A stretch of DNA of 44,231 nucleotides from the IMG/VR virus record IMGVR_UViG_3300045988_042325, positions 1 to 44,231 of that record. One strand, given 5' to 3'. The translations under genes were made by a program, and so were the position numbers. The DNA is from a virus. Positions 1 to 44,231 of this stretch are shown piece after piece. The notes under the pieces are model-generated. The model searched no databases and had not been told where the DNA came from. It saw only the letters and a program-made list of their open reading frames with translations. Numbering within the stretch: the first letter of the stretch is position 1; each line of letters begins with the position of its first letter.

Positions 1-119
1 AATATGCTACAATAGCCGTAGCAGTTCTTAAAGAGAAAACCGTTAGATGTGCTGCTCATTAAAGACACTCTTTTGTACATTGACAAGATATGAGGTTGCA
101 ATACGAAATTCGTGTATTG
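1..119 (+). repeat. Terminal direct repeat copy 1 (identical to 44113..44231)
   Basis: Base-by-base identity of 1..119 with 44113..44231. Most likely the circular-contig overlap. Confidence 0.95.
58..86 (-). promoter_or_regulatory. Candidate sigma70-type promoter for the head-tail/tail operon
   Basis: Read on the minus strand: TTGTCA, 17-nt spacer, TTTAAT. It lies about 150 nt upstream (across the circle junction) of the 97-aa ORF at 44034. Confidence 0.35.
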
Positions 120-381
120 CGTAAAATCTTAACCGTAAAAGATTTTTTACTGTATAGCATGGGAAGTTTAGTACCTGATACAGTTACAGATGAGCATGTC
201 TTGTCTGTAAAGGGTGCTGTCAGCCACCCTATGATGTAACGCCACTTTAGATAGCAATATCTATCGGGGATGAAAGGTCGGAGGTGCAAGCCGTTCGTAC
301 GACTGGGCAGTTACAAGCCCATGACCTTTAGGTCGTTGGTAGTTGACATTCACACTCCTGCATACAATACTGGTATTTATA

Positions 382-492
382 TCAGATCAGCTTCCATTCA
401 TCAGAGATTCTTTTTGATGCTTTACAGCCCATTCCTACGATGTAGCAGATCATAACGATTGCTACACATGAACCAAGTATTGTAATGTCCAT
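382..492 (-). CDS. Small hydrophobic peptide (36 aa, one TM helix, basic tail)
   Basis: Own translation, below the ORF-track cutoff: MDITILGSCVAIVMICYIVGMGCKASKRISDEWKLI. Weak AGG-type RBS. Sits directly downstream of the methyltransferase. Confidence 0.4.
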   Translation of the reverse strand: MDITILGSCVAIVMICYIVGMGCKASKRISDEWKLI

Positions 493-516
493 TATTTATC
501 GCCTACTAAATCAATA

Positions 517-1251
517 TTAAACTACATTGTTATCGTGAAAAGCTTTTTCAATTCTTTCTCTTGATATGTCAAAATATTCTTTTTTTAGTTCAATTCCAAT
601 GAACTTTCTTCCAGTATTCGCGCAAGCCACGCCTGTTGATCCCGAACCCATGCAGTTATCTAATACAATTTCATCCTCATTAGTGTATGTTGTGATTAAG
701 TATTCAAGAAGTGGAACCGGTTTCTGTGTTGGGTGTTTCAATTCGTTTACAGGCACGCCAGTAAAATCAAGAATATCCGTCGGATAATACTTGTTATTAA
801 AAGCGTTGGTAGCCTTATAATTTCCGTAACATCCACTTTGTTTTGAACTGTTTCCCTTTTTTCTCAATTCACCAATTCTCATATGTGGATTATACGTGCA
901 TTGCTTTTCATAAAATACGCATATGTGTTCTGTGGTTCTTAAAGGCTGTTTTTTTGCGTTCAAGAAATTTCTGGCATAATGTTTGTACCATGTCCATATA
1001 TACTTGAAATTTTTATCATTACTTGTGACAAGTTTTGCAGTAAATGGCATTTGAGAGAACAAGCACACTACCCCATCTGCTTTAACAATTCTGTCGTATT
1101 GAGCCCAAAGCAATTTGGGCGGAATGACAGAATCCCATTTATTCTGAGTAACACCATACGGCAAATCGCACAAGACCATATCTATGCTTTTATCCGGAAT
1201 GTTCTTCATTTTTTCAAGGCAATCCCCTTGATATAAAGTGAAATCAGCCAT
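517..1251 (-). CDS. Orphan DNA amino-methyltransferase (N6A/N4C, beta-class motif order)
   Basis: Catalytic motif IV-like 'CDLPYG' lies near the N-terminus and AdoMet motif I 'DNCMGSGSTG' near the C-terminus. Start moved to ATG 1251 (MADFTLYQGDC), just after the upstream stop, with a GGGAG RBS. No restriction partner nearby. Confidence 0.85.
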   Translation of the reverse strand: MADFTLYQGDCLEKMKNIPDKSIDMVLCDLPYGVTQNKWDSVIPPKLLWAQYDRIVKADGVVCLFSQMPFTAKLVTSNDKNFKYIWTWYKHYARNFLNAKKQPLRTTEHICVFYEKQCTYNPHMRIGELRKKGNSSKQSGCYGNYKATNAFNNKYYPTDILDFTGVPVNELKHPTQKPVPLLEYLITTYTNEDEIVLDNCMGSGSTGVACANTGRKFIGIELKKEYFDISRERIEKAFHDNNVV

Positions 1252-1255
1252 ATAA

Positions 1256-1753
1256 TCACACTCCCGCATATAAAATCGGTATTCCGTCATCCGTTCTTAC
1301 TCCCATCAGAAGCGGTAAGGCTGTCTTAAGAAGTAAATCATTCGTTTTCTGTACATCCCCGGCGGCGGCATACACCGCACTCCATTCCTTTGCGCTCGCT
1401 CCAATCTGCTGCGGGGTGGCGTAGGAGATGGATTCACTTCCGGCTGATTTTGATGTAATCACTCCCGTTGACGTTCCGTCACTCGTGTCAGCAGAGGTTG
1501 ACGTTCTGCTGGCTGCCGCAATGGCATTCTTTTGGGCAAGGTCAATCTGATACATCAGATCAGCTAATGTACACACTGTCTTTTTGATTCGCTTCTGCTG
1601 CCGCTCATCAGACGGTAAGCCGTCCGCCAGTCGGTCAAACGTCATCATATCAATAAAGTCGCTGGCTCTTTCTGAAAACCGCATAAAATCAGATTCCGGC
1701 ACGGTTGCGCCGAAAAATGATGTTTTGTAAAACTCATAGGCTGCGTATGCCAT
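1256..1753 (-). CDS. Putative head-tail connector/adaptor protein
   Basis: Lies immediately downstream of the major capsid gene. The N-terminal helical region followed by an S/T-rich linker is typical of gp6-like adaptors. Call rests mainly on synteny. Confidence 0.5.
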   Translation of the reverse strand: MAYAAYEFYKTSFFGATVPESDFMRFSERASDFIDMMTFDRLADGLPSDERQQKRIKKTVCTLADLMYQIDLAQKNAIAAASRTSTSADTSDGTSTGVITSKSAGSESISYATPQQIGASAKEWSAVYAAAGDVQKTNDLLLKTALPLLMGVRTDDGIPILYAGV

Positions 1754-1766
1754 GCCGGAATCCTCC

Positions 1767-2795
1767 TTAGCCGTTGGACTTGATCATACCCATACGGATA
1801 TTTTTGTGGTTGTATACGAGCGACCAGTTTGCTTTCGCGCCAAGCTCTGCGTTGGTCGGGGACTCTTTTGCGATCTTGCTTGTGTCAATGCTGAATCCGT
1901 TCGGGTGAAGCACGTATCCCTGTTTAGTGTACAGCTTACGGATACCTGCTTTTGTTTCCGGGTCGTAATCAGCATAATATGGATCTTCATAGTTGCTCTT
2001 GTCGCAAGTCAGAATAGATCCTGCGCCGATCATGTAGGTCTTATACACCGGGATATCGCCAGATGTATCTACCGTATATCTGTCAGATACAACCGGGATA
2101 AATCCACCGATGGACGGAAGATTTACGTCACCAGCGAGCGCATTGGTCACGGTGTACTTGTTGTAATCCACCAGTCCAAGAGCCTTATATTTTGCGAAAA
2201 TGTAGCTATTTAAGAACAACAGTCCCATCTTGTCAGAAGAATCACCAAGTGCTTTTTGCTGGGCATAAATCAATGTTGTGGCATCAATCTTATTTTCGTC
2301 AGTAACAGTTGTGGTTCCTCCAGATGCTTTTGCAGCAATATCAAAAGTATGGTCTTTCATTCCGGTTAAGGAAAGAACCGCATCCACTGTTGACATAAGG
2401 TCACGCACACGCACCTGTCTGTAATATCCCGCCACGGAGTTTGCAACGTGCGTCATCGGATTTGCACCGGTAAGCTCCTTCGTAAAGTCCTGCGCTTTCC
2501 AAGCTTTCATTCTCTGGATAAGCATTGCTGTCTGCTTCTTTCCAGAGATCTCAGACGGCGTGTTGTTTGTTTCGCCATCGTTGTTAAGCGCCGGATCGTC
2601 GTTTTCATCGATCGGAACGTAGAACGGAAGGGTTGCCACATTTCCCTTTGTTCCGATCAGATCCATGATCGTGGAATCCTGCACGAGAATGCCAGAGTTG
2701 ATAATTGCATCGTTCCATGTTGGCTGTTCTTCCATATATCCAGAAAATACTTCCGGGTCAAAGCTAAAACCGCCAAATGTTCCAGTTCTTGCCAT
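1767..2795 (-). CDS. Major capsid protein
   Basis: 342 aa, directly after the scaffold gene. The N-terminus MARTGTFGGFSFDPEVF and overall composition are typical of Firmicutes siphophage major capsid proteins. GAAAGGA RBS. Confidence 0.8.
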   Translation of the reverse strand: MARTGTFGGFSFDPEVFSGYMEEQPTWNDAIINSGILVQDSTIMDLIGTKGNVATLPFYVPIDENDDPALNNDGETNNTPSEISGKKQTAMLIQRMKAWKAQDFTKELTGANPMTHVANSVAGYYRQVRVRDLMSTVDAVLSLTGMKDHTFDIAAKASGGTTTVTDENKIDATTLIYAQQKALGDSSDKMGLLFLNSYIFAKYKALGLVDYNKYTVTNALAGDVNLPSIGGFIPVVSDRYTVDTSGDIPVYKTYMIGAGSILTCDKSNYEDPYYADYDPETKAGIRKLYTKQGYVLHPNGFSIDTSKIAKESPTNAELGAKANWSLVYNHKNIRMGMIKSNG

Positions 2796-2912
2796 AGATA
2801 TAGTCCTTTCCGTAGATGGGCTATATAAAGATTAATACAGAAAATCCCATCTACCTATAATTTTTAGGGTGTTTAGGTTAGCGGCTACGTTGTTTTGTAG
2901 TCGGTCTTTAAG

Positions 2913-3581
2913 TTACTTACTAAGGGCTGCGTAGAGTTCCGGATCTGACTGTTTTAATTTCAATCGATCATCCAGATTCATTTTCTTAAAATCGTCTTTC
3001 GTTAATCCGCTTCCAGTCCGACCTCCACCGTGAATAGAGGTTGTAAAACGAGCCGCATTCTGTCTAGCCTGCTGCTGGTCTCGATCAACAAAGATTCCTT
3101 CTTTCTGGTTCCCGTCTTTGTCGGTAATCATAGTGTTAAAAATGTCTTTGATAGACTTCCCTTTTGCAGAATCAGAATCAAGTGCTTTTGTCAGTTCTCC
3201 TCGGTAGTAATCGGCTGTGATATTGTTGAGAAAATCATATATCTTTTCTCCCTTATCATCAGTGGAAGAAAGAAAGTCATTTACCATCTTTTCAACTTCC
3301 GTCTTTCTGGCATCAGCCGCACGAGCTGTTTTCTCATCGTTAAGCTGAGTTGTTAGTGTCTGGATCTGGTTTTTCAGATCATTGACATCCACGCCCTCAA
3401 AACCATCAAGTTTCGCCTGCACATTATCCAGGGACTGCTTGTATTCCTCTGTTTTCGTTACCTGCTTGTTGTAATCGGCAACAGTGCGATAATTCTCCAG
3501 CATTTTTTTCTTCAAAGCGTCTTTTTTGTCCTCTGGAACTTCAATCTCCAGCTCCTGCATGATTTGTTCGTAATTCTGCAT
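2913..3581 (-). CDS. Capsid scaffolding protein
   Basis: 222 aa, highly charged, K/E/D-rich coiled coil, immediately upstream of the capsid gene. AGGAGG RBS. Confidence 0.7.
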   Translation of the reverse strand: MQNYEQIMQELEIEVPEDKKDALKKKMLENYRTVADYNKQVTKTEEYKQSLDNVQAKLDGFEGVDVNDLKNQIQTLTTQLNDEKTARAADARKTEVEKMVNDFLSSTDDKGEKIYDFLNNITADYYRGELTKALDSDSAKGKSIKDIFNTMITDKDGNQKEGIFVDRDQQQARQNAARFTTSIHGGGRTGSGLTKDDFKKMNLDDRLKLKQSDPELYAALSK

Positions 3582-3659
3582 AACATCCTCCTATACGTGA
3601 TTATTAAAACCGCCCGTCAGCGGTAATGGATTAAGCCGGGTAAACCTCCGGCGGGGTAG

Positions 3660-3732
3660 TTGGAACAGGCGGATTCGAACCGCCGACACTCTGGTTATGA
3701 GCCAGATGCTCTAGCTGCTGAACTATGTTCCA
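3660..3732 (-). tRNA. tRNA with CAT anticodon (Met, or Ile2 if lysidine-modified)
   Basis: 73-nt cloverleaf: acceptor TGGAACA/TGTTCCA; D arm GTTC-AGCAGCTA-GAGC; anticodon arm TCTGG-CTCATAA-CCAGA; T arm GGCGG-TTCGAAT-CCGCC. Confidence 0.85.
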
Positions 3733-3794
3733 AAAAAATCCACCCAAGTCATAGACCATCTGTAAACAGATAGCTTAACTTTAAGCGGATAAAA

Positions 3795-3865
3795 GTGGAG
3801 CACCAGGAATCGAACCTGGAATCCAGGGTGCTACCCTGTCGGTTTGCCATTAACCGTATGTTCCA
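3795..3865 (-). tRNA. tRNA-like gene with non-canonical anticodon arm (possible AGC anticodon or pseudo-tRNA)
   Basis: 71 nt. Acceptor TGGAACA/TGCTCCA has one A.C mismatch. D arm CGGT-TAATGGCAA-ACCG and T arm CCAGG-TTCGATT-CCTGG are canonical. The anticodon arm CAGGG-TAGCA-CCCTG gives a 5-nt loop, or a 4-bp stem with loop GTAGCAC. Confidence 0.5.
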
Positions 3866-4128
3866 CTGGGGGGGACTGCTACGCTTAGATTGTCACACCA
3901 TAAAGGCAGTTTTCAGCGTACTTAACAGGTATGATTTCTACTTGTAGGAGAAAAGCAAGTAGCTTGCACACGCCGGAAATTGCATCCGCTTTTCAACCTC
4001 TCAGTATTGCTACTGATTTCTCTTAAGGACGTGTGCCAGAAAGGAGGTAAGAAAAAATACAACAGATATATCGTTTCCGCAATTTTATTTTACCAAAAAC
4101 GCTATTATATTTTGTCCCCACCTCAACG

Positions 4129-4551
4129 CTATGTTTCTGCCAGTTTCTGTATCTGGCGCTGGATTTCCCGGCGTTCCTCCTGGAAATCGCTGTCAACAAC
4201 CATAGAGGAAAGCATATCATAAACTTCTACCATCAAACGTCCAACGGTCTCCATCAGCTTGTCCCTGTGAGCCTGGTCACCGTTGGTGTGATACGCTTCT
4301 TTGGCTGCAAGGTAAGCGTCATACAGTGAATCAATATTATGATCATACCGTCCATTACTGTATTTTTTTACCAGATCTTCCGCTACTTCTGCCACTGTGT
4401 CACTTTCCCACTCTCCACACATCTTTTTCATGTTGCAGATCGTTGTGGTCAGCTTAAACATGGTATCCAAGTTGGCACCTGTCAGTTTTTCTTTGGCGCT
4501 TCTTTCTTCGACCTCTAACTGCTTTTCCAAAATCTTAATCATGTCTCTCAT
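4129..4551 (-). CDS. Hypothetical helical protein (accessory module in head region)
   Basis: 140-aa ORF in an operon with its neighbours. No recognisable motif. Confidence 0.6.
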   Translation of the reverse strand: MRDMIKILEKQLEVEERSAKEKLTGANLDTMFKLTTTICNMKKMCGEWESDTVAEVAEDLVKKYSNGRYDHNIDSLYDAYLAAKEAYHTNGDQAHRDKLMETVGRLMVEVYDMLSSMVVDSDFQEERREIQRQIQKLAET

Positions 4552-4562
4552 TGTCTCACCAC

Positions 4563-5153
4563 CTATTTAAAAATCTCGGACAGTTTCGTTTTATACTTAT
4601 CGTGGATCTCCGGCTGTGTCTCTGTGATGTAAACCATGTCATACCCGGAAGAGATCAGATCAATCATAATACTCTCCAACTTCTTTAACTCACCATCCAC
4701 ATTTTCCACCAGTTTTTCCACAACCAATGCATCAGATACGGCCCCCAGTTCTCGCAGTTTTGAAGCGTAGTGTTCATATAGAGACTTGGTCTCTGCTTCC
4801 CATGCTCTGTACTGGTTAAATCCATCTTCGATTCCTTTTTGCTTTGTGGACTTGCCTACGCTGATTCGGTTGGCAGAAAGCCAGTTCTCCGGTATCACTT
4901 CCACCTGTCCGATATACGTGTCCTCGATCAACTTATTATGATGGTTTATGTAATACTGGTTCAGTTTCTTCCGCTCTAGGGACTCGTCAAAATACTGATA
5001 CTCATGGAGTCGCTTATATCCTTTCATTCCAAGGAAATCAAAATAGTCGGTCATCTGGTCATGAAGCATCAGAGCGGCAATCATACGGGCGTTGATCTCG
5101 GAAAAGATCGCTTCCACACTGGCAACGTCCTTTTTGCTCTTAAAGGTAATCAT
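4563..5153 (-). CDS. Hypothetical protein, possible ferritin-like four-helix-bundle fold
   Basis: Start moved to ATG 5153 (MITFKSKK), with an AGGAGGTGA RBS 6 nt upstream. The helix pattern 'LHDQMTDYFDFLGMKGYKRLHEYQYFDESLERKKL' and 'VENVDGELKKLESIMIDLISSG' resembles ferritin helices B and D by eye. Canonical ferroxidase ligands are not evident. Confidence 0.55.
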   Translation of the reverse strand: MITFKSKKDVASVEAIFSEINARMIAALMLHDQMTDYFDFLGMKGYKRLHEYQYFDESLERKKLNQYYINHHNKLIEDTYIGQVEVIPENWLSANRISVGKSTKQKGIEDGFNQYRAWEAETKSLYEHYASKLRELGAVSDALVVEKLVENVDGELKKLESIMIDLISSGYDMVYITETQPEIHDKYKTKLSEIFK

Positions 5154-5165
5154 ACCGATCACCTC

Positions 5166-5594
5166 CTACGAAAGCTTTTTAATGATGAGGTTTGCGTCCT
5201 TGACAAGGACTGCTCCAGCGGAAATATTACCCACAGATACGGTAAGAGATGTTCCGGCCGGTACCGGGATCAACGTGTCTGCACTTACATTCTGATATAC
5301 ATCTGCTGTAACAACCGTATAATCCATCTCGGTTCCACCGATGTTCTCGCCGTTCAGCTTAAGCACCAGTGCTGTTGCACCAGCCGCAGAAGCCGTCACA
5401 TTTGCGTTAAACTGGAGTTCTACCGCCATCGGCTGATTGCTCCTGTTTGTGATTGTAAATAGCCCACTTCCCTCGATGTGATTGAGCCATCCACTCTGAC
5501 ATCCGCATCTGCGAGACTTTACGCGAGTGCTACCAAAAGGAACATTCTGATTGGCTGCCACCGTCTGAGCAGCTACATTAACAACATTAAGCAT
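5166..5594 (-). CDS. Possible TNF/C1q-like (BclA C-terminal-domain-like) jelly-roll protein
   Basis: 142 aa, beta-rich, with pattern 'GLFTITN...LQFNANVTASAAGATALVLKLNGENIGGT...SADTLIPVPAGTSLTVSV...ANLIIKKL', similar by eye to exosporium BclA-CTD-type domains. GAAAGGAG RBS. Confidence 0.5.
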   Translation of the reverse strand: MLNVVNVAAQTVAANQNVPFGSTRVKSRRCGCQSGWLNHIEGSGLFTITNRSNQPMAVELQFNANVTASAAGATALVLKLNGENIGGTEMDYTVVTADVYQNVSADTLIPVPAGTSLTVSVGNISAGAVLVKDANLIIKKLS

Positions 5595-5655
5595 AATACT
5601 TCTCCTTTCGCGAAAATAGGGGCAAGCTCCACGCCTACCCCTATGATTTGCAAGA

Positions 5656-5865
5656 CTACTTTGTAGCTATGGATTCTTCCAACATGCTGATTATTCGATT
5701 TTGATTCTCAATGATCTTATCCAGGTACTTTCTGTCCTGCTCCTGGAGATGCTTCGCTATGTCTGCGTTACTCGCCTGCGACAAATCATTTTCGTAATTC
5801 ATCACCTGCAAGAATACGCCGAACAGGCTTAGCATATCCATGTAGGACAGTTCTCGGCTGATCAA
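5656..5865 (-). CDS. Hypothetical small protein
   Basis: 69-aa ORF overlapping the upstream stop by 4 nt. Confidence 0.5.
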   Translation of the reverse strand: MISRELSYMDMLSLFGVFLQVMNYENDLSQASNADIAKHLQEQDRKYLDKIIENQNRIISMLEESIATK

Positions 5866-6551
5866 AGTACGTTTCCACCGTTACCGCAGCAACCGCCGAA
5901 CCCGGTCATGTTGTAAGCAAAGTAAGGGGAACAGGTGAGATAAGCCGGTGTAGGTGTTGGACGAACCGCATCCACGATGTTTTTGGTCTGGTTGACCTGG
6001 GAAATCTGCCAATACGCTGTCTGGAGGTCTCTGTCTCGGTCTGCAATTTTGTCGCGGAGTCCCTGGATAGTGTTCTCCTGCATGAGCTGGCGTGTAGCCT
6101 GTCCATCCGCTAAGATGCTTTCCTTGATGTCGCAGCAGCACTGAGCCAGCTGAGCCTGCATGTTCTGCGCCATCAGCGCCGCATCATAACGGTTCTGGAG
6201 TACTTCTTTCTGCGTATTGCAGTTGCCAACCTGTACCTGACTTCCAAGATTCTGTAAGCCAAGCTGGTTCGTGTATCTGTTTTCGAGTATGTCTCGCTGT
6301 GTCTGACATGCAGTGTTACTTACGTTCTGGTTGGTGTTAAAGATGTCCCTCTTGACAAATTCGTCAGAGATAAAGTTGTCCTGGACTCCGGTATCAATAC
6401 CGTTTCGATTCCATCCACCCATCATTGGGAACAGGAATGCGATCAGAATAATCCAGATCCACCAGCCACCGCCGCCCCACATATCGTTGCAGCCGTCATT
6501 GTTGCGCGTTACTGCTGCTACATCAGCCGCGCTTAACATTCCATCTGTCAT
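5862..6551 (-). CDS. Membrane protein, Q/N-rich with Cys clusters
   Basis: 229 aa. Has a Trp/Gly-rich TM segment 'GGGGWWIWIILIAFLFPMMGGW', a long Q/N-rich helical region, 'QCCCD' and a C-terminal 'GFGGCCGNGGN'. AAGGAG RBS. Confidence 0.7.
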   Translation of the reverse strand: MTDGMLSAADVAAVTRNNDGCNDMWGGGGWWIWIILIAFLFPMMGGWNRNGIDTGVQDNFISDEFVKRDIFNTNQNVSNTACQTQRDILENRYTNQLGLQNLGSQVQVGNCNTQKEVLQNRYDAALMAQNMQAQLAQCCCDIKESILADGQATRQLMQENTIQGLRDKIADRDRDLQTAYWQISQVNQTKNIVDAVRPTPTPAYLTCSPYFAYNMTGFGGCCGNGGNVL

Positions 6552-6640
6552 GTTGGTTTTCTCCTTATCATATATTTATCAAGCCGTGTGCACTCCGGCA
6601 ATGATAGCGAATTATTGATTTTGTTGATTTCAGCAAATTA

Positions 6641-6904
6641 TCATTTTATCATCCCGGCGAACGGTCCGAGATCCATGCCGTTTTGCTGGCACATCTGGTT
6701 AAAGACCTGCTCTGGGTTCTTTCCCTGGCACATATCCATTGCATTTTTGATGTTCGGATTCTGTTTAGCCATAGCGTTTAACGCCGCCTGTGGGTTCCCG
6801 GACTGCCTAATTTGATTTACTACCTGCATAGCCTGCATCATGGCCGCCATAGGGTTGTTTCCTCCGCCCATGCCGCCGATCATACTCATTAATGGATTAC
6901 TCAT
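6641..6904 (-). CDS. Met/Asn/Gln/Gly-rich small protein with three 'NP-x5-N-x-M' repeats
   Basis: Start moved to ATG 6904 (MSNPLMSMIGG), which overlaps the upstream stop (ATGAGTAA) and has a GGAGGAG RBS. The repeats are GNPQAALNAM, QNPNIKNAMDM and KNPEQVFNQM. Confidence 0.6.
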   Translation of the reverse strand: MSNPLMSMIGGMGGGNNPMAAMMQAMQVVNQIRQSGNPQAALNAMAKQNPNIKNAMDMCQGKNPEQVFNQMCQQNGMDLGPFAGMIK

Positions 6905-7340
6905 GACTCTCCTCCTTTTCGCTTGGTTTCTCTCCAAGTCTTGCAAGCAGATTGTTGAATTCCTCTCTTGTCACATAATCACCCGCTGGTGCCTGCTGCA
7001 CCTGTGGAGCCGTCAAAGCATTTAGTGGGATCTCCTGGAATTGAAACGCCTTGAGCGTTGCGCTACCCATTCCATCCACGGATTTGACATAAAACATGGG
7101 GCTGTTATTATCCATCATCCATGTGGTCTGTCCTGGCTGGACGATCTGGTTTTTTGCCCCTTCAACTCCTGCTACTTGAATCCAATTCACGTTTTGAACT
7201 GGCCCCTGTGGTTGACGCATCTGATTAGAGTACATTCCCATTTGCTGATTCCTCTGCTGCTCAAGCTGATTTATACGGTTTTGGAGCATCGCCTGTTCGT
7301 TGGCGTAATTCTGCGGATCTGGCATTCCATACGGATACAT
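6897..7340 (-). CDS. Protein with Q/N/M-rich low-complexity N-terminus
   Basis: Start is probably ATG 7340 (MYPYGMPDPQ), 7 nt after a GGAGG RBS. N-terminal region: 'QNYANEQAMLQNRINQLEQQRNQQMGMYSNQMRQPQGPVQN'. Confidence 0.65.
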   Translation of the reverse strand: MYPYGMPDPQNYANEQAMLQNRINQLEQQRNQQMGMYSNQMRQPQGPVQNVNWIQVAGVEGAKNQIVQPGQTTWMMDNNSPMFYVKSVDGMGSATLKAFQFQEIPLNALTAPQVQQAPAGDYVTREEFNNLLARLGEKPSEKEESHE

Positions 7341-7392
7341 ACACATCCCTCCAATGACTAATTCACTAACTTCTATGTCTATATTTTTGCAT

Positions 7393-7425
7393 AAAAAAAG
7401 AGCCGGAAACAGTTCATTTCTGGCT
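7393..7425 (-). terminator. Rho-independent terminator after the sigma-r4-like gene
   Basis: On the minus strand: AGCCAGAAA-TGAACTG-TTTCCGGCT (9-bp stem, one mismatch) followed by CTTTTTTT. Confidence 0.6.
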
Positions 7426-7446
7426 CATATAAGTATCTGAAAAGTA

Positions 7447-7647
7447 TCAACACACTTTGATTATTTTTCTATTTACTCTAATGCTAATCCGTTTCACCGT
7501 TGACACACTGATATTCATTCTTTCGGCGCACTCCTCCAACGGTACTCCCTGGCTCCGATACTCAAAAAGTACCCTCTCATCTGGTGTAAAGTTGGCAAGC
7601 TGCCGAAAACGGTTCAGTTCCGGCACAGTGAATTCATAGACTTTCAA
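7447..7647 (-). CDS. Small sigma-70 region-4-like HTH regulator
   Basis: 66 aa. 'TPDERVLFEYRSQGVPLEECAERMNISVSTVKRISIRVNRKI' matches the region-4/LuxR-type HTH pattern. Confidence 0.65.
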   Translation of the reverse strand: MKVYEFTVPELNRFRQLANFTPDERVLFEYRSQGVPLEECAERMNISVSTVKRISIRVNRKIIKVC

Positions 7648-7658
7648 GAAAATTCTCC

Positions 7659-7991
7659 TTATTTTTCCGTCAATGCTTGAATTAGTTCGTCCCGTGTTTT
7701 TTTTAAACCCTCAACGTTATTTCCAGTGATTTTATTTTCAATGAGATTAAACATACTCCTCATTAAAAGCTGGGTATCATCCCGATTCTGGTTAATCTTG
7801 GAATAATCGTTATCCAGCTTTGTTTTAATGTCTTTGATGTCCGATTCTATTGCTTCGATCCTCTGCTCCATATCTTCTTGTGGTTTCTTTGCTCTGGCAT
7901 AAAGTGAGTAGAGGACACCAGCCGCTGCGCCAATCACTGACACATTTTTACAAATCACAATACACTCATTTAAAAATTCTATTCCTGTCAT
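7659..7991 (-). CDS. N-terminally membrane-anchored coiled-coil protein
   Basis: 110 aa with TM segment 'VSVIGAAAGVLYSLYA' followed by a charged coiled coil. GGAGGA RBS. Confidence 0.6.
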   Translation of the reverse strand: MTGIEFLNECIVICKNVSVIGAAAGVLYSLYARAKKPQEDMEQRIEAIESDIKDIKTKLDNDYSKINQNRDDTQLLMRSMFNLIENKITGNNVEGLKKTRDELIQALTEK

Positions 7992-8019
7992 GCCATGTCC
8001 TCCGGCTCAAATAATTTAC

Positions 8020-9138
8020 TCATAGCTTGCCTTTCTCGTACCGTCTCGCTGCTCCTCTGGCCTTTGCCGCCTGGTCACTGCTCCACCTTGCTATCCGCAG
8101 TCTATCTCTCAATGGTCTAAGATTGTTTTCTTTGCAAAAGTCGTTGTATGCTTTATTCTGGCGTTGTAACGTGTATGACTTACGGTCAAGGATCTGCTGC
8201 AATTCAAACTTTGCTTCGTTATCTGTACACTGGTCAACCGCTTCCTGCATTGCCATGACTTCTCGCTTTGTCTTGCGAATTCTCCGCTCCAATGCCCTTT
8301 GGCGTTGCTCCAGCTTCTCCATTTTGACATTATCAGCGGTCTGTATATCTTTGTAAGGATTGTTTACGCCATCGCCAGATCCGAAGCTATGGCGGCAATT
8401 CCAACCGCCAAGCCCTTCGCCTGTTCCATAGCCAGTATTGGAAAACGGCGGGAATCTCTTGTCTTTCCCTGTGCGACTGTAAAACTGGCCCTGCCACCAC
8501 AGATGATTTCCAGGGTTCTCCCCGCCGTCTCCCGTTCTGGCTCCAATATGAGCGGATACAAGGATTGTATCCCAGTCCATTTCTTCCATACGTTTCAAGG
8601 CAATCGCACACGCCGCCTGTGATACTCCTGTCCTTACGGCTCTTGCCGTTGCCGTCTCAATAGTGTCTTTATGACCAGACGGATACTGCACAATCACGCC
8701 ATTCTTTGCTACCTCTTCCACCGCTTCTCTGACGGCTTGTGTGTACGTTGTAGCCCCTGTGATGACCTTTCTATATGCCATGTCACATTCATTGATAAAA
8801 ACGGTCTGTGCGATTTCTGCAGTTGTTCTAGTATAATTGTTCCACTCGCTCATTGTGGCGATCATATCACGCTCAAGAATTCGGATCAGTAGTGGAGACT
8901 GTTCTAGTGGCTTCGGTGATAGTCCGGCGGCGGTATAGATCTCATCGTCTTTTTCTATGGCTTTTATCCCGGCTTCTTCCATCGCTGCTTTGATCTCTTT
9001 TTCCTGCATCTTGGTGTATTTCGCCAATTCTGCTGTGATCTCTTCCAACAACACCCCGGAGTCCTGCAAGATCTGTATCTGCCATTTATCTGATGAGGTA
9101 AAAAGATATTCGTCACCACGTCCTAATCTTGCCATCAT
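8020..9138 (-). CDS. Minor head protein (Mu F / SPP1 gp7-like, minor capsid protein 2 family)
   Basis: Core 'ILVSAHIGARTGDGGENPGNHLWWQGQFYS...GLGGWNCRHSF' is typical of the family. Lies downstream of the portal. Confidence 0.85.
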   Translation of the reverse strand: MMARLGRGDEYLFTSSDKWQIQILQDSGVLLEEITAELAKYTKMQEKEIKAAMEEAGIKAIEKDDEIYTAAGLSPKPLEQSPLLIRILERDMIATMSEWNNYTRTTAEIAQTVFINECDMAYRKVITGATTYTQAVREAVEEVAKNGVIVQYPSGHKDTIETATARAVRTGVSQAACAIALKRMEEMDWDTILVSAHIGARTGDGGENPGNHLWWQGQFYSRTGKDKRFPPFSNTGYGTGEGLGGWNCRHSFGSGDGVNNPYKDIQTADNVKMEKLEQRQRALERRIRKTKREVMAMQEAVDQCTDNEAKFELQQILDRKSYTLQRQNKAYNDFCKENNLRPLRDRLRIARWSSDQAAKARGAARRYEKGKL

Positions 9139-9239
9139 GCGGCCTATGATCTTTTTATGATGTAATTGTGCAAGAGGGAAGCGATCTCTTCACTTCCCTC
9201 CGATACTCTTTTAAGATAATCCGGTGATAGCATAAGCAC

Positions 9240-10049
9240 CTACTCTACATACCAAATTTCCTGTGATCCATTATCACGGCTGTGCCAGCAGGCACCCTCT
9301 AGCAGTCCGTCTTTGGTATTGTCCAGAAAATACCAGTCTCCCGTTCCGTCTGCTGGGTCTGTGTTCTTGCCGTCCCATCTGTGCCAGCCAGTCACCATGT
9401 ATCCGTTTATGTCGAAAAGATACCAATGATGATTAATCAACGCCCATCGATTCTTTACCATACCTGTGGCAGTGATGTATGTATATCCATTTTCTGTCTT
9501 ACTCCAGTGATCTTCAAGCCATATGATATCTCTGCCAGTGTCCAGGTTGATTGCCGTGTGATGACCCTCATATAGCAAGACATCCCCTGGAAGCAAATAC
9601 TTATCACTGGTGAGATATTTCTGGTCGTTCAAAACTTCAAAACCAGCTTTTTTAAGCGCTGCTTTAAGATTCCCGGTATAACAGTAGATACTTACGTTTT
9701 TTAAGTTCTCAACATTAAGGAGATAGCCAACTGCCTTAACGATAGCTGCCACTCCTGCGCTGCAATCAGTCTCGCAGTAACGAGTAATCTTTGACGGGTC
9801 ATAGTCGGATGCTTTCAGTTGCTGCCAGAATGTGTAACGGTCTCCCTGATCGTACCCTATATGGTCATTCTTTGCCGCCTTTTTCGCAAGCTCCGCTATC
9901 TTTTTCCCTACCGTAGCGTTTGGATGCCGGAGCATAACGCCCCACGGGCGGCTATACCACGGGATCACCGCCCACTCCTGGCCTGTCTGGTCTCCAGCCT
10001 GTCCGCCTGTGTATTTACCTCTTTCATCATGTCCACAGTTACTAATCAT
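9240..10049 (-). CDS. Endolysin: Cys/His peptidoglycan hydrolase domain plus C-terminal cell-wall-binding (choline-binding-type) repeats
   Basis: Start moved to ATG 10049 (MISNCGHDERGKYTGGQAGDQTGQEW), with a GAGGAGG RBS. Candidate catalytic residues are Cys in 'CETDCSAGVAAIV' and His in 'EGHHTAINL'. C-terminal aromatic repeats: 'GMVKNRWALINHHWYLFDINGYMVTGWHRWDG...GDWYFLD'. An 8-bp hairpin at 9174..9200 follows the gene. Confidence 0.8.
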   Translation of the reverse strand: MISNCGHDERGKYTGGQAGDQTGQEWAVIPWYSRPWGVMLRHPNATVGKKIAELAKKAAKNDHIGYDQGDRYTFWQQLKASDYDPSKITRYCETDCSAGVAAIVKAVGYLLNVENLKNVSIYCYTGNLKAALKKAGFEVLNDQKYLTSDKYLLPGDVLLYEGHHTAINLDTGRDIIWLEDHWSKTENGYTYITATGMVKNRWALINHHWYLFDINGYMVTGWHRWDGKNTDPADGTGDWYFLDNTKDGLLEGACWHSRDNGSQEIWYVE

Positions 10050-10053
10050 GGTT

Positions 10054-11502
10054 TTATTCCTCCTCAAATAGCCTTGTCTTTTCGTCCGGCTCCGCTTCTT
10101 TCACCATTGCTTTTGCTTCGGACTCCGTCATTCCCTCAAACTTCACAAAGTACTTCCAAGCCGGAACTTTTCTCTGCACCACATAATTCCACCAGGTGGC
10201 TTTGTCCTCCTGGTAGTTGTACGTGATATCTCCAAAGTCATAGGTTACTTTGTAAGTACCAACCGGAGCCAGCCCATACAAATCAGCATATACACTAAGT
10301 GCATAGATAGCACCATCCATGCAGGATTGCAGTTTGTCCCGAACGTCCTTAATCAGTTGGATTGTTCTTCGGTCATCAGCTTCCACCTGTGTAGCCGTCA
10401 CCATTCCGGTTTTCTCGTTAAACACAAAATAACCATTACTAAATCCACATTTATAGCCAAGCTGTGACAGTAACGCATTAATTCCGATTAACCGTACATC
10501 TGTGTTCAGCTGCGGGTTGATCTCCTGGTAAAACTCTTTCTGGTCATTGCCATAGACGTTTTTTACATAATGCGGTAAATGCATATCATCACGCCGTCTA
10601 GCAAGTCCCTCTGGTGTCTGTGCGTGGATAGGGGTACCGTCCGGCATCAGCAACCGATCGTCTGCTAAAATAATCTTCTGCGAATCTTTGATTTCCCTGG
10701 CGTTCCGACTATACGCAATGTCAAGGTCTTTCAATTCCTCAATTGCTTCTGCGTAAATAGGCAAACCAAGGATCGTATTTTGGTCTATATTGTTTGCCTG
10801 CGGTGTCCGAAACACGCCAAACATCGGGCCGTCCAGGCTTTCTCCATTAGCTTTCATGATCGGCGGTGTTTCTTCCATCAGATCAGCCCACTTTGTTTTG
10901 CTAAGCGAAATAGGTTTACCGATGCTATCCGCTGAGTCGGATACATACGCCCGGTTACTGATGTAGTAAGGTGAGACCTCCACGCCATCCACAACGCTAT
11001 CAACAAACCTGTGATACTCAAGCCTGGTGTATGTCTTATCACCCTGTGTATACTGGTCTTTAAAAATAATTCCCCGGATCTCCTGGTTATCGCAATCAAC
11101 CAGCAGCACATCCAGCGGGGTGAAGTGATCAAAGCCTGTCCCGTTGGGTTTAATAAACACAGTACCGTAGGCGCATCCATACTCTACCCATGTGCGGATC
11201 TGCGAGTACATGGTATCAACCTTTTTCTGGAGCCATTCCGCCCTCGCTGATCCTTCCACCCGGATACCAATAGCCAGCGTTGCCAGTCTGGCAGTCTCCG
11301 AGCATACAGACTTAGAAAAATTGATAGTCTTAATGCCATCTTCTGCATCTACCCACGGCGGTGTACCTCGGTAGATGTTGGCGCACTTCTGTGTGATCGC
11401 TTCCATCACTGGGGACTCGATCACGTCAATTTTAAAATCCTTTTCTGCCTGGCTTTTAAATATCATTTCTATCCACCTTTTAATTGTTGTAATAAGTCCC
11501 AT
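10054..11502 (-). CDS. Portal protein
   Basis: 482 aa, immediately after the large terminase and before the MuF-like gene. Size and position are canonical. Confidence 0.8.
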   Translation of the reverse strand: MGLITTIKRWIEMIFKSQAEKDFKIDVIESPVMEAITQKCANIYRGTPPWVDAEDGIKTINFSKSVCSETARLATLAIGIRVEGSARAEWLQKKVDTMYSQIRTWVEYGCAYGTVFIKPNGTGFDHFTPLDVLLVDCDNQEIRGIIFKDQYTQGDKTYTRLEYHRFVDSVVDGVEVSPYYISNRAYVSDSADSIGKPISLSKTKWADLMEETPPIMKANGESLDGPMFGVFRTPQANNIDQNTILGLPIYAEAIEELKDLDIAYSRNAREIKDSQKIILADDRLLMPDGTPIHAQTPEGLARRRDDMHLPHYVKNVYGNDQKEFYQEINPQLNTDVRLIGINALLSQLGYKCGFSNGYFVFNEKTGMVTATQVEADDRRTIQLIKDVRDKLQSCMDGAIYALSVYADLYGLAPVGTYKVTYDFGDITYNYQEDKATWWNYVVQRKVPAWKYFVKFEGMTESEAKAMVKEAEPDEKTRLFEEE

Positions 11503-13124
11503 TATGCGCTATATCCTCTCCTGTTAAACAATGGCTCATAGGCATATCTAAGCGCTGAAATAGCGTGATCATTTCCATCTGGATAACCACTTATCACGTT
11601 TCCTTCCTTGTCTCGCTCATACTCATACTCCGTGATTTCTTTGTATGCATTCGGCGTTCTTCTCGGGTCAATAACAATAGTTTTTGTCTGTAAAAACTTA
11701 AACCCATATTCGACACTGCCTGGGCCTTTAATTGCGCCCCTGGCTGGAAGACCTGCATCACGGTAATCTGTCACTGATTTCGGTTCTGCCGAATCACATA
11801 TCATCGTGTAGTCGTCATAGCCTTTTTTCTTGATCCAGTCAGCGGTCTTTGCATTGCTCCACTTATTGACGTACAATTCATCAAGCAGATATATCTTTTC
11901 TCTGGCAGAATCATAATATGTTCGCAGATAGCAGTAGGCGTCTGGAAACCACCCATAGTCAACGCCTGGGTAAATCCTATCCATATGGCTGATCTCTTCA
12001 TTCGTGATCTCTCTGATTTCCAGATATTCGAATACATTACCACCGTTTCCATTTGGAACTCCACCATACTCGTGTTCGTATGCATTTGGGTTTACTTCTT
12101 TCAGATGCTCCGCTTCATCAATGAACGGCTGTCCTAGCCATTCTGGAGGAACATCTAAATAAGTTGATGAATGTACTATTCTGTTCTCTTTTGGTTCAAG
12201 AACATACTTATTCGCCCAGTTGTTCATGGTCTTGGGTGGGTTAAAGCTCTTGAATATCCATGCGAGATCGCCGCCACGGATTGCAGACTGTTCGATTTTT
12301 CGAACTTCCTCCGGTCCCGAAAACTGATCCAGTTCCTCAAACCACAAAATTCCGATATATCCAAACTCCGGATTAATAGATTTGATTTTGTCTGGATCAT
12401 CAGCTCCACGGAAATAAATCTTCTGTCCGGTTGCTTTCAGTGTGATCTCTAAAGGGGATAACTTGGCGTCAAATTCTTCTGTGAATTCCTGTTTGCCGAT
12501 AGCCCACTTGATTTTGTTGTATACAGAATCCTTTATTGTGTTTCCAACTTTACGGCAAACCACTGCATGGACATCATGGTTATTCTTCAAAAGCTCAACG
12601 ATAGTCATTGCCACAGTGGTAGACTTGGTAGAGCCACGCCCGCCCTTGAATACATATTCCAGGTGTTTTTTATCCCTTATATCCCTAATCACTGGATGAA
12701 ATTTATCTGGGATATTATACAGATCCATATGATATTCTTTAGCATTCCTGGCCGCTTCCTCTGCCTGTTTCTGTGCTTCTTTTTGTTCTTTGATGGCAAG
12801 CGTCTTCTCCAGATCAGACATAGCTTTCAGCTGCTCTGTAAACGCTGGAGTAAATCCAAAAGAATCCTTTAGCGTACCACTGGCAATCTGAGAGCGGCGT
12901 TTCTGGATATCTGCCAAGGACATGATGTCGGTACCGTTAAGTTTATCAATCTCAGCTTGTCGCTCAGCTATATAGGTAGCAATGTTAGGTTTCCTAATGT
13001 TCTCGTATCCTTGTATTTCTGGCTGTTTGTATCCTGCTTTTCTTGCTGCGTCCGATGCGTTCCCGCCGTTCTTTATGTAGTTGTCTGCAAATGCTTTCTG
13101 CTTCGGCGTCAATTTCGGTGTCAT
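11502..13124 (-). CDS. Terminase: small-subunit-like N-terminal domain fused to a PBSX/XtmB-type large subunit
   Basis: Residues 1 to about 115, 'KLTPKQKAFADNYIKNGGNASDAARKAGY...', match the TerS (Terminase_2-type) HTH pattern. Walker A 'FKGGRGSTKST' starts at about aa 160, followed by a TerL ATPase/nuclease body. The ORF is single and uninterrupted. Confidence 0.85.
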   Translation of the reverse strand: MTPKLTPKQKAFADNYIKNGGNASDAARKAGYKQPEIQGYENIRKPNIATYIAERQAEIDKLNGTDIMSLADIQKRRSQIASGTLKDSFGFTPAFTEQLKAMSDLEKTLAIKEQKEAQKQAEEAARNAKEYHMDLYNIPDKFHPVIRDIRDKKHLEYVFKGGRGSTKSTTVAMTIVELLKNNHDVHAVVCRKVGNTIKDSVYNKIKWAIGKQEFTEEFDAKLSPLEITLKATGQKIYFRGADDPDKIKSINPEFGYIGILWFEELDQFSGPEEVRKIEQSAIRGGDLAWIFKSFNPPKTMNNWANKYVLEPKENRIVHSSTYLDVPPEWLGQPFIDEAEHLKEVNPNAYEHEYGGVPNGNGGNVFEYLEIREITNEEISHMDRIYPGVDYGWFPDAYCYLRTYYDSAREKIYLLDELYVNKWSNAKTADWIKKKGYDDYTMICDSAEPKSVTDYRDAGLPARGAIKGPGSVEYGFKFLQTKTIVIDPRRTPNAYKEITEYEYERDKEGNVISGYPDGNDHAISALRYAYEPLFNRRGYSA

Positions 13125-13138
13125 TTACCCACCTCTGT

Positions 13139-13405
13139 TTAGTCCCATCTTTCTACGGTCTCCCATATATCTTTAAGGCACATCACCACGTCTACCTGTG
13201 ACGATGTCCTTAATATCTCATAATCCTTTATCTTCCATGTTCTCGTTCTCTGGCTCATTTGTAGTGTAGGTGTGCTTAACGTAGTCATTGTGATCATCCT
13301 GTCCTGGTCTTTGCTATAAAATTGACTGGTGCTGATCTTTATTACCAGGCGTTTCGACAATATGGCTTTCTGTAGTTTTTTAATAATTGCGTTCAGTTTT
13401 GCCAT
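13139..13405 (-). CDS. Hypothetical protein upstream of terminase
   Basis: Start moved to ATG 13405 (MAKLNAIIKK), with a GGAGGTGAGT RBS. Confidence 0.55.
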   Translation of the reverse strand: MAKLNAIIKKLQKAILSKRLVIKISTSQFYSKDQDRMITMTTLSTPTLQMSQRTRTWKIKDYEILRTSSQVDVVMCLKDIWETVERWD

Positions 13406-13507
13406 ACTCACCTCCAACTAAAAAATGCCCCATATGGTCATGGATTCTCTATTTCCATGTTACCATACAGAGCATTTCTAGTTGTCCCCACCTTAATGTT
13501 ATTTACA

Positions 13508-13816
13508 TTATTTCTTCCAGTCGATTTTCTGTCCACAATTGATATTGCTGCATCTAGCACCTTCTACAACGTATCCATTGCACTTCGGACAATAATAATC
13601 CGTTTCAAAGCAAATAGGTTTCACCGGGATCTGTTTGTCCAGAAGCCAAACGATTTCATTATACATTCTCGCCTTTTCTTTTATATCTTCAATATCAACA
13701 GGTCCTTTCACATATAAAATCTTTTGCAAGTAGCCTTCCCTCTTCTTTTGAAAATACTCTTTGTATTCCTTTGCTTTTTCTTCTTTCACGCTAATCTTCC
13801 TTTCTATCCAAAACAT
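13508..13816 (-). CDS. Zinc-ribbon protein
   Basis: C-terminal 'CPKCNGYVVEGARCSNINCGQ' has a CxxC...CxxxxC arrangement. Confidence 0.6.
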   Translation of the reverse strand: MFWIERKISVKEEKAKEYKEYFQKKREGYLQKILYVKGPVDIEDIKEKARMYNEIVWLLDKQIPVKPICFETDYYCPKCNGYVVEGARCSNINCGQKIDWKK

Positions 13817-13832
13817 ATTTGTCTCTACAATC

Positions 13833-14054
13833 TTATACCAATTCTTCTTGGTAAAGGCTTAATGTCATGTCACCCTCGAACGGTTTTCCACCTATGAACT
13901 TTGTTTTTAAATCTCCATTTTCCAATGACACAATAAGAACACAATTGTTGAATACTGTAACAAACTCTTCCCCGTTTTCTAAATGGGCATCTTCTCCGTA
14001 TGTTTCTCTGTATTTCTCAAATGCTAAATTAATAGCTTCCATTATTTCATTCAT
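13833..14054 (-). CDS. Hypothetical small acidic protein
   Basis: 73-aa ORF with an ATGA overlap to the upstream small ORF. Confidence 0.55.
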   Translation of the reverse strand: MNEIMEAINLAFEKYRETYGEDAHLENGEEFVTVFNNCVLIVSLENGDLKTKFIGGKPFEGDMTLSLYQEELV

Positions 14055-14087
14055 TTTCCCATCTCCTCCAGCTTTTTCTCTATCGGA

Positions 14088-14267
14088 TTAACAATCTCGT
14101 CTAATACCTGCTGTTCGTAATTTTCTTTCCAAAACTTCTCTCTTCTCCAGAAAGGGATTTTTTCTAACCTGTTGTATTAAATCAATGCACGCCATAGCTG
14201 TTAGCATTCCCCAACATCCATCACACGCTCTTTCATTGCACCATCTAACAAATTCCTTAAAACTCAT
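14088..14267 (-). CDS. Hypothetical Cys-rich small protein (59 aa)
   Basis: Own translation, below the ORF-track cutoff: MSFKEFVRWCNERACDGCWGMLTAMACIDLIQQV... Has an ATGA overlap with the HNH gene stop. Confidence 0.5.
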   Translation of the reverse strand: MSFKEFVRWCNERACDGCWGMLTAMACIDLIQQVRKNPFLEKREVLERKLRTAGIRRDC

Positions 14268-14647
14268 GATTTTTCCTCCATTTTTTCAAAATAAAACACA
14301 ATCGGATGTTCTTTTTCTTCTATCAATCCATATTTCACTGCCAGTCGGTACCGGAAATCCTTCCTGAGATTTTCCATCATCGTAACCTTTAAGCGTTCCC
14401 GGAACTCTTCCATCTCGAAAGTGGATTTGTACAAATTGCACTGCCTACATGCCGGAATAAAATTTGATATGTCGTTTAATTTCTCTGAATCCATATCACC
14501 CAGATAATCACCGTGCACATATACCGGCTTAAGGTGATCCACCTGCATGTCCTTATAGGCTATTTCGCAACCACAGTAGCCGCATCTGTGATTGTACTTT
14601 TCATACAGTGCCAGCCTTGTCTTTTTCGGAATTGCTTTTCTACTCAT
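14264..14647 (-). CDS. HNH endonuclease
   Basis: 'CGYCGCEI...VDHLKPV...NFIPACRQCNLYK' matches the HNH/zinc-finger pattern. HNH genes near terminase are common packaging accessories. Confidence 0.85.
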   Translation of the reverse strand: MSRKAIPKKTRLALYEKYNHRCGYCGCEIAYKDMQVDHLKPVYVHGDYLGDMDSEKLNDISNFIPACRQCNLYKSTFEMEEFRERLKVTMMENLRKDFRYRLAVKYGLIEEKEHPIVFYFEKMEEKS

Positions 14648-15003
14648 GTGGTCTCCATTTCTTTCAACTTGGCTTCTGCTTCCTCACGAGTGAGAAATAC
14701 GGTTTTTCCAAGAGAATTCAACATGGTTAAGCAAAACTGAGATTTTTTCACAAAATATTTTTTCTTTTCGTATTCGCATGGAATATTTTCTTCACATTTC
14801 CACTTTTGGAAAGCTTTGCAATCATAATCATTCTTGCAGTCATACATATAACTTAACGTGTAAACTGTACCTCCGACTTTGCACGGAAGTCTCACCAGTA
14901 TCCCATGTTCCTCCATCTGCTCCATGTTGGTCAATTTCTCAGCAATCTGATCCAGTGCTTTCCATCTTTCATCCTCTGCCAGCTGCTTCACTCCCTTCCT
15001 CAA
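14644..15003 (-). CDS. Hypothetical protein, paralogous module with 15529..16155
   Basis: Shares 'LVRLPCKVGGTVY' and C-terminal 'VFLTREEAEAKLKEME' with the 208-aa ORF. The ORF-track start is a TTG, so the start is uncertain. Confidence 0.5.
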   Translation of the reverse strand: MRKGVKQLAEDERWKALDQIAEKLTNMEQMEEHGILVRLPCKVGGTVYTLSYMYDCKNDYDCKAFQKWKCEENIPCEYEKKKYFVKKSQFCLTMLNSLGKTVFLTREEAEAKLKEMETT

Positions 15004-15154
15004 AATTCTCTTTTATTGCGTGTCCAAGCGCAAATATAAAAACCATTTCATCCATCGTCAGATTCCGGTTCAGCGATCCGTCCCAAACATTGATTGCCCT
15101 ATAGATTTCAAGCAGTGCATCGCCGTCTTCTTTGCATATGATTCCGTTTTTCAC
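14969..15154 (-). CDS. Hypothetical small protein
   Basis: 61-aa ORF overlapping its neighbours in operon fashion. Confidence 0.4.
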   Translation of the reverse strand: MKNGIICKEDGDALLEIYRAINVWDGSLNRNLTMDEMVFIFALGHAIKENFEEGSEAAGRG

Positions 15155-15486
15155 TCTTGTACCCCCTTGTCTGTCTCTTTTTCTTCCAGATTCAGTTCTG
15201 TACCATCGATATTGCCATTAAGTTTGTTCTGGCAATGGCACAATAACAAATCAAGCCTGTGTGGATCAGTGATTTTCTTAGCCAGGATATAGTCCAATAC
15301 CCGATCAACACTTTTAATTCTGTATTTTATAATGTTATCATTGTACAATTTTCGAAGATTATCAATTTCAGATGCATGACGCTTAATTTCTGCACGCTTG
15401 AGTTCGCAGCAATTATACTCATCAATAAGCGTCTGCTTGCGGTCTCTTGCTATTTCTTCCGGCGTATATCCGTTGATTTTTTCCAT
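15151..15486 (-). CDS. Hypothetical protein
   Basis: Start moved to ATG 15486 (MEKINGYTPEE), with a GAAGGAGG RBS. Confidence 0.6.
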   Translation of the reverse strand: MEKINGYTPEEIARDRKQTLIDEYNCCELKRAEIKRHASEIDNLRKLYNDNIIKYRIKSVDRVLDYILAKKITDPHRLDLLLCHCQNKLNGNIDGTELNLEEKETDKGVQE

Positions 15487-15528
15487 TATTGTACCTCCTT
15501 CATATCTTCCTTGCAAAATCCCAAATGT

Positions 15529-16155
15529 TCATTTTCGCATCTCTTCCAACTTCTTCTCAGCTTCTTCACGGGTGAGGAATATATTTTCCCCGATAATTGA
15601 CAATGGGATCGAAAAACTTTTCTCACACTCTATGTAACCACTTTCCGGCCCGGTCTCATCATCAATCCATTCATATAACCACTTTGCCTTAACCGCAATC
15701 TTTACCCAGTTCCTTCGAGCAAACCGGAATGAAACAACTCGACCTTGAAAATATGAGGGAATCTTATTGTCTACGTCTTCATAGCATTCCATATCCTCTA
15801 TTGGAAGTATTGCGCTATCTACATACACTGTATCTCCGACCTTACACGTCAATCTCACAAGTAAGCCCTGTTCTTCTAAATCTTTATATTCTTGCCATTT
15901 ATTTGCTTCTTCGTAAGTCAAAATTCTTGCGTTTACGGGATGTTTCTTATCCGGTTCAGAAAGCTTCATTTCCAGAGCATCAATTACATCAGCAAGAGAA
16001 AATGTAGATTCTTCTCCAAATATTTTATGTAGACGTTCTTCTAAGTCTTCGTAATCGCAGAGTTTTCGTGCTGCCGAAATATAATCGTGCTGTTTAACCC
16101 AGACATCTGATTCTCCGTTCGGTGCAATACCATATCTTTTTGTTAATCTCTCCAT
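15529..16155 (-). CDS. Hypothetical protein, paralogous module with 14644..15003
   Basis: 208 aa. Contains 'LVRLTCKVGDTVY' and C-terminal 'IFLTREEAEKKLEEM'. Confidence 0.65.
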   Translation of the reverse strand: MERLTKRYGIAPNGESDVWVKQHDYISAARKLCDYEDLEERLHKIFGEESTFSLADVIDALEMKLSEPDKKHPVNARILTYEEANKWQEYKDLEEQGLLVRLTCKVGDTVYVDSAILPIEDMECYEDVDNKIPSYFQGRVVSFRFARRNWVKIAVKAKWLYEWIDDETGPESGYIECEKSFSIPLSIIGENIFLTREEAEKKLEEMRK

Positions 16156-16458
16156 CTACTTCACCTTTCCTGTAATCTCATCAATACACTGGTTCCAGCC
16201 CTCCACAAAGCCAGCATCAGACGTATTAGCCGGATAATCTCCATTGTCTTTCTCTGGCAAGTCCATAAGCGGACACCAGTCTGGTCTTGATTTACTTTCA
16301 AAGCCGTAGTATTCTTCTGTTACCAACGTCATGATTTTTCCTAAATGTTCAGCTAATTCACAATTCCCCTTATAGATACAAATATCGTAATATTCAGTTC
16401 CAAATGGACAGTTGTAACAGCTTTTTGGTGTATCAATCACTAATACTGATTTACTCAT
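16156..16458 (-). CDS. Hypothetical Cys-containing protein
   Basis: 100 aa with 'CYNCPF...C...C' and 'RPDWCPL'. Confidence 0.6.
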   Translation of the reverse strand: MSKSVLVIDTPKSCYNCPFGTEYYDICIYKGNCELAEHLGKIMTLVTEEYYGFESKSRPDWCPLMDLPEKDNGDYPANTSDAGFVEGWNQCIDEITGKVK

Positions 16459-16931
16459 GATTCCTCCTGTAATAATTCTGGGTTTTCAACTACTTCCATT
16501 TCAAGTCTTTTGATGTACTCTTTTGTAAGAGGCATTGAATAACAGAACGGTTCTGTTCTACTAAGTTCATCTGTATAAATAACTTCGTAATGCCATCCAA
16601 CAACCTCATCTGTCACGTTTTCTGTTTCAAAGTCAGTTACTCCAAATTCGCCAAATACTGCTCTTACAAGTTCTTGAGGATTTCCATGACACATCAAAAT
16701 ATCATTCTCCCAAATTTTTTCCCCGTTCTTGTCGCAAAGTCCGGTGAACTGGCAGAGGGTTTTTGGATCAACTTCAAACCACCTAATTACAGGAGTACAA
16801 AAAACCTCAAATATATCACCGTAAATGGATATATCAATGCCAATGAATGGCTTGCCATTGCGTTCCGCATAATATCCCTCAACCCATTTTCCATTATCAA
16901 TCCGCTTTGCCTTGAAAAGAATTTCTCTCAT
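16455..16931 (-). CDS. YopX family protein
   Basis: N-terminus 'MREILFKAKRIDNGKWVEGYY' is the YopX signature. Confidence 0.8.
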   Translation of the reverse strand: MREILFKAKRIDNGKWVEGYYAERNGKPFIGIDISIYGDIFEVFCTPVIRWFEVDPKTLCQFTGLCDKNGEKIWENDILMCHGNPQELVRAVFGEFGVTDFETENVTDEVVGWHYEVIYTDELSRTEPFCYSMPLTKEYIKRLEMEVVENPELLQEES

Positions 16932-17209
16932 TCAGTTCCGCCGCCTTTCACGATCTGCATAACTGTCTGATATAGTGCGGAATTTCTTCCGACCAGCTTT
17001 GTTATGTATGTATCTAACTGCTCAACAACCTTGTCCGCATCAAAAGCTGTCGGTTGTTCGTCAATTTCCATCATCGTACTTACAAGAGCATCTGCAACCT
17101 CTATCATTTCTGGTTCATCTGGCTTGGATGGTTTCAACCATCTTGAGATATTTTCTTTTAATAAGTCCGCATCAATCAGTCTCATAATCTTCGCACTCCT
17201 CCGCATCAC
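16928..17209 (-). CDS. Hypothetical protein
   Basis: 93-aa ORF with a 4-nt overlap to the YopX gene. Confidence 0.55.
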   Translation of the reverse strand: MMRRSAKIMRLIDADLLKENISRWLKPSKPDEPEMIEVADALVSTMMEIDEQPTAFDADKVVEQLDTYITKLVGRNSALYQTVMQIVKGGGTE

Positions 17210-17375
17210 TCATACTTCCTACCTGCTTTATATCTTCTTTGCAGAATCCCAAATGTTCATGAGTAATAAATTCAATTCCATTTTTCCATTTCATATAAAT
17301 CAATTTTTCTCCAGTCAATTCGCATTTGTGCTTTCTTGCATTCAGATACTTACAGGCTCCGTCACAGTAGCTCAT
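17172..17375 (-). CDS. Hypothetical Cys-rich small protein
   Basis: 67-aa ORF containing 'CDGACKYLNARKHKC'. Confidence 0.5.
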   Translation of the reverse strand: MSYCDGACKYLNARKHKCELTGEKLIYMKWKNGIEFITHEHLGFCKEDIKQVGSMSDAEECEDYETD

Positions 17376-17386
17376 TTTACGTCCTC

Positions 17387-17674
17387 CTAATATCTATCAA
17401 ATTCAATGTTACTGTCTGAATAGAATCTGTATGAATCCTCTTTGATTTTCTTATTTTTACACATGATAATTTCTTTCGATTTACTGACAGCTTCGTTAAA
17501 ATCCTCTGTTCCGAGATTGTAGTTGAAAATATCCAATGCACTACAGTTGAGAAACAGTGCATCTCCGCAACCAGCGTATTTGTGGATAACGATTCCTAAA
17601 GAATTGTATTTCAAGGCGAAAATACTTCCAGTTTTAGGATCTTCGTCATACTTGGCGTTACTTTTAAATTTCAT
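17387..17674 (-). CDS. Hypothetical protein
   Basis: 95-aa ORF. Confidence 0.55.
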   Translation of the reverse strand: MKFKSNAKYDEDPKTGSIFALKYNSLGIVIHKYAGCGDALFLNCSALDIFNYNLGTEDFNEAVSKSKEIIMCKNKKIKEDSYRFYSDSNIEFDRY

Positions 17675-17787
17675 TTCCCGTCCTCACTTTCCCCATGTAA
17701 GCAACTGACACGCTATTGTGCAGTCCTCCATGACAGAATCCTCTACTTCTGCTATGATTTCTTGTTTTTCAAGTTCTGTCATATCTT

Positions 17788-17955
17788 TCACGCTCCTGTA
17801 AATAAAATCGCTGCTGCAATAGCCAATGAATAAACTTTGCAAAACCATAAAATAAACAATATCTTTTCATGGGCTGTAAAAACATCAGCAATATACAGAC
17901 GTAGATACATTATTATCATTCCGGTAAACCATATTACCATCGCATCATAATTCAT
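17788..17955 (-). CDS. Small two-TM membrane peptide (55 aa)
   Basis: Own translation: MNYDAMVIWFTGMIIMYLRLYIADVFTAHEKILFILWFCKVYSLAIAAAILFTGA. AGGTGA RBS 7 nt upstream. Confidence 0.45.
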   Translation of the reverse strand: MNYDAMVIWFTGMIIMYLRLYIADVFTAHEKILFILWFCKVYSLAIAAAILFTGA

Positions 17956-18279
17956 ATAATCATCACCTATGCAAATTTAAGCTGCACATCACTATCATCA
18001 ATCACAAGGTTCGGAACTCTCTCACCAATCTTTAGATATGGACAGTTTGCTTTTACGATCTGTTCTGCCATGATCGGAACTACACTGTTTCCCATTCTTC
18101 CTCCCACTCCCTGTCTGTATTAAACGGACACGTACTGCAACGGCAAATCAACTCGCCCTCTTCGTCCATTTCGTAATCATCTCCGTATCCTGTGCATTCA
18201 TAGCAAATATCATCCCAGTCATACATCTATGGTTTCTCCTTCTGCCAGTTGTTCCAGCATGGCCTGGTTACCGATCGCT

Positions 18280-18678
18280 TCAATCATCATTCCATTTTCC
18301 CTCCATTCTCAGTAAGTTGTAAAATGTGCCCATTGCTTTTCGGCGGTATGCGTAAAAATCATCCTTCTTTGCTGGTATATAATCGGTTCTTGAGATGTTG
18401 TCATAGCTTTTCCCACTCGCCAGGCTTTGATATACAAAGAATTCCAGACCTTCCGGTGCCGCATCTATACAGGCGTGCAAGAGGTTATGACGTTCTTCTC
18501 TGTCTGCCTTTCTACACCGGATCAGCAGTTCTTTTTCATCGCCAGGGAAAACGCCGTGGTCTTCATAACTCATGTTTCTGGTTTTCACCCTCGTCACCTC
18601 CGCGTGATAATTGCGTGGCATCGCAAGATTAGAAAGGTATTCGGCGGCAGTCATTTCTTTACAAACCAATCCGTCCAT
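18280..18678 (-). CDS. Hypothetical protein, possible sigma-r4/ArpU-like regulator
   Basis: AAGGAG RBS before ATG 18678. The HTH-like segment 'FFVYQSLASGKSYDNISRTDYIP' gives a weak functional call. Confidence 0.5.
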   Translation of the reverse strand: MDGLVCKEMTAAEYLSNLAMPRNYHAEVTRVKTRNMSYEDHGVFPGDEKELLIRCRKADREERHNLLHACIDAAPEGLEFFVYQSLASGKSYDNISRTDYIPAKKDDFYAYRRKAMGTFYNLLRMEGKWNDD

Positions 18679-18952
18679 ACTGTCTCCTTCTCATTTCCAG
18701 TTCTGCCCACGTCATGCTATCAATTAAGCCGCTTCTTTCGATTCTTGCCGTTACCCCAAACGGATAACAACCAGTTACGATTGCTCTTCTTTCTACTTCC
18801 TGTTTGCAGGCCGTTCCAGGATCATCAAAGTTTCCAAGATTTGAACCCTTATAGGTTCGTACCGTAATGCGGCTACCTACACGGATTCTTTTCTGCAACT
18901 CCCGAATCACCTCGCCTGTGATCGGTATATATAATCTTTCATACATCGTCAT
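18659..18952 (-). CDS. Hypothetical protein
   Basis: 97-aa ORF. Confidence 0.55.
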   Translation of the reverse strand: MTMYERLYIPITGEVIRELQKRIRVGSRITVRTYKGSNLGNFDDPGTACKQEVERRAIVTGCYPFGVTARIERSGLIDSMTWAELEMRRRQYGRIGL

Positions 18953-19232
18953 TTGTGTGTTCCTCTACCAGATAGATCCTTGCAAGATCATATCCGCTTT
19001 CTTTCAATTTTTTTGTAACGTGCTTCCACTGCTCAGAAAAATATTCAACATATTCTCCGATCTCACCAACAAGCTCGATTTTGTATCGATCTTTATAAGC
19101 CATTTCTCTTGTGGTCAATGAATATACCATTTGTCCTGGACACCCAAGAAAATCACCCATCTGTTTAGCGTTACCATCACAGGCTTTCCCGGTCTTTAAA
19201 TCCTCGCATCTGTATAGCTTTAATCTAGCCAT
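18939..19232 (-). CDS. Hypothetical protein
   Basis: Start moved to ATG 19232 (MARLKLYRCED), which overlaps the upstream stop (ATGGCTAG). The longer 143-aa version lies inside the upstream gene. Confidence 0.55.
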   Translation of the reverse strand: MARLKLYRCEDLKTGKACDGNAKQMGDFLGCPGQMVYSLTTREMAYKDRYKIELVGEIGEYVEYFSEQWKHVTKKLKESGYDLARIYLVEEHTNDDV

Positions 19233-19875
19233 TGCCCAACCTCTCTCTGATCCGCTGCGTTGCCAGAGCATCGTAGTCGGTGTCTCTCTGTTCGAAATTG
19301 TGAAAACCGTTCTTTTTTGCTTCTGGCTTTCCCTGTGTTTTTCTCGTTGCGTCATTCTGTGCTCTCGCAAACCAGCTATTTATATGTCTGGTAACACCAC
19401 TTCGTGTCTTCTTGTTCTTCGGATTAGATTTGTTCCACCCGATAATATTTCTTAACTCCTGTGCTGCATCCACTGCCGGGTATAGACTTTGCAATTCGGC
19501 AAGAGCCAGTTCCGTGACGGCGTAGTCTGTTCCATCAATCAATGGTATGTAACCAACTACCGGGCTTGTATCTTCCTGCGGCACCTTTTTCTTACTATTC
19601 TCTACTGTTTTTTCTTCCACATAGTTATCATTCTTTTCTACGTTGGCATATTTAACAGGTCTTCCACCTCTGTATCCATTGGCTTTGCGCTCAATGTTAG
19701 CGTCAATCTGCGGCTTTGCCATATCGTACGCCACCAGGTAAAACCCGTCCTCTTCCGGCTCGACTCCATCTAACCCATAGTCGATGATCGCCCATAATGC
19801 CTTTAACTGCTGATCTTCTGATAGGCGTTTAATAGCAGTCTGAAATGATTTGTAAAATACAAGGCTATCTCTCAT
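19225..19875 (-). CDS. Phage replication-associated protein (replisome-organizer-like, tentative)
   Basis: N-terminus 'FYKSFQTAIKRLSEDQQLKALWAIIDYGLDG' and C-terminus 'NIIGWNKSNPKNKKTRSGVTRHINSWF' resemble phage replication-initiation helper proteins by eye. Confidence 0.5.
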   Translation of the reverse strand: MRDSLVFYKSFQTAIKRLSEDQQLKALWAIIDYGLDGVEPEEDGFYLVAYDMAKPQIDANIERKANGYRGGRPVKYANVEKNDNYVEEKTVENSKKKVPQEDTSPVVGYIPLIDGTDYAVTELALAELQSLYPAVDAAQELRNIIGWNKSNPKNKKTRSGVTRHINSWFARAQNDATRKTQGKPEAKKNGFHNFEQRDTDYDALATQRIRERLGNG

Positions 19876-20197
19876 CTCTGCCCGCCTCCCATTCTCCGTA
19901 TATCTGCATCCAATCGGTAAGCCGCATGGTTACCAGCCATTCGCACCGATCACGGCGGTGGAAGACTGTCGGGATAAGCCCGGCGGCTGCATCATGCACG
20001 GCCTGTCCCATTGCATCCAGCAGATTCAGTTTTTCAACCCGCTTGCACTCAATATGGATTCCTGGCAGACCTACAACATCAGCGTCTCCGTTGGCTCCGC
20101 AATACTGCTGGCCCCTTCTGGCGTTGTATCCGTAGTCTCTAAGTATCTTCGAGAGTTCTCGTTCTCCCCTTGCTCCCTTCTTTTTGGAGTTAACCAC
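19865..20197 (-). CDS. PD-(D/E)xK nuclease, Holliday-junction-resolvase-like
   Basis: 'KKGARGERELSKIL...DADVVGLPGIHIECKR' fits the E...D...E-x-K pattern. Start moved to GTG 20197, which overlaps the upstream stop and has a GGAGGTGG RBS. Confidence 0.6.
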   Translation of the reverse strand: MVNSKKKGARGERELSKILRDYGYNARRGQQYCGANGDADVVGLPGIHIECKRVEKLNLLDAMGQAVHDAAAGLIPTVFHRRDRCEWLVTMRLTDWMQIYGEWEAGRDER

Positions 20198-20561
20198 TGT
20201 AACCACCTCCAAAAAATGAGATTTGACCACGGCACTGCTTTTCTTTCTTTTCTGTCTGTGCAAACCGTCTAGCACCATTCTGCGCCTTTCTAATGCTGGC
20301 GATACGACGGTTCTGTCTTTCAATCCATCTGGCCGCCTCAGACCGTCCCTGTGCGTTTGTGCGTGGGATATAATAACCTTTCCCGCCCTCTACGCTTAAG
20401 ATTGGTCTTTCATGCCGAAGCATCTCAATCGCTTTTCTGACTGCACGGTCTGGCATTCCTGTTTTCTTTGCCAATTCCTGCCTTGATGTGGCGTTTTCAC
20501 GTCCTACACCGATAGCATTATATACAACCGCCATTGCGGTATCTGCGATTCTGTAGTCCAA
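20190..20561 (-). CDS. Winged-helix DNA-binding protein
   Basis: 'TSRQELAKKTGMPDRAVRKAIEMLRHERPILS' matches the wHTH pattern. Confidence 0.65.
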   Translation of the reverse strand: MDYRIADTAMAVVYNAIGVGRENATSRQELAKKTGMPDRAVRKAIEMLRHERPILSVEGGKGYYIPRTNAQGRSEAARWIERQNRRIASIRKAQNGARRFAQTEKKEKQCRGQISFFGGGYSG

Positions 20562-20658
20562 TGTATCCTCCTTTCTCCCGCCTCGGCTGCTGAAAGTTCA
20601 ACCGGACGGGAATGGATTTTCGTGACATATCTATCTCTTGGGTCTTAGGCCCCGGAGG

Positions 20659-20961
20659 TCATAAGTAGTTCTTGCCAAACTCTCCCATAAACTCTTCCCG
20701 ACTCCCGTAATGGCTCTCATAATACTCCTGTGCCATTTCCTTTAACTTCCTGTCGATCTCCAAATTTTCTTTCGTTCTTGCGAAGTTCGCGCCGTTTGGG
20801 TGTAAGTCTGGTCTTAATGGAATCACAAAACCTCTTTTTTCGGATTTCACTTTGTAGCCCTGCCGCCCCTCAAAAATGTGGTGGCGTTCTACATTCGGTG
20901 ACCCGGTAAAATAGCAATGATCCATATCATCGGTAAATGCGCTCCATAGCTTTTTAGCCAT
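20659..20961 (-). CDS. Hypothetical Cys/His protein
   Basis: Start moved to ATG 20961 (MAKKLWSAF), which overlaps the upstream stop (ATGGCTAA). Contains motif 'HCYFTGSPNVERHHIF'. Confidence 0.55.
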   Translation of the reverse strand: MAKKLWSAFTDDMDHCYFTGSPNVERHHIFEGRQGYKVKSEKRGFVIPLRPDLHPNGANFARTKENLEIDRKLKEMAQEYYESHYGSREEFMGEFGKNYL

Positions 20962-21526
20962 CTTTTCTCCTGTTCTGATCATACAGATCGAGCATCCTTT
21001 GTAATTCTTCCGGCGTTGCCGTCTCAATGCCGCATTCCTTACACTCTGACACCAGTCCATCTATTAATTCCGACATTTCCCGCGTATCATAGTCACTGGA
21101 GCCTTTTAACATCACGTATGTACGATACGTTACCCCGTCGCTCCCAGATACGGTCTGTGAGGTTGGTCTGATGTGATATGTTGACGCTTCCATAGCCATT
21201 TTCTCGGCTTTTTCTGTGTCCGGTATACGGATATATGCCTTGATCCCGTCAATCAGTAAATTTTGACCGTAGCGGCGCAACATCATGTTATGAGCGCACT
21301 GCTTTGAGATCTTCATGTACTCTGCCAGTCTGGAAAGCAGCACCCAGTAGTAAGCGTTACTGTCAAGGCTCCGCTTTTCCCTCCAGATTTTGGCGGTGAT
21401 CTTCAAATCTTTCTGGTTGATGGAATCCGCTTGACTGCTTACATCATCGTCAACCTCAAACGCCACCTGGAATTTCCCGGTTCTCCAATCTTTTTGTACG
21501 GTGATCAGTCTCCCTTTACATTCCAT
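20954..21526 (-). CDS. ninB: NinB/Orf-like recombination mediator
   Basis: 'REKRSLDSNAYYWVLLSRLA' and 'GSSDYDTREMSELIDGLVSECKECGIET' parallel lambda NinB 'ERNRSLDQNRKLWACLGDV' and 'GQSTSRMRVGEFAELLELIQAFGTERGV'. Adjacent to the annealase. Confidence 0.6.
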   Translation of the reverse strand: MECKGRLITVQKDWRTGKFQVAFEVDDDVSSQADSINQKDLKITAKIWREKRSLDSNAYYWVLLSRLAEYMKISKQCAHNMMLRRYGQNLLIDGIKAYIRIPDTEKAEKMAMEASTYHIRPTSQTVSGSDGVTYRTYVMLKGSSDYDTREMSELIDGLVSECKECGIETATPEELQRMLDLYDQNRRKDG

Positions 21527-22287
21527 TATTTAAACGGGACTCCCTCCTCATTCTCTGGTGGTACAGTGCTTGGATCAACGCCACCTGTTGATTTTGACGG
21601 TGTTTTCTCAAACGCTGCCATTGCTCTTTTAAACTGGTCAATCGTCAATTCAGCCAGCGTTGTTCCTCCAATCGCCTTTAAAATCGCTGACTTTGGTTTT
21701 CCAATGCGATTGCATCCGCTTAAAAAGGTCTGCCGCATTTCTTCCGTTGCATATTCCGGTTGATCTGATTTCATGGAAAAAACCACTGTATTTTTGCATT
21801 TGATAACCAGATCAACGATATTCTTTTTTTTGTCATATCCAATCTTGCTTACGGTAAAGCGATCATTGCACGTATAAACAGTCTTTCCTCTGGAATCAGT
21901 TCTCCCAGTACTTACGAGTTTGCATTTTTCAGACGGTACCCAGATAAACGGAGCTGTGTAAAGTTCCCGTCCAATACCCCAGTTGAAGCAGGCACGCTTA
22001 AAGCTATCCGATGCAAGTCCTTTTTCTTTCTCTGTATAACTTTCCGTGCCAGTGTCCTCTTTTGATATCCACTGTTTCTTCTCATCGTCCCACAGGCTAA
22101 CTGTACAGTTTGCGTTGTCCCGGCTATGACTTCTCTGCCAGTTCATCGGTCCTACTGTCTCATCAAGGATATTCTGATCCACTCTAGCATCCTTATAAAG
22201 TAATAAGGACACGCCTTTTTCACTTACCGTTGCTATCCTACAATCAATTTCAGACGCTTCTAGCAAACGGAATGATAATTCTGCCAT
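21526..22287 (-). CDS. Rad52/Sak-type single-strand annealing protein
   Basis: 'RVDQNILDETVGPMNWQ' and 'KGLASDSFKRACFNWGIGRELY' are the family signature. Confidence 0.85.
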   Translation of the reverse strand: MAELSFRLLEASEIDCRIATVSEKGVSLLLYKDARVDQNILDETVGPMNWQRSHSRDNANCTVSLWDDEKKQWISKEDTGTESYTEKEKGLASDSFKRACFNWGIGRELYTAPFIWVPSEKCKLVSTGRTDSRGKTVYTCNDRFTVSKIGYDKKKNIVDLVIKCKNTVVFSMKSDQPEYATEEMRQTFLSGCNRIGKPKSAILKAIGGTTLAELTIDQFKRAMAAFEKTPSKSTGGVDPSTVPPENEEGVPFK

Positions 22288-22295
22288 ACCATCAC

Positions 22296-22781
22296 CTACT
22301 TAATCTGCATATTCTGTCTCTTTGTAAGAGACGCCCCCTCAATAACCTCTCCGGCCTTTAATGCCTTTTTCAAAGCCATCTTGTCCACTTCTGGATCTTT
22401 AACCTTTATGTATTCCTCCGGAAGAGCTGTGACATCTCCCACATACTCAACCGCCTCCGATGATCTCCAAGACACAGATACCCTAGGTGTGGAGAATTTT
22501 TCTCCGTTTAACGCCATTGCAACCCATCTCTTTAAACTCTCCGCTCTTTTCTCTGCCTGCTGCTGACGCTCCGCAAAAGCCATCTTTTCTTTCTTGAGTT
22601 CCTCGGCATCGCTGACCAGATTCTTGATCCAGAGTAACACACCCTCAATCTTCTGGTCTCTGGCTTCCTGGAGACTGTCCAGTGCCGCATATGCGGCTTC
22701 ATTCACAATTTCACCTGTCTCTGGATCTACTGCTTGCTCAAAAGCCTGCATAATCATTTCGTCAATTTCGTACAGTTTCAT
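22296..22781 (-). CDS. Siphovirus Gp157-like protein
   Basis: 'MKLYEIDEMIMQAFE...', a central coiled coil, and 'FSTPRVSVSWRSSEAVEY...LPEEYIKVK' match the Gp157 family pattern. Confidence 0.8.
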   Translation of the reverse strand: MKLYEIDEMIMQAFEQAVDPETGEIVNEAAYAALDSLQEARDQKIEGVLLWIKNLVSDAEELKKEKMAFAERQQQAEKRAESLKRWVAMALNGEKFSTPRVSVSWRSSEAVEYVGDVTALPEEYIKVKDPEVDKMALKKALKAGEVIEGASLTKRQNMQIK

Positions 22782-22906
22782 AGTTTACCTCCGCTTCTTG
22801 CATTCTATTTTCATTCATCTGCTTTCTATGGTTTATCCGGTGTTTCATATCCTTCCGGCACTTCTCACAGAGGAGACCGCCGTCCTCCAGATATGCGCCG
22901 CAACGA

Positions 22907-23215
22907 TCACATTTTTCCGGCACGTCTTAATTCCTCCATGATGTCTTTAAGACCTCTCTTAAGGTCATCTACGTTTTCGCCCCTACCGTACTTCCAAAAA
23001 TCTGCTGACTTATAAGGAGACCATCCATTCTTATGCACGTATGCATGAGTGGAAGCGGTATGCCCGGAAAATTCAAAGAATGCTGTTGGCTTATTTCCAG
23101 TCAACGTTCTAGTTCTAGGGTATGTTCCATTGATTTCCAACACCATTTCCAGGACATCATGAATCTTTTTTCTGCGCAGCTTCTCGACTTTCTTTTCGAT
23201 TCTCTTCTTTCCCAT
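22907..23215 (-). CDS. Hypothetical basic protein
   Basis: 102-aa ORF. A short CxxC...CxxC ORF (GTG start, about 50 aa) may follow at about 22780..22925. Confidence 0.55.
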   Translation of the reverse strand: MGKKRIEKKVEKLRRKKIHDVLEMVLEINGTYPRTRTLTGNKPTAFFEFSGHTASTHAYVHKNGWSPYKSADFWKYGRGENVDDLKRGLKDIMEELRRAGKM

Positions 23216-23315
23216 TGCTTTTCTCCTCCAAATCTGTTATCATACTCATGTATGTTTTTTCTTAATTGACCGTTCAGTTCTGCCAAACTGACGGTCTTTT
23301 TTTCGGTTGGTGACG

Positions 23316-24011
23316 TTACTCCTCTGGCTCATTTTCTTCTGGAGTGAGGTCAATCTGCATCTTCGCCAGTTCAACCGCTGCTAAATACGTTTTAGCGTGC
23401 TTATTGTCCCCATGCGTTTCCTTGACTTTCTTTACGAATTCATCCACATTTCCTATAAAACATCCACACGAAACACCGATAAAAAGATTGTTTGTACGGA
23501 AAAATGTAGTAAATCCATTTCTGCTACCCATAGGACCAATCACTAAATAGTGAGATGTTTTAAAGACTCTGGCGTATCCGCGTACTGTGGCATTTCCGCG
23601 TACTGTGGCATTTTCGCGTACTGTGGCATTTTCGCGTACTGTGGCATTTTCGCTGACTATGGCACTTCCGCTGACTATGGCATTTTCGCTGACTATGGCA
23701 CTTCCGCTGACTATGGCATTTTCGCTTATTGTGGCGTGTCCGCGGACTATGGCACTTCCGCTGACTATGGCATTTCCGCTGACTCTGGCGTGTCCGCGTA
23801 CTGTGGCATTTTCGCTGACTATGGCATTTTCGCTTACTGTGGCACTTCCGCGGACCCAGGCGTTTCCATCTTGAGAAAGGTTCTCTTCTTTCTCCAAGAA
23901 TCCACCTAGTTCGCCCTCTTTCACGTCCCCAAACGCCACCAGCGCCCGGATGCGGTACAGGGTTTTTCCAAGCTTCACGATACTTTCCGATGTTAATTCA
24001 AATTTCTTCAT
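23316..24011 (-). CDS. Hexapeptide-repeat (left-handed beta-helix-type) protein
   Basis: 17 consecutive hexapeptides (SENAIV, SGSAIV, RENATV, RGHARV and so on) lie between the N-terminus 'LYRIRALVAFGDVKEGELGGFLEKEENLS' and the C-terminus 'GCFIGNVDEFVKKVKETHG'. Confidence 0.75.
   Translation of the reverse strand: MKKFELTSESIVKLGKTLYRIRALVAFGDVKEGELGGFLEKEENLSQDGNAWVRGSATVSENAIVSENATVRGHARVSGNAIVSGSAIVRGHATISENAIVSGSAIVSENAIVSGSAIVSENATVRENATVRENATVRGNATVRGYARVFKTSHYLVIGPMGSRNGFTTFFRTNNLFIGVSCGCFIGNVDEFVKKVKETHGDNKHAKTYLAAVELAKMQIDLTPEENEPEE
23562..23867. repeat. Tandem array, 17 x 18 nt, inside the hexapeptide-repeat gene
   Basis: Units include GCGTACTGTGGCATTTTC, GCTGACTATGGCACTTCC and GCTGACTATGGCATTTTC. 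Several adjacent units are identical. Confidence 0.9.
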
Positions 24012-24065
24012 TTCCTCTTTCTCCTTTTCTTCTTAGTCCCCCGGCTTACGCCGTTCCTCTTGTCC

Positions 24066-24311
24066 CTAATTTTCTGGCTCATTGTTCAAATCTCCATTGA
24101 TCTCAGTCTTATATGAGTTGATCCCGTTCCCGTCCTGGGAAACGTAATCATAGGACTGGAATACATAGATCCATGCTCCATTGGTGCCGATCAGTGCCAC
24201 AAGGGTAATTATCCAAGCGACAAACCAACGTTTTGCGTCTTTCTTAGCCTGCTCGATCACTTCACAGGCAAAATACTTTTCCAGCCCATCATAGTCCGGC
24301 TTTTTATCCAT
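24066..24311 (-). CDS. Single-pass membrane protein
   Basis: Start moved to ATG 24311 (MDKKPDYDG), with an AAGGAGG RBS. TM segment 'WFVAWIITLVALIGTNGAWIYVF'. Confidence 0.6.
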   Translation of the reverse strand: MDKKPDYDGLEKYFACEVIEQAKKDAKRWFVAWIITLVALIGTNGAWIYVFQSYDYVSQDGNGINSYKTEINGDLNNEPEN

Positions 24312-24331
24312 AAAAATTTCCTCCTTGTCTC

Positions 24332-24360
24332 TTGCGGACACAGGAAGAAAATGTTATACT
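24332..24360 (+). promoter_or_regulatory. Candidate plus-strand (antisense) promoter
   Basis: TTGCGG, 17-nt spacer, TATACT, with a TGT extended -10. Faces against the minus-strand operon. Confidence 0.4.
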
Positions 24361-24366
24361 ATTCCC

Positions 24367-24440
24367 GTATCCGTTAAGTATGTGTTAACGGTTACACGCT
24401 CCGGCTGGTGCTCCATCACCACCGGGGCATTTTATTTTTT
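24367..24440 (+). ncRNA. Candidate ~75-nt cis-antisense small RNA
   Basis: Predicted from the promoter at 24332..24360. Contains hairpin CCGTTAA-GTATGTG-TTAACGG (24371..24391) and a terminator hairpin at 24401..24425 followed by CATTTTATTTTTT. Confidence 0.3.
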
Positions 24441-24515
24441 CTTTTCACTGTACACCAGCGCAATCACGATTACGCCAATGGTGCCAATCAGGACACCCGC
24501 TAAAAATCCTGTCAC
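24432..24515 (-). CDS. Tiny hydrophobic peptide ORF (27 aa, GTG start; 33 aa if GTG 24533)
   Basis: Own translation: (M)TGFLAGVLIGTIGVIVIALVYSEKKK. An AGGAGGTGA sequence lies about 14 nt upstream. The 3' end overlaps the T-tract of the candidate sRNA terminator. Confidence 0.25.
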   Translation of the reverse strand: MTGFLAGVLIGTIGVIVIALVYSEKKK

Positions 24516-24536
24516 AAATAACGTGTCTCTCACCTC

Positions 24537-24695
24537 CTACGCATACAGAAGCAGGAAGAGAATAAAACAAATCCAAATCATCCCAAGCAATGCCATTTTG
24601 GCCATATTGGCAATGATCTTTTTGAACTTCCACTCCATCCGGTACATCTTCCGAAGTTCCGGCCATTTGATGTACTTGTAATATCTCAAGATCAT
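24537..24695 (-). CDS. Small membrane protein (52 aa)
   Basis: Own translation: MILRYYKYIKWPELRKMYRMEWKFKKIIANMAKMALLGMIWICFILFLLLYA. ATGA overlap with the upstream gene stop. Confidence 0.5.
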   Translation of the reverse strand: MILRYYKYIKWPELRKMYRMEWKFKKIIANMAKMALLGMIWICFILFLLLYA

Positions 24696-24943
24696 GGTCT
24701 CTTCCCTCTCACAATTCCCAGCAACTCCTCGTCACTGAGTTTTAACAACCTGGCAAGGCTTTGTAGCTCCCCTACCGTGAACTCCGCTGGATTCTTTCGC
24801 TTGCGGTAGTAGGTGGCTCGTCCCATTACCAGGCTTTTCGCCATCATATCCGGTGTTTTCATCAGCTCAACCTCTTTCTGGCTGATGATCGACCGTGCAT
24901 ATGCAGCCTTTACAACAAACTCTGGTGGTCTTACTGTTGCCAT
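24692..24943 (-). CDS. Small HTH-like DNA-binding protein, first gene of a leftward early operon
   Basis: 83 aa. 'MGRATYYRKRKNPAEFTVGELQSLARLLKLSDEELL' is HTH-like. Faces a divergent regulatory region. Confidence 0.6.
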   Translation of the reverse strand: MATVRPPEFVVKAAYARSIISQKEVELMKTPDMMAKSLVMGRATYYRKRKNPAEFTVGELQSLARLLKLSDEELLGIVRGKRP

Positions 24944-25074
24944 CTTCCACCTCTTTCCCCGTTCCCACAGTCAATCTAGTGCGTTCCCCTTTCCCAGAGC
25001 GAACCACGTTGCACGTGTGGCTTCTGGCGCTAAGCGATTTATCGCTCGGCGCAAACGGTATTAAATACATTTGC

Positions 25075-25110
25075 ATTTACATTTACATTTTCCTTTACCT
25101 TTACATTTAC
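25075..25110. repeat. Hexanucleotide tandem repeat (ATTTAC-like) x6
   Basis: TTTAC or TTTTC starts at 25076, 25082, 25088, 25094, 25100 and 25106, an exact 6-nt period. Confidence 0.8.
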
Positions 25111-25140
25111 ATTAGGTTTTTGGAAAATGTGTTTTTTGAT

Positions 25141-25201
25141 AACCTATGGCTTTTAAATTGCAAAACCTATGGTTTTCATTTTTAATAACCAGTGGTATAC
25201 T
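25141..25201 (+). promoter_or_regulatory. Three 23-bp-phased direct repeats overlapping a promoter
   Basis: AACCTATGG at 25141 and 25164, and AACCAGTGG at 25187. The promoter is TTTTCA (25173), 17-nt spacer, TATACT (25196), with a TGG extended -10. It lies just upstream of the RBS of the plus-strand gene at 25222. Confidence 0.5.
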
Positions 25202-25221
25202 CCTATAGAAAGGAGTGCTTT

Positions 25222-25575
25222 ATGAACCATATTGACTTTTCCAACATCGAATTATCTTTTACTGAAATGCTCACCCTCCGCCTGTTGACAATCGTTAAAT
25301 CTAACCGATTTTATAAGTTCGCCACCCTTGATTATTTACACCGTCTTGGTTTACTTGATCGGCATAACGGGGTTTACTCTGTCAACAGATACGGAAAAAT
25401 GTATTTCAGAATCAAGCGAAAAGATTTCCTCAAATTCATAATCCCAACAGGAATATCAATCGCTGCACTGTTCGCCGGATATGATGTATACAAAAATCCA
25501 CTTCTGGGCGAAACATTACAAGCAATAAAGATGTTACTGAAACATATAGTGGGAAGTTTGGGAATCTTTTCATAA
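25222..25575 (+). CDS. Plus-strand moron: protein with wHTH-like N-terminus and C-terminal TM segment
   Basis: Start moved to ATG 25222 (MNHIDFS), with an AAAGGAG RBS. TM segment 'FIIPTGISIAALFAGYDVY'. Opposite in orientation to the flanking lytic genes. Confidence 0.6.
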   Translation: MNHIDFSNIELSFTEMLTLRLLTIVKSNRFYKFATLDYLHRLGLLDRHNGVYSVNRYGKMYFRIKRKDFLKFIIPTGISIAALFAGYDVYKNPLLGETLQAIKMLLKHIVGSLGIFS

Positions 25576-25710
25576 ACCACTCCATCAGTGTTTTCCTTGG
25601 CTCAAAAAAGTACCAATGAACAAATCTCTTTATTCGTATTACCAACTTTTTCTTGAGAAAAACTATCTGACAAGCCAGTGTCATATACACAGTGGTCAAA
25701 ACTACAACGA

Positions 25711-25746
25711 TTCTTTTCCTATTCACTCTCCCATTCCTCTTCTAAC
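25711..25746 (+). repeat. 36-nt direct repeat, copy 1 (35/36 identical to 26636..26671)
   Basis: TTCTTTTCCTATTCACTCTCCCATTCCTCTTCTAAC. Confidence 0.9.
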
Positions 25747-25756
25747 TTTTCAATTT

Positions 25757-26098
25757 CTATACAAACAGAGCCACTAACGCAATTAATAGAGACATTACTG
25801 AAATAACTGTTAAGACATGTACACTGGCAGCAAGAGACTCTAACATCTCTGCTATTTCATTCTTTTCTCTTTCTGTCTGCTTACATGGTTCCTCTTGGAA
25901 AATACAATCCATTTCCAATGTCCCACCATATGGAATTGGTTCATCAAATCCAAGTTCCCTTTTTTCTGGCATTTTTAACTTGCTGGAATCTCCAGTGATA
26001 ACCGCTTTCTTTATCTGGATTATCTGATCTTGCAAATCCCAAACGCGATACCATGCTTTTCTCAGGGACATGTTTAGTTCTTTTTCACTCTTTCTCAT
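25757..26098 (-). CDS. Tail-anchored membrane protein (start uncertain)
   Basis: C-terminal TM 'VLTVISVMSLLIALVALFV'. The ORF-track start at 26278 is a TTG. The first ATG with a weak RBS is 26098 (MRKSEKELN). Confidence 0.45.
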   Translation of the reverse strand: MRKSEKELNMSLRKAWYRVWDLQDQIIQIKKAVITGDSSKLKMPEKRELGFDEPIPYGGTLEMDCIFQEEPCKQTEREKNEIAEMLESLAASVHVLTVISVMSLLIALVALFV

Positions 26099-26354
26099 TT
26101 CTCTCACTTTCCCGTCAATAGTCTCATTACAACTGAAACCGTGATTGCAACTATCACCGGAATGATATAATCCCAATTTGGTTTTTCCATCTTCTCTCCT
26201 CTCAAAAGTTAAGCTTCTTTCCTGTTGACTTTTCCACTGATCGCTCCTATTCTTTAAACACAGGCACCACCATGCCAAGTCTGGAGAAAGGAGAATCTCA
26301 TGGTTGAAACAGTTTCACGGTTGTACCACTGCCATAAAATTCATAAACACATCA

Positions 26355-26633
26355 CTATTTATGAAGAGTATGAGATTTCTGGTAACAATCGCCGCCTACT
26401 GCGCTGCTCATGTCCATATCATCAATACAAGGAAATGAAGCCGCACTGTGATGGCAATAATGATTTTGGTTTCCAGTGTGGTTATGCAAAAAATCAATAA
26501 CCAGGCTTACCAATTCATCTGGCCGCTCACTAGGCGATAAGTAACAGTAAAGCCGGAGGTCGCATTTGCAGCAGTCTCCACCAGATTCTTTGCAATGCTG
26601 GCTGACGGCTTTATTAAATTCAAGTGCGTCCAT
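26355..26633 (-). CDS. Hypothetical Cys/His-rich protein
   Basis: ATG 26633 (MDALEFNKAV). The ORF-track start is a GTG inside the repeat. Confidence 0.5.
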   Translation of the reverse strand: MDALEFNKAVSQHCKESGGDCCKCDLRLYCYLSPSERPDELVSLVIDFLHNHTGNQNHYCHHSAASFPCIDDMDMSSAVGGDCYQKSHTLHK

Positions 26634-26635
26634 TA

Positions 26636-26671
26636 TTCTTTTCCTATTCACTCTCCTATTCCTCTTCTAAC
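26636..26671 (+). repeat. 36-nt direct repeat, copy 2
   Basis: TTCTTTTCCTATTCACTCTCCTATTCCTCTTCTAAC. Spans the stop of the Xis-like gene and the start of the next gene. Confidence 0.9.
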
Positions 26672-26836
26672 AGTTCTCCGGGATTCTTCAAACTCTTTGA
26701 GATCTTCTTCTTTGATGCGGTACTCTTTACCAATGCGGATCGCTGGAAGTTTTTTTAATCTGATCCATTCCCACACAGTAATGATTTTTACTCCGTATCT
26801 CTCTGCAATCTCTCCGCAGGTATACATCTTCAACAA
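26648..26836 (-). CDS. Excisionase-family/MerR-type HTH protein (Xis- or Cro-like), first lytic-direction gene
   Basis: 'YTCGEIAERYGVKIITVWEWIRLKKLPAIRIGKEYRIKEEDLKEF' matches the excisionase-family HTH pattern. Divergent from the repressor gene. Confidence 0.75.
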   Translation of the reverse strand: MLKMYTCGEIAERYGVKIITVWEWIRLKKLPAIRIGKEYRIKEEDLKEFEESRRTVRRGIGE

Positions 26837-27073
26837 ATAGTAGACACCTCCATTCTAAAAAATAATAATTTCTACTTCAAAAAAACGTTTTAATGCTTGC
26901 GTATAGTTCGGTTTAGTGATATACTTGGTTTGTCGAACGAAATATATCGTTTTAAAATGGCATTTTATTGTTTTAGCTCGTTTCACCGAACTATAGGTAT
27001 ACTATAGCACGTAAAAACGAACTAGTCAATAGTTTTGCCTCGTTTTTTTTAACTATTTTTTTAGAGGTGGACT
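26837..27073. promoter_or_regulatory. Lysis-lysogeny switch region
   Basis: Plus-strand promoter TTGCGT (26896), 17-nt spacer, TATACT (26919), with TGA extended -10. An 11-bp inverted repeat TATAGTTCGGT/ACCGAACTATA at 26901..26911 and 26985..26995. Palindromes AACGA-n7-TCGTT (26935..26951) and CTATAG-n5-CTATAG (26991..27007). Confidence 0.6.
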
Positions 27074-27445
27074 ATGTACGAAGTTTTTAAAAGTCTATGC
27101 GATGCACGGGGTATTACAACTTACCGTTTTTGCAAAGACACAGGGGTTAGCACGTCAACAATCAGCACATGGAAAACAAAGGATTCCGTATGTAGTACAA
27201 AGTTGGCAAAAATAGTATCGGAGTATTTTGGCGTATCCATTAACTACATTCTTACAGGGAAGGAGGAAAACGCAGAAGAAATTGAAAGAAGCAGGATTGT
27301 AAATATGAACCTTCAAATGGAAGAGATATTGAGCGCTGATACACTGATGTTTGACGGAAAACCAATCGACCCGGAAAGCGCTGAATTGCTTCAGAAGCAA
27401 ATTGAAATTGCGCTTGAAACAATCCGTTTGAAGAGAAAGAAGTAA
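27074..27445 (+). CDS. XRE-family (CI-like) repressor
   Basis: N-terminal HTH 'LCDARGITTYRFCKDTGVSTSTISTWKT'. Paired with a downstream ImmA-type peptidase. Confidence 0.85.
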   Translation: MYEVFKSLCDARGITTYRFCKDTGVSTSTISTWKTKDSVCSTKLAKIVSEYFGVSINYILTGKEENAEEIERSRIVNMNLQMEEILSADTLMFDGKPIDPESAELLQKQIEIALETIRLKRKK

Positions 27446-27452
27446 AGGGCTT

Positions 27453-27920
27453 ATGCGTATGGGTAGGAAAGAAGAAATAAAAGAAAAAGTACTGGAAATT
27501 GTCAACATGTATGGCACAAGAAACCCATATAGGCTTGCAAGTGATATGGGATACCTTGTACAAGAGGGGGATCTGGGGAAAGTCCCAGGCTGCTGCATAA
27601 AGTTAGAGGGTCAAATGGTTATTTTTGTCAATGTGACACTTGACAGACCCATGAGAACAATGGTTACTGCCCATGAATTGGGTCATGCCGTTTTGCACCC
27701 AGATGACTATTATTTCTATTCCTACACCAGATACAACCGTGACCGTGTGGAAATCGAAGCTCACACATTCGCAGCCGAACTACTAATCCCAGATAAACTA
27801 ATTGAAGATTACCCAGGATACTCCATTGATCAGCTTGCCATACTTACTGGATACACTACACGGTTGTTGGGCTTTAAAAAATACGGATATAAAACCGATA
27901 AAGAGAAAAAAGCATCATAA
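27453..27920 (+). CDS. ImmA/IrrE-family zinc metallopeptidase
   Basis: 'TAHELGHAVLH' is an HEXXH motif. Canonical position after the XRE repressor. Confidence 0.85.
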   Translation: MRMGRKEEIKEKVLEIVNMYGTRNPYRLASDMGYLVQEGDLGKVPGCCIKLEGQMVIFVNVTLDRPMRTMVTAHELGHAVLHPDDYYFYSYTRYNRDRVEIEAHTFAAELLIPDKLIEDYPGYSIDQLAILTGYTTRLLGFKKYGYKTDKEKKAS

Positions 27921-27932
27921 GGAGAACGTTTT

Positions 27933-28841
27933 ATGAGCGTAAAGGGTGTAAATCAGATCCTTTTTGTGGGACAGAATGGAATAAGAATTGAAGCATTTTT
28001 AAAAAAAGACATCACAGTAGGCTACGAAAACATGGAAAAAATTAAATACCGTTATGCAGATTCATGTGGAAATGGATATATGGTTTTTACCACTGTTGAT
28101 GATATTTCTTATACTTTTTCATATAAGGAACAGGCAAACGAACCGATGTCCAGAGCTGTATCCTACATACAAGAGCATTCACCCAATATCAAAATAGAGT
28201 TTATTGCTCAATCAGCTATAAAAGATGAATCAGCTCCTAGTGCATATATGGAATCATATCCAAAAATAGCGATCGCAATAACATCTGGCAAGCAATTTTT
28301 GAAAGTGAATACTCTTTTTAACACAGTAATCATTAAACGTATGCCCGATGGTTTTGTGACATTCGGAAATGATAGTGAAAGATATTCCATTCTGTGGATC
28401 GACTGGGATGGAGCCAAATATAAGTCCATTACCACAACAAACCTTTCTGGAACTGAAAGAACTAAGACAAAGGGAAAAGCAAAAGAAAAGGGTCTCTGGA
28501 ATAGTAGAGTCAAGGAATCAAGTGTTGGAAAGACCAACTATCAAAATAGTGGGAATTCCATATCAAGAAATTTTGAGGTGGAATCCAATGCAACCATGAA
28601 GGTGCAGAAAGAATCGACTGGAAATACTTTTGTGATCGGCTTTGTCTGCACATCAAAAATTTATGCTGAACTGCAAAACTACATCATAGAGCAAGAGGAC
28701 GATTTCCAGGAGCCGAGCGAACCAGTGAGCGTTGATGATAAGATAGGCTCTATTCGTTTGCTGAAAGAATACAAAGATTTATTTGATTCTGGAATCATCA
28801 CCGAAGAGGAATTTTTGAAAAAGAAAGAAGAATTGCTATAA
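27933..28841 (+). CDS. SHOCT-domain protein of unknown function (lysogeny-module cargo)
   Basis: C-terminal 'IRLLKEYKDLFDSGIITEEEFLKKKEELL' is the SHOCT motif. The two N-terminal beta-rich domains are unassigned. Confidence 0.7.
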   Translation: MSVKGVNQILFVGQNGIRIEAFLKKDITVGYENMEKIKYRYADSCGNGYMVFTTVDDISYTFSYKEQANEPMSRAVSYIQEHSPNIKIEFIAQSAIKDESAPSAYMESYPKIAIAITSGKQFLKVNTLFNTVIIKRMPDGFVTFGNDSERYSILWIDWDGAKYKSITTTNLSGTERTKTKGKAKEKGLWNSRVKESSVGKTNYQNSGNSISRNFEVESNATMKVQKESTGNTFVIGFVCTSKIYAELQNYIIEQEDDFQEPSEPVSVDDKIGSIRLLKEYKDLFDSGIITEEEFLKKKEELL

Positions 28842-29036
28842 AAAAGCACGTTGGAATTTGTACCCACAGAAAAAACGCCCGGTGCTGCAACACCAGACGT
28901 TTTGAATAATTGGGATGATACGCTGATACACTATCAACCTACACACTTATTGTATCATCCCAGACTCAGCCATGCAAGATAAATTTCCAAAATCTGGTAA
29001 GGCTGTATTTTTTTATACCCAAAAGGAGGATACACT

Positions 29037-30170
29037 ATGGCAAATGCAAAGAAATTACCGTCTGGATCATGGCGGTGTCTGGTCTTTAGCCACACGGAGC
29101 ACGTGTTGGACGAAAAGACCGGGGAACTAAAAAAGGTAAAACGCTACCGCTCTTTTACCTCTGATCTCCCAGGAAAAGCCGGGAAAAAGGAAGCAGAGCG
29201 AGCCGCTGCCGAATGGCTGGCAAATAAACCAAAAAGCAACGCATCCATGCAGTATACACTTGATAATATGACACTGAGGGAAGCGGCTGAAAAGTACATA
29301 GATATGTGTGTGTCGCTTAATCGGTCTCCTTGTACGATCCAGGACTACCGCTGCATCTTGAACAACGGATTCCAGGATCTCTTTGATCTGAAGCTAAAAG
29401 ACATTGACGAAATGATCCTGCAAGAAGCTGTTACGATGGAGTCGAAGCGCACAACCAATGGAAGAACCAAAAGACCATTGTCTGCAAAGCGTCTGAAAAA
29501 CGAGTGGGGATTGGTAAGTGCTACACTCCACAAATACAAAAAGAGCATCGACACCCATGAGATACATCTTCCGTCTGTGCCGGATCGCATCCCGGAGCTG
29601 CCCGCAGCTGACGTTGTGATTGACCTGGTACGTGGGACAGAAATAGAACTTCCGGTGCTGCTGGCTATGTGGTTATCCTTTTCCATGTCTGAGGTACGTG
29701 GACTTACAAAGTCAAAATCAATTAAAGACGGATGCATCACGATCAATGAAGTGGTTGTGGACGTAGACGGAAAGCCTATCAGAAAGGGCGATCCAAAAGA
29801 ACCTACACGAAGAAGATCACACAGAATTCCTCCATATATCATGAACTTGATCGACCAGGTAGATGGTGATGTCTTGGTGCCAATCAGCGGCAAAGCACTT
29901 TATCACCGATGGATTAAGCTCCAGAAAAAAGCCGGAATGGAGCCGATCACCTTTCACGATCTGCGGCACGTAAGTGCTTCCGTAATGGCTCTTTTACAGA
30001 TCCCGGACAATTACGCCCAGGAACGTGGTGGCTGGAAGAATGATAAAATAATGAAAAAAGTGTATATTCAAACATTTTCTGAGGAAAGGAAAATGGTAGA
30101 TAGCAAGATAGACTCTTACTTTGAAAGTAAAATACAACACGAAATACAACACGAAAAGAAAAAAGCCTAG
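29037..30170 (+). CDS. int: Tyrosine integrase
   Basis: 'ITFHDLRHVSAS', 'ERGGWKND' and 'KKVYIQ' fit the catalytic H-x-x-R, (H/W) and Y boxes. Adjacent to attP. Confidence 0.9.
   Translation: MANAKKLPSGSWRCLVFSHTEHVLDEKTGELKKVKRYRSFTSDLPGKAGKKEAERAAAEWLANKPKSNASMQYTLDNMTLREAAEKYIDMCVSLNRSPCTIQDYRCILNNGFQDLFDLKLKDIDEMILQEAVTMESKRTTNGRTKRPLSAKRLKNEWGLVSATLHKYKKSIDTHEIHLPSVPDRIPELPAADVVIDLVRGTEIELPVLLAMWLSFSMSEVRGLTKSKSIKDGCITINEVVVDVDGKPIRKGDPKEPTRRRSHRIPPYIMNLIDQVDGDVLVPISGKALYHRWIKLQKKAGMEPITFHDLRHVSASVMALLQIPDNYAQERGGWKNDKIMKKVYIQTFSEERKMVDSKIDSYFESKIQHEIQHEKKKA
30134..30155 (+). repeat. 22-nt direct repeat copy 1 (candidate integrase arm-type site)
   Basis: ACAACACGAAATACAACACGAA, itself two tandem 11-mers. 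Lies in the last codons of int. Confidence 0.7.
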
Positions 30171-30186
30171 TAAATACTAGGCTTTT
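30164..30186 (+). terminator. Terminator after int
   Basis: AGCCTAGTA-AA-TACTAGGCT followed by TTTT. The stop codon lies inside the stem. Confidence 0.55.
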
Positions 30187-30190
30187 CGAG

Positions 30191-30220
30191 AGCGCGAGAC
30201 GGGACTCGAACCCGTCAAAC
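30191..30220 (-). other. attP core: 3' fragment of a tRNA gene
   Basis: The minus strand reads ACGGG-TTCGAGT-CCCGT (T arm), then the acceptor 3' strand CTCGCGC, then T. No D or anticodon arm lies upstream. Confidence 0.6.
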
Positions 30221-30339
30221 GCTTACATCCAAAAACTGCGTAATTGCTTTATTTCCTTTATTTATGCGTATTCTTAACTCTCGTAAATTTTACTTAAATA
30301 TCATATTTGATACTATTTTACAGTATTTAAGACAAAAAG

Positions 30340-30361
30340 ACAACACGAAATACAACACGAA
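30340..30361 (+). repeat. 22-nt direct repeat copy 2 (candidate arm-type site)
   Basis: Identical to 30134..30155. The two copies flank the tRNA fragment. Confidence 0.7.
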
Positions 30362-30582
30362 GTATTTAAAATTTAAGTGTATAAATATTCCATGAGAAGT
30401 TTTGAAGAATTTCAGAATTATGATGAATAAATTAGGTTTTATTTTCAATCATACCTCGATTCGTGTTTAGAACGGCAAGGTTACCATTCTGCAAATTTCC
30501 TTTTTTGATGGCTTTTTTAAATATTGAGTAATACAAAAAGCCCACTAAAATTGAGCAACATAAATAAAAAGGTATTCTTATA

Positions 30583-30611
30583 TTGATAAATTAAATTGAG
30601 TATACTATAAT
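30583..30611 (+). promoter_or_regulatory. Near-consensus promoter of the RHH gene
   Basis: TTGATA, 17-nt spacer, TATAAT. The spacer contains ATTGAGTATAC. Confidence 0.6.
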
Positions 30612-30634
30612 TAAGAAAAAAGGAGGTTAAACAA

Positions 30635-30838
30635 ATGGAATTATTGGAAGCAAAAAGAAAGTTAGAGCAACGCTATAACAAGCAAAATGAATATAATAAG
30701 AAGAATTACGACAGAGTTTCCGTGATGTTCCCGGCTGGATATCGTGACAAAGTAAGGGCGATCGCAAGCAGCGAAGGGAAAAGCCTAAACGCCTACATAC
30801 TTGAGGCTGTGCAAGAAAAGATAGAAAAAATTGAGTAA
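30635..30838 (+). CDS. Ribbon-helix-helix (Arc/CopG-like) DNA-binding protein
   Basis: 67 aa. 'YDRVSVMFPAGYRDKVRAIASSEGKSLNAYILEAVQEKI' fits a beta-strand-helix-helix pattern. AAGGAGG RBS. Confidence 0.7.
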   Translation: MELLEAKRKLEQRYNKQNEYNKKNYDRVSVMFPAGYRDKVRAIASSEGKSLNAYILEAVQEKIEKIE

Positions 30839-30852
30839 TATGAAAAAAACTA

Positions 30853-30881
30853 TTGACAAAATATATTGAGTAATATATAAT
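30853..30881 (+). promoter_or_regulatory. Consensus promoter downstream of the RHH gene
   Basis: TTGACA, 17-nt spacer, TATAAT. The spacer contains ATTGAGTAATA. Confidence 0.6.
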
Positions 30882-31015
30882 AGTGTTATCAAAAGAAAAC
30901 AGGATGAGAAGAAGCACAGTATGAGGAATACGAGATCGAAGTCGAACTCGGATAAGGCGCAAAATGTTATAATGACAGTGTCAAAGGAAATCCAAAATGA
31001 AAGGGGAATGAAAAA

Positions 31016-31246
31016 ATGTTAAGCAAAAGCGAAAAAGAAGAAATATTAAAAAAATGTACAAACATGTCAGAACATGACATAAAAAAGCATATTCAGAACG
31101 GAGCTTGTTTTTATCCAAATAACGATGAGGGCTATAAGGCTTATTTTGACGAGTGTGTTGCAGGTTTAAATGATGAATATGAAATTCCTGATATGTGGAA
31201 TTCTTTAGACATTATAGAAAATTATAGAGTCGATTTCATATCGTAA
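31016..31246 (+). CDS. Hypothetical acidic protein
   Basis: 76-aa ORF with an AAAGGGGA RBS-like sequence upstream. Confidence 0.55.
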   Translation: MLSKSEKEEILKKCTNMSEHDIKKHIQNGACFYPNNDEGYKAYFDECVAGLNDEYEIPDMWNSLDIIENYRVDFIS

Positions 31247-31320
31247 AGTTTTTATGGAAAGGTAAAGATCATGAGCAAAATTGATGACATGAGAGCCGAG
31301 ACCAGAAATATTGAGAGATT

Positions 31321-31366
31321 GAGTGGGCATAGTACTTTGCGAGGGTAGAATGCCCACTCGTTTTTT
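31321..31366 (+). terminator. Rho-independent terminator
   Basis: GAGTGGGCAT...ATGCCCACTC (10-bp perfect stem) followed by GTTTTTT. Confidence 0.7.
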
Positions 31367-31419
31367 ATTTTAATACTTACAATCAAAAAATCAACCTTTT
31401 TCGGATAAAAAAGCGACCC

Positions 31420-31902
31420 ATGAATTTTCTCATGAGCCGTTTTTATGGATTTTTTAACCTGTTAAACGGTGCGGTGGATGTAATCAATGATTTACAAACA
31501 ACCGTGGCGAAGCAGGCCAGTGCGATTGATACGCTAAATAGCAAGAACATTGGCAAAATTTATCATAAATATGGAAATGTTATCGCTAAAAAGAACACAT
31601 ATGTAGAAATTTGCCAGGTGTCAGTACCAGCAGGTGTATACATTATTTGCGCTATTGTTGGTATTAATATTGCAGATCCTAATAATATTATGAGTTTAAA
31701 TATTTCGCTGTTTGATAATGCAACAGGACAAAAAATTACAGAACAAATTGCAAGAACTACATCATCTAGTGGTGGTGGGTGTTCTACTACTATTGCTGTG
31801 AATTTAGATAATTCCGCAAGTGTAGTTTTATTATCTTATGGATATATTAGCGATAAATCTTATAATTTTACGGGAGACTTATGGGCAGTAAAATTAGGAT
31901 AA
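31420..31902 (+). CDS. Silent alternative tail-fibre C-terminal cassette (Cv2) with a fortuitous start
   Basis: Residues 13-42 'NLLNGAVDVINDLQTTVAKQASAIDTLNS' are identical to the fibre protein encoded on the opposite strand. No RBS before ATG 31420. The unrelated 119-aa C-terminal domain ends 'DLWAVKLG'. Confidence 0.6.
   Translation: MNFLMSRFYGFFNLLNGAVDVINDLQTTVAKQASAIDTLNSKNIGKIYHKYGNVIAKKNTYVEICQVSVPAGVYIICAIVGINIADPNNIMSLNISLFDNATGQKITEQIARTTSSSGGGCSTTIAVNLDNSASVVLLSYGYISDKSYNFTGDLWAVKLG
31455..31544 (+). repeat. Inverted repeat, left arm (90 bp, 100% identical to the reverse complement of 32670..32759)
   Basis: Verified base by base. Flanking bases differ on both sides. Confidence 0.95.
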
Positions 31903-32111
31903 TACCAAATGTTACTTTTTGCTCCAATTTTGCCAGTTTCCATCAGTCTTGCACCTAGTAAGAACCGCAATACTACTAGTACTGTATGTTATAAACAAAT
32001 AGTATGATCACCAGGGGTAATCCATAACGGAGTGTATTTTAATCTTGGAACGGAGATTATTCGGTTCTGGATTTATGACGGTGTTTTTGATAAAAAAAAT
32101 ATATAATCAAA

Positions 32112-32375
32112 TTACCCGATAAACTTTTTGAGTTCCCAAAAAAGTATTGTTAATTCTTGTGATACAGTAGAGAATACCCACCATTTCCCGGAATCCTGCA
32201 TAATTGTAGCGTTATATGAAAGAGTCGAAGAATTTTCAAATATAACAGGTATTACAGTTTGATACCCTTCTGTCCCTGGGATCTCAACGGCTTGATTTGC
32301 CACTGCATTGACTACATGCTTATGGCGATAGATTTCTGCTTTATTACCATTTGTATGATTAAGTCGCGATAAGCT
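32112..32375 (-). pseudogene. Third, decayed tail-fibre tip cassette (Cv3) or small accessory ORF
   Basis: The frame is open from just after the fibre stop. It has no ATG or RBS (GTG at 32303 only). 'RLNH..EIYRHKHVVNAVANQAVEI' versus Cv2 'TLNS..KIYHKYGNVIAKKNTYVEI' gives about 8/18 identities by eye. Confidence 0.4.
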
Positions 32376-32380
32376 TCAGT

Positions 32381-33157
32381 CTAAAAAGTACTCCAATTTG
32401 TCCATTTGCCATTATTAAATGCTCGTGTAGCCCGTTTATTATAGACATCAATATAAATCTGTACATATACGGCTTTTGTATTGGTTGAATGAACAGTGTA
32501 TGGGCTCCGCATACAGAAGAGAATTCCGTAACTTGAAAATCCAGAAGGTAAAGCACCGATATTTTCGCCCGTTACATAATACACGCCTGTACGTTCGGGA
32601 CTATTTAAGCTGTTTGTCTCTGCTTTGACGGTTACATTAATTCTGTTAGCCGAAGTAAGGTCGGTTACATTGCTATTTAGCGTATCAATCGCACTGGCCT
32701 GCTTCGCCACGGTTGTTTGTAAATCATTGATTACATCCACCGCACCGTTTAACAGGTTAGTCACCCGTAAAAGCCCCTGTTCTGTGTTATTGAGATGCTC
32801 TGCGTCAATATCCGGTTCTGAATTATTGACGTACTCAGTCGGTACATAATCGGCCAGTTTGTTCAAAGCAGCATAGGTAGACACCAGTAGTGCGGACTCA
32901 AGAGTTGCTGGATCATTTGCTGGATCTGTGACAACCTCTGTGGTGGTATCCTTTTCCGCTCCGTTTTCTTCCGTATTTGTGGTGCTGCTATTCTCTGTGC
33001 TTTCTTCTGAATCAGACTTCGAAGTATTAGACTCCTCCTGGGCGGTGTCAACATTCTGGTCTGATGTGTCGATGATCGGTGTTCCGTCTCCGTTGATAAT
33101 GTCGGTGTCTGAATCTGGATATTCGGTTTCGGTTGCAATTGGTTTATTTTCTTCCAT
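32381..33157 (-). CDS. Tail fibre / receptor-binding protein with exchangeable C-terminal tip (Cv1 currently expressed)
   Basis: Start moved to ATG 33157 (MEENKPIATE), with an AAGGAG RBS. It has an acidic S/T/D/E-rich N-terminus, then the constant helix encoded by the IR, then the tip '...GVYYVTGENIGALPSGF...NGKWTNWSTF'. Confidence 0.75.
   Translation of the reverse strand: MEENKPIATETEYPDSDTDIINGDGTPIIDTSDQNVDTAQEESNTSKSDSEESTENSSTTNTEENGAEKDTTTEVVTDPANDPATLESALLVSTYAALNKLADYVPTEYVNNSEPDIDAEHLNNTEQGLLRVTNLLNGAVDVINDLQTTVAKQASAIDTLNSNVTDLTSANRINVTVKAETNSLNSPERTGVYYVTGENIGALPSGFSSYGILFCMRSPYTVHSTNTKAVYVQIYIDVYNKRATRAFNNGKWTNWSTF
32670..32759 (-). repeat. Inverted repeat, right arm (inside the tail-fibre gene)
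   Basis: The reverse complement is identical to 31455..31544. Confidence 0.95.
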
Positions 33158-33167
33158 TTGTTTCTCC

Positions 33168-34058
33168 TTATACACATTGAATTTTATAAATATTATATTC
33201 ACATTCTGCTGATGACTGGATTCCAAGGAACACATATATATACTTCATTTTTGATCTTTGATCTGATGTATAGTTGTCAAGGTTAAGGACCCATTCTGTT
33301 TGTCCATCGGCTGTCATTATTCTTACATCAACGATGGCTCCAAGACTTGTCAACCATTCATTGCCCATAGCATTTGCTAACTGGTCTGTAAAATAATTTT
33401 CTGTTATCAGCAGGCTAAGACCTTTTCCTTGAATTTTATCGGCTATGATTTTTACTTTGCTTAACTTAGTAAAATCCAATGCTTTTGCAAATCCAATCGC
33501 AATGCCCTCGTAAAATCCTCCGGTAAATATCCAGTATGCATCTTTTATGATTTTTGCGCTACCGAGAGTGTATTTACCTGATGTAATTTTTACCAAGTCT
33601 GTTGTAAATCCAGGGCCTAAAGTGCCATAATAAAATGGCATGTTGGGGTCTTCGTTGAGATACCCTTCCCACGTTCCAGGACCTATGCCTGCTACATACA
33701 TGCCTTTTTTTATGACTGCGGATGTAAGGTTGGCGATTGGCTTTAATTCTATGTTTCCGGTTGCGTACTTTCCACTAGTTTTTACGGTTATTGAATTTTT
33801 CCCAGTAACGATTGTTTCACCGTTATATGTTGGAACAGATGATTTTACAGTACCGCCGCCGTAGTAACCAGAAGGAAGTACGATAGACCCATTCAGTGGT
33901 AAAGTTTTCTGGGGTGATCCGTTATCTAGTTTTGTGCCTACACCCTTATCACCGTTAGATTTCATATATGTCTTTCCGATCAGTACATCGGACTCAGTAG
34001 CGGTTACGGCGGTACTATCAACCGTAACTCCATTTTTTTGCAGCAAACATTCTCCCAT
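33168..34058 (-). CDS. Tail fibre/baseplate-associated protein
   Basis: 296 aa. The N-terminal 'ATESDVLIGKTY' motif is shared with the upstream 140-aa ORF. Position is between baseplate and fibre genes. Confidence 0.65.
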   Translation of the reverse strand: MGECLLQKNGVTVDSTAVTATESDVLIGKTYMKSNGDKGVGTKLDNGSPQKTLPLNGSIVLPSGYYGGGTVKSSVPTYNGETIVTGKNSITVKTSGKYATGNIELKPIANLTSAVIKKGMYVAGIGPGTWEGYLNEDPNMPFYYGTLGPGFTTDLVKITSGKYTLGSAKIIKDAYWIFTGGFYEGIAIGFAKALDFTKLSKVKIIADKIQGKGLSLLITENYFTDQLANAMGNEWLTSLGAIVDVRIMTADGQTEWVLNLDNYTSDQRSKMKYIYVFLGIQSSAECEYNIYKIQCV

Positions 34059-34480
34059 TACTCAAATCCCTCATAAATTCCAGTGATTGCTTGACTTCCC
34101 TCGCCTACCACTACACCTCTTTTTATATAAGCAGGATTAAAGTTTTCAGCGGCAGTAATCGTAACATCTCCTTGCATGTAATTTCCAGCAACCTCCACAG
34201 TAACGCCATTTCCTCGTGGGGAAGCTGAAAATGCAGCTTTCAAAGGAACTTCTTTCTGCGTTATTTTCTGCTCTTTTTGGTGATCTCCGGCTGGAATGTT
34301 GTAAGTACCATTAATCTCAATAATTACATCAGATATGGACGCAGCTGGCATACTTCCTGTTTGAAGGGTGTCTACCTCTGCACCGAAAAATGTTTTTCCG
34401 GCAGCTACATCTTTCGGCAGTGCCGTATACTCTTCTGGATAGTATCGACCTCCCTGTTTAAGTAAAAACGCCTCTGCCAT
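34058..34480 (-). CDS. Tail-associated protein, paralogous N-terminal motif
   Basis: 'LPKDVAAGKTFFG' resembles 'TESDVLIGKTYM' of the next gene. Confidence 0.6.
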   Translation of the reverse strand: MAEAFLLKQGGRYYPEEYTALPKDVAAGKTFFGAEVDTLQTGSMPAASISDVIIEINGTYNIPAGDHQKEQKITQKEVPLKAAFSASPRGNGVTVEVAGNYMQGDVTITAAENFNPAYIKRGVVVGEGSQAITGIYEGFE

Positions 34481-34481
34481 C

Positions 34482-34958
34482 TTACTCCCCCTTTAAAGCA
34501 ATTTGAAATGTTGATGCTGGTTTTTGATTATAGCAATAAAGCGTAATATTACCTGTTCCGGTGGTGATTCTGTCCACATATCCATAAGCTCGCCCTTGCT
34601 CCTTTGCCTGGGTTCCTGTGGTGCCATCTGGAAGATATAGGGACACGATCGGTGTATGCGTTGATAGGATTCCTTGCACGTTTACTGTCTGTCGATATGG
34701 TGCCGATGCTGACCAGCCAGAAACCGGAATTGTGACGTATCTAACGTTTTTCATGTCTCGCCCAAGCTCGGCTATATCGGTCTCATTTTTATTGACCTGT
34801 GTATTTGTCCGATTGACATCTCCAGCAGAATAAACGTCACCCTCCTGGGTGTACTCCGTAATATCTTCGATGTATACGCTTCCATCATCGTTCTGGGTGA
34901 TCTTATATTTTTTCTTTCCGGCAAAAATATCGTCTTTATATGTGGTTTTTAAGCTCAT
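34482..34958 (-). CDS. Tail/baseplate protein
   Basis: 158-aa ORF in the tail module. Confidence 0.6.
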   Translation of the reverse strand: MSLKTTYKDDIFAGKKKYKITQNDDGSVYIEDITEYTQEGDVYSAGDVNRTNTQVNKNETDIAELGRDMKNVRYVTIPVSGWSASAPYRQTVNVQGILSTHTPIVSLYLPDGTTGTQAKEQGRAYGYVDRITTGTGNITLYCYNQKPASTFQIALKGE

Positions 34959-35395
34959 AGGCTCACCTCCCTGTTGCCAAGTGATCTCGTACCAATCCGG
35001 AACGATAAATGGTTTAGTCCTGGGGACGCTTTTTCTATCAGTGTTCCGAGATCGTATATGATCCGTTCGATTGCATTAGCCTGGTATATTGATGTATATG
35101 TGATTCTGATCGGTGTCAGCGGTGTACTGTCCGGTGTATAATATGCACTTCGGATAGCTTCGATATTTTTTCTTAGTCGAATCATATCGGCTTCGGTACG
35201 GAAATCATTCGGCTGCCAATTCAACTTGTTATTGGTGGTATTTTTGTACCCCTTTCGATTAAGAACATAGGACACCCATTTTACCGCCGATTCAATCCGG
35301 TTGAGATCAGTGTAATCTATATAGGCTTTGGCCGCCATATTGTCTATGTCAGCCTGTGTCCGGTCAAATATCAAGCTATCAAGATATTTACTCAT
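34955..35395 (-). CDS. Tail-associated protein
   Basis: 'DRTQADIDN...YIDYTDLNRIESAV' is a pattern common in Firmicutes prophage fibre-associated proteins. Confidence 0.6.
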   Translation of the reverse strand: MSKYLDSLIFDRTQADIDNMAAKAYIDYTDLNRIESAVKWVSYVLNRKGYKNTTNNKLNWQPNDFRTEADMIRLRKNIEAIRSAYYTPDSTPLTPIRITYTSIYQANAIERIIYDLGTLIEKASPGLNHLSFRIGTRSLGNREVSL

Positions 35396-37145
35396 GTATC
35401 GTTACCCTCGCTTTAACTTCCCTGGTGAAAGTAGGATCAATGCTTTCGATGATTCCCTCTCTTATACCATCATACCCGGTATCTACACGCACTTTGTCCC
35501 CCAACTTCTTATCGCCCAGAAGCACATCTCCCACCACGTTCTCTGCCCGCTGATAGTAGGCATAAATCCGTTCAAGGGCAGTCTGTCCATTTGATGGATT
35601 GATTAATGTTGCATCTGTAACTTCTTTGATATTTTTGTTAAAGATGATATCTGGGTTATCTTTGGAAATCACCGATGTACTGTGGCTGTATTTGCCGCCC
35701 GTTAAGGTTACTGTGCCGCCTGTTCCAGTCACTACCGCATAGTTAACTCCACTCTTTACAATCGTTCCACCGGAGACAGAAAGACTATGATGTGGCTCTG
35801 AGAACACGATCTCAGCCGTCCCGTTCAGTGTGTCTTTGTAAAGCTCCTCTGTTTCGGAAATCTGCGTGTAAGTATGGGTAGTAAGTCGCACACCGGTTAC
35901 GATATCGCTATGCTCCAGTGTCAGCCCGGTAAAAGTGTTGTGCTCGTTAAATTCACCTGTCACTTCTGTGGCCTGTGGATAAATATCCACGCCCTCTACA
36001 TTGGACGTATCCACGATGGCACCAATAGCAAAGGCAATCTGCACAAGAGCGTTTCTTTTCGTGGTGTACGGGATGTACCCGGTCAATGTTGCATCCTTAT
36101 AAGCATCATCCAGGGTGTAACCGAAATCCTCATTTGCGAAGATCTCCGTGAGGACTTCTGACAGCTTGCGGCCTGCGTAGATACCGCCCACGTACTCATT
36201 ACCGTCCAAGACTCCCAAAGCATCGTGAGAATCCATATAATAGTCCGTCTTATTCTTCCTTGCGCCAGACTTTAAGTAAAAATTGCCAAGCAGATCGCCG
36301 TTAAAATACAGACCTAACCGCTGCTTTTTCTGGAGGTCAAACGGAATATTACTTTTTGTGCGGACGGTAAAGGAAAGGGTGTTGATACTGATATTCTCGG
36401 AAATGGCGTTGATCTCCTGCAAACAATCGGTCTGCATCAATTCGTCATCCAGGAAATCTCTATAAATACCATAATCAATTCTAGTCAAAAAGACTGGTCT
36501 GTGCGGCTTTGATGTGGATTTAAAGGTGATCACGATCTTGTTGTAGTTATGCACATACTGATTGCAGAAATACCGCACGCCATCCGCAGTAAAGTCCTGG
36601 TTAGCCAGTAACGTGGTATCCTCATACCATTTAACATTCAGATCTTTAGCATAGTCTCCAGATAACATATTAAATGTAAAGAGAATTCCTACACTGGTGA
36701 ATTTACCATTAAATGTGATCGTAAGTGCCGGGTTATTCATCACCGTTTCCTGTGTACCACCAGGGAAAAGAAAAATACGTGGATGCAGTGCCGTGTGTGG
36801 CTTCAATCCTTGCTTGCTGATCTGATATCCAAAATCGCCGTTATCATCGCTATACTCGCTTGAGATATAGCCATAATCCGCCGGGTCTTCTGGGAAATTG
36901 ATATAATCACCATTTAACAGGGAGAAGCCGGGATAACACAGGGCATATCCAGGGTAAGACAAATCATCACGCCGGAGATCCGGGAACTGGCGCTCTATGG
37001 TGGTCTGTTTTGGATAAAGACCAGCATGAGGATACAGTCCTTTCCTTGGATACAGTCCAGCCTTGATGATCTGCGGAAGACTGTTCTCTTTTGCGTATGG
37101 TGCCACGTCATCATATACGATTTTTAAACCCTCATTGTTTGCCAT
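35388..37145 (-). CDS. Tail-associated lysin-position / baseplate hub protein (Tal-like)
   Basis: 585 aa after moving the start to ATG 37145 (MANNEGLKIVYDD), which overlaps the upstream TGA. Position is after the Dit-like gene. Confidence 0.65.
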   Translation of the reverse strand: MANNEGLKIVYDDVAPYAKENSLPQIIKAGLYPRKGLYPHAGLYPKQTTIERQFPDLRRDDLSYPGYALCYPGFSLLNGDYINFPEDPADYGYISSEYSDDNGDFGYQISKQGLKPHTALHPRIFLFPGGTQETVMNNPALTITFNGKFTSVGILFTFNMLSGDYAKDLNVKWYEDTTLLANQDFTADGVRYFCNQYVHNYNKIVITFKSTSKPHRPVFLTRIDYGIYRDFLDDELMQTDCLQEINAISENISINTLSFTVRTKSNIPFDLQKKQRLGLYFNGDLLGNFYLKSGARKNKTDYYMDSHDALGVLDGNEYVGGIYAGRKLSEVLTEIFANEDFGYTLDDAYKDATLTGYIPYTTKRNALVQIAFAIGAIVDTSNVEGVDIYPQATEVTGEFNEHNTFTGLTLEHSDIVTGVRLTTHTYTQISETEELYKDTLNGTAEIVFSEPHHSLSVSGGTIVKSGVNYAVVTGTGGTVTLTGGKYSHSTSVISKDNPDIIFNKNIKEVTDATLINPSNGQTALERIYAYYQRAENVVGDVLLGDKKLGDKVRVDTGYDGIREGIIESIDPTFTREVKARVTIHE

Positions 37146-37552
37146 CACGGTCTCCTTTGCGGTTTCATTGCGATAAAATTGACAGTCAAGCCCGTCCATT
37201 TATTGATCTGTCCATCCTCTGTCTTTTGAATCTTAAGACCATCTTCACCGTTTGTCACATAAGCCAAAAACTCTAGTGTTTCCTGCCCATAAGGGAAAAC
37301 TACGGTATGGGACTCTGTGGGAGATGATATGATATCATAAAAAGTATCATAATCCGCTCGGTTGCTCTTATCTACGTCAATAGAGAGGGTGTAATTGTAA
37401 AAAGTTCCGGCGATGTCCCGGTGCATTTCATATGACTGTGTTCGACCGGAGTTCTCTGTGTCGGTAACGGCAAAGGAGCGTTTAAGCTCCTTCACCTGCA
37501 ACCGCAAATTTAAGCCGTCAATCTCAAATACTCCGTTGCCTGTTCTATCCAT
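37145..37552 (-). CDS. Distal tail protein-like
   Basis: 135 aa, immediately after the tape measure gene. Confidence 0.6.
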   Translation of the reverse strand: MDRTGNGVFEIDGLNLRLQVKELKRSFAVTDTENSGRTQSYEMHRDIAGTFYNYTLSIDVDKSNRADYDTFYDIISSPTESHTVVFPYGQETLEFLAYVTNGEDGLKIQKTEDGQINKWTGLTVNFIAMKPQRRP

Positions 37553-40232
37553 TCTGTGTCACCATCCTTACACCTACACGTTGTTTCTCCTGGTTATTTG
37601 CCTTGTATACTGCGGATGCAAATTTCTGGTCATTGAGTACCAGATCAATGTGGATATCCCTGTTTCCGCCACTCATTCCGGTTTCTTCCAGAGCTTCTTT
37701 CAATGCCTGTTTCATGGTTGACAGTGGGGAAACAACCTCAGTCTCACGCTTGTTATCGCCAAGGATCGCCGCAAACTCTCCAGCACGCGGAGGAACTACT
37801 GTGCCAGTCGCAAGACGTGGCATAGAGTAAGACGCCGCCACCGCCGGGGTCTGGTATGCGGAATATCTGGAATAGCCGCCGCCTCCAGAAGATCCGTAAG
37901 AGGATGCACGCTTCCCCGCATTCACTGCGATTGTAGCCGCTGCGATGCCTGCTGCCAAAGAAGCCGCTACAACCATCGCTCCAGCGGCACCAGTTACGGC
38001 GCCAAGTGCAACAGCAAGAACACCAACTGCCGCCGCTAATGCCAAAATACTACTTATTACTTTCTCTTTTGGAGTCATCTTATCCCAGTTTCTAGCCAAT
38101 ATGGCGATCAAACCTAAAATCGCTCCTAAAGCAAGAGTAACTGGGGAAAGTCCACCTGACAGTAAGGTTGCTAAAGCCTTCGCAAAGCGTCCTATGCCAC
38201 TAATTATACTTGCAATTCCAGTAACAAACTTCACAAACGCCCATGCAGCAAAAAACGCTATGATAACAAGAGTCACATTTTCTATTAACTCTTTATTCTG
38301 GCCAATCCAATCAGAAAACTTCTTTAACCACTCCGTGATCTTCTTTAGTGCGTTTATAATAACTTCACCAGTCCACTTTCCTACGGGCTGTAAAAAATCA
38401 TCCCATAGCCAGATAGCGTATGGTTTTAATGCGTCAATGATAGCGCCTAATGCTTCCAGAGCCGCAGCAATCAAGTCAAACGTTGCCGGTATTGCCTGTT
38501 CTACCGACCACTTTGCAATAGGTAATAGAGCCTTGTTAAGCAATGCCAGAAGTGCATCTGTTACTGTCTTTGCAATTGGCTTAATTGCAGAAAGGATAGC
38601 ATTGAAGCTAGTCAACAGTGGCGTAAAGTCAAGATCATTTGCCCAGTTTTTGATGCTTTCCGATGCATCACGCAAAAATCCGGTAAAGATTAATATGATA
38701 TCGCAGAGGTTACGAATAATATTTGTTCCTGTGTCTCCGGATACCCACGCCCTGTCAAACTGTGTAACCAGTCCTGCCACAGTTAAAGCCAGATTTGCTA
38801 CGGTGATAAGCAAATCATCCGTTATTTGTTTTCCATACCCTTCCGTGTTCCATACCTGCATAAATGATGCAGATACATCGCTTGCAAGCTGCTTAATGGC
38901 TCCAAATGCCGTTTTTACCGCTTCGGTCACCACTGGCCCATTTTCTTCCCATGACTTTTTCAGTGGATCAAAAAGTCCTTCCAGATTCTTTTTAATGGCG
39001 TCAGCCTGCAACTTCACATTGTTGGAGACTTTCTCGGTCTTAAACATCTGGTCTGGTGTCGGTCCTACATAGGTGTTGTTGCTGGAGTCACTGTCTTTCT
39101 GTGCCTGGATCAGCTGATCGAACGAAAACAGGATCTTTTTATTCAGTTTGTCTTTTTTCTGTAGCTCTTTGTTGCTATCCTTTAAGGCCGCCCCGTAGTC
39201 CTCTTCCACTGCCGTAGCCTTAACGTATGTATCTTTTCCAGTCAGTGCCGCCGCAAGTTGCGCCGTCCAGTTCACCGCCTGGATGATAAGACCAATAAAC
39301 TTTGACAGAGCGGGAGCCGCAGCTTCCAAGATCGGAGAAAATGCAGTAGCAAAAGCGTTCTTGAGCTGCGTCATCTGAGAAAGTAGCATGGAGATCGCCT
39401 CATTGGTAGCCGGGGAATACTGGGCAAGGTTTTCCATACCCTCTTTTGCTGATCTGAACGCAGTGGATATTGCAGAACGGAGAAGTCGGAAGAGAACCAT
39501 ACGCCGGACTACACCAGACAGTGCATCACCGAACTTCTTCGCTGGTTTTTTACTCTTGTCCATCTGGTTTCCAAGCTTTTTCGTTGATTTTGCCGTTTTT
39601 TTCGTAGCACTGTTAACACCAATAAGGCGCTTTTTGTACTCGTCAAACTCGTTCTTTACCCGGCTATACGATGCGCCAAGAGATTCATTCATCTGCTTGA
39701 GTTTTTCGGATTCCGCTGCGTATTTATCGGACATCTGGGAGAACTTATCCGTATCTTTTCCAAGAGTAAAGGCACCGCCGGACTTCACTAAATCATTTTT
39801 TTCTTCATTGAGATCTTTCAGTGTTTCCCTCAGCCGATCAATGTCGTACTGCATTTTTTTATAAGCATTACTATTTGTTTTTCCGCCCGTATTCAAAAAC
39901 TTTTCTTGTCGTGCCGTAAGATTAACTAGCTTTTTGGTAGCTTCATCTATTTGTTTATAAAGGTCAATATAATTCTGTGTAGGTACACTTGTCTCTGCAT
40001 ACGTTTCTAGTTCTTCTCGTAATTTTTTGACTTTTTGTTCCTGTGCTGCATACTGGTTATTCAGTTTGGCAAAGGCGGCGGCCTGCTTCTGAACTGCGAT
40101 TTCTGATTTTTTTCCAAGATCATCAATCCCATTTGCCATTCTTCTAACGGCGGCTTCTACTTCTTTGGTTCCCGGTTTCATGCCGCTGGTGTCTATTTCT
40201 GTATCAATAAGGACTGTCCCATCTGCCTGCAT
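37545..40232 (-). CDS. Tail tape measure protein
   Basis: 895 aa with an N-terminal coiled coil and a long hydrophobic Ala/Leu/Ile-rich central region. Position is after the two chaperone genes. Confidence 0.9.
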   Translation of the reverse strand: MQADGTVLIDTEIDTSGMKPGTKEVEAAVRRMANGIDDLGKKSEIAVQKQAAAFAKLNNQYAAQEQKVKKLREELETYAETSVPTQNYIDLYKQIDEATKKLVNLTARQEKFLNTGGKTNSNAYKKMQYDIDRLRETLKDLNEEKNDLVKSGGAFTLGKDTDKFSQMSDKYAAESEKLKQMNESLGASYSRVKNEFDEYKKRLIGVNSATKKTAKSTKKLGNQMDKSKKPAKKFGDALSGVVRRMVLFRLLRSAISTAFRSAKEGMENLAQYSPATNEAISMLLSQMTQLKNAFATAFSPILEAAAPALSKFIGLIIQAVNWTAQLAAALTGKDTYVKATAVEEDYGAALKDSNKELQKKDKLNKKILFSFDQLIQAQKDSDSSNNTYVGPTPDQMFKTEKVSNNVKLQADAIKKNLEGLFDPLKKSWEENGPVVTEAVKTAFGAIKQLASDVSASFMQVWNTEGYGKQITDDLLITVANLALTVAGLVTQFDRAWVSGDTGTNIIRNLCDIILIFTGFLRDASESIKNWANDLDFTPLLTSFNAILSAIKPIAKTVTDALLALLNKALLPIAKWSVEQAIPATFDLIAAALEALGAIIDALKPYAIWLWDDFLQPVGKWTGEVIINALKKITEWLKKFSDWIGQNKELIENVTLVIIAFFAAWAFVKFVTGIASIISGIGRFAKALATLLSGGLSPVTLALGAILGLIAILARNWDKMTPKEKVISSILALAAAVGVLAVALGAVTGAAGAMVVAASLAAGIAAATIAVNAGKRASSYGSSGGGGYSRYSAYQTPAVAASYSMPRLATGTVVPPRAGEFAAILGDNKRETEVVSPLSTMKQALKEALEETGMSGGNRDIHIDLVLNDQKFASAVYKANNQEKQRVGVRMVTQNG

Positions 40233-40244
40233 ATCATCACCGCC

Positions 40245-40817
40245 TTACTTCTCAAACAATGCGTCTACTGCATCCTGTTCCTGCTTCCATAGATCCTGTT
40301 CTTCATCAGACATTTTTCTCTTAAGATTTACAATCGCCTGGTTATCGTTCAAAAACTCCCGTTCCCACTGTTCCAGTTTCTTTCCTTTTGCCCGTTTCTG
40401 TCTGATTGCCAACACCTGGGAAAACGTTCCCTCTTCAATCTCCTCGAAGTAGCCAACAAACGTCCACCAATGCATATACTGGCCTGGTTCTCTGACTTCT
40501 CGCCCGGCTACCTTATTGATCGCCGGGAAGATGATCGGGGCATCCTGCTCCCAGTCCATCACCTGCGGTCGCTTGCGCCCATCCTCTTTTTTCCCGCAAT
40601 CCAGATACCATAAAGCCTGTTTTATCGCTTCTTCCAGGAATTCCTCCGGTGGAATCTCCTCGTACAAGATTTCTACCATTACCTGCATCTTCCCGGCGTT
40701 ATCCAGGTTTGGATCATTAAAAGCCGCCATGATGTCAAGAGCCGCCCGAAAATCGGTCCGTATATGATAAGATCTGCCACCGACTGTAAGAGCCAGCGGC
40801 AGATCCCAGGAAAACAT
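40245..40817 (-). CDS. Tail assembly chaperone (phage Gp15-like)
   Basis: 'LTVGGRSYHIRTDFRAALDIMAAFNDPNL' is a Gp15-family-like N-terminus. Position is before the tape measure. Confidence 0.7.
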   Translation of the reverse strand: MFSWDLPLALTVGGRSYHIRTDFRAALDIMAAFNDPNLDNAGKMQVMVEILYEEIPPEEFLEEAIKQALWYLDCGKKEDGRKRPQVMDWEQDAPIIFPAINKVAGREVREPGQYMHWWTFVGYFEEIEEGTFSQVLAIRQKRAKGKKLEQWEREFLNDNQAIVNLKRKMSDEEQDLWKQEQDAVDALFEK

Positions 40818-41275
40818 TATTTCAAGGGGGCAAGTCTTGATCCCCCCGGAGATGCTTTGTACTTCTGCGTATACTTATTTACGTGAGACTGTACGGCTTT
40901 CAGTTTCACATCACGTTTCTGCTCGATCACTCCACGAATGGCGTTGATCACATTTTCCACGAAAAACTGACCGGAGTTTAACATGGTGAATGGTGACGTG
41001 ATTGAGAAAAAGTCTTTGGAAACCGGAGCATTGAACAAATAATCCACCTGCTGGCACATACGCTCGTCCAGAGTCTTGATATCATCAAGGGTTGCCGTGG
41101 ACTCTTTGCCACTTAACTCTTTCTGCATATCCTCAAACGCCTTTACGGTCTCCTCATACCTTTTGACCAGATCAAAATCTGATGGAATAAAGGTAAACTG
41201 TCCAAGAAGTTCTCCTCGCTGATTTACGATGTCAAAAGTCTCGCTACCATCATCAATTCTAATTACGTTTCCCAT
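40817..41275 (-). CDS. Tail assembly chaperone (Gp14-position)
   Basis: 152 aa, between the major tail and Gp15-like genes. Confidence 0.6.
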   Translation of the reverse strand: MGNVIRIDDGSETFDIVNQRGELLGQFTFIPSDFDLVKRYEETVKAFEDMQKELSGKESTATLDDIKTLDERMCQQVDYLFNAPVSKDFFSITSPFTMLNSGQFFVENVINAIRGVIEQKRDVKLKAVQSHVNKYTQKYKASPGGSRLAPLK

Positions 41276-41284
41276 TCGATCCTC

Positions 41285-41782
41285 CTACAGTGTTGCTACT
41301 TTCTCGTCACTCCATGTTACTTCTCCGTCTGCGATGGTGACAGATCCCTCTTTTCGGTTTCCATCAAAGTGCACAGAAAATGGCAGTGTAAATCCGGCAG
41401 TGCCACCGCCGTATTCCTCAACCTTAACGATAACGTCCTCTTTCCATGCTCTGTGTTTGGCTGCTTCGGTATCTTCGATGATTACCTCCAAGATAGAAGT
41501 CTTGCAGTCATCGCCTTTCTTACGATTCATTGCTATGTCACGGATTTTTGGATAAATGGCATCAGTTGGGTCTGCGTAATAGGTCTGGCTGTCCATAGAT
41601 GGCTCATAGCCGTTATCCTCAGTGTAAGTCTCGTCCCACACGTTTTTGTTCACGGAGATATCTGGGTTAAGAGATACGCTCATCTCATCGGTATACTTAC
41701 CCATTCGCCACCATTTAGTTGTTCCACTGCCAAAACTTGAGTCTAAAAAAGTCCTTGATGCTCCTCGTGTTAACCTGCTCAT
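41285..41782 (-). CDS. Major tail protein
   Basis: Start probably ATG 41782 (MSRLTRGASRTF), with a GAAAGGA RBS. Position is upstream of the chaperones. Confidence 0.7.
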   Translation of the reverse strand: MSRLTRGASRTFLDSSFGSGTTKWWRMGKYTDEMSVSLNPDISVNKNVWDETYTEDNGYEPSMDSQTYYADPTDAIYPKIRDIAMNRKKGDDCKTSILEVIIEDTEAAKHRAWKEDVIVKVEEYGGGTAGFTLPFSVHFDGNRKEGSVTIADGEVTWSDEKVATL

Positions 41783-41810
41783 TGATATGTCCTTTCTACC
41801 CATAAGGGAT

Positions 41811-42320
41811 TTATAATTCAAATTCGTTGGTATATTGTACGGTTACTGGTAAAACCCAGTCCTGCACACCGTCAGCGTTTGGTTCCAGTCCATAACTGTT
41901 ATCACGGGTGATCCTCTTAATGATCCGGCCTTGTGACAGTGTAGGGAATGCCGCAAGCCGTGTTTCCTTGCCGTCAATCACCACTGGTTCTCTGCAAATC
42001 CATTTTCCAAGATTGTCCAGAAACGTTTGTACTGAGATCTTCTGACGTTCCCGCTCTGATGCAGTCCGGTAGATTATGAAAAACGGAAACTGACATTTCT
42101 GGAATACATTTCCGCACACATCTTCTGTCTCTGCGTACACCAGAGCGCCGTTATTGGCAGAAAATGCAATGCCACTGTCTTTCTCCATCTCTTCGAATTT
42201 AACAATTTCTCCATCGTATAACCCAGGATATTGATTAAGCAGTGACTTCACCGCTACGGTCAAAACCTCATACCCGGTTGCATCTAAACCAATCGGTTTT
42301 ACATCAGCCACGCTTGCCAC
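41811..42320 (-). CDS. Head-tail joining / tail terminator-position protein
   Basis: 169 aa. Third of three 'minor capsid'-type genes before the major tail gene. Confidence 0.6.
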   Translation of the reverse strand: MASVADVKPIGLDATGYEVLTVAVKSLLNQYPGLYDGEIVKFEEMEKDSGIAFSANNGALVYAETEDVCGNVFQKCQFPFFIIYRTASERERQKISVQTFLDNLGKWICREPVVIDGKETRLAAFPTLSQGRIIKRITRDNSYGLEPNADGVQDWVLPVTVQYTNEFEL

Positions 42321-42798
42321 CTCCCGCCGTTTCCTTTACCCTTCTCACCCACTTCTTACCGTCCACCGCTTTTGCAGCATCAAACCAGTGATCCTGTGCT
42401 TTTGGGTGTGCCTGGTGGGTGTACTCAATATTCTCTTTTGCCGCCGTCTTACCTGCGTACTGGCTTACCAATACTTTTTTTGCTCCTTCTTTCGCCCAGG
42501 GAGATCCGGTATTTTCATCCACCATCACTTTGCCCTCATAGAGATAGCGACCTTGCGGGGCATGTGCTGCATAGACCTGGCCAGAGCCTTGCACCGCTGC
42601 ACTTGCCGCACGTGTAGATCCTATAAATGATCCAGAGCCAACAATCATCGGCATAAACGGAACCATGCTATTCATTACATCGCCGTCTAGCTGATACTGC
42701 GCTTTCTTGTACTGCTCGTCAAACCGGGACAGACTTAGCTTTACTTTTAGATCTCCAGCAATGATGGAAAAGCCCTTAAAGTGAGTTGTTTTTGCCAT
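42304..42798 (-). CDS. Head-tail joining protein (minor capsid protein family)
   Basis: 164 aa. 'FDEQYKKAQYQLDGDVMNSMVPFMP' is a typical family N-terminus. Confidence 0.65.
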   Translation of the reverse strand: MAKTTHFKGFSIIAGDLKVKLSLSRFDEQYKKAQYQLDGDVMNSMVPFMPMIVGSGSFIGSTRAASAAVQGSGQVYAAHAPQGRYLYEGKVMVDENTGSPWAKEGAKKVLVSQYAGKTAAKENIEYTHQAHPKAQDHWFDAAKAVDGKKWVRRVKETAGGGKRG

Positions 42799-42806
42799 GT
42801 CAGCGC

Positions 42807-43271
42807 CTACTTTCCAAGAATCTCAAAATGAGGAATCACCGTATACGGGCCGCCAACGCTGGTGATCTTGAATACGTTATCCTTGCTTTTGTTCATGTAC
42901 TGGTAAAACCCACCACGGTAATCATCGTCATTCACCTCGCCACCAGTCCACTCGCCCTCCCAGAAAAAGTCTGTATCTGTAGAAAACGTGATAGTCTGAT
43001 TTAAAAGGTCATTGGTTTGATTCTTCCATTCTTTTGGCGGCAGCCAGGGAAGTTTTGCACCGTCTTTAGTAGTAATTACTTTTTGACCGTTGGACTCTGT
43101 AAAACGAATATGTAGCTGGGCATTGTCAGAAGAATCAGCACCATATTTTTTGATGATCGCTCCTCTGTCGGTGTTGAGATCAACGTTCGCCAAAGTGTGT
43201 GGATACCAGGTTGCTGCTCCTGTGGTATCAGATTGATAAAAGTTGAAAATTGTCAATATCTTGTCATACAT
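42807..43271 (-). CDS. Head-tail joining protein (minor capsid protein family)
   Basis: 154 aa. Call by synteny. Confidence 0.6.
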   Translation of the reverse strand: MYDKILTIFNFYQSDTTGAATWYPHTLANVDLNTDRGAIIKKYGADSSDNAQLHIRFTESNGQKVITTKDGAKLPWLPPKEWKNQTNDLLNQTITFSTDTDFFWEGEWTGGEVNDDDYRGGFYQYMNKSKDNVFKITSVGGPYTVIPHFEILGK

Positions 43272-43414
43272 CAGCTTCCACCTCTAAAACGATTCCCTTT
43301 TCTATCTAGCCTGGTTCCTCTGCTCGCTTCTTTGTCAAACTCCGAACGGTTTAAAAAATCATTCGTCTTTCTACGATCTTCTTTAATGACATACTGGTTT
43401 CTTTATTTGACATA

Positions 43415-43741
43415 TCATTTCTTGATTTGATCGGTTTTGCTCATTCTTTTCCACAGTTCCGTCAGCTTCTCCCAGCCATACATAGCCACAAAGGCAACAA
43501 TAAAGCCTGCCATGATCGCCGCCAGAATCATATACCATAAAATGATCATCTGAATATACTGCATATACGCCACAAAAGCGGATACGGTGATACCGATAGA
43601 TAGCACCAGCACCAAGGCATCCGTGGGGATCATGGAAAGGAACCCTACGCCCTTAAATACCTGGGTAACTACCGATACTAAAAACGCCAGAATCCCGATC
43701 ACCGCCAGGATCACGGTCATGTTTGCAAATAATGCTTCCAT
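43415..43741 (-). CDS. Holin-like membrane protein
   Basis: 108 aa with three or four TM segments and a charged C-terminus 'WEKLTELWKRMSKTDQIKK'. Not adjacent to the endolysin. Confidence 0.5.
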   Translation of the reverse strand: MEALFANMTVILAVIGILAFLVSVVTQVFKGVGFLSMIPTDALVLVLSIGITVSAFVAYMQYIQMIILWYMILAAIMAGFIVAFVAMYGWEKLTELWKRMSKTDQIKK

Positions 43742-44034
43742 TACTCTTTCACCTCCTCATAAGTCTTTTCAAAAATATCAGGCTTACACGGATAAAGCTC
43801 TCCGTTTACACCCTGGATAACATAGTCTCCAACAGAAACATGATGTGTTCCCTCTAATGTTTCGATATACAGCTCACACGGAGGTAAATCACAAGCTTCT
43901 GCGCCGTAATACATAATGCCTTTCTTATAAGCTTCTTGCGCCCAAAATGGAACGTAAAACAAGCCGTTCCGGTCTTTCAGATCACCATCATACTTAAATG
44001 CTTCAATGATAACAGGCTTTTTTCTAAACTTCAT
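43741..44034 (-). CDS. Hypothetical protein
   Basis: Start moved to ATG 44034 (MKFRKKPVIIEAFKY), with a GAAAGGA RBS. This N-terminus is common in small phage proteins. Confidence 0.6.
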   Translation of the reverse strand: MKFRKKPVIIEAFKYDGDLKDRNGLFYVPFWAQEAYKKGIMYYGAEACDLPPCELYIETLEGTHHVSVGDYVIQGVNGELYPCKPDIFEKTYEEVKE

Positions 44035-44112
44035 AAATAAAATCCTTTCGTTTGCCATAGGTGGAAATCCACTACCTTTAGGTAATGGGAGGAGCCTTGT
44101 TAACTGTTACCA

Positions 44113-44231
44113 AATATGCTACAATAGCCGTAGCAGTTCTTAAAGAGAAAACCGTTAGATGTGCTGCTCATTAAAGACACTCTTTTGTACATTGACAAGA
44201 TATGAGGTTGCAATACGAAATTCGTGTATTG
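44113..44231 (+). repeat. Terminal direct repeat copy 2 (identical to 1..119)
   Basis: Same as copy 1. Confidence 0.95.

Follow-up and report, generated by a model that had tools for sequence, protein, structure and literature searches.

The Gin (Mu), Cin (P1) and Min (p15B) inversion systems use a serine recombinase that acts at dyad sites of roughly 26 bp and requires Fis and an enhancer. The R64 plasmid shufflon, in which the recombinase Rci is encoded outside the array, acts at sfx sites on a plasmid pilus adhesin. Closest to the locus considered here is the Rin shufflon of the Bifidobacterium prophages Bb423phi1, Bl30698phi1 and Bl157phi1 (Mavrich et al. 2018, PMC6109161). In the bifidophages 689b-1 and Bb423phi2 an inverted fibre locus lacks an invertase, and the authors suggest that one acts in trans (PMC6109161). 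BV01-like Phocaeicola phages carry a tail-fibre shufflon with all configurations represented in reads (PMC13596623, preprint). At the S. pneumoniae spnIII locus, inversion between 15-bp repeats strictly needs the tyrosine recombinase CreX; inversion between 85- and 333-bp repeats depends on neither CreX nor RecA, and it also continues in natural CreX-less strains (PMC6620402).

The window analysed here is a stretch of 44,231 nt whose first and last 119 bases are identical, giving a closed genome, as an earlier interpretation made from the letters alone (the sequence-only reading) had stated; its unit is 44,112 bp. SPAdes produced the source contig as a node of 44,167 bp, and we read its 55-base excess as the circular overlap at k=55 (44,167-55 = 44,231-119 = 44,112). 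Because the arms of the inverted repeat exceed this inferred k, the orientation of the middle segment and the perfect identity of the arms are not independently established by the window; the identical 90-nt perfect repeat is present in two further assemblies, one of them built with k=127. The repeat brackets alternative 3′ ends of a tail-fibre gene:

32381..33157, minus strand: expressed tail-fibre gene (from ORF and translation), comprising a constant N-terminal part, a 29-aa arm region and cassette E
32670..32759, minus strand: right arm, anchor a, inside the fibre gene, with the crossover core GCTAAATAGCAA at 32670-32681
31455..31544, plus strand: left arm (anchor b*), in which a second 90-bp fibre-arm sequence is joined to the b flank, with the core GCTAAATAGCAA at 31533-31544
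32384..32671, minus strand: cassette E, now fused to the constant part, and silent at b* in the related contigs L148 and L150
32115..32345, minus strand: cassette G, between the arms, stranded downstream of E in E's orientation
31543..31902, plus strand: cassette F, a silent, inverted, promoterless alternative 3′ end joined to the left-arm core
31310..31454, no strand: b flank, conserved in all relatives

The arms (31455-31544 and 32670-32759) are 90 nt long, 100% complementary and 1125 nt apart, in agreement with the arm length first reported. A core sits at the inner tip of each, and these two perfect copies are the only ones in the genome. The constant part and cassette E of the fibre gene both match relatives, and the exact fibre protein was found solely on the source contig. 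Cassettes E, F and G are all intact open frames. G is preceded by a degenerate pseudo-core (ACAAATGGTAA, 32344-32354); the relatives L028-L030 express this cassette (protein P0019). No fibre joining the constant part to F was present in a collection of 5.8 billion proteins, and the window's own segment did not appear in the opposite orientation in the sequences searched. Of the 6 changes private to F, about 5.5 are nonsynonymous, as would fit a cassette that has been unexpressed for some time. The b flank contains terminator-like hairpins for the fibre operon (31439-31414, minus strand) and for a 76-aa gene (31343-31355, plus strand). The start of an ORF beginning MNFLMS falls within the b-flank hairpin.

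The recombination functions encoded in the window are as follows:

29037..30170, plus strand: tyrosine integrase, located 1.3 kb from the segment; the genome encodes no other site-specific recombinase
30132..30361, plus strand: attP region, with a tRNA-3′-end-like core at 30188-30226 (prophage junction of L031 versus phage forms)
19865..22781, minus strand: homologous-recombination module, candidate machinery for homology-driven inversion
19865..20323, minus strand: RusA-like/PDDEXK nuclease of this module
20954..21526, minus strand: NinB/Orf of this module
21526..22287, minus strand: Erf/Rad52-like annealase of this module
22296..22781, minus strand: Gam-like protein of this module

Profile searches for resolvase/invertase and tyrosine-recombinase domains, which the sequence-only reading had proposed, matched only the integrase. 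Pfam analysis of all 88 called ORFs of at least 40 aa gave a single PF00589 protein (29037..30170) and no match to PF00239 or PF07508, and a tyrosine-recombinase HMM iterated over 143 related loci likewise matched the integrase alone among six-frame stop-to-stop ORFs of at least 50 aa in the window. Hin, Gin and gamma-delta resolvase seed sequences matched no serine recombinase in full six-frame translations, where bit scores were negative throughout. The original statement that the genome encodes no serine recombinase was thus upheld, as was its inventory of an integrase with an annealase, a NinB-like and a resolvase-like protein, to which the Gam-like protein can be added.

As the sole site-specific recombinase encoded, and at a distance of only 1.3 kb, the integrase might double as the invertase, but several observations make this very improbable. 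Sister phages keep a dedicated recombinase (gene rec) although their integrase is 97% identical and their cores are the same, so the integrase is evidently insufficient, and it has no detectable similarity to rec (tblastn, E<10). The attP core is a tRNA 3′ end, unlike the shufflon core TAAATAGCAA. It is flanked by tandem ATACAACACGAA repeats (30132-30155 and 30338-30361) that are found only around attP and that we take to be arm-type integrase sites. A search of the switch arms for sub-sites resembling the attP core had been proposed; the integrase core and the presumed arm-type repeats are both absent there.

The sister phages, which share 94-97% nucleotide identity, carry a multi-cassette shufflon at this locus. 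In L001 (about 94% identity to the window) the order is fibre, cassette A, inverted B, rec, D and inverted C. The product of rec is a 331-aa tyrosine recombinase that scores as XerA/XerC/XerD-like and is encoded inside the cassette array; the gene is also present in L028, L029, L031-34, L038 and L039. The shufflon core, (GC)TAAATAGCAA, measures 9-12 bp and is perfect at every anchor of the related loci. Cassettes change anchor from contig to contig: F lies at b or d, G at a or c, and C at d or a. All exchanges across the family map to the core, which marks the inner limit of the arms. Two premises of the sequence-only reading are overturned by these data: the crossover site is the core and not the 90-bp arm, and the expected partner is not a serine invertase of the Gin/Cin/Min type. 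Since the sisters' cognate enzyme is a tyrosine recombinase, a missing serine-recombinase motif says little. Comparison with the sisters shows the ancestral state, in which an armless Xer-like tyrosine recombinase of 331 aa, encoded between the cassettes as it still is in the sisters, attaches alternative 3′ cassettes, which lack promoters, to the constant fibre gene by recombination at cores located at four fixed anchors, a-d.

The rec gene is absent from the whole window. Its place is taken by the following features:

30437..31309, plus strand: inserted module of 874 bp, located where rec, anchor c, the distal cassettes and anchor d would otherwise lie
30635..30838, plus strand: RHH gene, with a promoter-like site at 30583-30611
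31016..31246, plus strand: 76-aa acidic ORF, with a 12/12 consensus promoter at 30853-30881
30425..30436, plus strand: degenerate remnant of anchor d, GAATAAATTAGG versus GAATAAATAGCAA in relatives

A terminator and these two ORFs had been noted outside the left arm, and all three were found again. Comparison shows that the recombinase gene was replaced by the RHH and 76-aa module, a simple history that the sequence-only reading did not contain; these two promoter-bearing genes took the place of rec, anchor c and the distal cassettes, and a single invertible segment was left between anchors a and b, with E, G and F on it. Many contigs encode the RHH and 76-aa proteins, and the rec-less backbone is widely distributed (36 index blocks, many samples). 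In the sister lineage L040, a deletion from the d core to a pseudo-core immediately 5′ of rec has removed the gene; with the window type and L002, rec has been lost in at least three distinct configurations.

A mis-join over this region, which is variable, bounded by repeats and broken at the arms in many assemblies, could in principle have lost the recombinase gene. The insert, however, is unique in sequence and has promoters and a terminator of its own. Its junctions are identical in L148, L150 and L156, contigs from differing samples and assemblers in which both RHH-o76 junctions were recovered independently (L147 spans the arm-side junction only). These independent contigs effectively refute an assembly artefact as the cause of the absence of rec, and we find that explanation scarcely credible.

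The rec-less backbone itself exists in rearranged forms. Exact inversion isomers are seen in L156 (a>E, <stub, <X2) on the one hand and L148/L150 (a>X2, >stub, <E) on the other; their 754-bp segments are reverse complements apart from 3 substitutions. Three cassettes (F, E and H) join b* exactly at the core. A junction of b* with X2 was searched for and not found. Arms of 90 bp occur only in the RHH-o76 backbone (the window and eight other contigs) and in none of the rec+ contigs examined, in which the repeat is about 12 bp. Over 6.8 kb, 5 substitutions separate L148 from L150, and 4 of these represent two changes that each recur, mirrored, in the opposite arm. In its constant region the window is of the L028/L001 type (1 difference in 400 nt upstream); its arm differs from the L028/L001 arm at 5/90 positions and equals that of the b* clade. 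The arms appear to co-vary between genomes, and this pattern, together with the b*-clade arm of the window, fits gene conversion between arms. Arm identity and co-variation may be partly an assembly effect, since assembly collapses repeats longer than k, a caveat that touches the window if the inferred k=55 is correct. A single ancestry may underlie the link between b* and the loss of rec.

Any flipping must now rely on the 90-bp repeats or on a related phage's enzyme. Among the routes initially suggested, homology or the annealase and an enzyme in trans are live candidates, while the dual-use integrase is disfavoured. The reading we prefer, and to which we give about an even chance, is that the locus is an orphaned Rin-like tail-fibre shufflon that is still flipped, at a low rate, through recombination driven by the homology of the arms. 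We infer that in the rec-less lineage anchor b gained 78 extra fibre-gene bases, lengthening the repeat from about 12 to 90 bp. The segment would then invert at low frequency by homology-dependent recombination, carried out by the phage Erf/Rad52-like annealase with NinB and the resolvase, by host RecA or by a RecA-independent route. The isomers within the rec-less backbone, the pattern of arm variation, the encoded recombination module and the CreX-independent inversion on long repeats in S. pneumoniae all speak for this reading. Inversion would alternate E-ended and F-ended fibres and leave G out of reach. Homologous exchange with flipping rec+ relatives could also yield the cassette diversity of rec-less phages.

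The main rival, possible but on balance rather doubtful, is that a sister phage's 331-aa recombinase, or another Xer-like invertase, flips the segment at the two cores, the 90-bp arms being incidental. The enzyme would come from a co-resident prophage or a co-infecting phage in the same cell. The perfection of both cores, the only two in the genome, and the joining of F, E and H to b* exactly at the core are as this rival would have it. Furthermore, L156 and L150 have exchanged exactly at the cores with a repeat of only roughly 12 bp in L156, which homology alone explains poorly. Sisters with rec are common in gut metagenomes, and an enzyme in trans has been proposed for the bifidophage locus (PMC6109161). 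Against it, no rec+ relative shared a sample with any rec-less contig in the small set retrieved, and stable co-residence would need tandem lysogeny, since the sisters have the same integrase and attachment site. The confinement of long arms to the rec-less backbone and the co-variation of the arms are also left unexplained.

It is unlikely, in our estimate, that the locus is a frozen relic, with no meaningful inversion rate after rec loss and the phage locked on cassette E; variety among relatives would then predate the loss or represent ordinary exchange between phages. The unseen fibre of constant part plus F and the nearly all nonsynonymous private changes in F favour a relic and, with the unseen opposite orientation and the missing b*-X2 junction, weigh against homology-driven flipping. 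G is stranded behind a degenerate site, and the repeated loss of rec suggests that loss is tolerated. A relic is harder to reconcile with three intact cassettes and two perfect cores, with both isomers of one segment within the rec-less backbone, with arms that appear homogenised within genomes, and with the wide distribution of that backbone.

Comparison with described systems places the sisters nearest to Rin. Both have a constant N-terminal receptor-binding or fibre gene followed by a promoterless array of variable 3′ cassettes, a short asymmetric crossover site before each cassette (the 11-bp rix in Rin, a 9-12-bp core here) and rearrangements between related genomes; by layout and description, both also have an armless XerD-like tyrosine invertase separate from the phage integrase. 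Unlike Rin, the window has no invertase, the rec+ sisters encode theirs between cassette pairs rather than at the array end, the host group is Lachnospiraceae-type gut Firmicutes and the site sequence is unrelated. In 689b-1 and Bb423phi2, a segment of roughly 500 bp with alternative gene ends and no flanking recombinase is inverted between relatives at a short site, a precedent that weakens the initial claim that any such mechanism would be unusual. Here, by contrast, the rec+ sisters and the defined replacement junctions allow the history of the loss to be traced, and the repeat has apparently grown to 90 bp, which would have opened a homology-driven route. The spnIII/ivr (cod) hsdS inverton of Streptococcus pneumoniae (CreX/PsrA) similarly has a core of roughly 10 bp within inverted repeats of varied lengths (PMC6620402, PMC4948785), but it concerns a bacterial restriction-modification specificity gene rather than a phage fibre, and its recombinase-independent inversion is experimental where ours is inferred. 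The BV01-like shufflon shares a multi-cassette array over the fibre-gene 3′ end, a 10-bp directional motif and an adjacent recombinase with the family described here (PMC13596623); its recombinase is present, and the host phylum differs. As in the Gin, Cin and Min systems, inversion would exchange alternative C-terminal fibre ends and so change host range, although the serine recombinase, the roughly 26-bp dyad sites and the Fis/enhancer requirement are all absent. Finally, the R64 shufflon resembles the family, by description, in its tyrosine recombinase, its multiple inversions among several short sites conserved on one side and its alternative C-termini of one protein; it differs in acting on a pilus adhesin instead of a phage fibre and in having Rci outside the array.

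The fibre switch of the window is built on a perfect 90-nt inverted repeat (31455-31544 and 32670-32759) with a spacer of 1125 nt. In the fibre protein an acidic N-terminal part is followed by 29 aa that the arm encodes (NLLNGAVDVINDLQTTVAKQASAIDTLNS) and then by the 96-aa C-terminal cassette E, and two further 3′ cassettes are present:

32381..33157, minus strand: expressed fibre gene, the last tail gene, containing the right arm
31543..31902, plus strand: cassette F, promoterless and silent, headed by the left arm, on the opposite strand to the fibre gene
32115..32345, minus strand: cassette G, silent, between E and F and oriented as E

This is the layout of a fibre shufflon gene, with a constant 5′ part and promoterless alternative 3′ cassettes in both orientations, and cassettes of the window are also expressed in relatives. 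Each arm has the crossover core GCTAAATAGCAA at its inner tip (31533-31544 and 32670-32681), and these are the sole two copies of the core in the genome. Inversion of the segment would exchange E for F as the end of the fibre. Cassette G is unreachable by inversion because the site before it, ACAAATGGTAA, is a degenerate, directly oriented pseudo-site; comparison with the related contig L040 shows that ACAAATGGTAA reads as part of the 3′ flank of E.

A switch frozen in its present orientation is one possible reading of this locus. Cassette F had no match in IMG/VR, and in a large protein collection it occurred as short silent ORFs only, never fused to the constant part. Two observations favour a frozen relic: a fibre composed of the constant part and F is absent among 5.8 billion protein clusters, and almost all of the changes in F that are private to the window are nonsynonymous. 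The comparison of synonymous with nonsynonymous cassette changes is too slight to tell a frozen switch from an active one. We consider this reading improbable.

The genome itself is closed, temperate and siphovirus-like, with a GC content of 42.8% and terminal 119 bases that are identical at both ends. Its counterpart in ENA is NODE_184_length_44167 (assembly ERZ652199), and both lengths would reconcile to a 44,112-bp unit if the ENA contig has a 55-bp k-mer overlap. Its proteins appear in NCBI nr under 'MAG TPA ... Caudoviricetes sp.' Elsewhere in the window, two tRNA genes (3659-3732 and 3794-3866, minus strand; tRNA-Met (CAT) and tRNA-Ala (AGC)) lie inside the head-gene region, which is adjoined by an N6/N4 DNA methyltransferase gene (PF01555; 517-1290, minus strand). 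The 540-aa terminase (11502-13124, minus strand), which recurs as the exact protein in 21 contigs, matches Terminase_2 (small subunit) at residues 5-115 and Terminase_3/3C (large subunit) at residues 156-529, and looks like a fusion of the two subunits. An endolysin-like (ELLD) protein with a choline-binding-type repeat (9240-10067, minus strand) is encoded between the portal and minor capsid genes, not beside the tail genes; no lysis cassette is visible in the window between fibre and attP, where the distant relatives L010 and L013 differ. In the early region, a 231-aa protein (23316-24011, minus strand) is largely a beta-solenoid/bactofilin-like repeat (SENAIVSGSAIV...).

The sequence-only reading had described a fibre switch with no cognate invertase in a closed genome, and this was borne out by each search for an encoded enzyme. 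Pfam was run on all 88 window ORFs of at least 40 aa, concatenated into pseudo-proteins; the integrase (29037..30170) was the one PF00589 protein, and no resolvase (PF00239) or large-serine-recombinase domain was found. A tyrosine-recombinase HMM, built iteratively from the recombinases of 143 related loci, was compared with all six-frame stop-to-stop window ORFs of at least 50 aa and matched the integrase alone. Hin, Gin and gamma-delta resolvase seeds gave no match to the six-frame translations of the window, searched with filters off, or to ~2 Mb of related loci. The closed genome has no armless Xer-like tyrosine invertase in or beside the array, as a Rin-type system would, and no serine recombinase gene adjoins the segment, as one would in a Gin/Cin/Min/Hin system. 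The left flank consists, as the same reading had it, of a terminator, a 76-aa ORF and an RHH ORF, and the homologous-recombination module that it had reported was confirmed:

19.8-22.8 kb: homologous-recombination module, comprising an Erf/Rad52-like annealase, NinB and a RusA-like/PDDEXK nuclease, and in addition a Gam-like protein

The switch was placed in context by comparison with related phages. Among 50,697 GenBank phage records, megablast found nothing that matched 29000-35400, while IMG/VR, ENA and Logan assemblies contained sister phages of 94-97% nucleotide identity. In the sister contig L001 the order is the fibre gene with cassette A, inverted B, a recombinase gene (rec, 331 aa; L001 9278-10270), short D, inverted C and the integrase flank; rec is also present in the sister contigs L028, L029, L031-34, L038 and L039, and was absent when sought across the whole window by tblastn. 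The rec protein scores as XerA/XerC/XerD-like, its best solved relatives being an archaeal XerC-like protein (4a8e) and XerD (1a0p). An alignment of rec with homologues of 30% identity, which likewise adjoin fibre genes, shows no variation at residues R187, K211, H278, R281, H304 and Y313; these are read as the putative catalytic set of a tyrosine recombinase. In the sisters the partner of the switch is an Xer-like tyrosine recombinase and not the serine invertase that had been expected.

No inverted repeats of at least 35 nt were found at the fibre in 14 IMG/VR relatives, and this led to the discovery of a short core. When every crossover site in 13 contigs was aligned, a 9-bp core, AAATAGCAA, was perfect at all anchors, usually with GCT, GAT or AAT directly 5′ of it. 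Its flanks vary between anchors and between cassettes, so that only an asymmetric core of 9-12 bp is conserved, and the ~26-bp dyad-symmetric sites of a serine invertase were not encountered. Together with the domain and seed searches, the asymmetric short core rules out a serine invertase. The core is held in four fixed left contexts:

Anchor a: within the fibre gene, pointing the same way as c
Anchor b: adjoining the terminator ahead of rec, pointing the same way as d and opposite to a and c
Anchor c: 3′ of rec, pointing the same way as a
Anchor d: adjoining attP, pointing the same way as b

Cassettes move among these anchors, with breakpoints at the site. Depending on the contig, F is joined to b or d and G to a (expressed, protein P0019) or c; C is joined to d in L001 (silent) and to a in L002 (expressed), and E is likewise found at differing anchors. 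Comparison at the sequence level shows that the switch belongs to a tyrosine-recombinase shufflon.

Read in the sense of the fibre operon, the conserved b flank (31414-31439, minus strand) forms a terminator-like hairpin with a T run. The 160-aa ORF 31420..31902 begins ('MNFLMS...') with an ATG inside this hairpin, so its start is probably fortuitous and not a real gene start. At the same fibre junction, more distant relatives (~65% nucleotide identity across the tail genes) carry inverted repeats of 12-19 bp, such as CGTTAAATAGTAATTTAAC in L004, and a scan of genome collections with the constant part yielded distant relatives alone, from assemblies of Lachnospiraceae, Clostridium and Enterocloster. 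No recombinase was found within 8 kb of the fibre junction in the distant relatives L003-L021. We dropped these as support for an integrase or host enzyme, as a second Xer-like tyrosine recombinase is encoded near the terminase, far from the fibre, in L077 (6895-8046; part of one contig with the fibre locus L008), L069 (7627-8706) and L101 (1164-2294).

That the integrase doubles as the invertase, as had been suggested from the sequence, is highly improbable and we reject it, given that sisters whose integrase is 97% identical retain rec. Nor does anything at the switch, including the arms proposed as a place to look, resemble the attP core or its arm-type repeats. As defined against the prophage junction in L031, attP has a tRNA-3′-end core starting near 30188. 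Tandem ATACAACACGAA repeats (30132-30155 and 30338-30361, plus strand) flank this tRNA-like core and are likely to be arm-type integrase sites; there are 4 matches where 0.2 are expected, and none elsewhere in the genome. The first pair lies within the 3′ end of the integrase gene and encodes a repeated 'IQHE' peptide.

The fate of rec can be followed at the same position. Between shared markers, rec, anchor c, two cassettes and anchor d occupy 1763 bp in L001, and the 926-bp equivalent in the window carries the RHH gene and the 76-aa gene. Each has a sigma-70-type promoter-like site on the plus strand (30583-30611, an 11/12 match, for RHH; 30853-30881, 12/12 consensus, for the 76-aa gene, which is followed by a terminator-like site), a moron-like layout. 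Clustered at 90%, the 76-aa protein falls together with proteins of 242-261 aa to which one source gives the name RPC12/RpoP-like. On the integrase side the insert is bordered by a degenerate anchor-d remnant, GAATAAATTAGG, at 30425-30436, and its other end meets the conserved b flank at 31310. Both junctions are identical in L148, L150 and L156, and over the stretch from 30980 up to and including the left arm L147 agrees with the window at 99.3%. Because these four contigs come from different samples and assemblers, misassembly that dropped rec is ruled out. The exact RHH protein is indexed in 36 collection blocks, from which 24 contigs were read. Comparison shows that the window's enzyme gene was replaced by an unrelated insert that left two intact cores.

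Other contigs lost rec differently. In those of the L040 type the d core is joined straight to a pseudo-core, TAATAG, just 5′ of rec (junction AATAAATAG|ACCCGATCTC at L040 8240-8262, also in L041), with rec and the distal cassettes deleted; this looks like self-deletion by the recombinase through secondary-site recombination. L002 has yet another rec-less flank, so that together with the window type there are at least three distinct rec-less configurations in this phage group.

The length of the repeat also changed. Anchor b is short (...GGATTTTTTAAGCCG[AC]TAAATAGCAA) in all rec-carrying contigs examined, in the L040-type contigs and in L156, which has the RHH and 76-aa insert, and a short anchor b means that the inverted repeat with anchor a is only ~12 bp. 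In the form that we call b*, 78 extra fibre-gene bases between GGATTTTTTAA and the core extend the arm to 90 bp. It is carried by the window and eight contigs with the insert (L147, L148, L150, L152-154, L157 and L166). In L148 and L150, as in the window, the repeat around the alternative gene ends is 90 nt long and 100% identical, with the same ends, a length in keeping with the near-perfect repeats of ~85 bp or more of spnIII-type inversion. In the sequences compared, loss of rec is associated with growth of the repeat from ~12 bp to 90 bp. A search for the exact b* junction gave no match in IMG/VR and a single 1.1-kb contig in JGI metagenomes.

Rearrangement is evident within the rec-less backbone. 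L156 has the layout a>E, <stub, <X2, as do the rec-carrying L038 and L039, and L148 and L150 have a>X2, >stub, <E. These are exact inversion isomers (core positions 98/524/861 vs 98/435/861), and their 754-bp segments are reverse complements with 3 substitutions. Accordingly, the window and L156 express E, and L148 and L150 have it silent at b*. Each of the cassettes F, E and H meets b* precisely at the core. A recombinase supplied in trans by a sister phage would best explain such core-exact exchanges in phages without rec, including the short-repeat L156, and has been proposed for an invertase-less bifidophage locus (PMC6109161); we regard this as possible, though doubtful. The isomers are those of the rec-less backbone, with none found for the window's own segment, and a search for b* joined to X2, which would give an isomer pair inside the long-arm clade, found short-b forms only.

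The long arms themselves appear homogenised. L148 and L150 differ by 5 substitutions over 6.8 kb, and 4 of the 5 come down to two changes that recur, mirrored, from one arm to the other. Over the 400 nt upstream of the arm, the constant region of the window is of the L001/L028 type (1 difference) and differs from that of L150 at 42 positions, while the window arm has exactly the L150 allele and departs from the L001/L028 arm at 5 of its 90 positions. Mirrored substitutions and an arm allele discordant with the adjoining constant region form the pattern expected if gene conversion acts between the arms. Repeats longer than the assembly k collapse in the graph, and if k was 55 for the window, as we infer, its arm identity and middle-segment orientation are not independent evidence; L148 (assembly ERZ916627), assembled at k=127, is less exposed to such collapse. 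The assemblies of L152-L154, L157 and L166 end inside the 90-bp arm or right at its inner end, and L155 just before it. Such ends are expected where a repeat exceeds k, and mixed orientations would fit them too.

Homology-dependent inversion across the 90-bp arms is ranked first among the agents that may flip the segment, if any does, ahead of rec in trans, a frozen relic and the integrase. Long arms occur only where rec is missing, the arms appear homogenised, and the phage encodes its own annealase, NinB, resolvase and Gam set. There is also experimental precedent: at the pneumococcal spnIII locus, inversion on a 15-bp repeat is strictly CreX-dependent, neither CreX nor RecA is required for it to continue on the 85- and 333-bp repeats, and strains that naturally lack CreX go on switching (PMC6620402). 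According to the homology-dependent model, after loss of the dedicated tyrosine invertase the inverted repeat would have lengthened from ~12 bp to 90 bp, and general recombination, possibly driven by the phage's own single-strand annealing protein, would invert the segment. We tentatively suggest that a widespread gut-phage lineage may have kept its host-range switch working in this way, through a longer repeat and general recombination, perhaps with its own annealing protein. The anomaly seen in the sequence alone is largely explained by comparative data, and what stands of it is a testable, somewhat novel hypothesis.

Tail-fibre switches determine phage host range, and they are usually annotated and engineered by seeking an adjacent invertase. 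In the gut Firmicutes phages described here the relevant enzyme is an Xer-like tyrosine recombinase acting at a ~10-bp core, not a serine invertase. Its gene has been repeatedly lost, by deletion at its own recognition site in L040 and by replacement with a moron-like two-gene insert in the window, and one invertase-less lineage is common and has much longer repeats. If long repeats sustain the switch by general recombination, a recombinase-independent phage fibre switch would have evolved from a site-specific one, invertase-based surveys would under-count switchable phages, and the two forms would offer a natural before-and-after pair for gauging to what extent homology makes up for a missing site-specific enzyme. 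Should the switch be frozen or rely on sister phages, it would exemplify host-range plasticity that depends on co-infection.

Among known systems, Rin of Bifidobacterium prophages combines one constant gene with variable cassettes; its crossover site is asymmetric and 11 bp long, and its invertase is armless, XerD-like and distinct from the phage integrase (PMC6109161). By its organisation the sisters' array is a shufflon of the Rin kind. The window has the constant gene, the cassettes and the short asymmetric site, and by sequence is a member of this kind through its sisters; as the encoded invertase, one defining feature, is missing, we file it as an orphaned derivative and not as a full member. 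Invertase-less phage fibre inversion has been noted before, in bifidophages (PMC6109161); what this case adds is a documented route of loss, a rec-less lineage that is both recurrent and abundant, and the association between absence of rec and a repeat that has grown from ~12 to 90 bp. A similar fibre system is reported in BV01-like Phocaeicola phages (PMC13596623). The R64 shufflon (Rci/sfx) has several sites conserved on one side that allow multiple inversions, and the rec-carrying sisters, with four anchors and permuted cassettes, share this arrangement; their rec is a generic Xer-like enzyme, and the window lacks rec and keeps only two functional-looking sites. Gin/Cin/Min/Hin switches are of another kind, the window having neither a serine recombinase nor ~26-bp dyad-symmetric sites, and in its workings the system resembles the Rin, BV01 and R64 shufflons.

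Follow-up and report, generated by a model that had tools for sequence, protein, structure and literature searches.

Host range is set by tail-fibre tips. In the Mu G, P1 C and p15B Min systems, as in the viral genome analysed here (44,231 nucleotides, IMG/VR record IMGVR_UViG_3300045988_042325, hereafter the window), a constant fibre part is combined with inverted alternative C-termini that set host range. These systems employ a serine invertase (Gin, Cin and Min, respectively), gix/cix sites (imperfect dyads, about 26 bp), an enhancer that requires Fis and, for each orientation, a second gene (U/U′), and the P1 segment is also bounded by long inverted repeats of about 0.6 kb. In the R64 shufflon, the tyrosine recombinase Rci carries out multiple inversions at sites of which only one side is conserved, swapping the C-terminal tips of an adhesin (pilV). 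That system acts on a plasmid pilus gene, its sfx repeats are 19 bp long and the C-terminal domain of Rci is distinct, whereas here a phage fibre and another core sequence are involved.

Closer to the window is the Rin shufflon of Bifidobacterium prophages (Mavrich et al. 2018, PMC6109161), which is also present in Eggerthella lenta prophages (PMC8778435). Rin and the shufflons that we found in relatives of the window have in common a phage-encoded, Xer-like, armless tyrosine recombinase adjoining the cassettes (PMC6109161), a likeness drawn at the level of general Xer-family membership. They also share a short asymmetric repeat ahead of each cassette (11 bp in Rin, 10 bp in the relatives), an N-terminal constant part (about 165 aa) with variable C-termini of 80-120 aa, some direct-oriented sites downstream of the expressed tip, and inversions that break exactly at the repeats. 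They differ in host (Actinobacteria for Rin, Lachnospiraceae here), in core (TTCCCTAACCC vs TAAATAGCAA) and in the position of the recombinase, which in the relatives, unlike in Rin, lies within the array, with an invertible two-tip segment on either side. The window retains one constant part and, as in the Rin type, several dissimilar, promoter-less C-terminal cassettes of about 100 aa (three here), but the recombinase is absent and one core has been extended to a 90-bp arm. It is a derivative, and not a complete member, of the Rin-type shufflon.

Two other reports are relevant. The shufflon of a BV01-like Phocaeicola vulgatus phage, for which reads show that all configurations occur (PMC13596623, 2026 preprint), has, distally in a tail-fibre gene, non-homologous cassettes with directional 10-bp motifs between them and a flanking recombinase, as do the relatives of the window; it differs in its Bacteroidota host, its motif (TGGGAGAACT), its three cassettes and its unrelated fibre. 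The shufflon family of the relatives matches both this and the Rin shufflon. In the bifidophages Bb423phi2 and 689b-1, a recombinase-less locus is inverted between relatives, and the authors proposed that an invertase acts on it in trans (PMC6109161). That locus is comparable to ours in that two dissimilar gene ends are inverted at a short repeat with no flanking recombinase, but its site is of 8 bp and its genes are without known function, whereas the window has 90-bp arms and a clear descent from a recombinase-bearing shufflon.

We propose that the feature in the window is a stripped-down remnant of a Rin-type tyrosine-recombinase tail-fibre shufflon in a temperate gut phage, and we put the probability that its segment still flips at a meaningful rate at roughly 0.6. 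Its parts are the following:

31321..31366, plus strand: convergent terminator, found as an inverted repeat and by terminator scan (-27 kcal/mol, z -6.2)
31404..31439, minus strand: fibre (late) operon terminator of the intrinsic type (hairpin 31439-31414, then a T-run), just beyond the left arm
31455..31544, plus strand: left (L-slot) arm, with a 79-nt copy of constant-part sequence ahead of its core (31535-31544)
31545..31902, plus strand: Cv2, silent tip, an intact ORF (119 aa and stop)
31903..32111, no strand: 209-bp spacer separating the convergent stop codons of Cv2 and Cv3, collinear with L029
32112..32345, minus strand: Cv3, third tip cassette, directly downstream of Cv1 and in direct orientation
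32344..32353, minus strand: degenerate hybrid core (CAAATGGTAA vs TAAATAGCAA) at the junction of the Cv1 3′ flank and Cv3
32381..32669, minus strand: Cv1, tip currently expressed (96 aa and stop), pyocin or phage-fibre knob-like
32670..32759, minus strand: right (E-slot) arm, coding for the 30 residues with which the constant part ends (NLLNG...DTLNS), with a core at its inner end (32670-32679)
32760..33157, minus strand: constant fibre part upstream of the arm, with its ATG at 33157 and AAGGAGAAACAA ahead of the ATG

A repeat search returned the two arms as 90 nt each, 100% complementary and separated by 1125 nt, and an 87-nt arm probe had only two matches in the window, which correspond to both arms with 0 mismatches (0 of 100 dinucleotide-shuffled controls gave a match). 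The bases flanking the arms are unlike, both outside (TTT vs GAC) and inside (GAA vs TGT). Either arm translates in frame as NLLNGAVDVINDLQTTVAKQASAIDTLNS, the right one inside the minus-strand fibre gene (32381-33157, 258 aa) and the left one inside a plus-strand ORF (31420-31902, 160 aa). When the 1,125-bp segment was inverted in silico, the result was an unbroken 281-aa fibre made of the constant part and Cv2, together with a 137-aa ORF made of the leader and Cv1. Thus, the central statements of a first-pass annotation made from the DNA letters hold: the inverted repeat is perfect over 90 of 90 positions with differing flanks, both arms encode the same 30 residues in frame, and a flip joins the constant N-terminus of the fibre to Cv2 in frame.

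The annotation had also given the plus-strand ORF an unrelated 12-aa N-terminus (MNFLMSRFYGFF), which turns out to be the minus-strand terminator of the fibre operon (RNA fold -15.8 kcal/mol, z -4.4; also found by terminator scan), in a flank that is conserved in L001, L029, L034, L044, L049 and L052. We rejected the idea that the left-arm flank derives from the shaft sequence by divergence, the base match of about 39% by eye being near random for AT-rich DNA. The fibre gene is the final gene of the late operon, and its transcript would be ended, in either orientation of the segment, by the hairpin just outside the left arm, while the convergent terminator keeps transcripts of the upstream plus-strand ORFs from running into the silent cassette.

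Neither the fibre nor its tips matched any family in Pfam, PHROGs or NCBIfam, and an exact look-up of the window's own fibre protein returned no record. The constant part, which ends in ...AIDTLNS and is 93-97% identical in L001, L029 and L041-44, is modelled by AF2 as an acidic, low-confidence N-terminus followed by helices at 83-103 and 124-168. For Cv1, a homologue is annotated at source as 'pyocin knob domain-containing protein', and weak Foldseek matches to phage fibre knobs and the R1 pyocin fibre are only suggestive, the AF2 model of the whole fibre with Cv1 being poor (pLDDT 55.7). Cv2 is predicted to form a TNF-like or jelly-roll beta sandwich after a coiled coil (AF2 pLDDT 86.7; one long helix and 8 strands), with Foldseek matches to jelly-roll or TNF-like heads including the CBD of the cyanophage A-1(L) short tail fibre, Pgp3 and the BC2L-C lectin. 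Structure prediction, which had been suggested as a check, thus yields two different folds. Cv1 occurs as the expressed tip in P0033/34/36 and as a silent one in P0061/P0062. Cv2 is silent in P0001-3, and a metagenome scan found it on a different shaft in L035, expressed in frame (96.8% nucleotide identity). Together, these data support Cv1 and Cv2 being real, in-frame, folded fibre heads.

The locus had been described as a two-cassette switch, and both of those cassettes are present, but a third one, Cv3, was missed. It is the expressed tip in L029/L030 and shares 92-93% identity with the tip that is expressed in P0013/P0022/P0023. Homology to L029 ends at the degenerate core (32344..32353), and homology to the Cv1-expressing phages L041-44 ends at ACAAATGG. 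Without a proper core, Cv3 cannot be fused to the constant part by inversion or by simple deletion, and the decay of this core shows that parts of the module are eroding.

Long inverted repeats (at least 25 nt) were absent from 11 IMG/VR relatives except for two weak ones, and therefore short cores were sought. The sequence TAAATAGCAA (codons L-N-S-K/N) is asymmetric and stands as an exact 10-bp core ahead of every tip in the relatives, being exact in all slots of L001, L002, L029/30, L034, L035, L043/44, L048-50 and L052; the window has two exact copies, one per arm and nowhere else. Conserved outer flanks define the slots E, L, R1 and R2, and at least 24 tip families are joined to the same constant part between LNS and K/N. 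At least 10 related phage contigs, with hosts in Lachnospiraceae/Enterocloster, carry a multi-site shufflon of this kind with a recombinase by the cassettes, in arrays of 4-5 cores that contain the gene of an Xer-like tyrosine recombinase (NF040815 at 221 bits, PF00589 and SAM-like domains, PDB 4a8e and 1a0p). This gene is present in L001, L029/30, L034, L035, L043/44, L049/50 and L052, and L002 is a relative without it. In the cultured phages phiCs5676-1 and TPELB_ph1, which have similar recombinases, we found no convincing core-type repeats.

The relatives also bear on the suggested check for both orientations in related genomes. A 646-bp two-tip segment (P0007 tip and P0044 tip) is inverted between L048 and L049/L050, at 99.7% identity and with breakpoints exactly at cores, and each of Cv1, Cv2 and Cv3 is found both as an expressed and as a silent tip among the relatives; a flipped copy of the window phage, on the other hand, was not found. 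Neither the constant part joined to Cv2 (more than 50% tip identity, on this backbone) nor the long leader joined to Cv1 appeared among 5.8 billion protein clusters, in a low-powered search in which the window's own arrangement was itself seen only once, and a single metagenome scan returned no flipped copy either. Exact patterns for the arm, the leader, core plus Cv2 and core plus Cv1 gave nothing in IMG/VR beyond L001, and a near-identity DNA search with positions 29000-35400 had no match among GenBank phages.

These findings leave very little room for the mechanism implied by the annotation, which compared the locus to Mu G, P1 C and p15B. On that account, a serine invertase of the Gin/Cin/Min family would act on sites within the 90-bp repeats, and its sole support is the shared layout of a constant N-terminus with inverted alternative tips, which does stand. 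In contrast, no serine invertase, no gix-like site at the crossover points and no U/U′ pair accompanies it. A tblastn search of the window with a Gin query had no match, and Pfam detected no resolvase family in 10 neighbouring and 43 further ORFs. The only element common to all crossover points (at least 12 loci) is the asymmetric 10-bp TAAATAGCAA, both flanks of which vary and which contains no gix/cix-type dyad. The segment consists of Cv1, Cv3, the 209-bp spacer and Cv2 only, with no second gene of the U/U′ type, and the recombinase by the cassettes in the relatives (at least 10) is a tyrosine recombinase. We therefore regard a Mu G-type switch as extremely improbable.

The window itself encodes neither the shufflon recombinase nor any other invertase. 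The genes relevant to this loss, and to recombination elsewhere in the window, are:

20954..22781, minus strand: homologous-recombination module, with Gam-like (22296-22781), Erf-like annealing (21526-22287) and NinB/Orf (20954-21526) genes, from PHROG matches
29037..30170, plus strand: prophage integrase of the tyrosine family, of lambda-Int-like length
30433..31309, plus strand: cargo region, standing where the relatives have the Xer-like recombinase gene and two distal cassette slots
30635-30838 and 31016-31246, plus strand: ORFs of the cargo region, the first Arc-like (Arc domain match) and the second of 76 aa

The cargo region was placed by synteny breaks against L001 and L029, and the same flank is found in L033 (ERZ1745364), an independent contig that is 99.3% identical to the window over 30980-31546 and then continues into a different tip exactly after the core. 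The combination of a recombinase-less flank with a different tip implies cassette turnover in, or just before, the lineage of the window and L033. The integrase was considered as an invertase and rejected, because relatives carry it unchanged whether or not they have the shufflon recombinase.

The left arm is a 'long' allele; most relatives have only ...TTTTTTAAGCCG[C/A] ahead of the core. Given that L033 carries the long allele with the same flank/long-arm junction, the long left arm is not a quirk of a single-sample assembly. It is thus very unlikely that this arm, or the orientation of the segment, arose from the joining of strain variants during assembly: an assembler whose k-mers all fell short of the 90-bp repeat would have had to take the orientation from read pairs, but the identical terminator/long-arm junction in an independent sample, the collinearity of the Cv2/Cv3 junctions with L029/L030/L031 (98.5%) and of the Cv1 junctions with L041-44, and the contig coverage of 153x all argue against an artefact. 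The link between long arms and recombinase loss rests on a single lineage, that of the window and L033.

The perfect identity of the arms had been taken as a sign of ongoing recombination, which is a weak argument, as the closest relatives are without the long arm, which may be young, and zero differences in 90 nt are not improbable at the backbone divergence of 1.5-3% to the nearest relatives. The two 90-nt arms of L048 match one another throughout, and at position 8 they depart from those of the window. We rejected this contig as proof of concerted arm evolution: its distal arm lies at the contig end, where the outer flank is not visible, and might just as well belong to the expressed slot in a subpopulation with the segment flipped.

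Since the window encodes no invertase, an active switch can only be assumed for this genome, and any flipping must depend on something else. One possibility, somewhat doubtful in our view, is that the locus is a frozen relic, a recently orphaned shufflon locked on Cv1, with Cv2 and Cv3 as decaying passengers and the repeat as a recent side effect of the rearrangement in which the recombinase was lost. The missing recombinase, the degenerate core of Cv3, the failure to find a flipped variant in the protein clusters, the existence of L002 as another recombinase-less relative and the modest divergence at which 90 identical positions would fairly often be expected are all compatible with such a relic. 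However, both arm cores are exact, Cv2 is an intact ORF with a high-confidence fold, L033 shares the flank at 99.3% but carries another tip after the core, and in a phage with Erf, Orf and Gam, inverted arms that match perfectly over 90 bp would be expected to recombine at some rate.

On our preferred reading, a remnant of a Rin-type shufflon, the segment probably still flips at a meaningful rate. The remaining cores, that of the expressed slot and one inverted core, bracket Cv1 (expressed), Cv3 (dead) and Cv2 (silent and inverted), and after inversion of the 1,125 bp an unchanged shaft would bear the jelly-roll Cv2 head in place of the knob-like Cv1 head. The Gam/Erf/Orf module is a candidate driver of recombination at the arms, and we tentatively suggest that flipping could proceed by homologous recombination across the 90-bp arms, through these phage proteins or host RecA. 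It is less likely that an Xer-like invertase from a related, co-resident phage acts in trans on the two intact cores. Similarly, we think it unlikely, if attractive, that this lineage has turned its shufflon into a recombinase-independent host-range switch, in which a core grew into 90-bp arms, general homologous recombination took over and gene conversion keeps the arms identical.

In temperate phages with Lachnospiraceae/Enterocloster relatives, there is thus a large pool of exchangeable tips, with at least 24 families on one shaft and a fixed 10-bp junction, and the cassettes also pass between phages with unrelated shafts. These observations add a third major gut phylum to the two, Actinobacteria and Bacteroidota, with phage tyrosine-recombinase shufflons, and they provide a precise junction for the engineering or prediction of host range. 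The window represents a natural experiment in which the invertase was lost and long homology arms were gained, and if it still flips, programmed variation can outlive the loss of its dedicated enzyme.

The arm pair is a real feature of the window. A repeat search found 31455-31544 and 32670-32759 to be complementary at 90 of 90 positions across an intervening 1,125 bp, the bases flanking the two arms are unlike on both sides, and an 87-nt arm probe matched at the arms alone, with 0 matches in 100 shuffles, which confirms the perfect inverted repeat claimed by the first-pass annotation. Each arm lies within an open reading frame:

31420-31902, plus strand, ORF carrying the left arm
32381-33157, minus strand, fibre gene of 258 aa carrying the right arm

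When the segment is inverted in silico, the fibre N-terminus is unchanged and runs in frame into the second, silent tip (Cv2), giving a protein of 281 aa. The fusion proposed previously is thereby reproduced, and the layout had been correctly read as that of an inversion-type tip switch. The 12-aa N-terminus ascribed to the left-arm ORF, by contrast, is actually the fibre-operon terminator on the minus strand, a 10-bp hairpin followed by CTTTTTTATCC (-15.8 kcal/mol, z -4.4). This terminator lies just outside the invertible segment and is usable in both orientations, which is why its sequence is conserved. Plus-strand transcription is kept out of the silent cassette by a stronger convergent terminator predicted at 31321-31366.

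The window is a temperate phage genome of ~44 kb, and the identical sequence occurs as ENA ERZ652199 NODE_184, at 153x coverage. The minus strand carries the structural genes, with the fibre gene last among them. A small cargo region on the plus strand comes next, followed by a tyrosine integrase gene (29037-30170) and a CI/M78 lysogeny module. None of the GenBank phages is close to the window, and relatives of the fibre gene were found in Lachnospiraceae metagenome-assembled genomes and one Enterocloster genome. Beside the integrase, ACAACACGAAATACAACACGAA direct repeats (30120-30155 and 30326-30361) enclose a tRNA-3′-end-like stretch, GGTTCGAGTCCCGTC (~30195-30240), and 30120-30361 is probably an attP with arm-type sites. 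Minus-strand genes for tRNA-Met (CAT) and tRNA-Ala (AGC) are located at 3659-3866, and another ORF matched the BclA C-terminal domain (Pfam PF18573, E 8.9e-6, among 43 ORFs scanned).

A related-locus search combined with exact-protein look-ups recovered related loci (L001, L002, L029/30/31, L034, L041-45 and L048-52) whose backbones are 93-98% identical to the window. Long inverted repeats were absent in the relatives examined. All of them share an exact 10-bp core, TAAATAGCAA, which precedes every tip cassette and encodes L-N-S-(K/N) where the constant part of the fibre ends. Conservation of the sequence outside each core distinguishes an expressed slot (E), a terminator-adjacent slot (L) and two distal slots (R1 and R2), and between L and R1 lies a tyrosine recombinase gene of 331-354 aa. 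Its product is Xer-like, with a core-binding SAM-like domain and a catalytic domain (NF040815, 221 bits), and among solved structures it is closest to an XerC-like protein and XerD. The relatives carry the integrase as well, as a separate protein. We regard it as shown that this family has a multi-inversion system in which a tyrosine recombinase acts at the 10-bp core. The earlier assignment to the Mu G, P1 C and p15B switches names the wrong family, and the likeness of Mu G, P1 C and p15B Min to the window is one of logic only.

Several further features of such loci were observed. L002 is a second recombinase-less relative, in which two inverted cores (6479 and 7013) surround a 534-bp two-tip module that is also found in L001, between R1 and R2. 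The spacer from the L core to the terminator hairpin occurs in three lengths (...TATGCCTC, ...TATGGATTTTTTAAGCCGC and a 79-nt extended form; L043 2211 versus L044 2334), so the outer flank of the L core is not constrained. In the cultured Terrisporobacter phage TPELB_ph1 (L047, PP197244), an Xer-like gene annotated "integrase" (4435-5430) stands between the gene in the tail-fibre position and the holin, and a separate 1.6-kb gene is likewise annotated "integrase". No clear core repeats were found in this phage, and its Xer-like gene is perhaps an invertase that has gone unrecognised.

Among the retrieved proteins, 24 unrelated tip families are joined to the same constant part exactly at LNS|K/N. 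The reality and movement of the cassettes are shown most directly by a 646-bp two-tip segment between two cores, whose orientation in L048 is the reverse of that in L049/L050 (99.7% identity, breakpoints at the cores), so that one of its tips, the P0007 tip, is the expressed one in L048 (P0092) but a silent one in L049, L050, L052 and L033. Cv1, the tip expressed in the window, is also the expressed one in P0033/34/36; P0061 and P0062 hold a silent copy of it in the L and R2 slots, respectively, and P0063/64 have it on an unrelated shaft. In the window, L029-31 and L036, Cv2 is silent, and in L035 it is expressed in frame on a different fibre (junction ...QAIETLNS|KNIGK, 96.8% nucleotide identity), where it adjoins an inverted cassette and a recombinase. 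The cassettes of Cv2 (L035 2912-4387) and Cv1 (P0063/P0064) are 86-97% identical to those of the window, with constant regions unrelated to the window's and the same ...ETLNS junction; cassettes thus move between phage lineages. The Cv2 model (pLDDT 86.7) consists of a coiled-coil helix and then an eight-stranded jelly roll; the TNF-like trimeric heads that it matches include a lectin and the binding domain of a cyanophage short tail fibre. The Cv1 model is weak, its best matches being phage fibre knobs and the R1 pyocin fibre; one source names a Cv1 homologue "pyocin knob", and H-type lectin domains occur in other tips.

Alignment with L029 and L001 revealed how the window departs from this arrangement, and we regard it as shown that the window is a two-core derivative of the relatives' system. 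Where the relatives have the recombinase gene and the R1/R2 slots, the window has instead 0.9 kb (30433-31309) with two ORFs, one Arc-like and the other of 76 aa. The Arc-like ORF (30635-30838) is ringed by 4-5 copies of a 17-21-nt repeat with the core ATTGAGTAATA (30519-30881), which look like candidate operators for a small repressor-like protein; the stretch also has two sigma-70-type promoters close to consensus (30583-30611 and 30853-30881). A third tip, Cv3, which L029 expresses (P0023), includes the 63-aa ORF at 32112-32303. Cv1, together with 35 nt of its native 3′ flank, is located between Cv3 and the E core, an arrangement that leaves the hybrid core CAAATGGTAA before Cv3. Hybrid cores behind a stacked tip were observed in the window (32344-32380) and, as TTATGTAGCAA, in L052 (~7556-7570), with different breakpoints within the core; new tips appear to stack at the expressed-slot core, pushing the earlier tip downstream.

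In the L-slot flank, 79 extra nt copied from the constant part lie between ...GGATTTTTTAA and the core, and this copy created the 90-bp arm. L033 shares both this long allele and the recombinase-less flank in which it lies, with 99.3% identity over 567 nt, and changes to a different tip directly after the core. The arms of L048 (1612-1701 and 2662-2751; 90 nt, 0 mismatches between the two) carry a C in place of the window's T at arm position 8, and its contig ends exactly at the outer end of the distal arm, with the outer flank beyond the contig; this end could be an assembly-graph branch, i.e., mixed orientations in that sample. The long arm is an unexplained twist of the window's degenerate copy.

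We infer, with a probability of roughly 0.6, that the window segment still flips. No further recombinase was found in the window by tblastn with the relatives' recombinase, a Gin query or Pfam scans of 53 ORFs. The likelier route would be homologous recombination, for which the 90 bp of perfect inverted homology could serve as substrate; genes for Gam-like, Erf-like and NinB/Orf proteins are present in the phage. Somewhat less likely, a related co-resident phage could supply a recombinase in trans, since both cores are intact. In L048, the two identical 90-nt arms share a private variant. There is also an appreciable, lesser chance that the module is a frozen relic: the core of Cv3 has decayed, and a flipped copy was not found, though the assembled form itself was seen just once. 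Perfect arm identity, previously taken to argue for ongoing recombination, is not strong evidence of current activity, because the nearest relatives are without the long arm, which may therefore be young. A Mu-like switch and an assembly artefact together retain a small remainder. Continued flipping is the reading we prefer for a degenerate switch that may be active in this genome.

A published description of this Lachnospiraceae-associated family was not found in the literature searched. The closest known system is the Rin shufflon of Bifidobacterium prophages, which combines 11-bp rix sites and an Xer-like recombinase with a constant part of 168 aa and variable parts of 95-100 aa; the same study reports a recombinase-less inverted locus (PMC6109161). 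The shufflon of BV01-like Phocaeicola phages, for which there is read-level evidence for all configurations, uses 10-bp directional motifs (PMC13596623), a motif length shared with the relatives' family. The tyrosine-recombinase tip shufflon is a kind of system already known, and the window carries a degenerate form of it.
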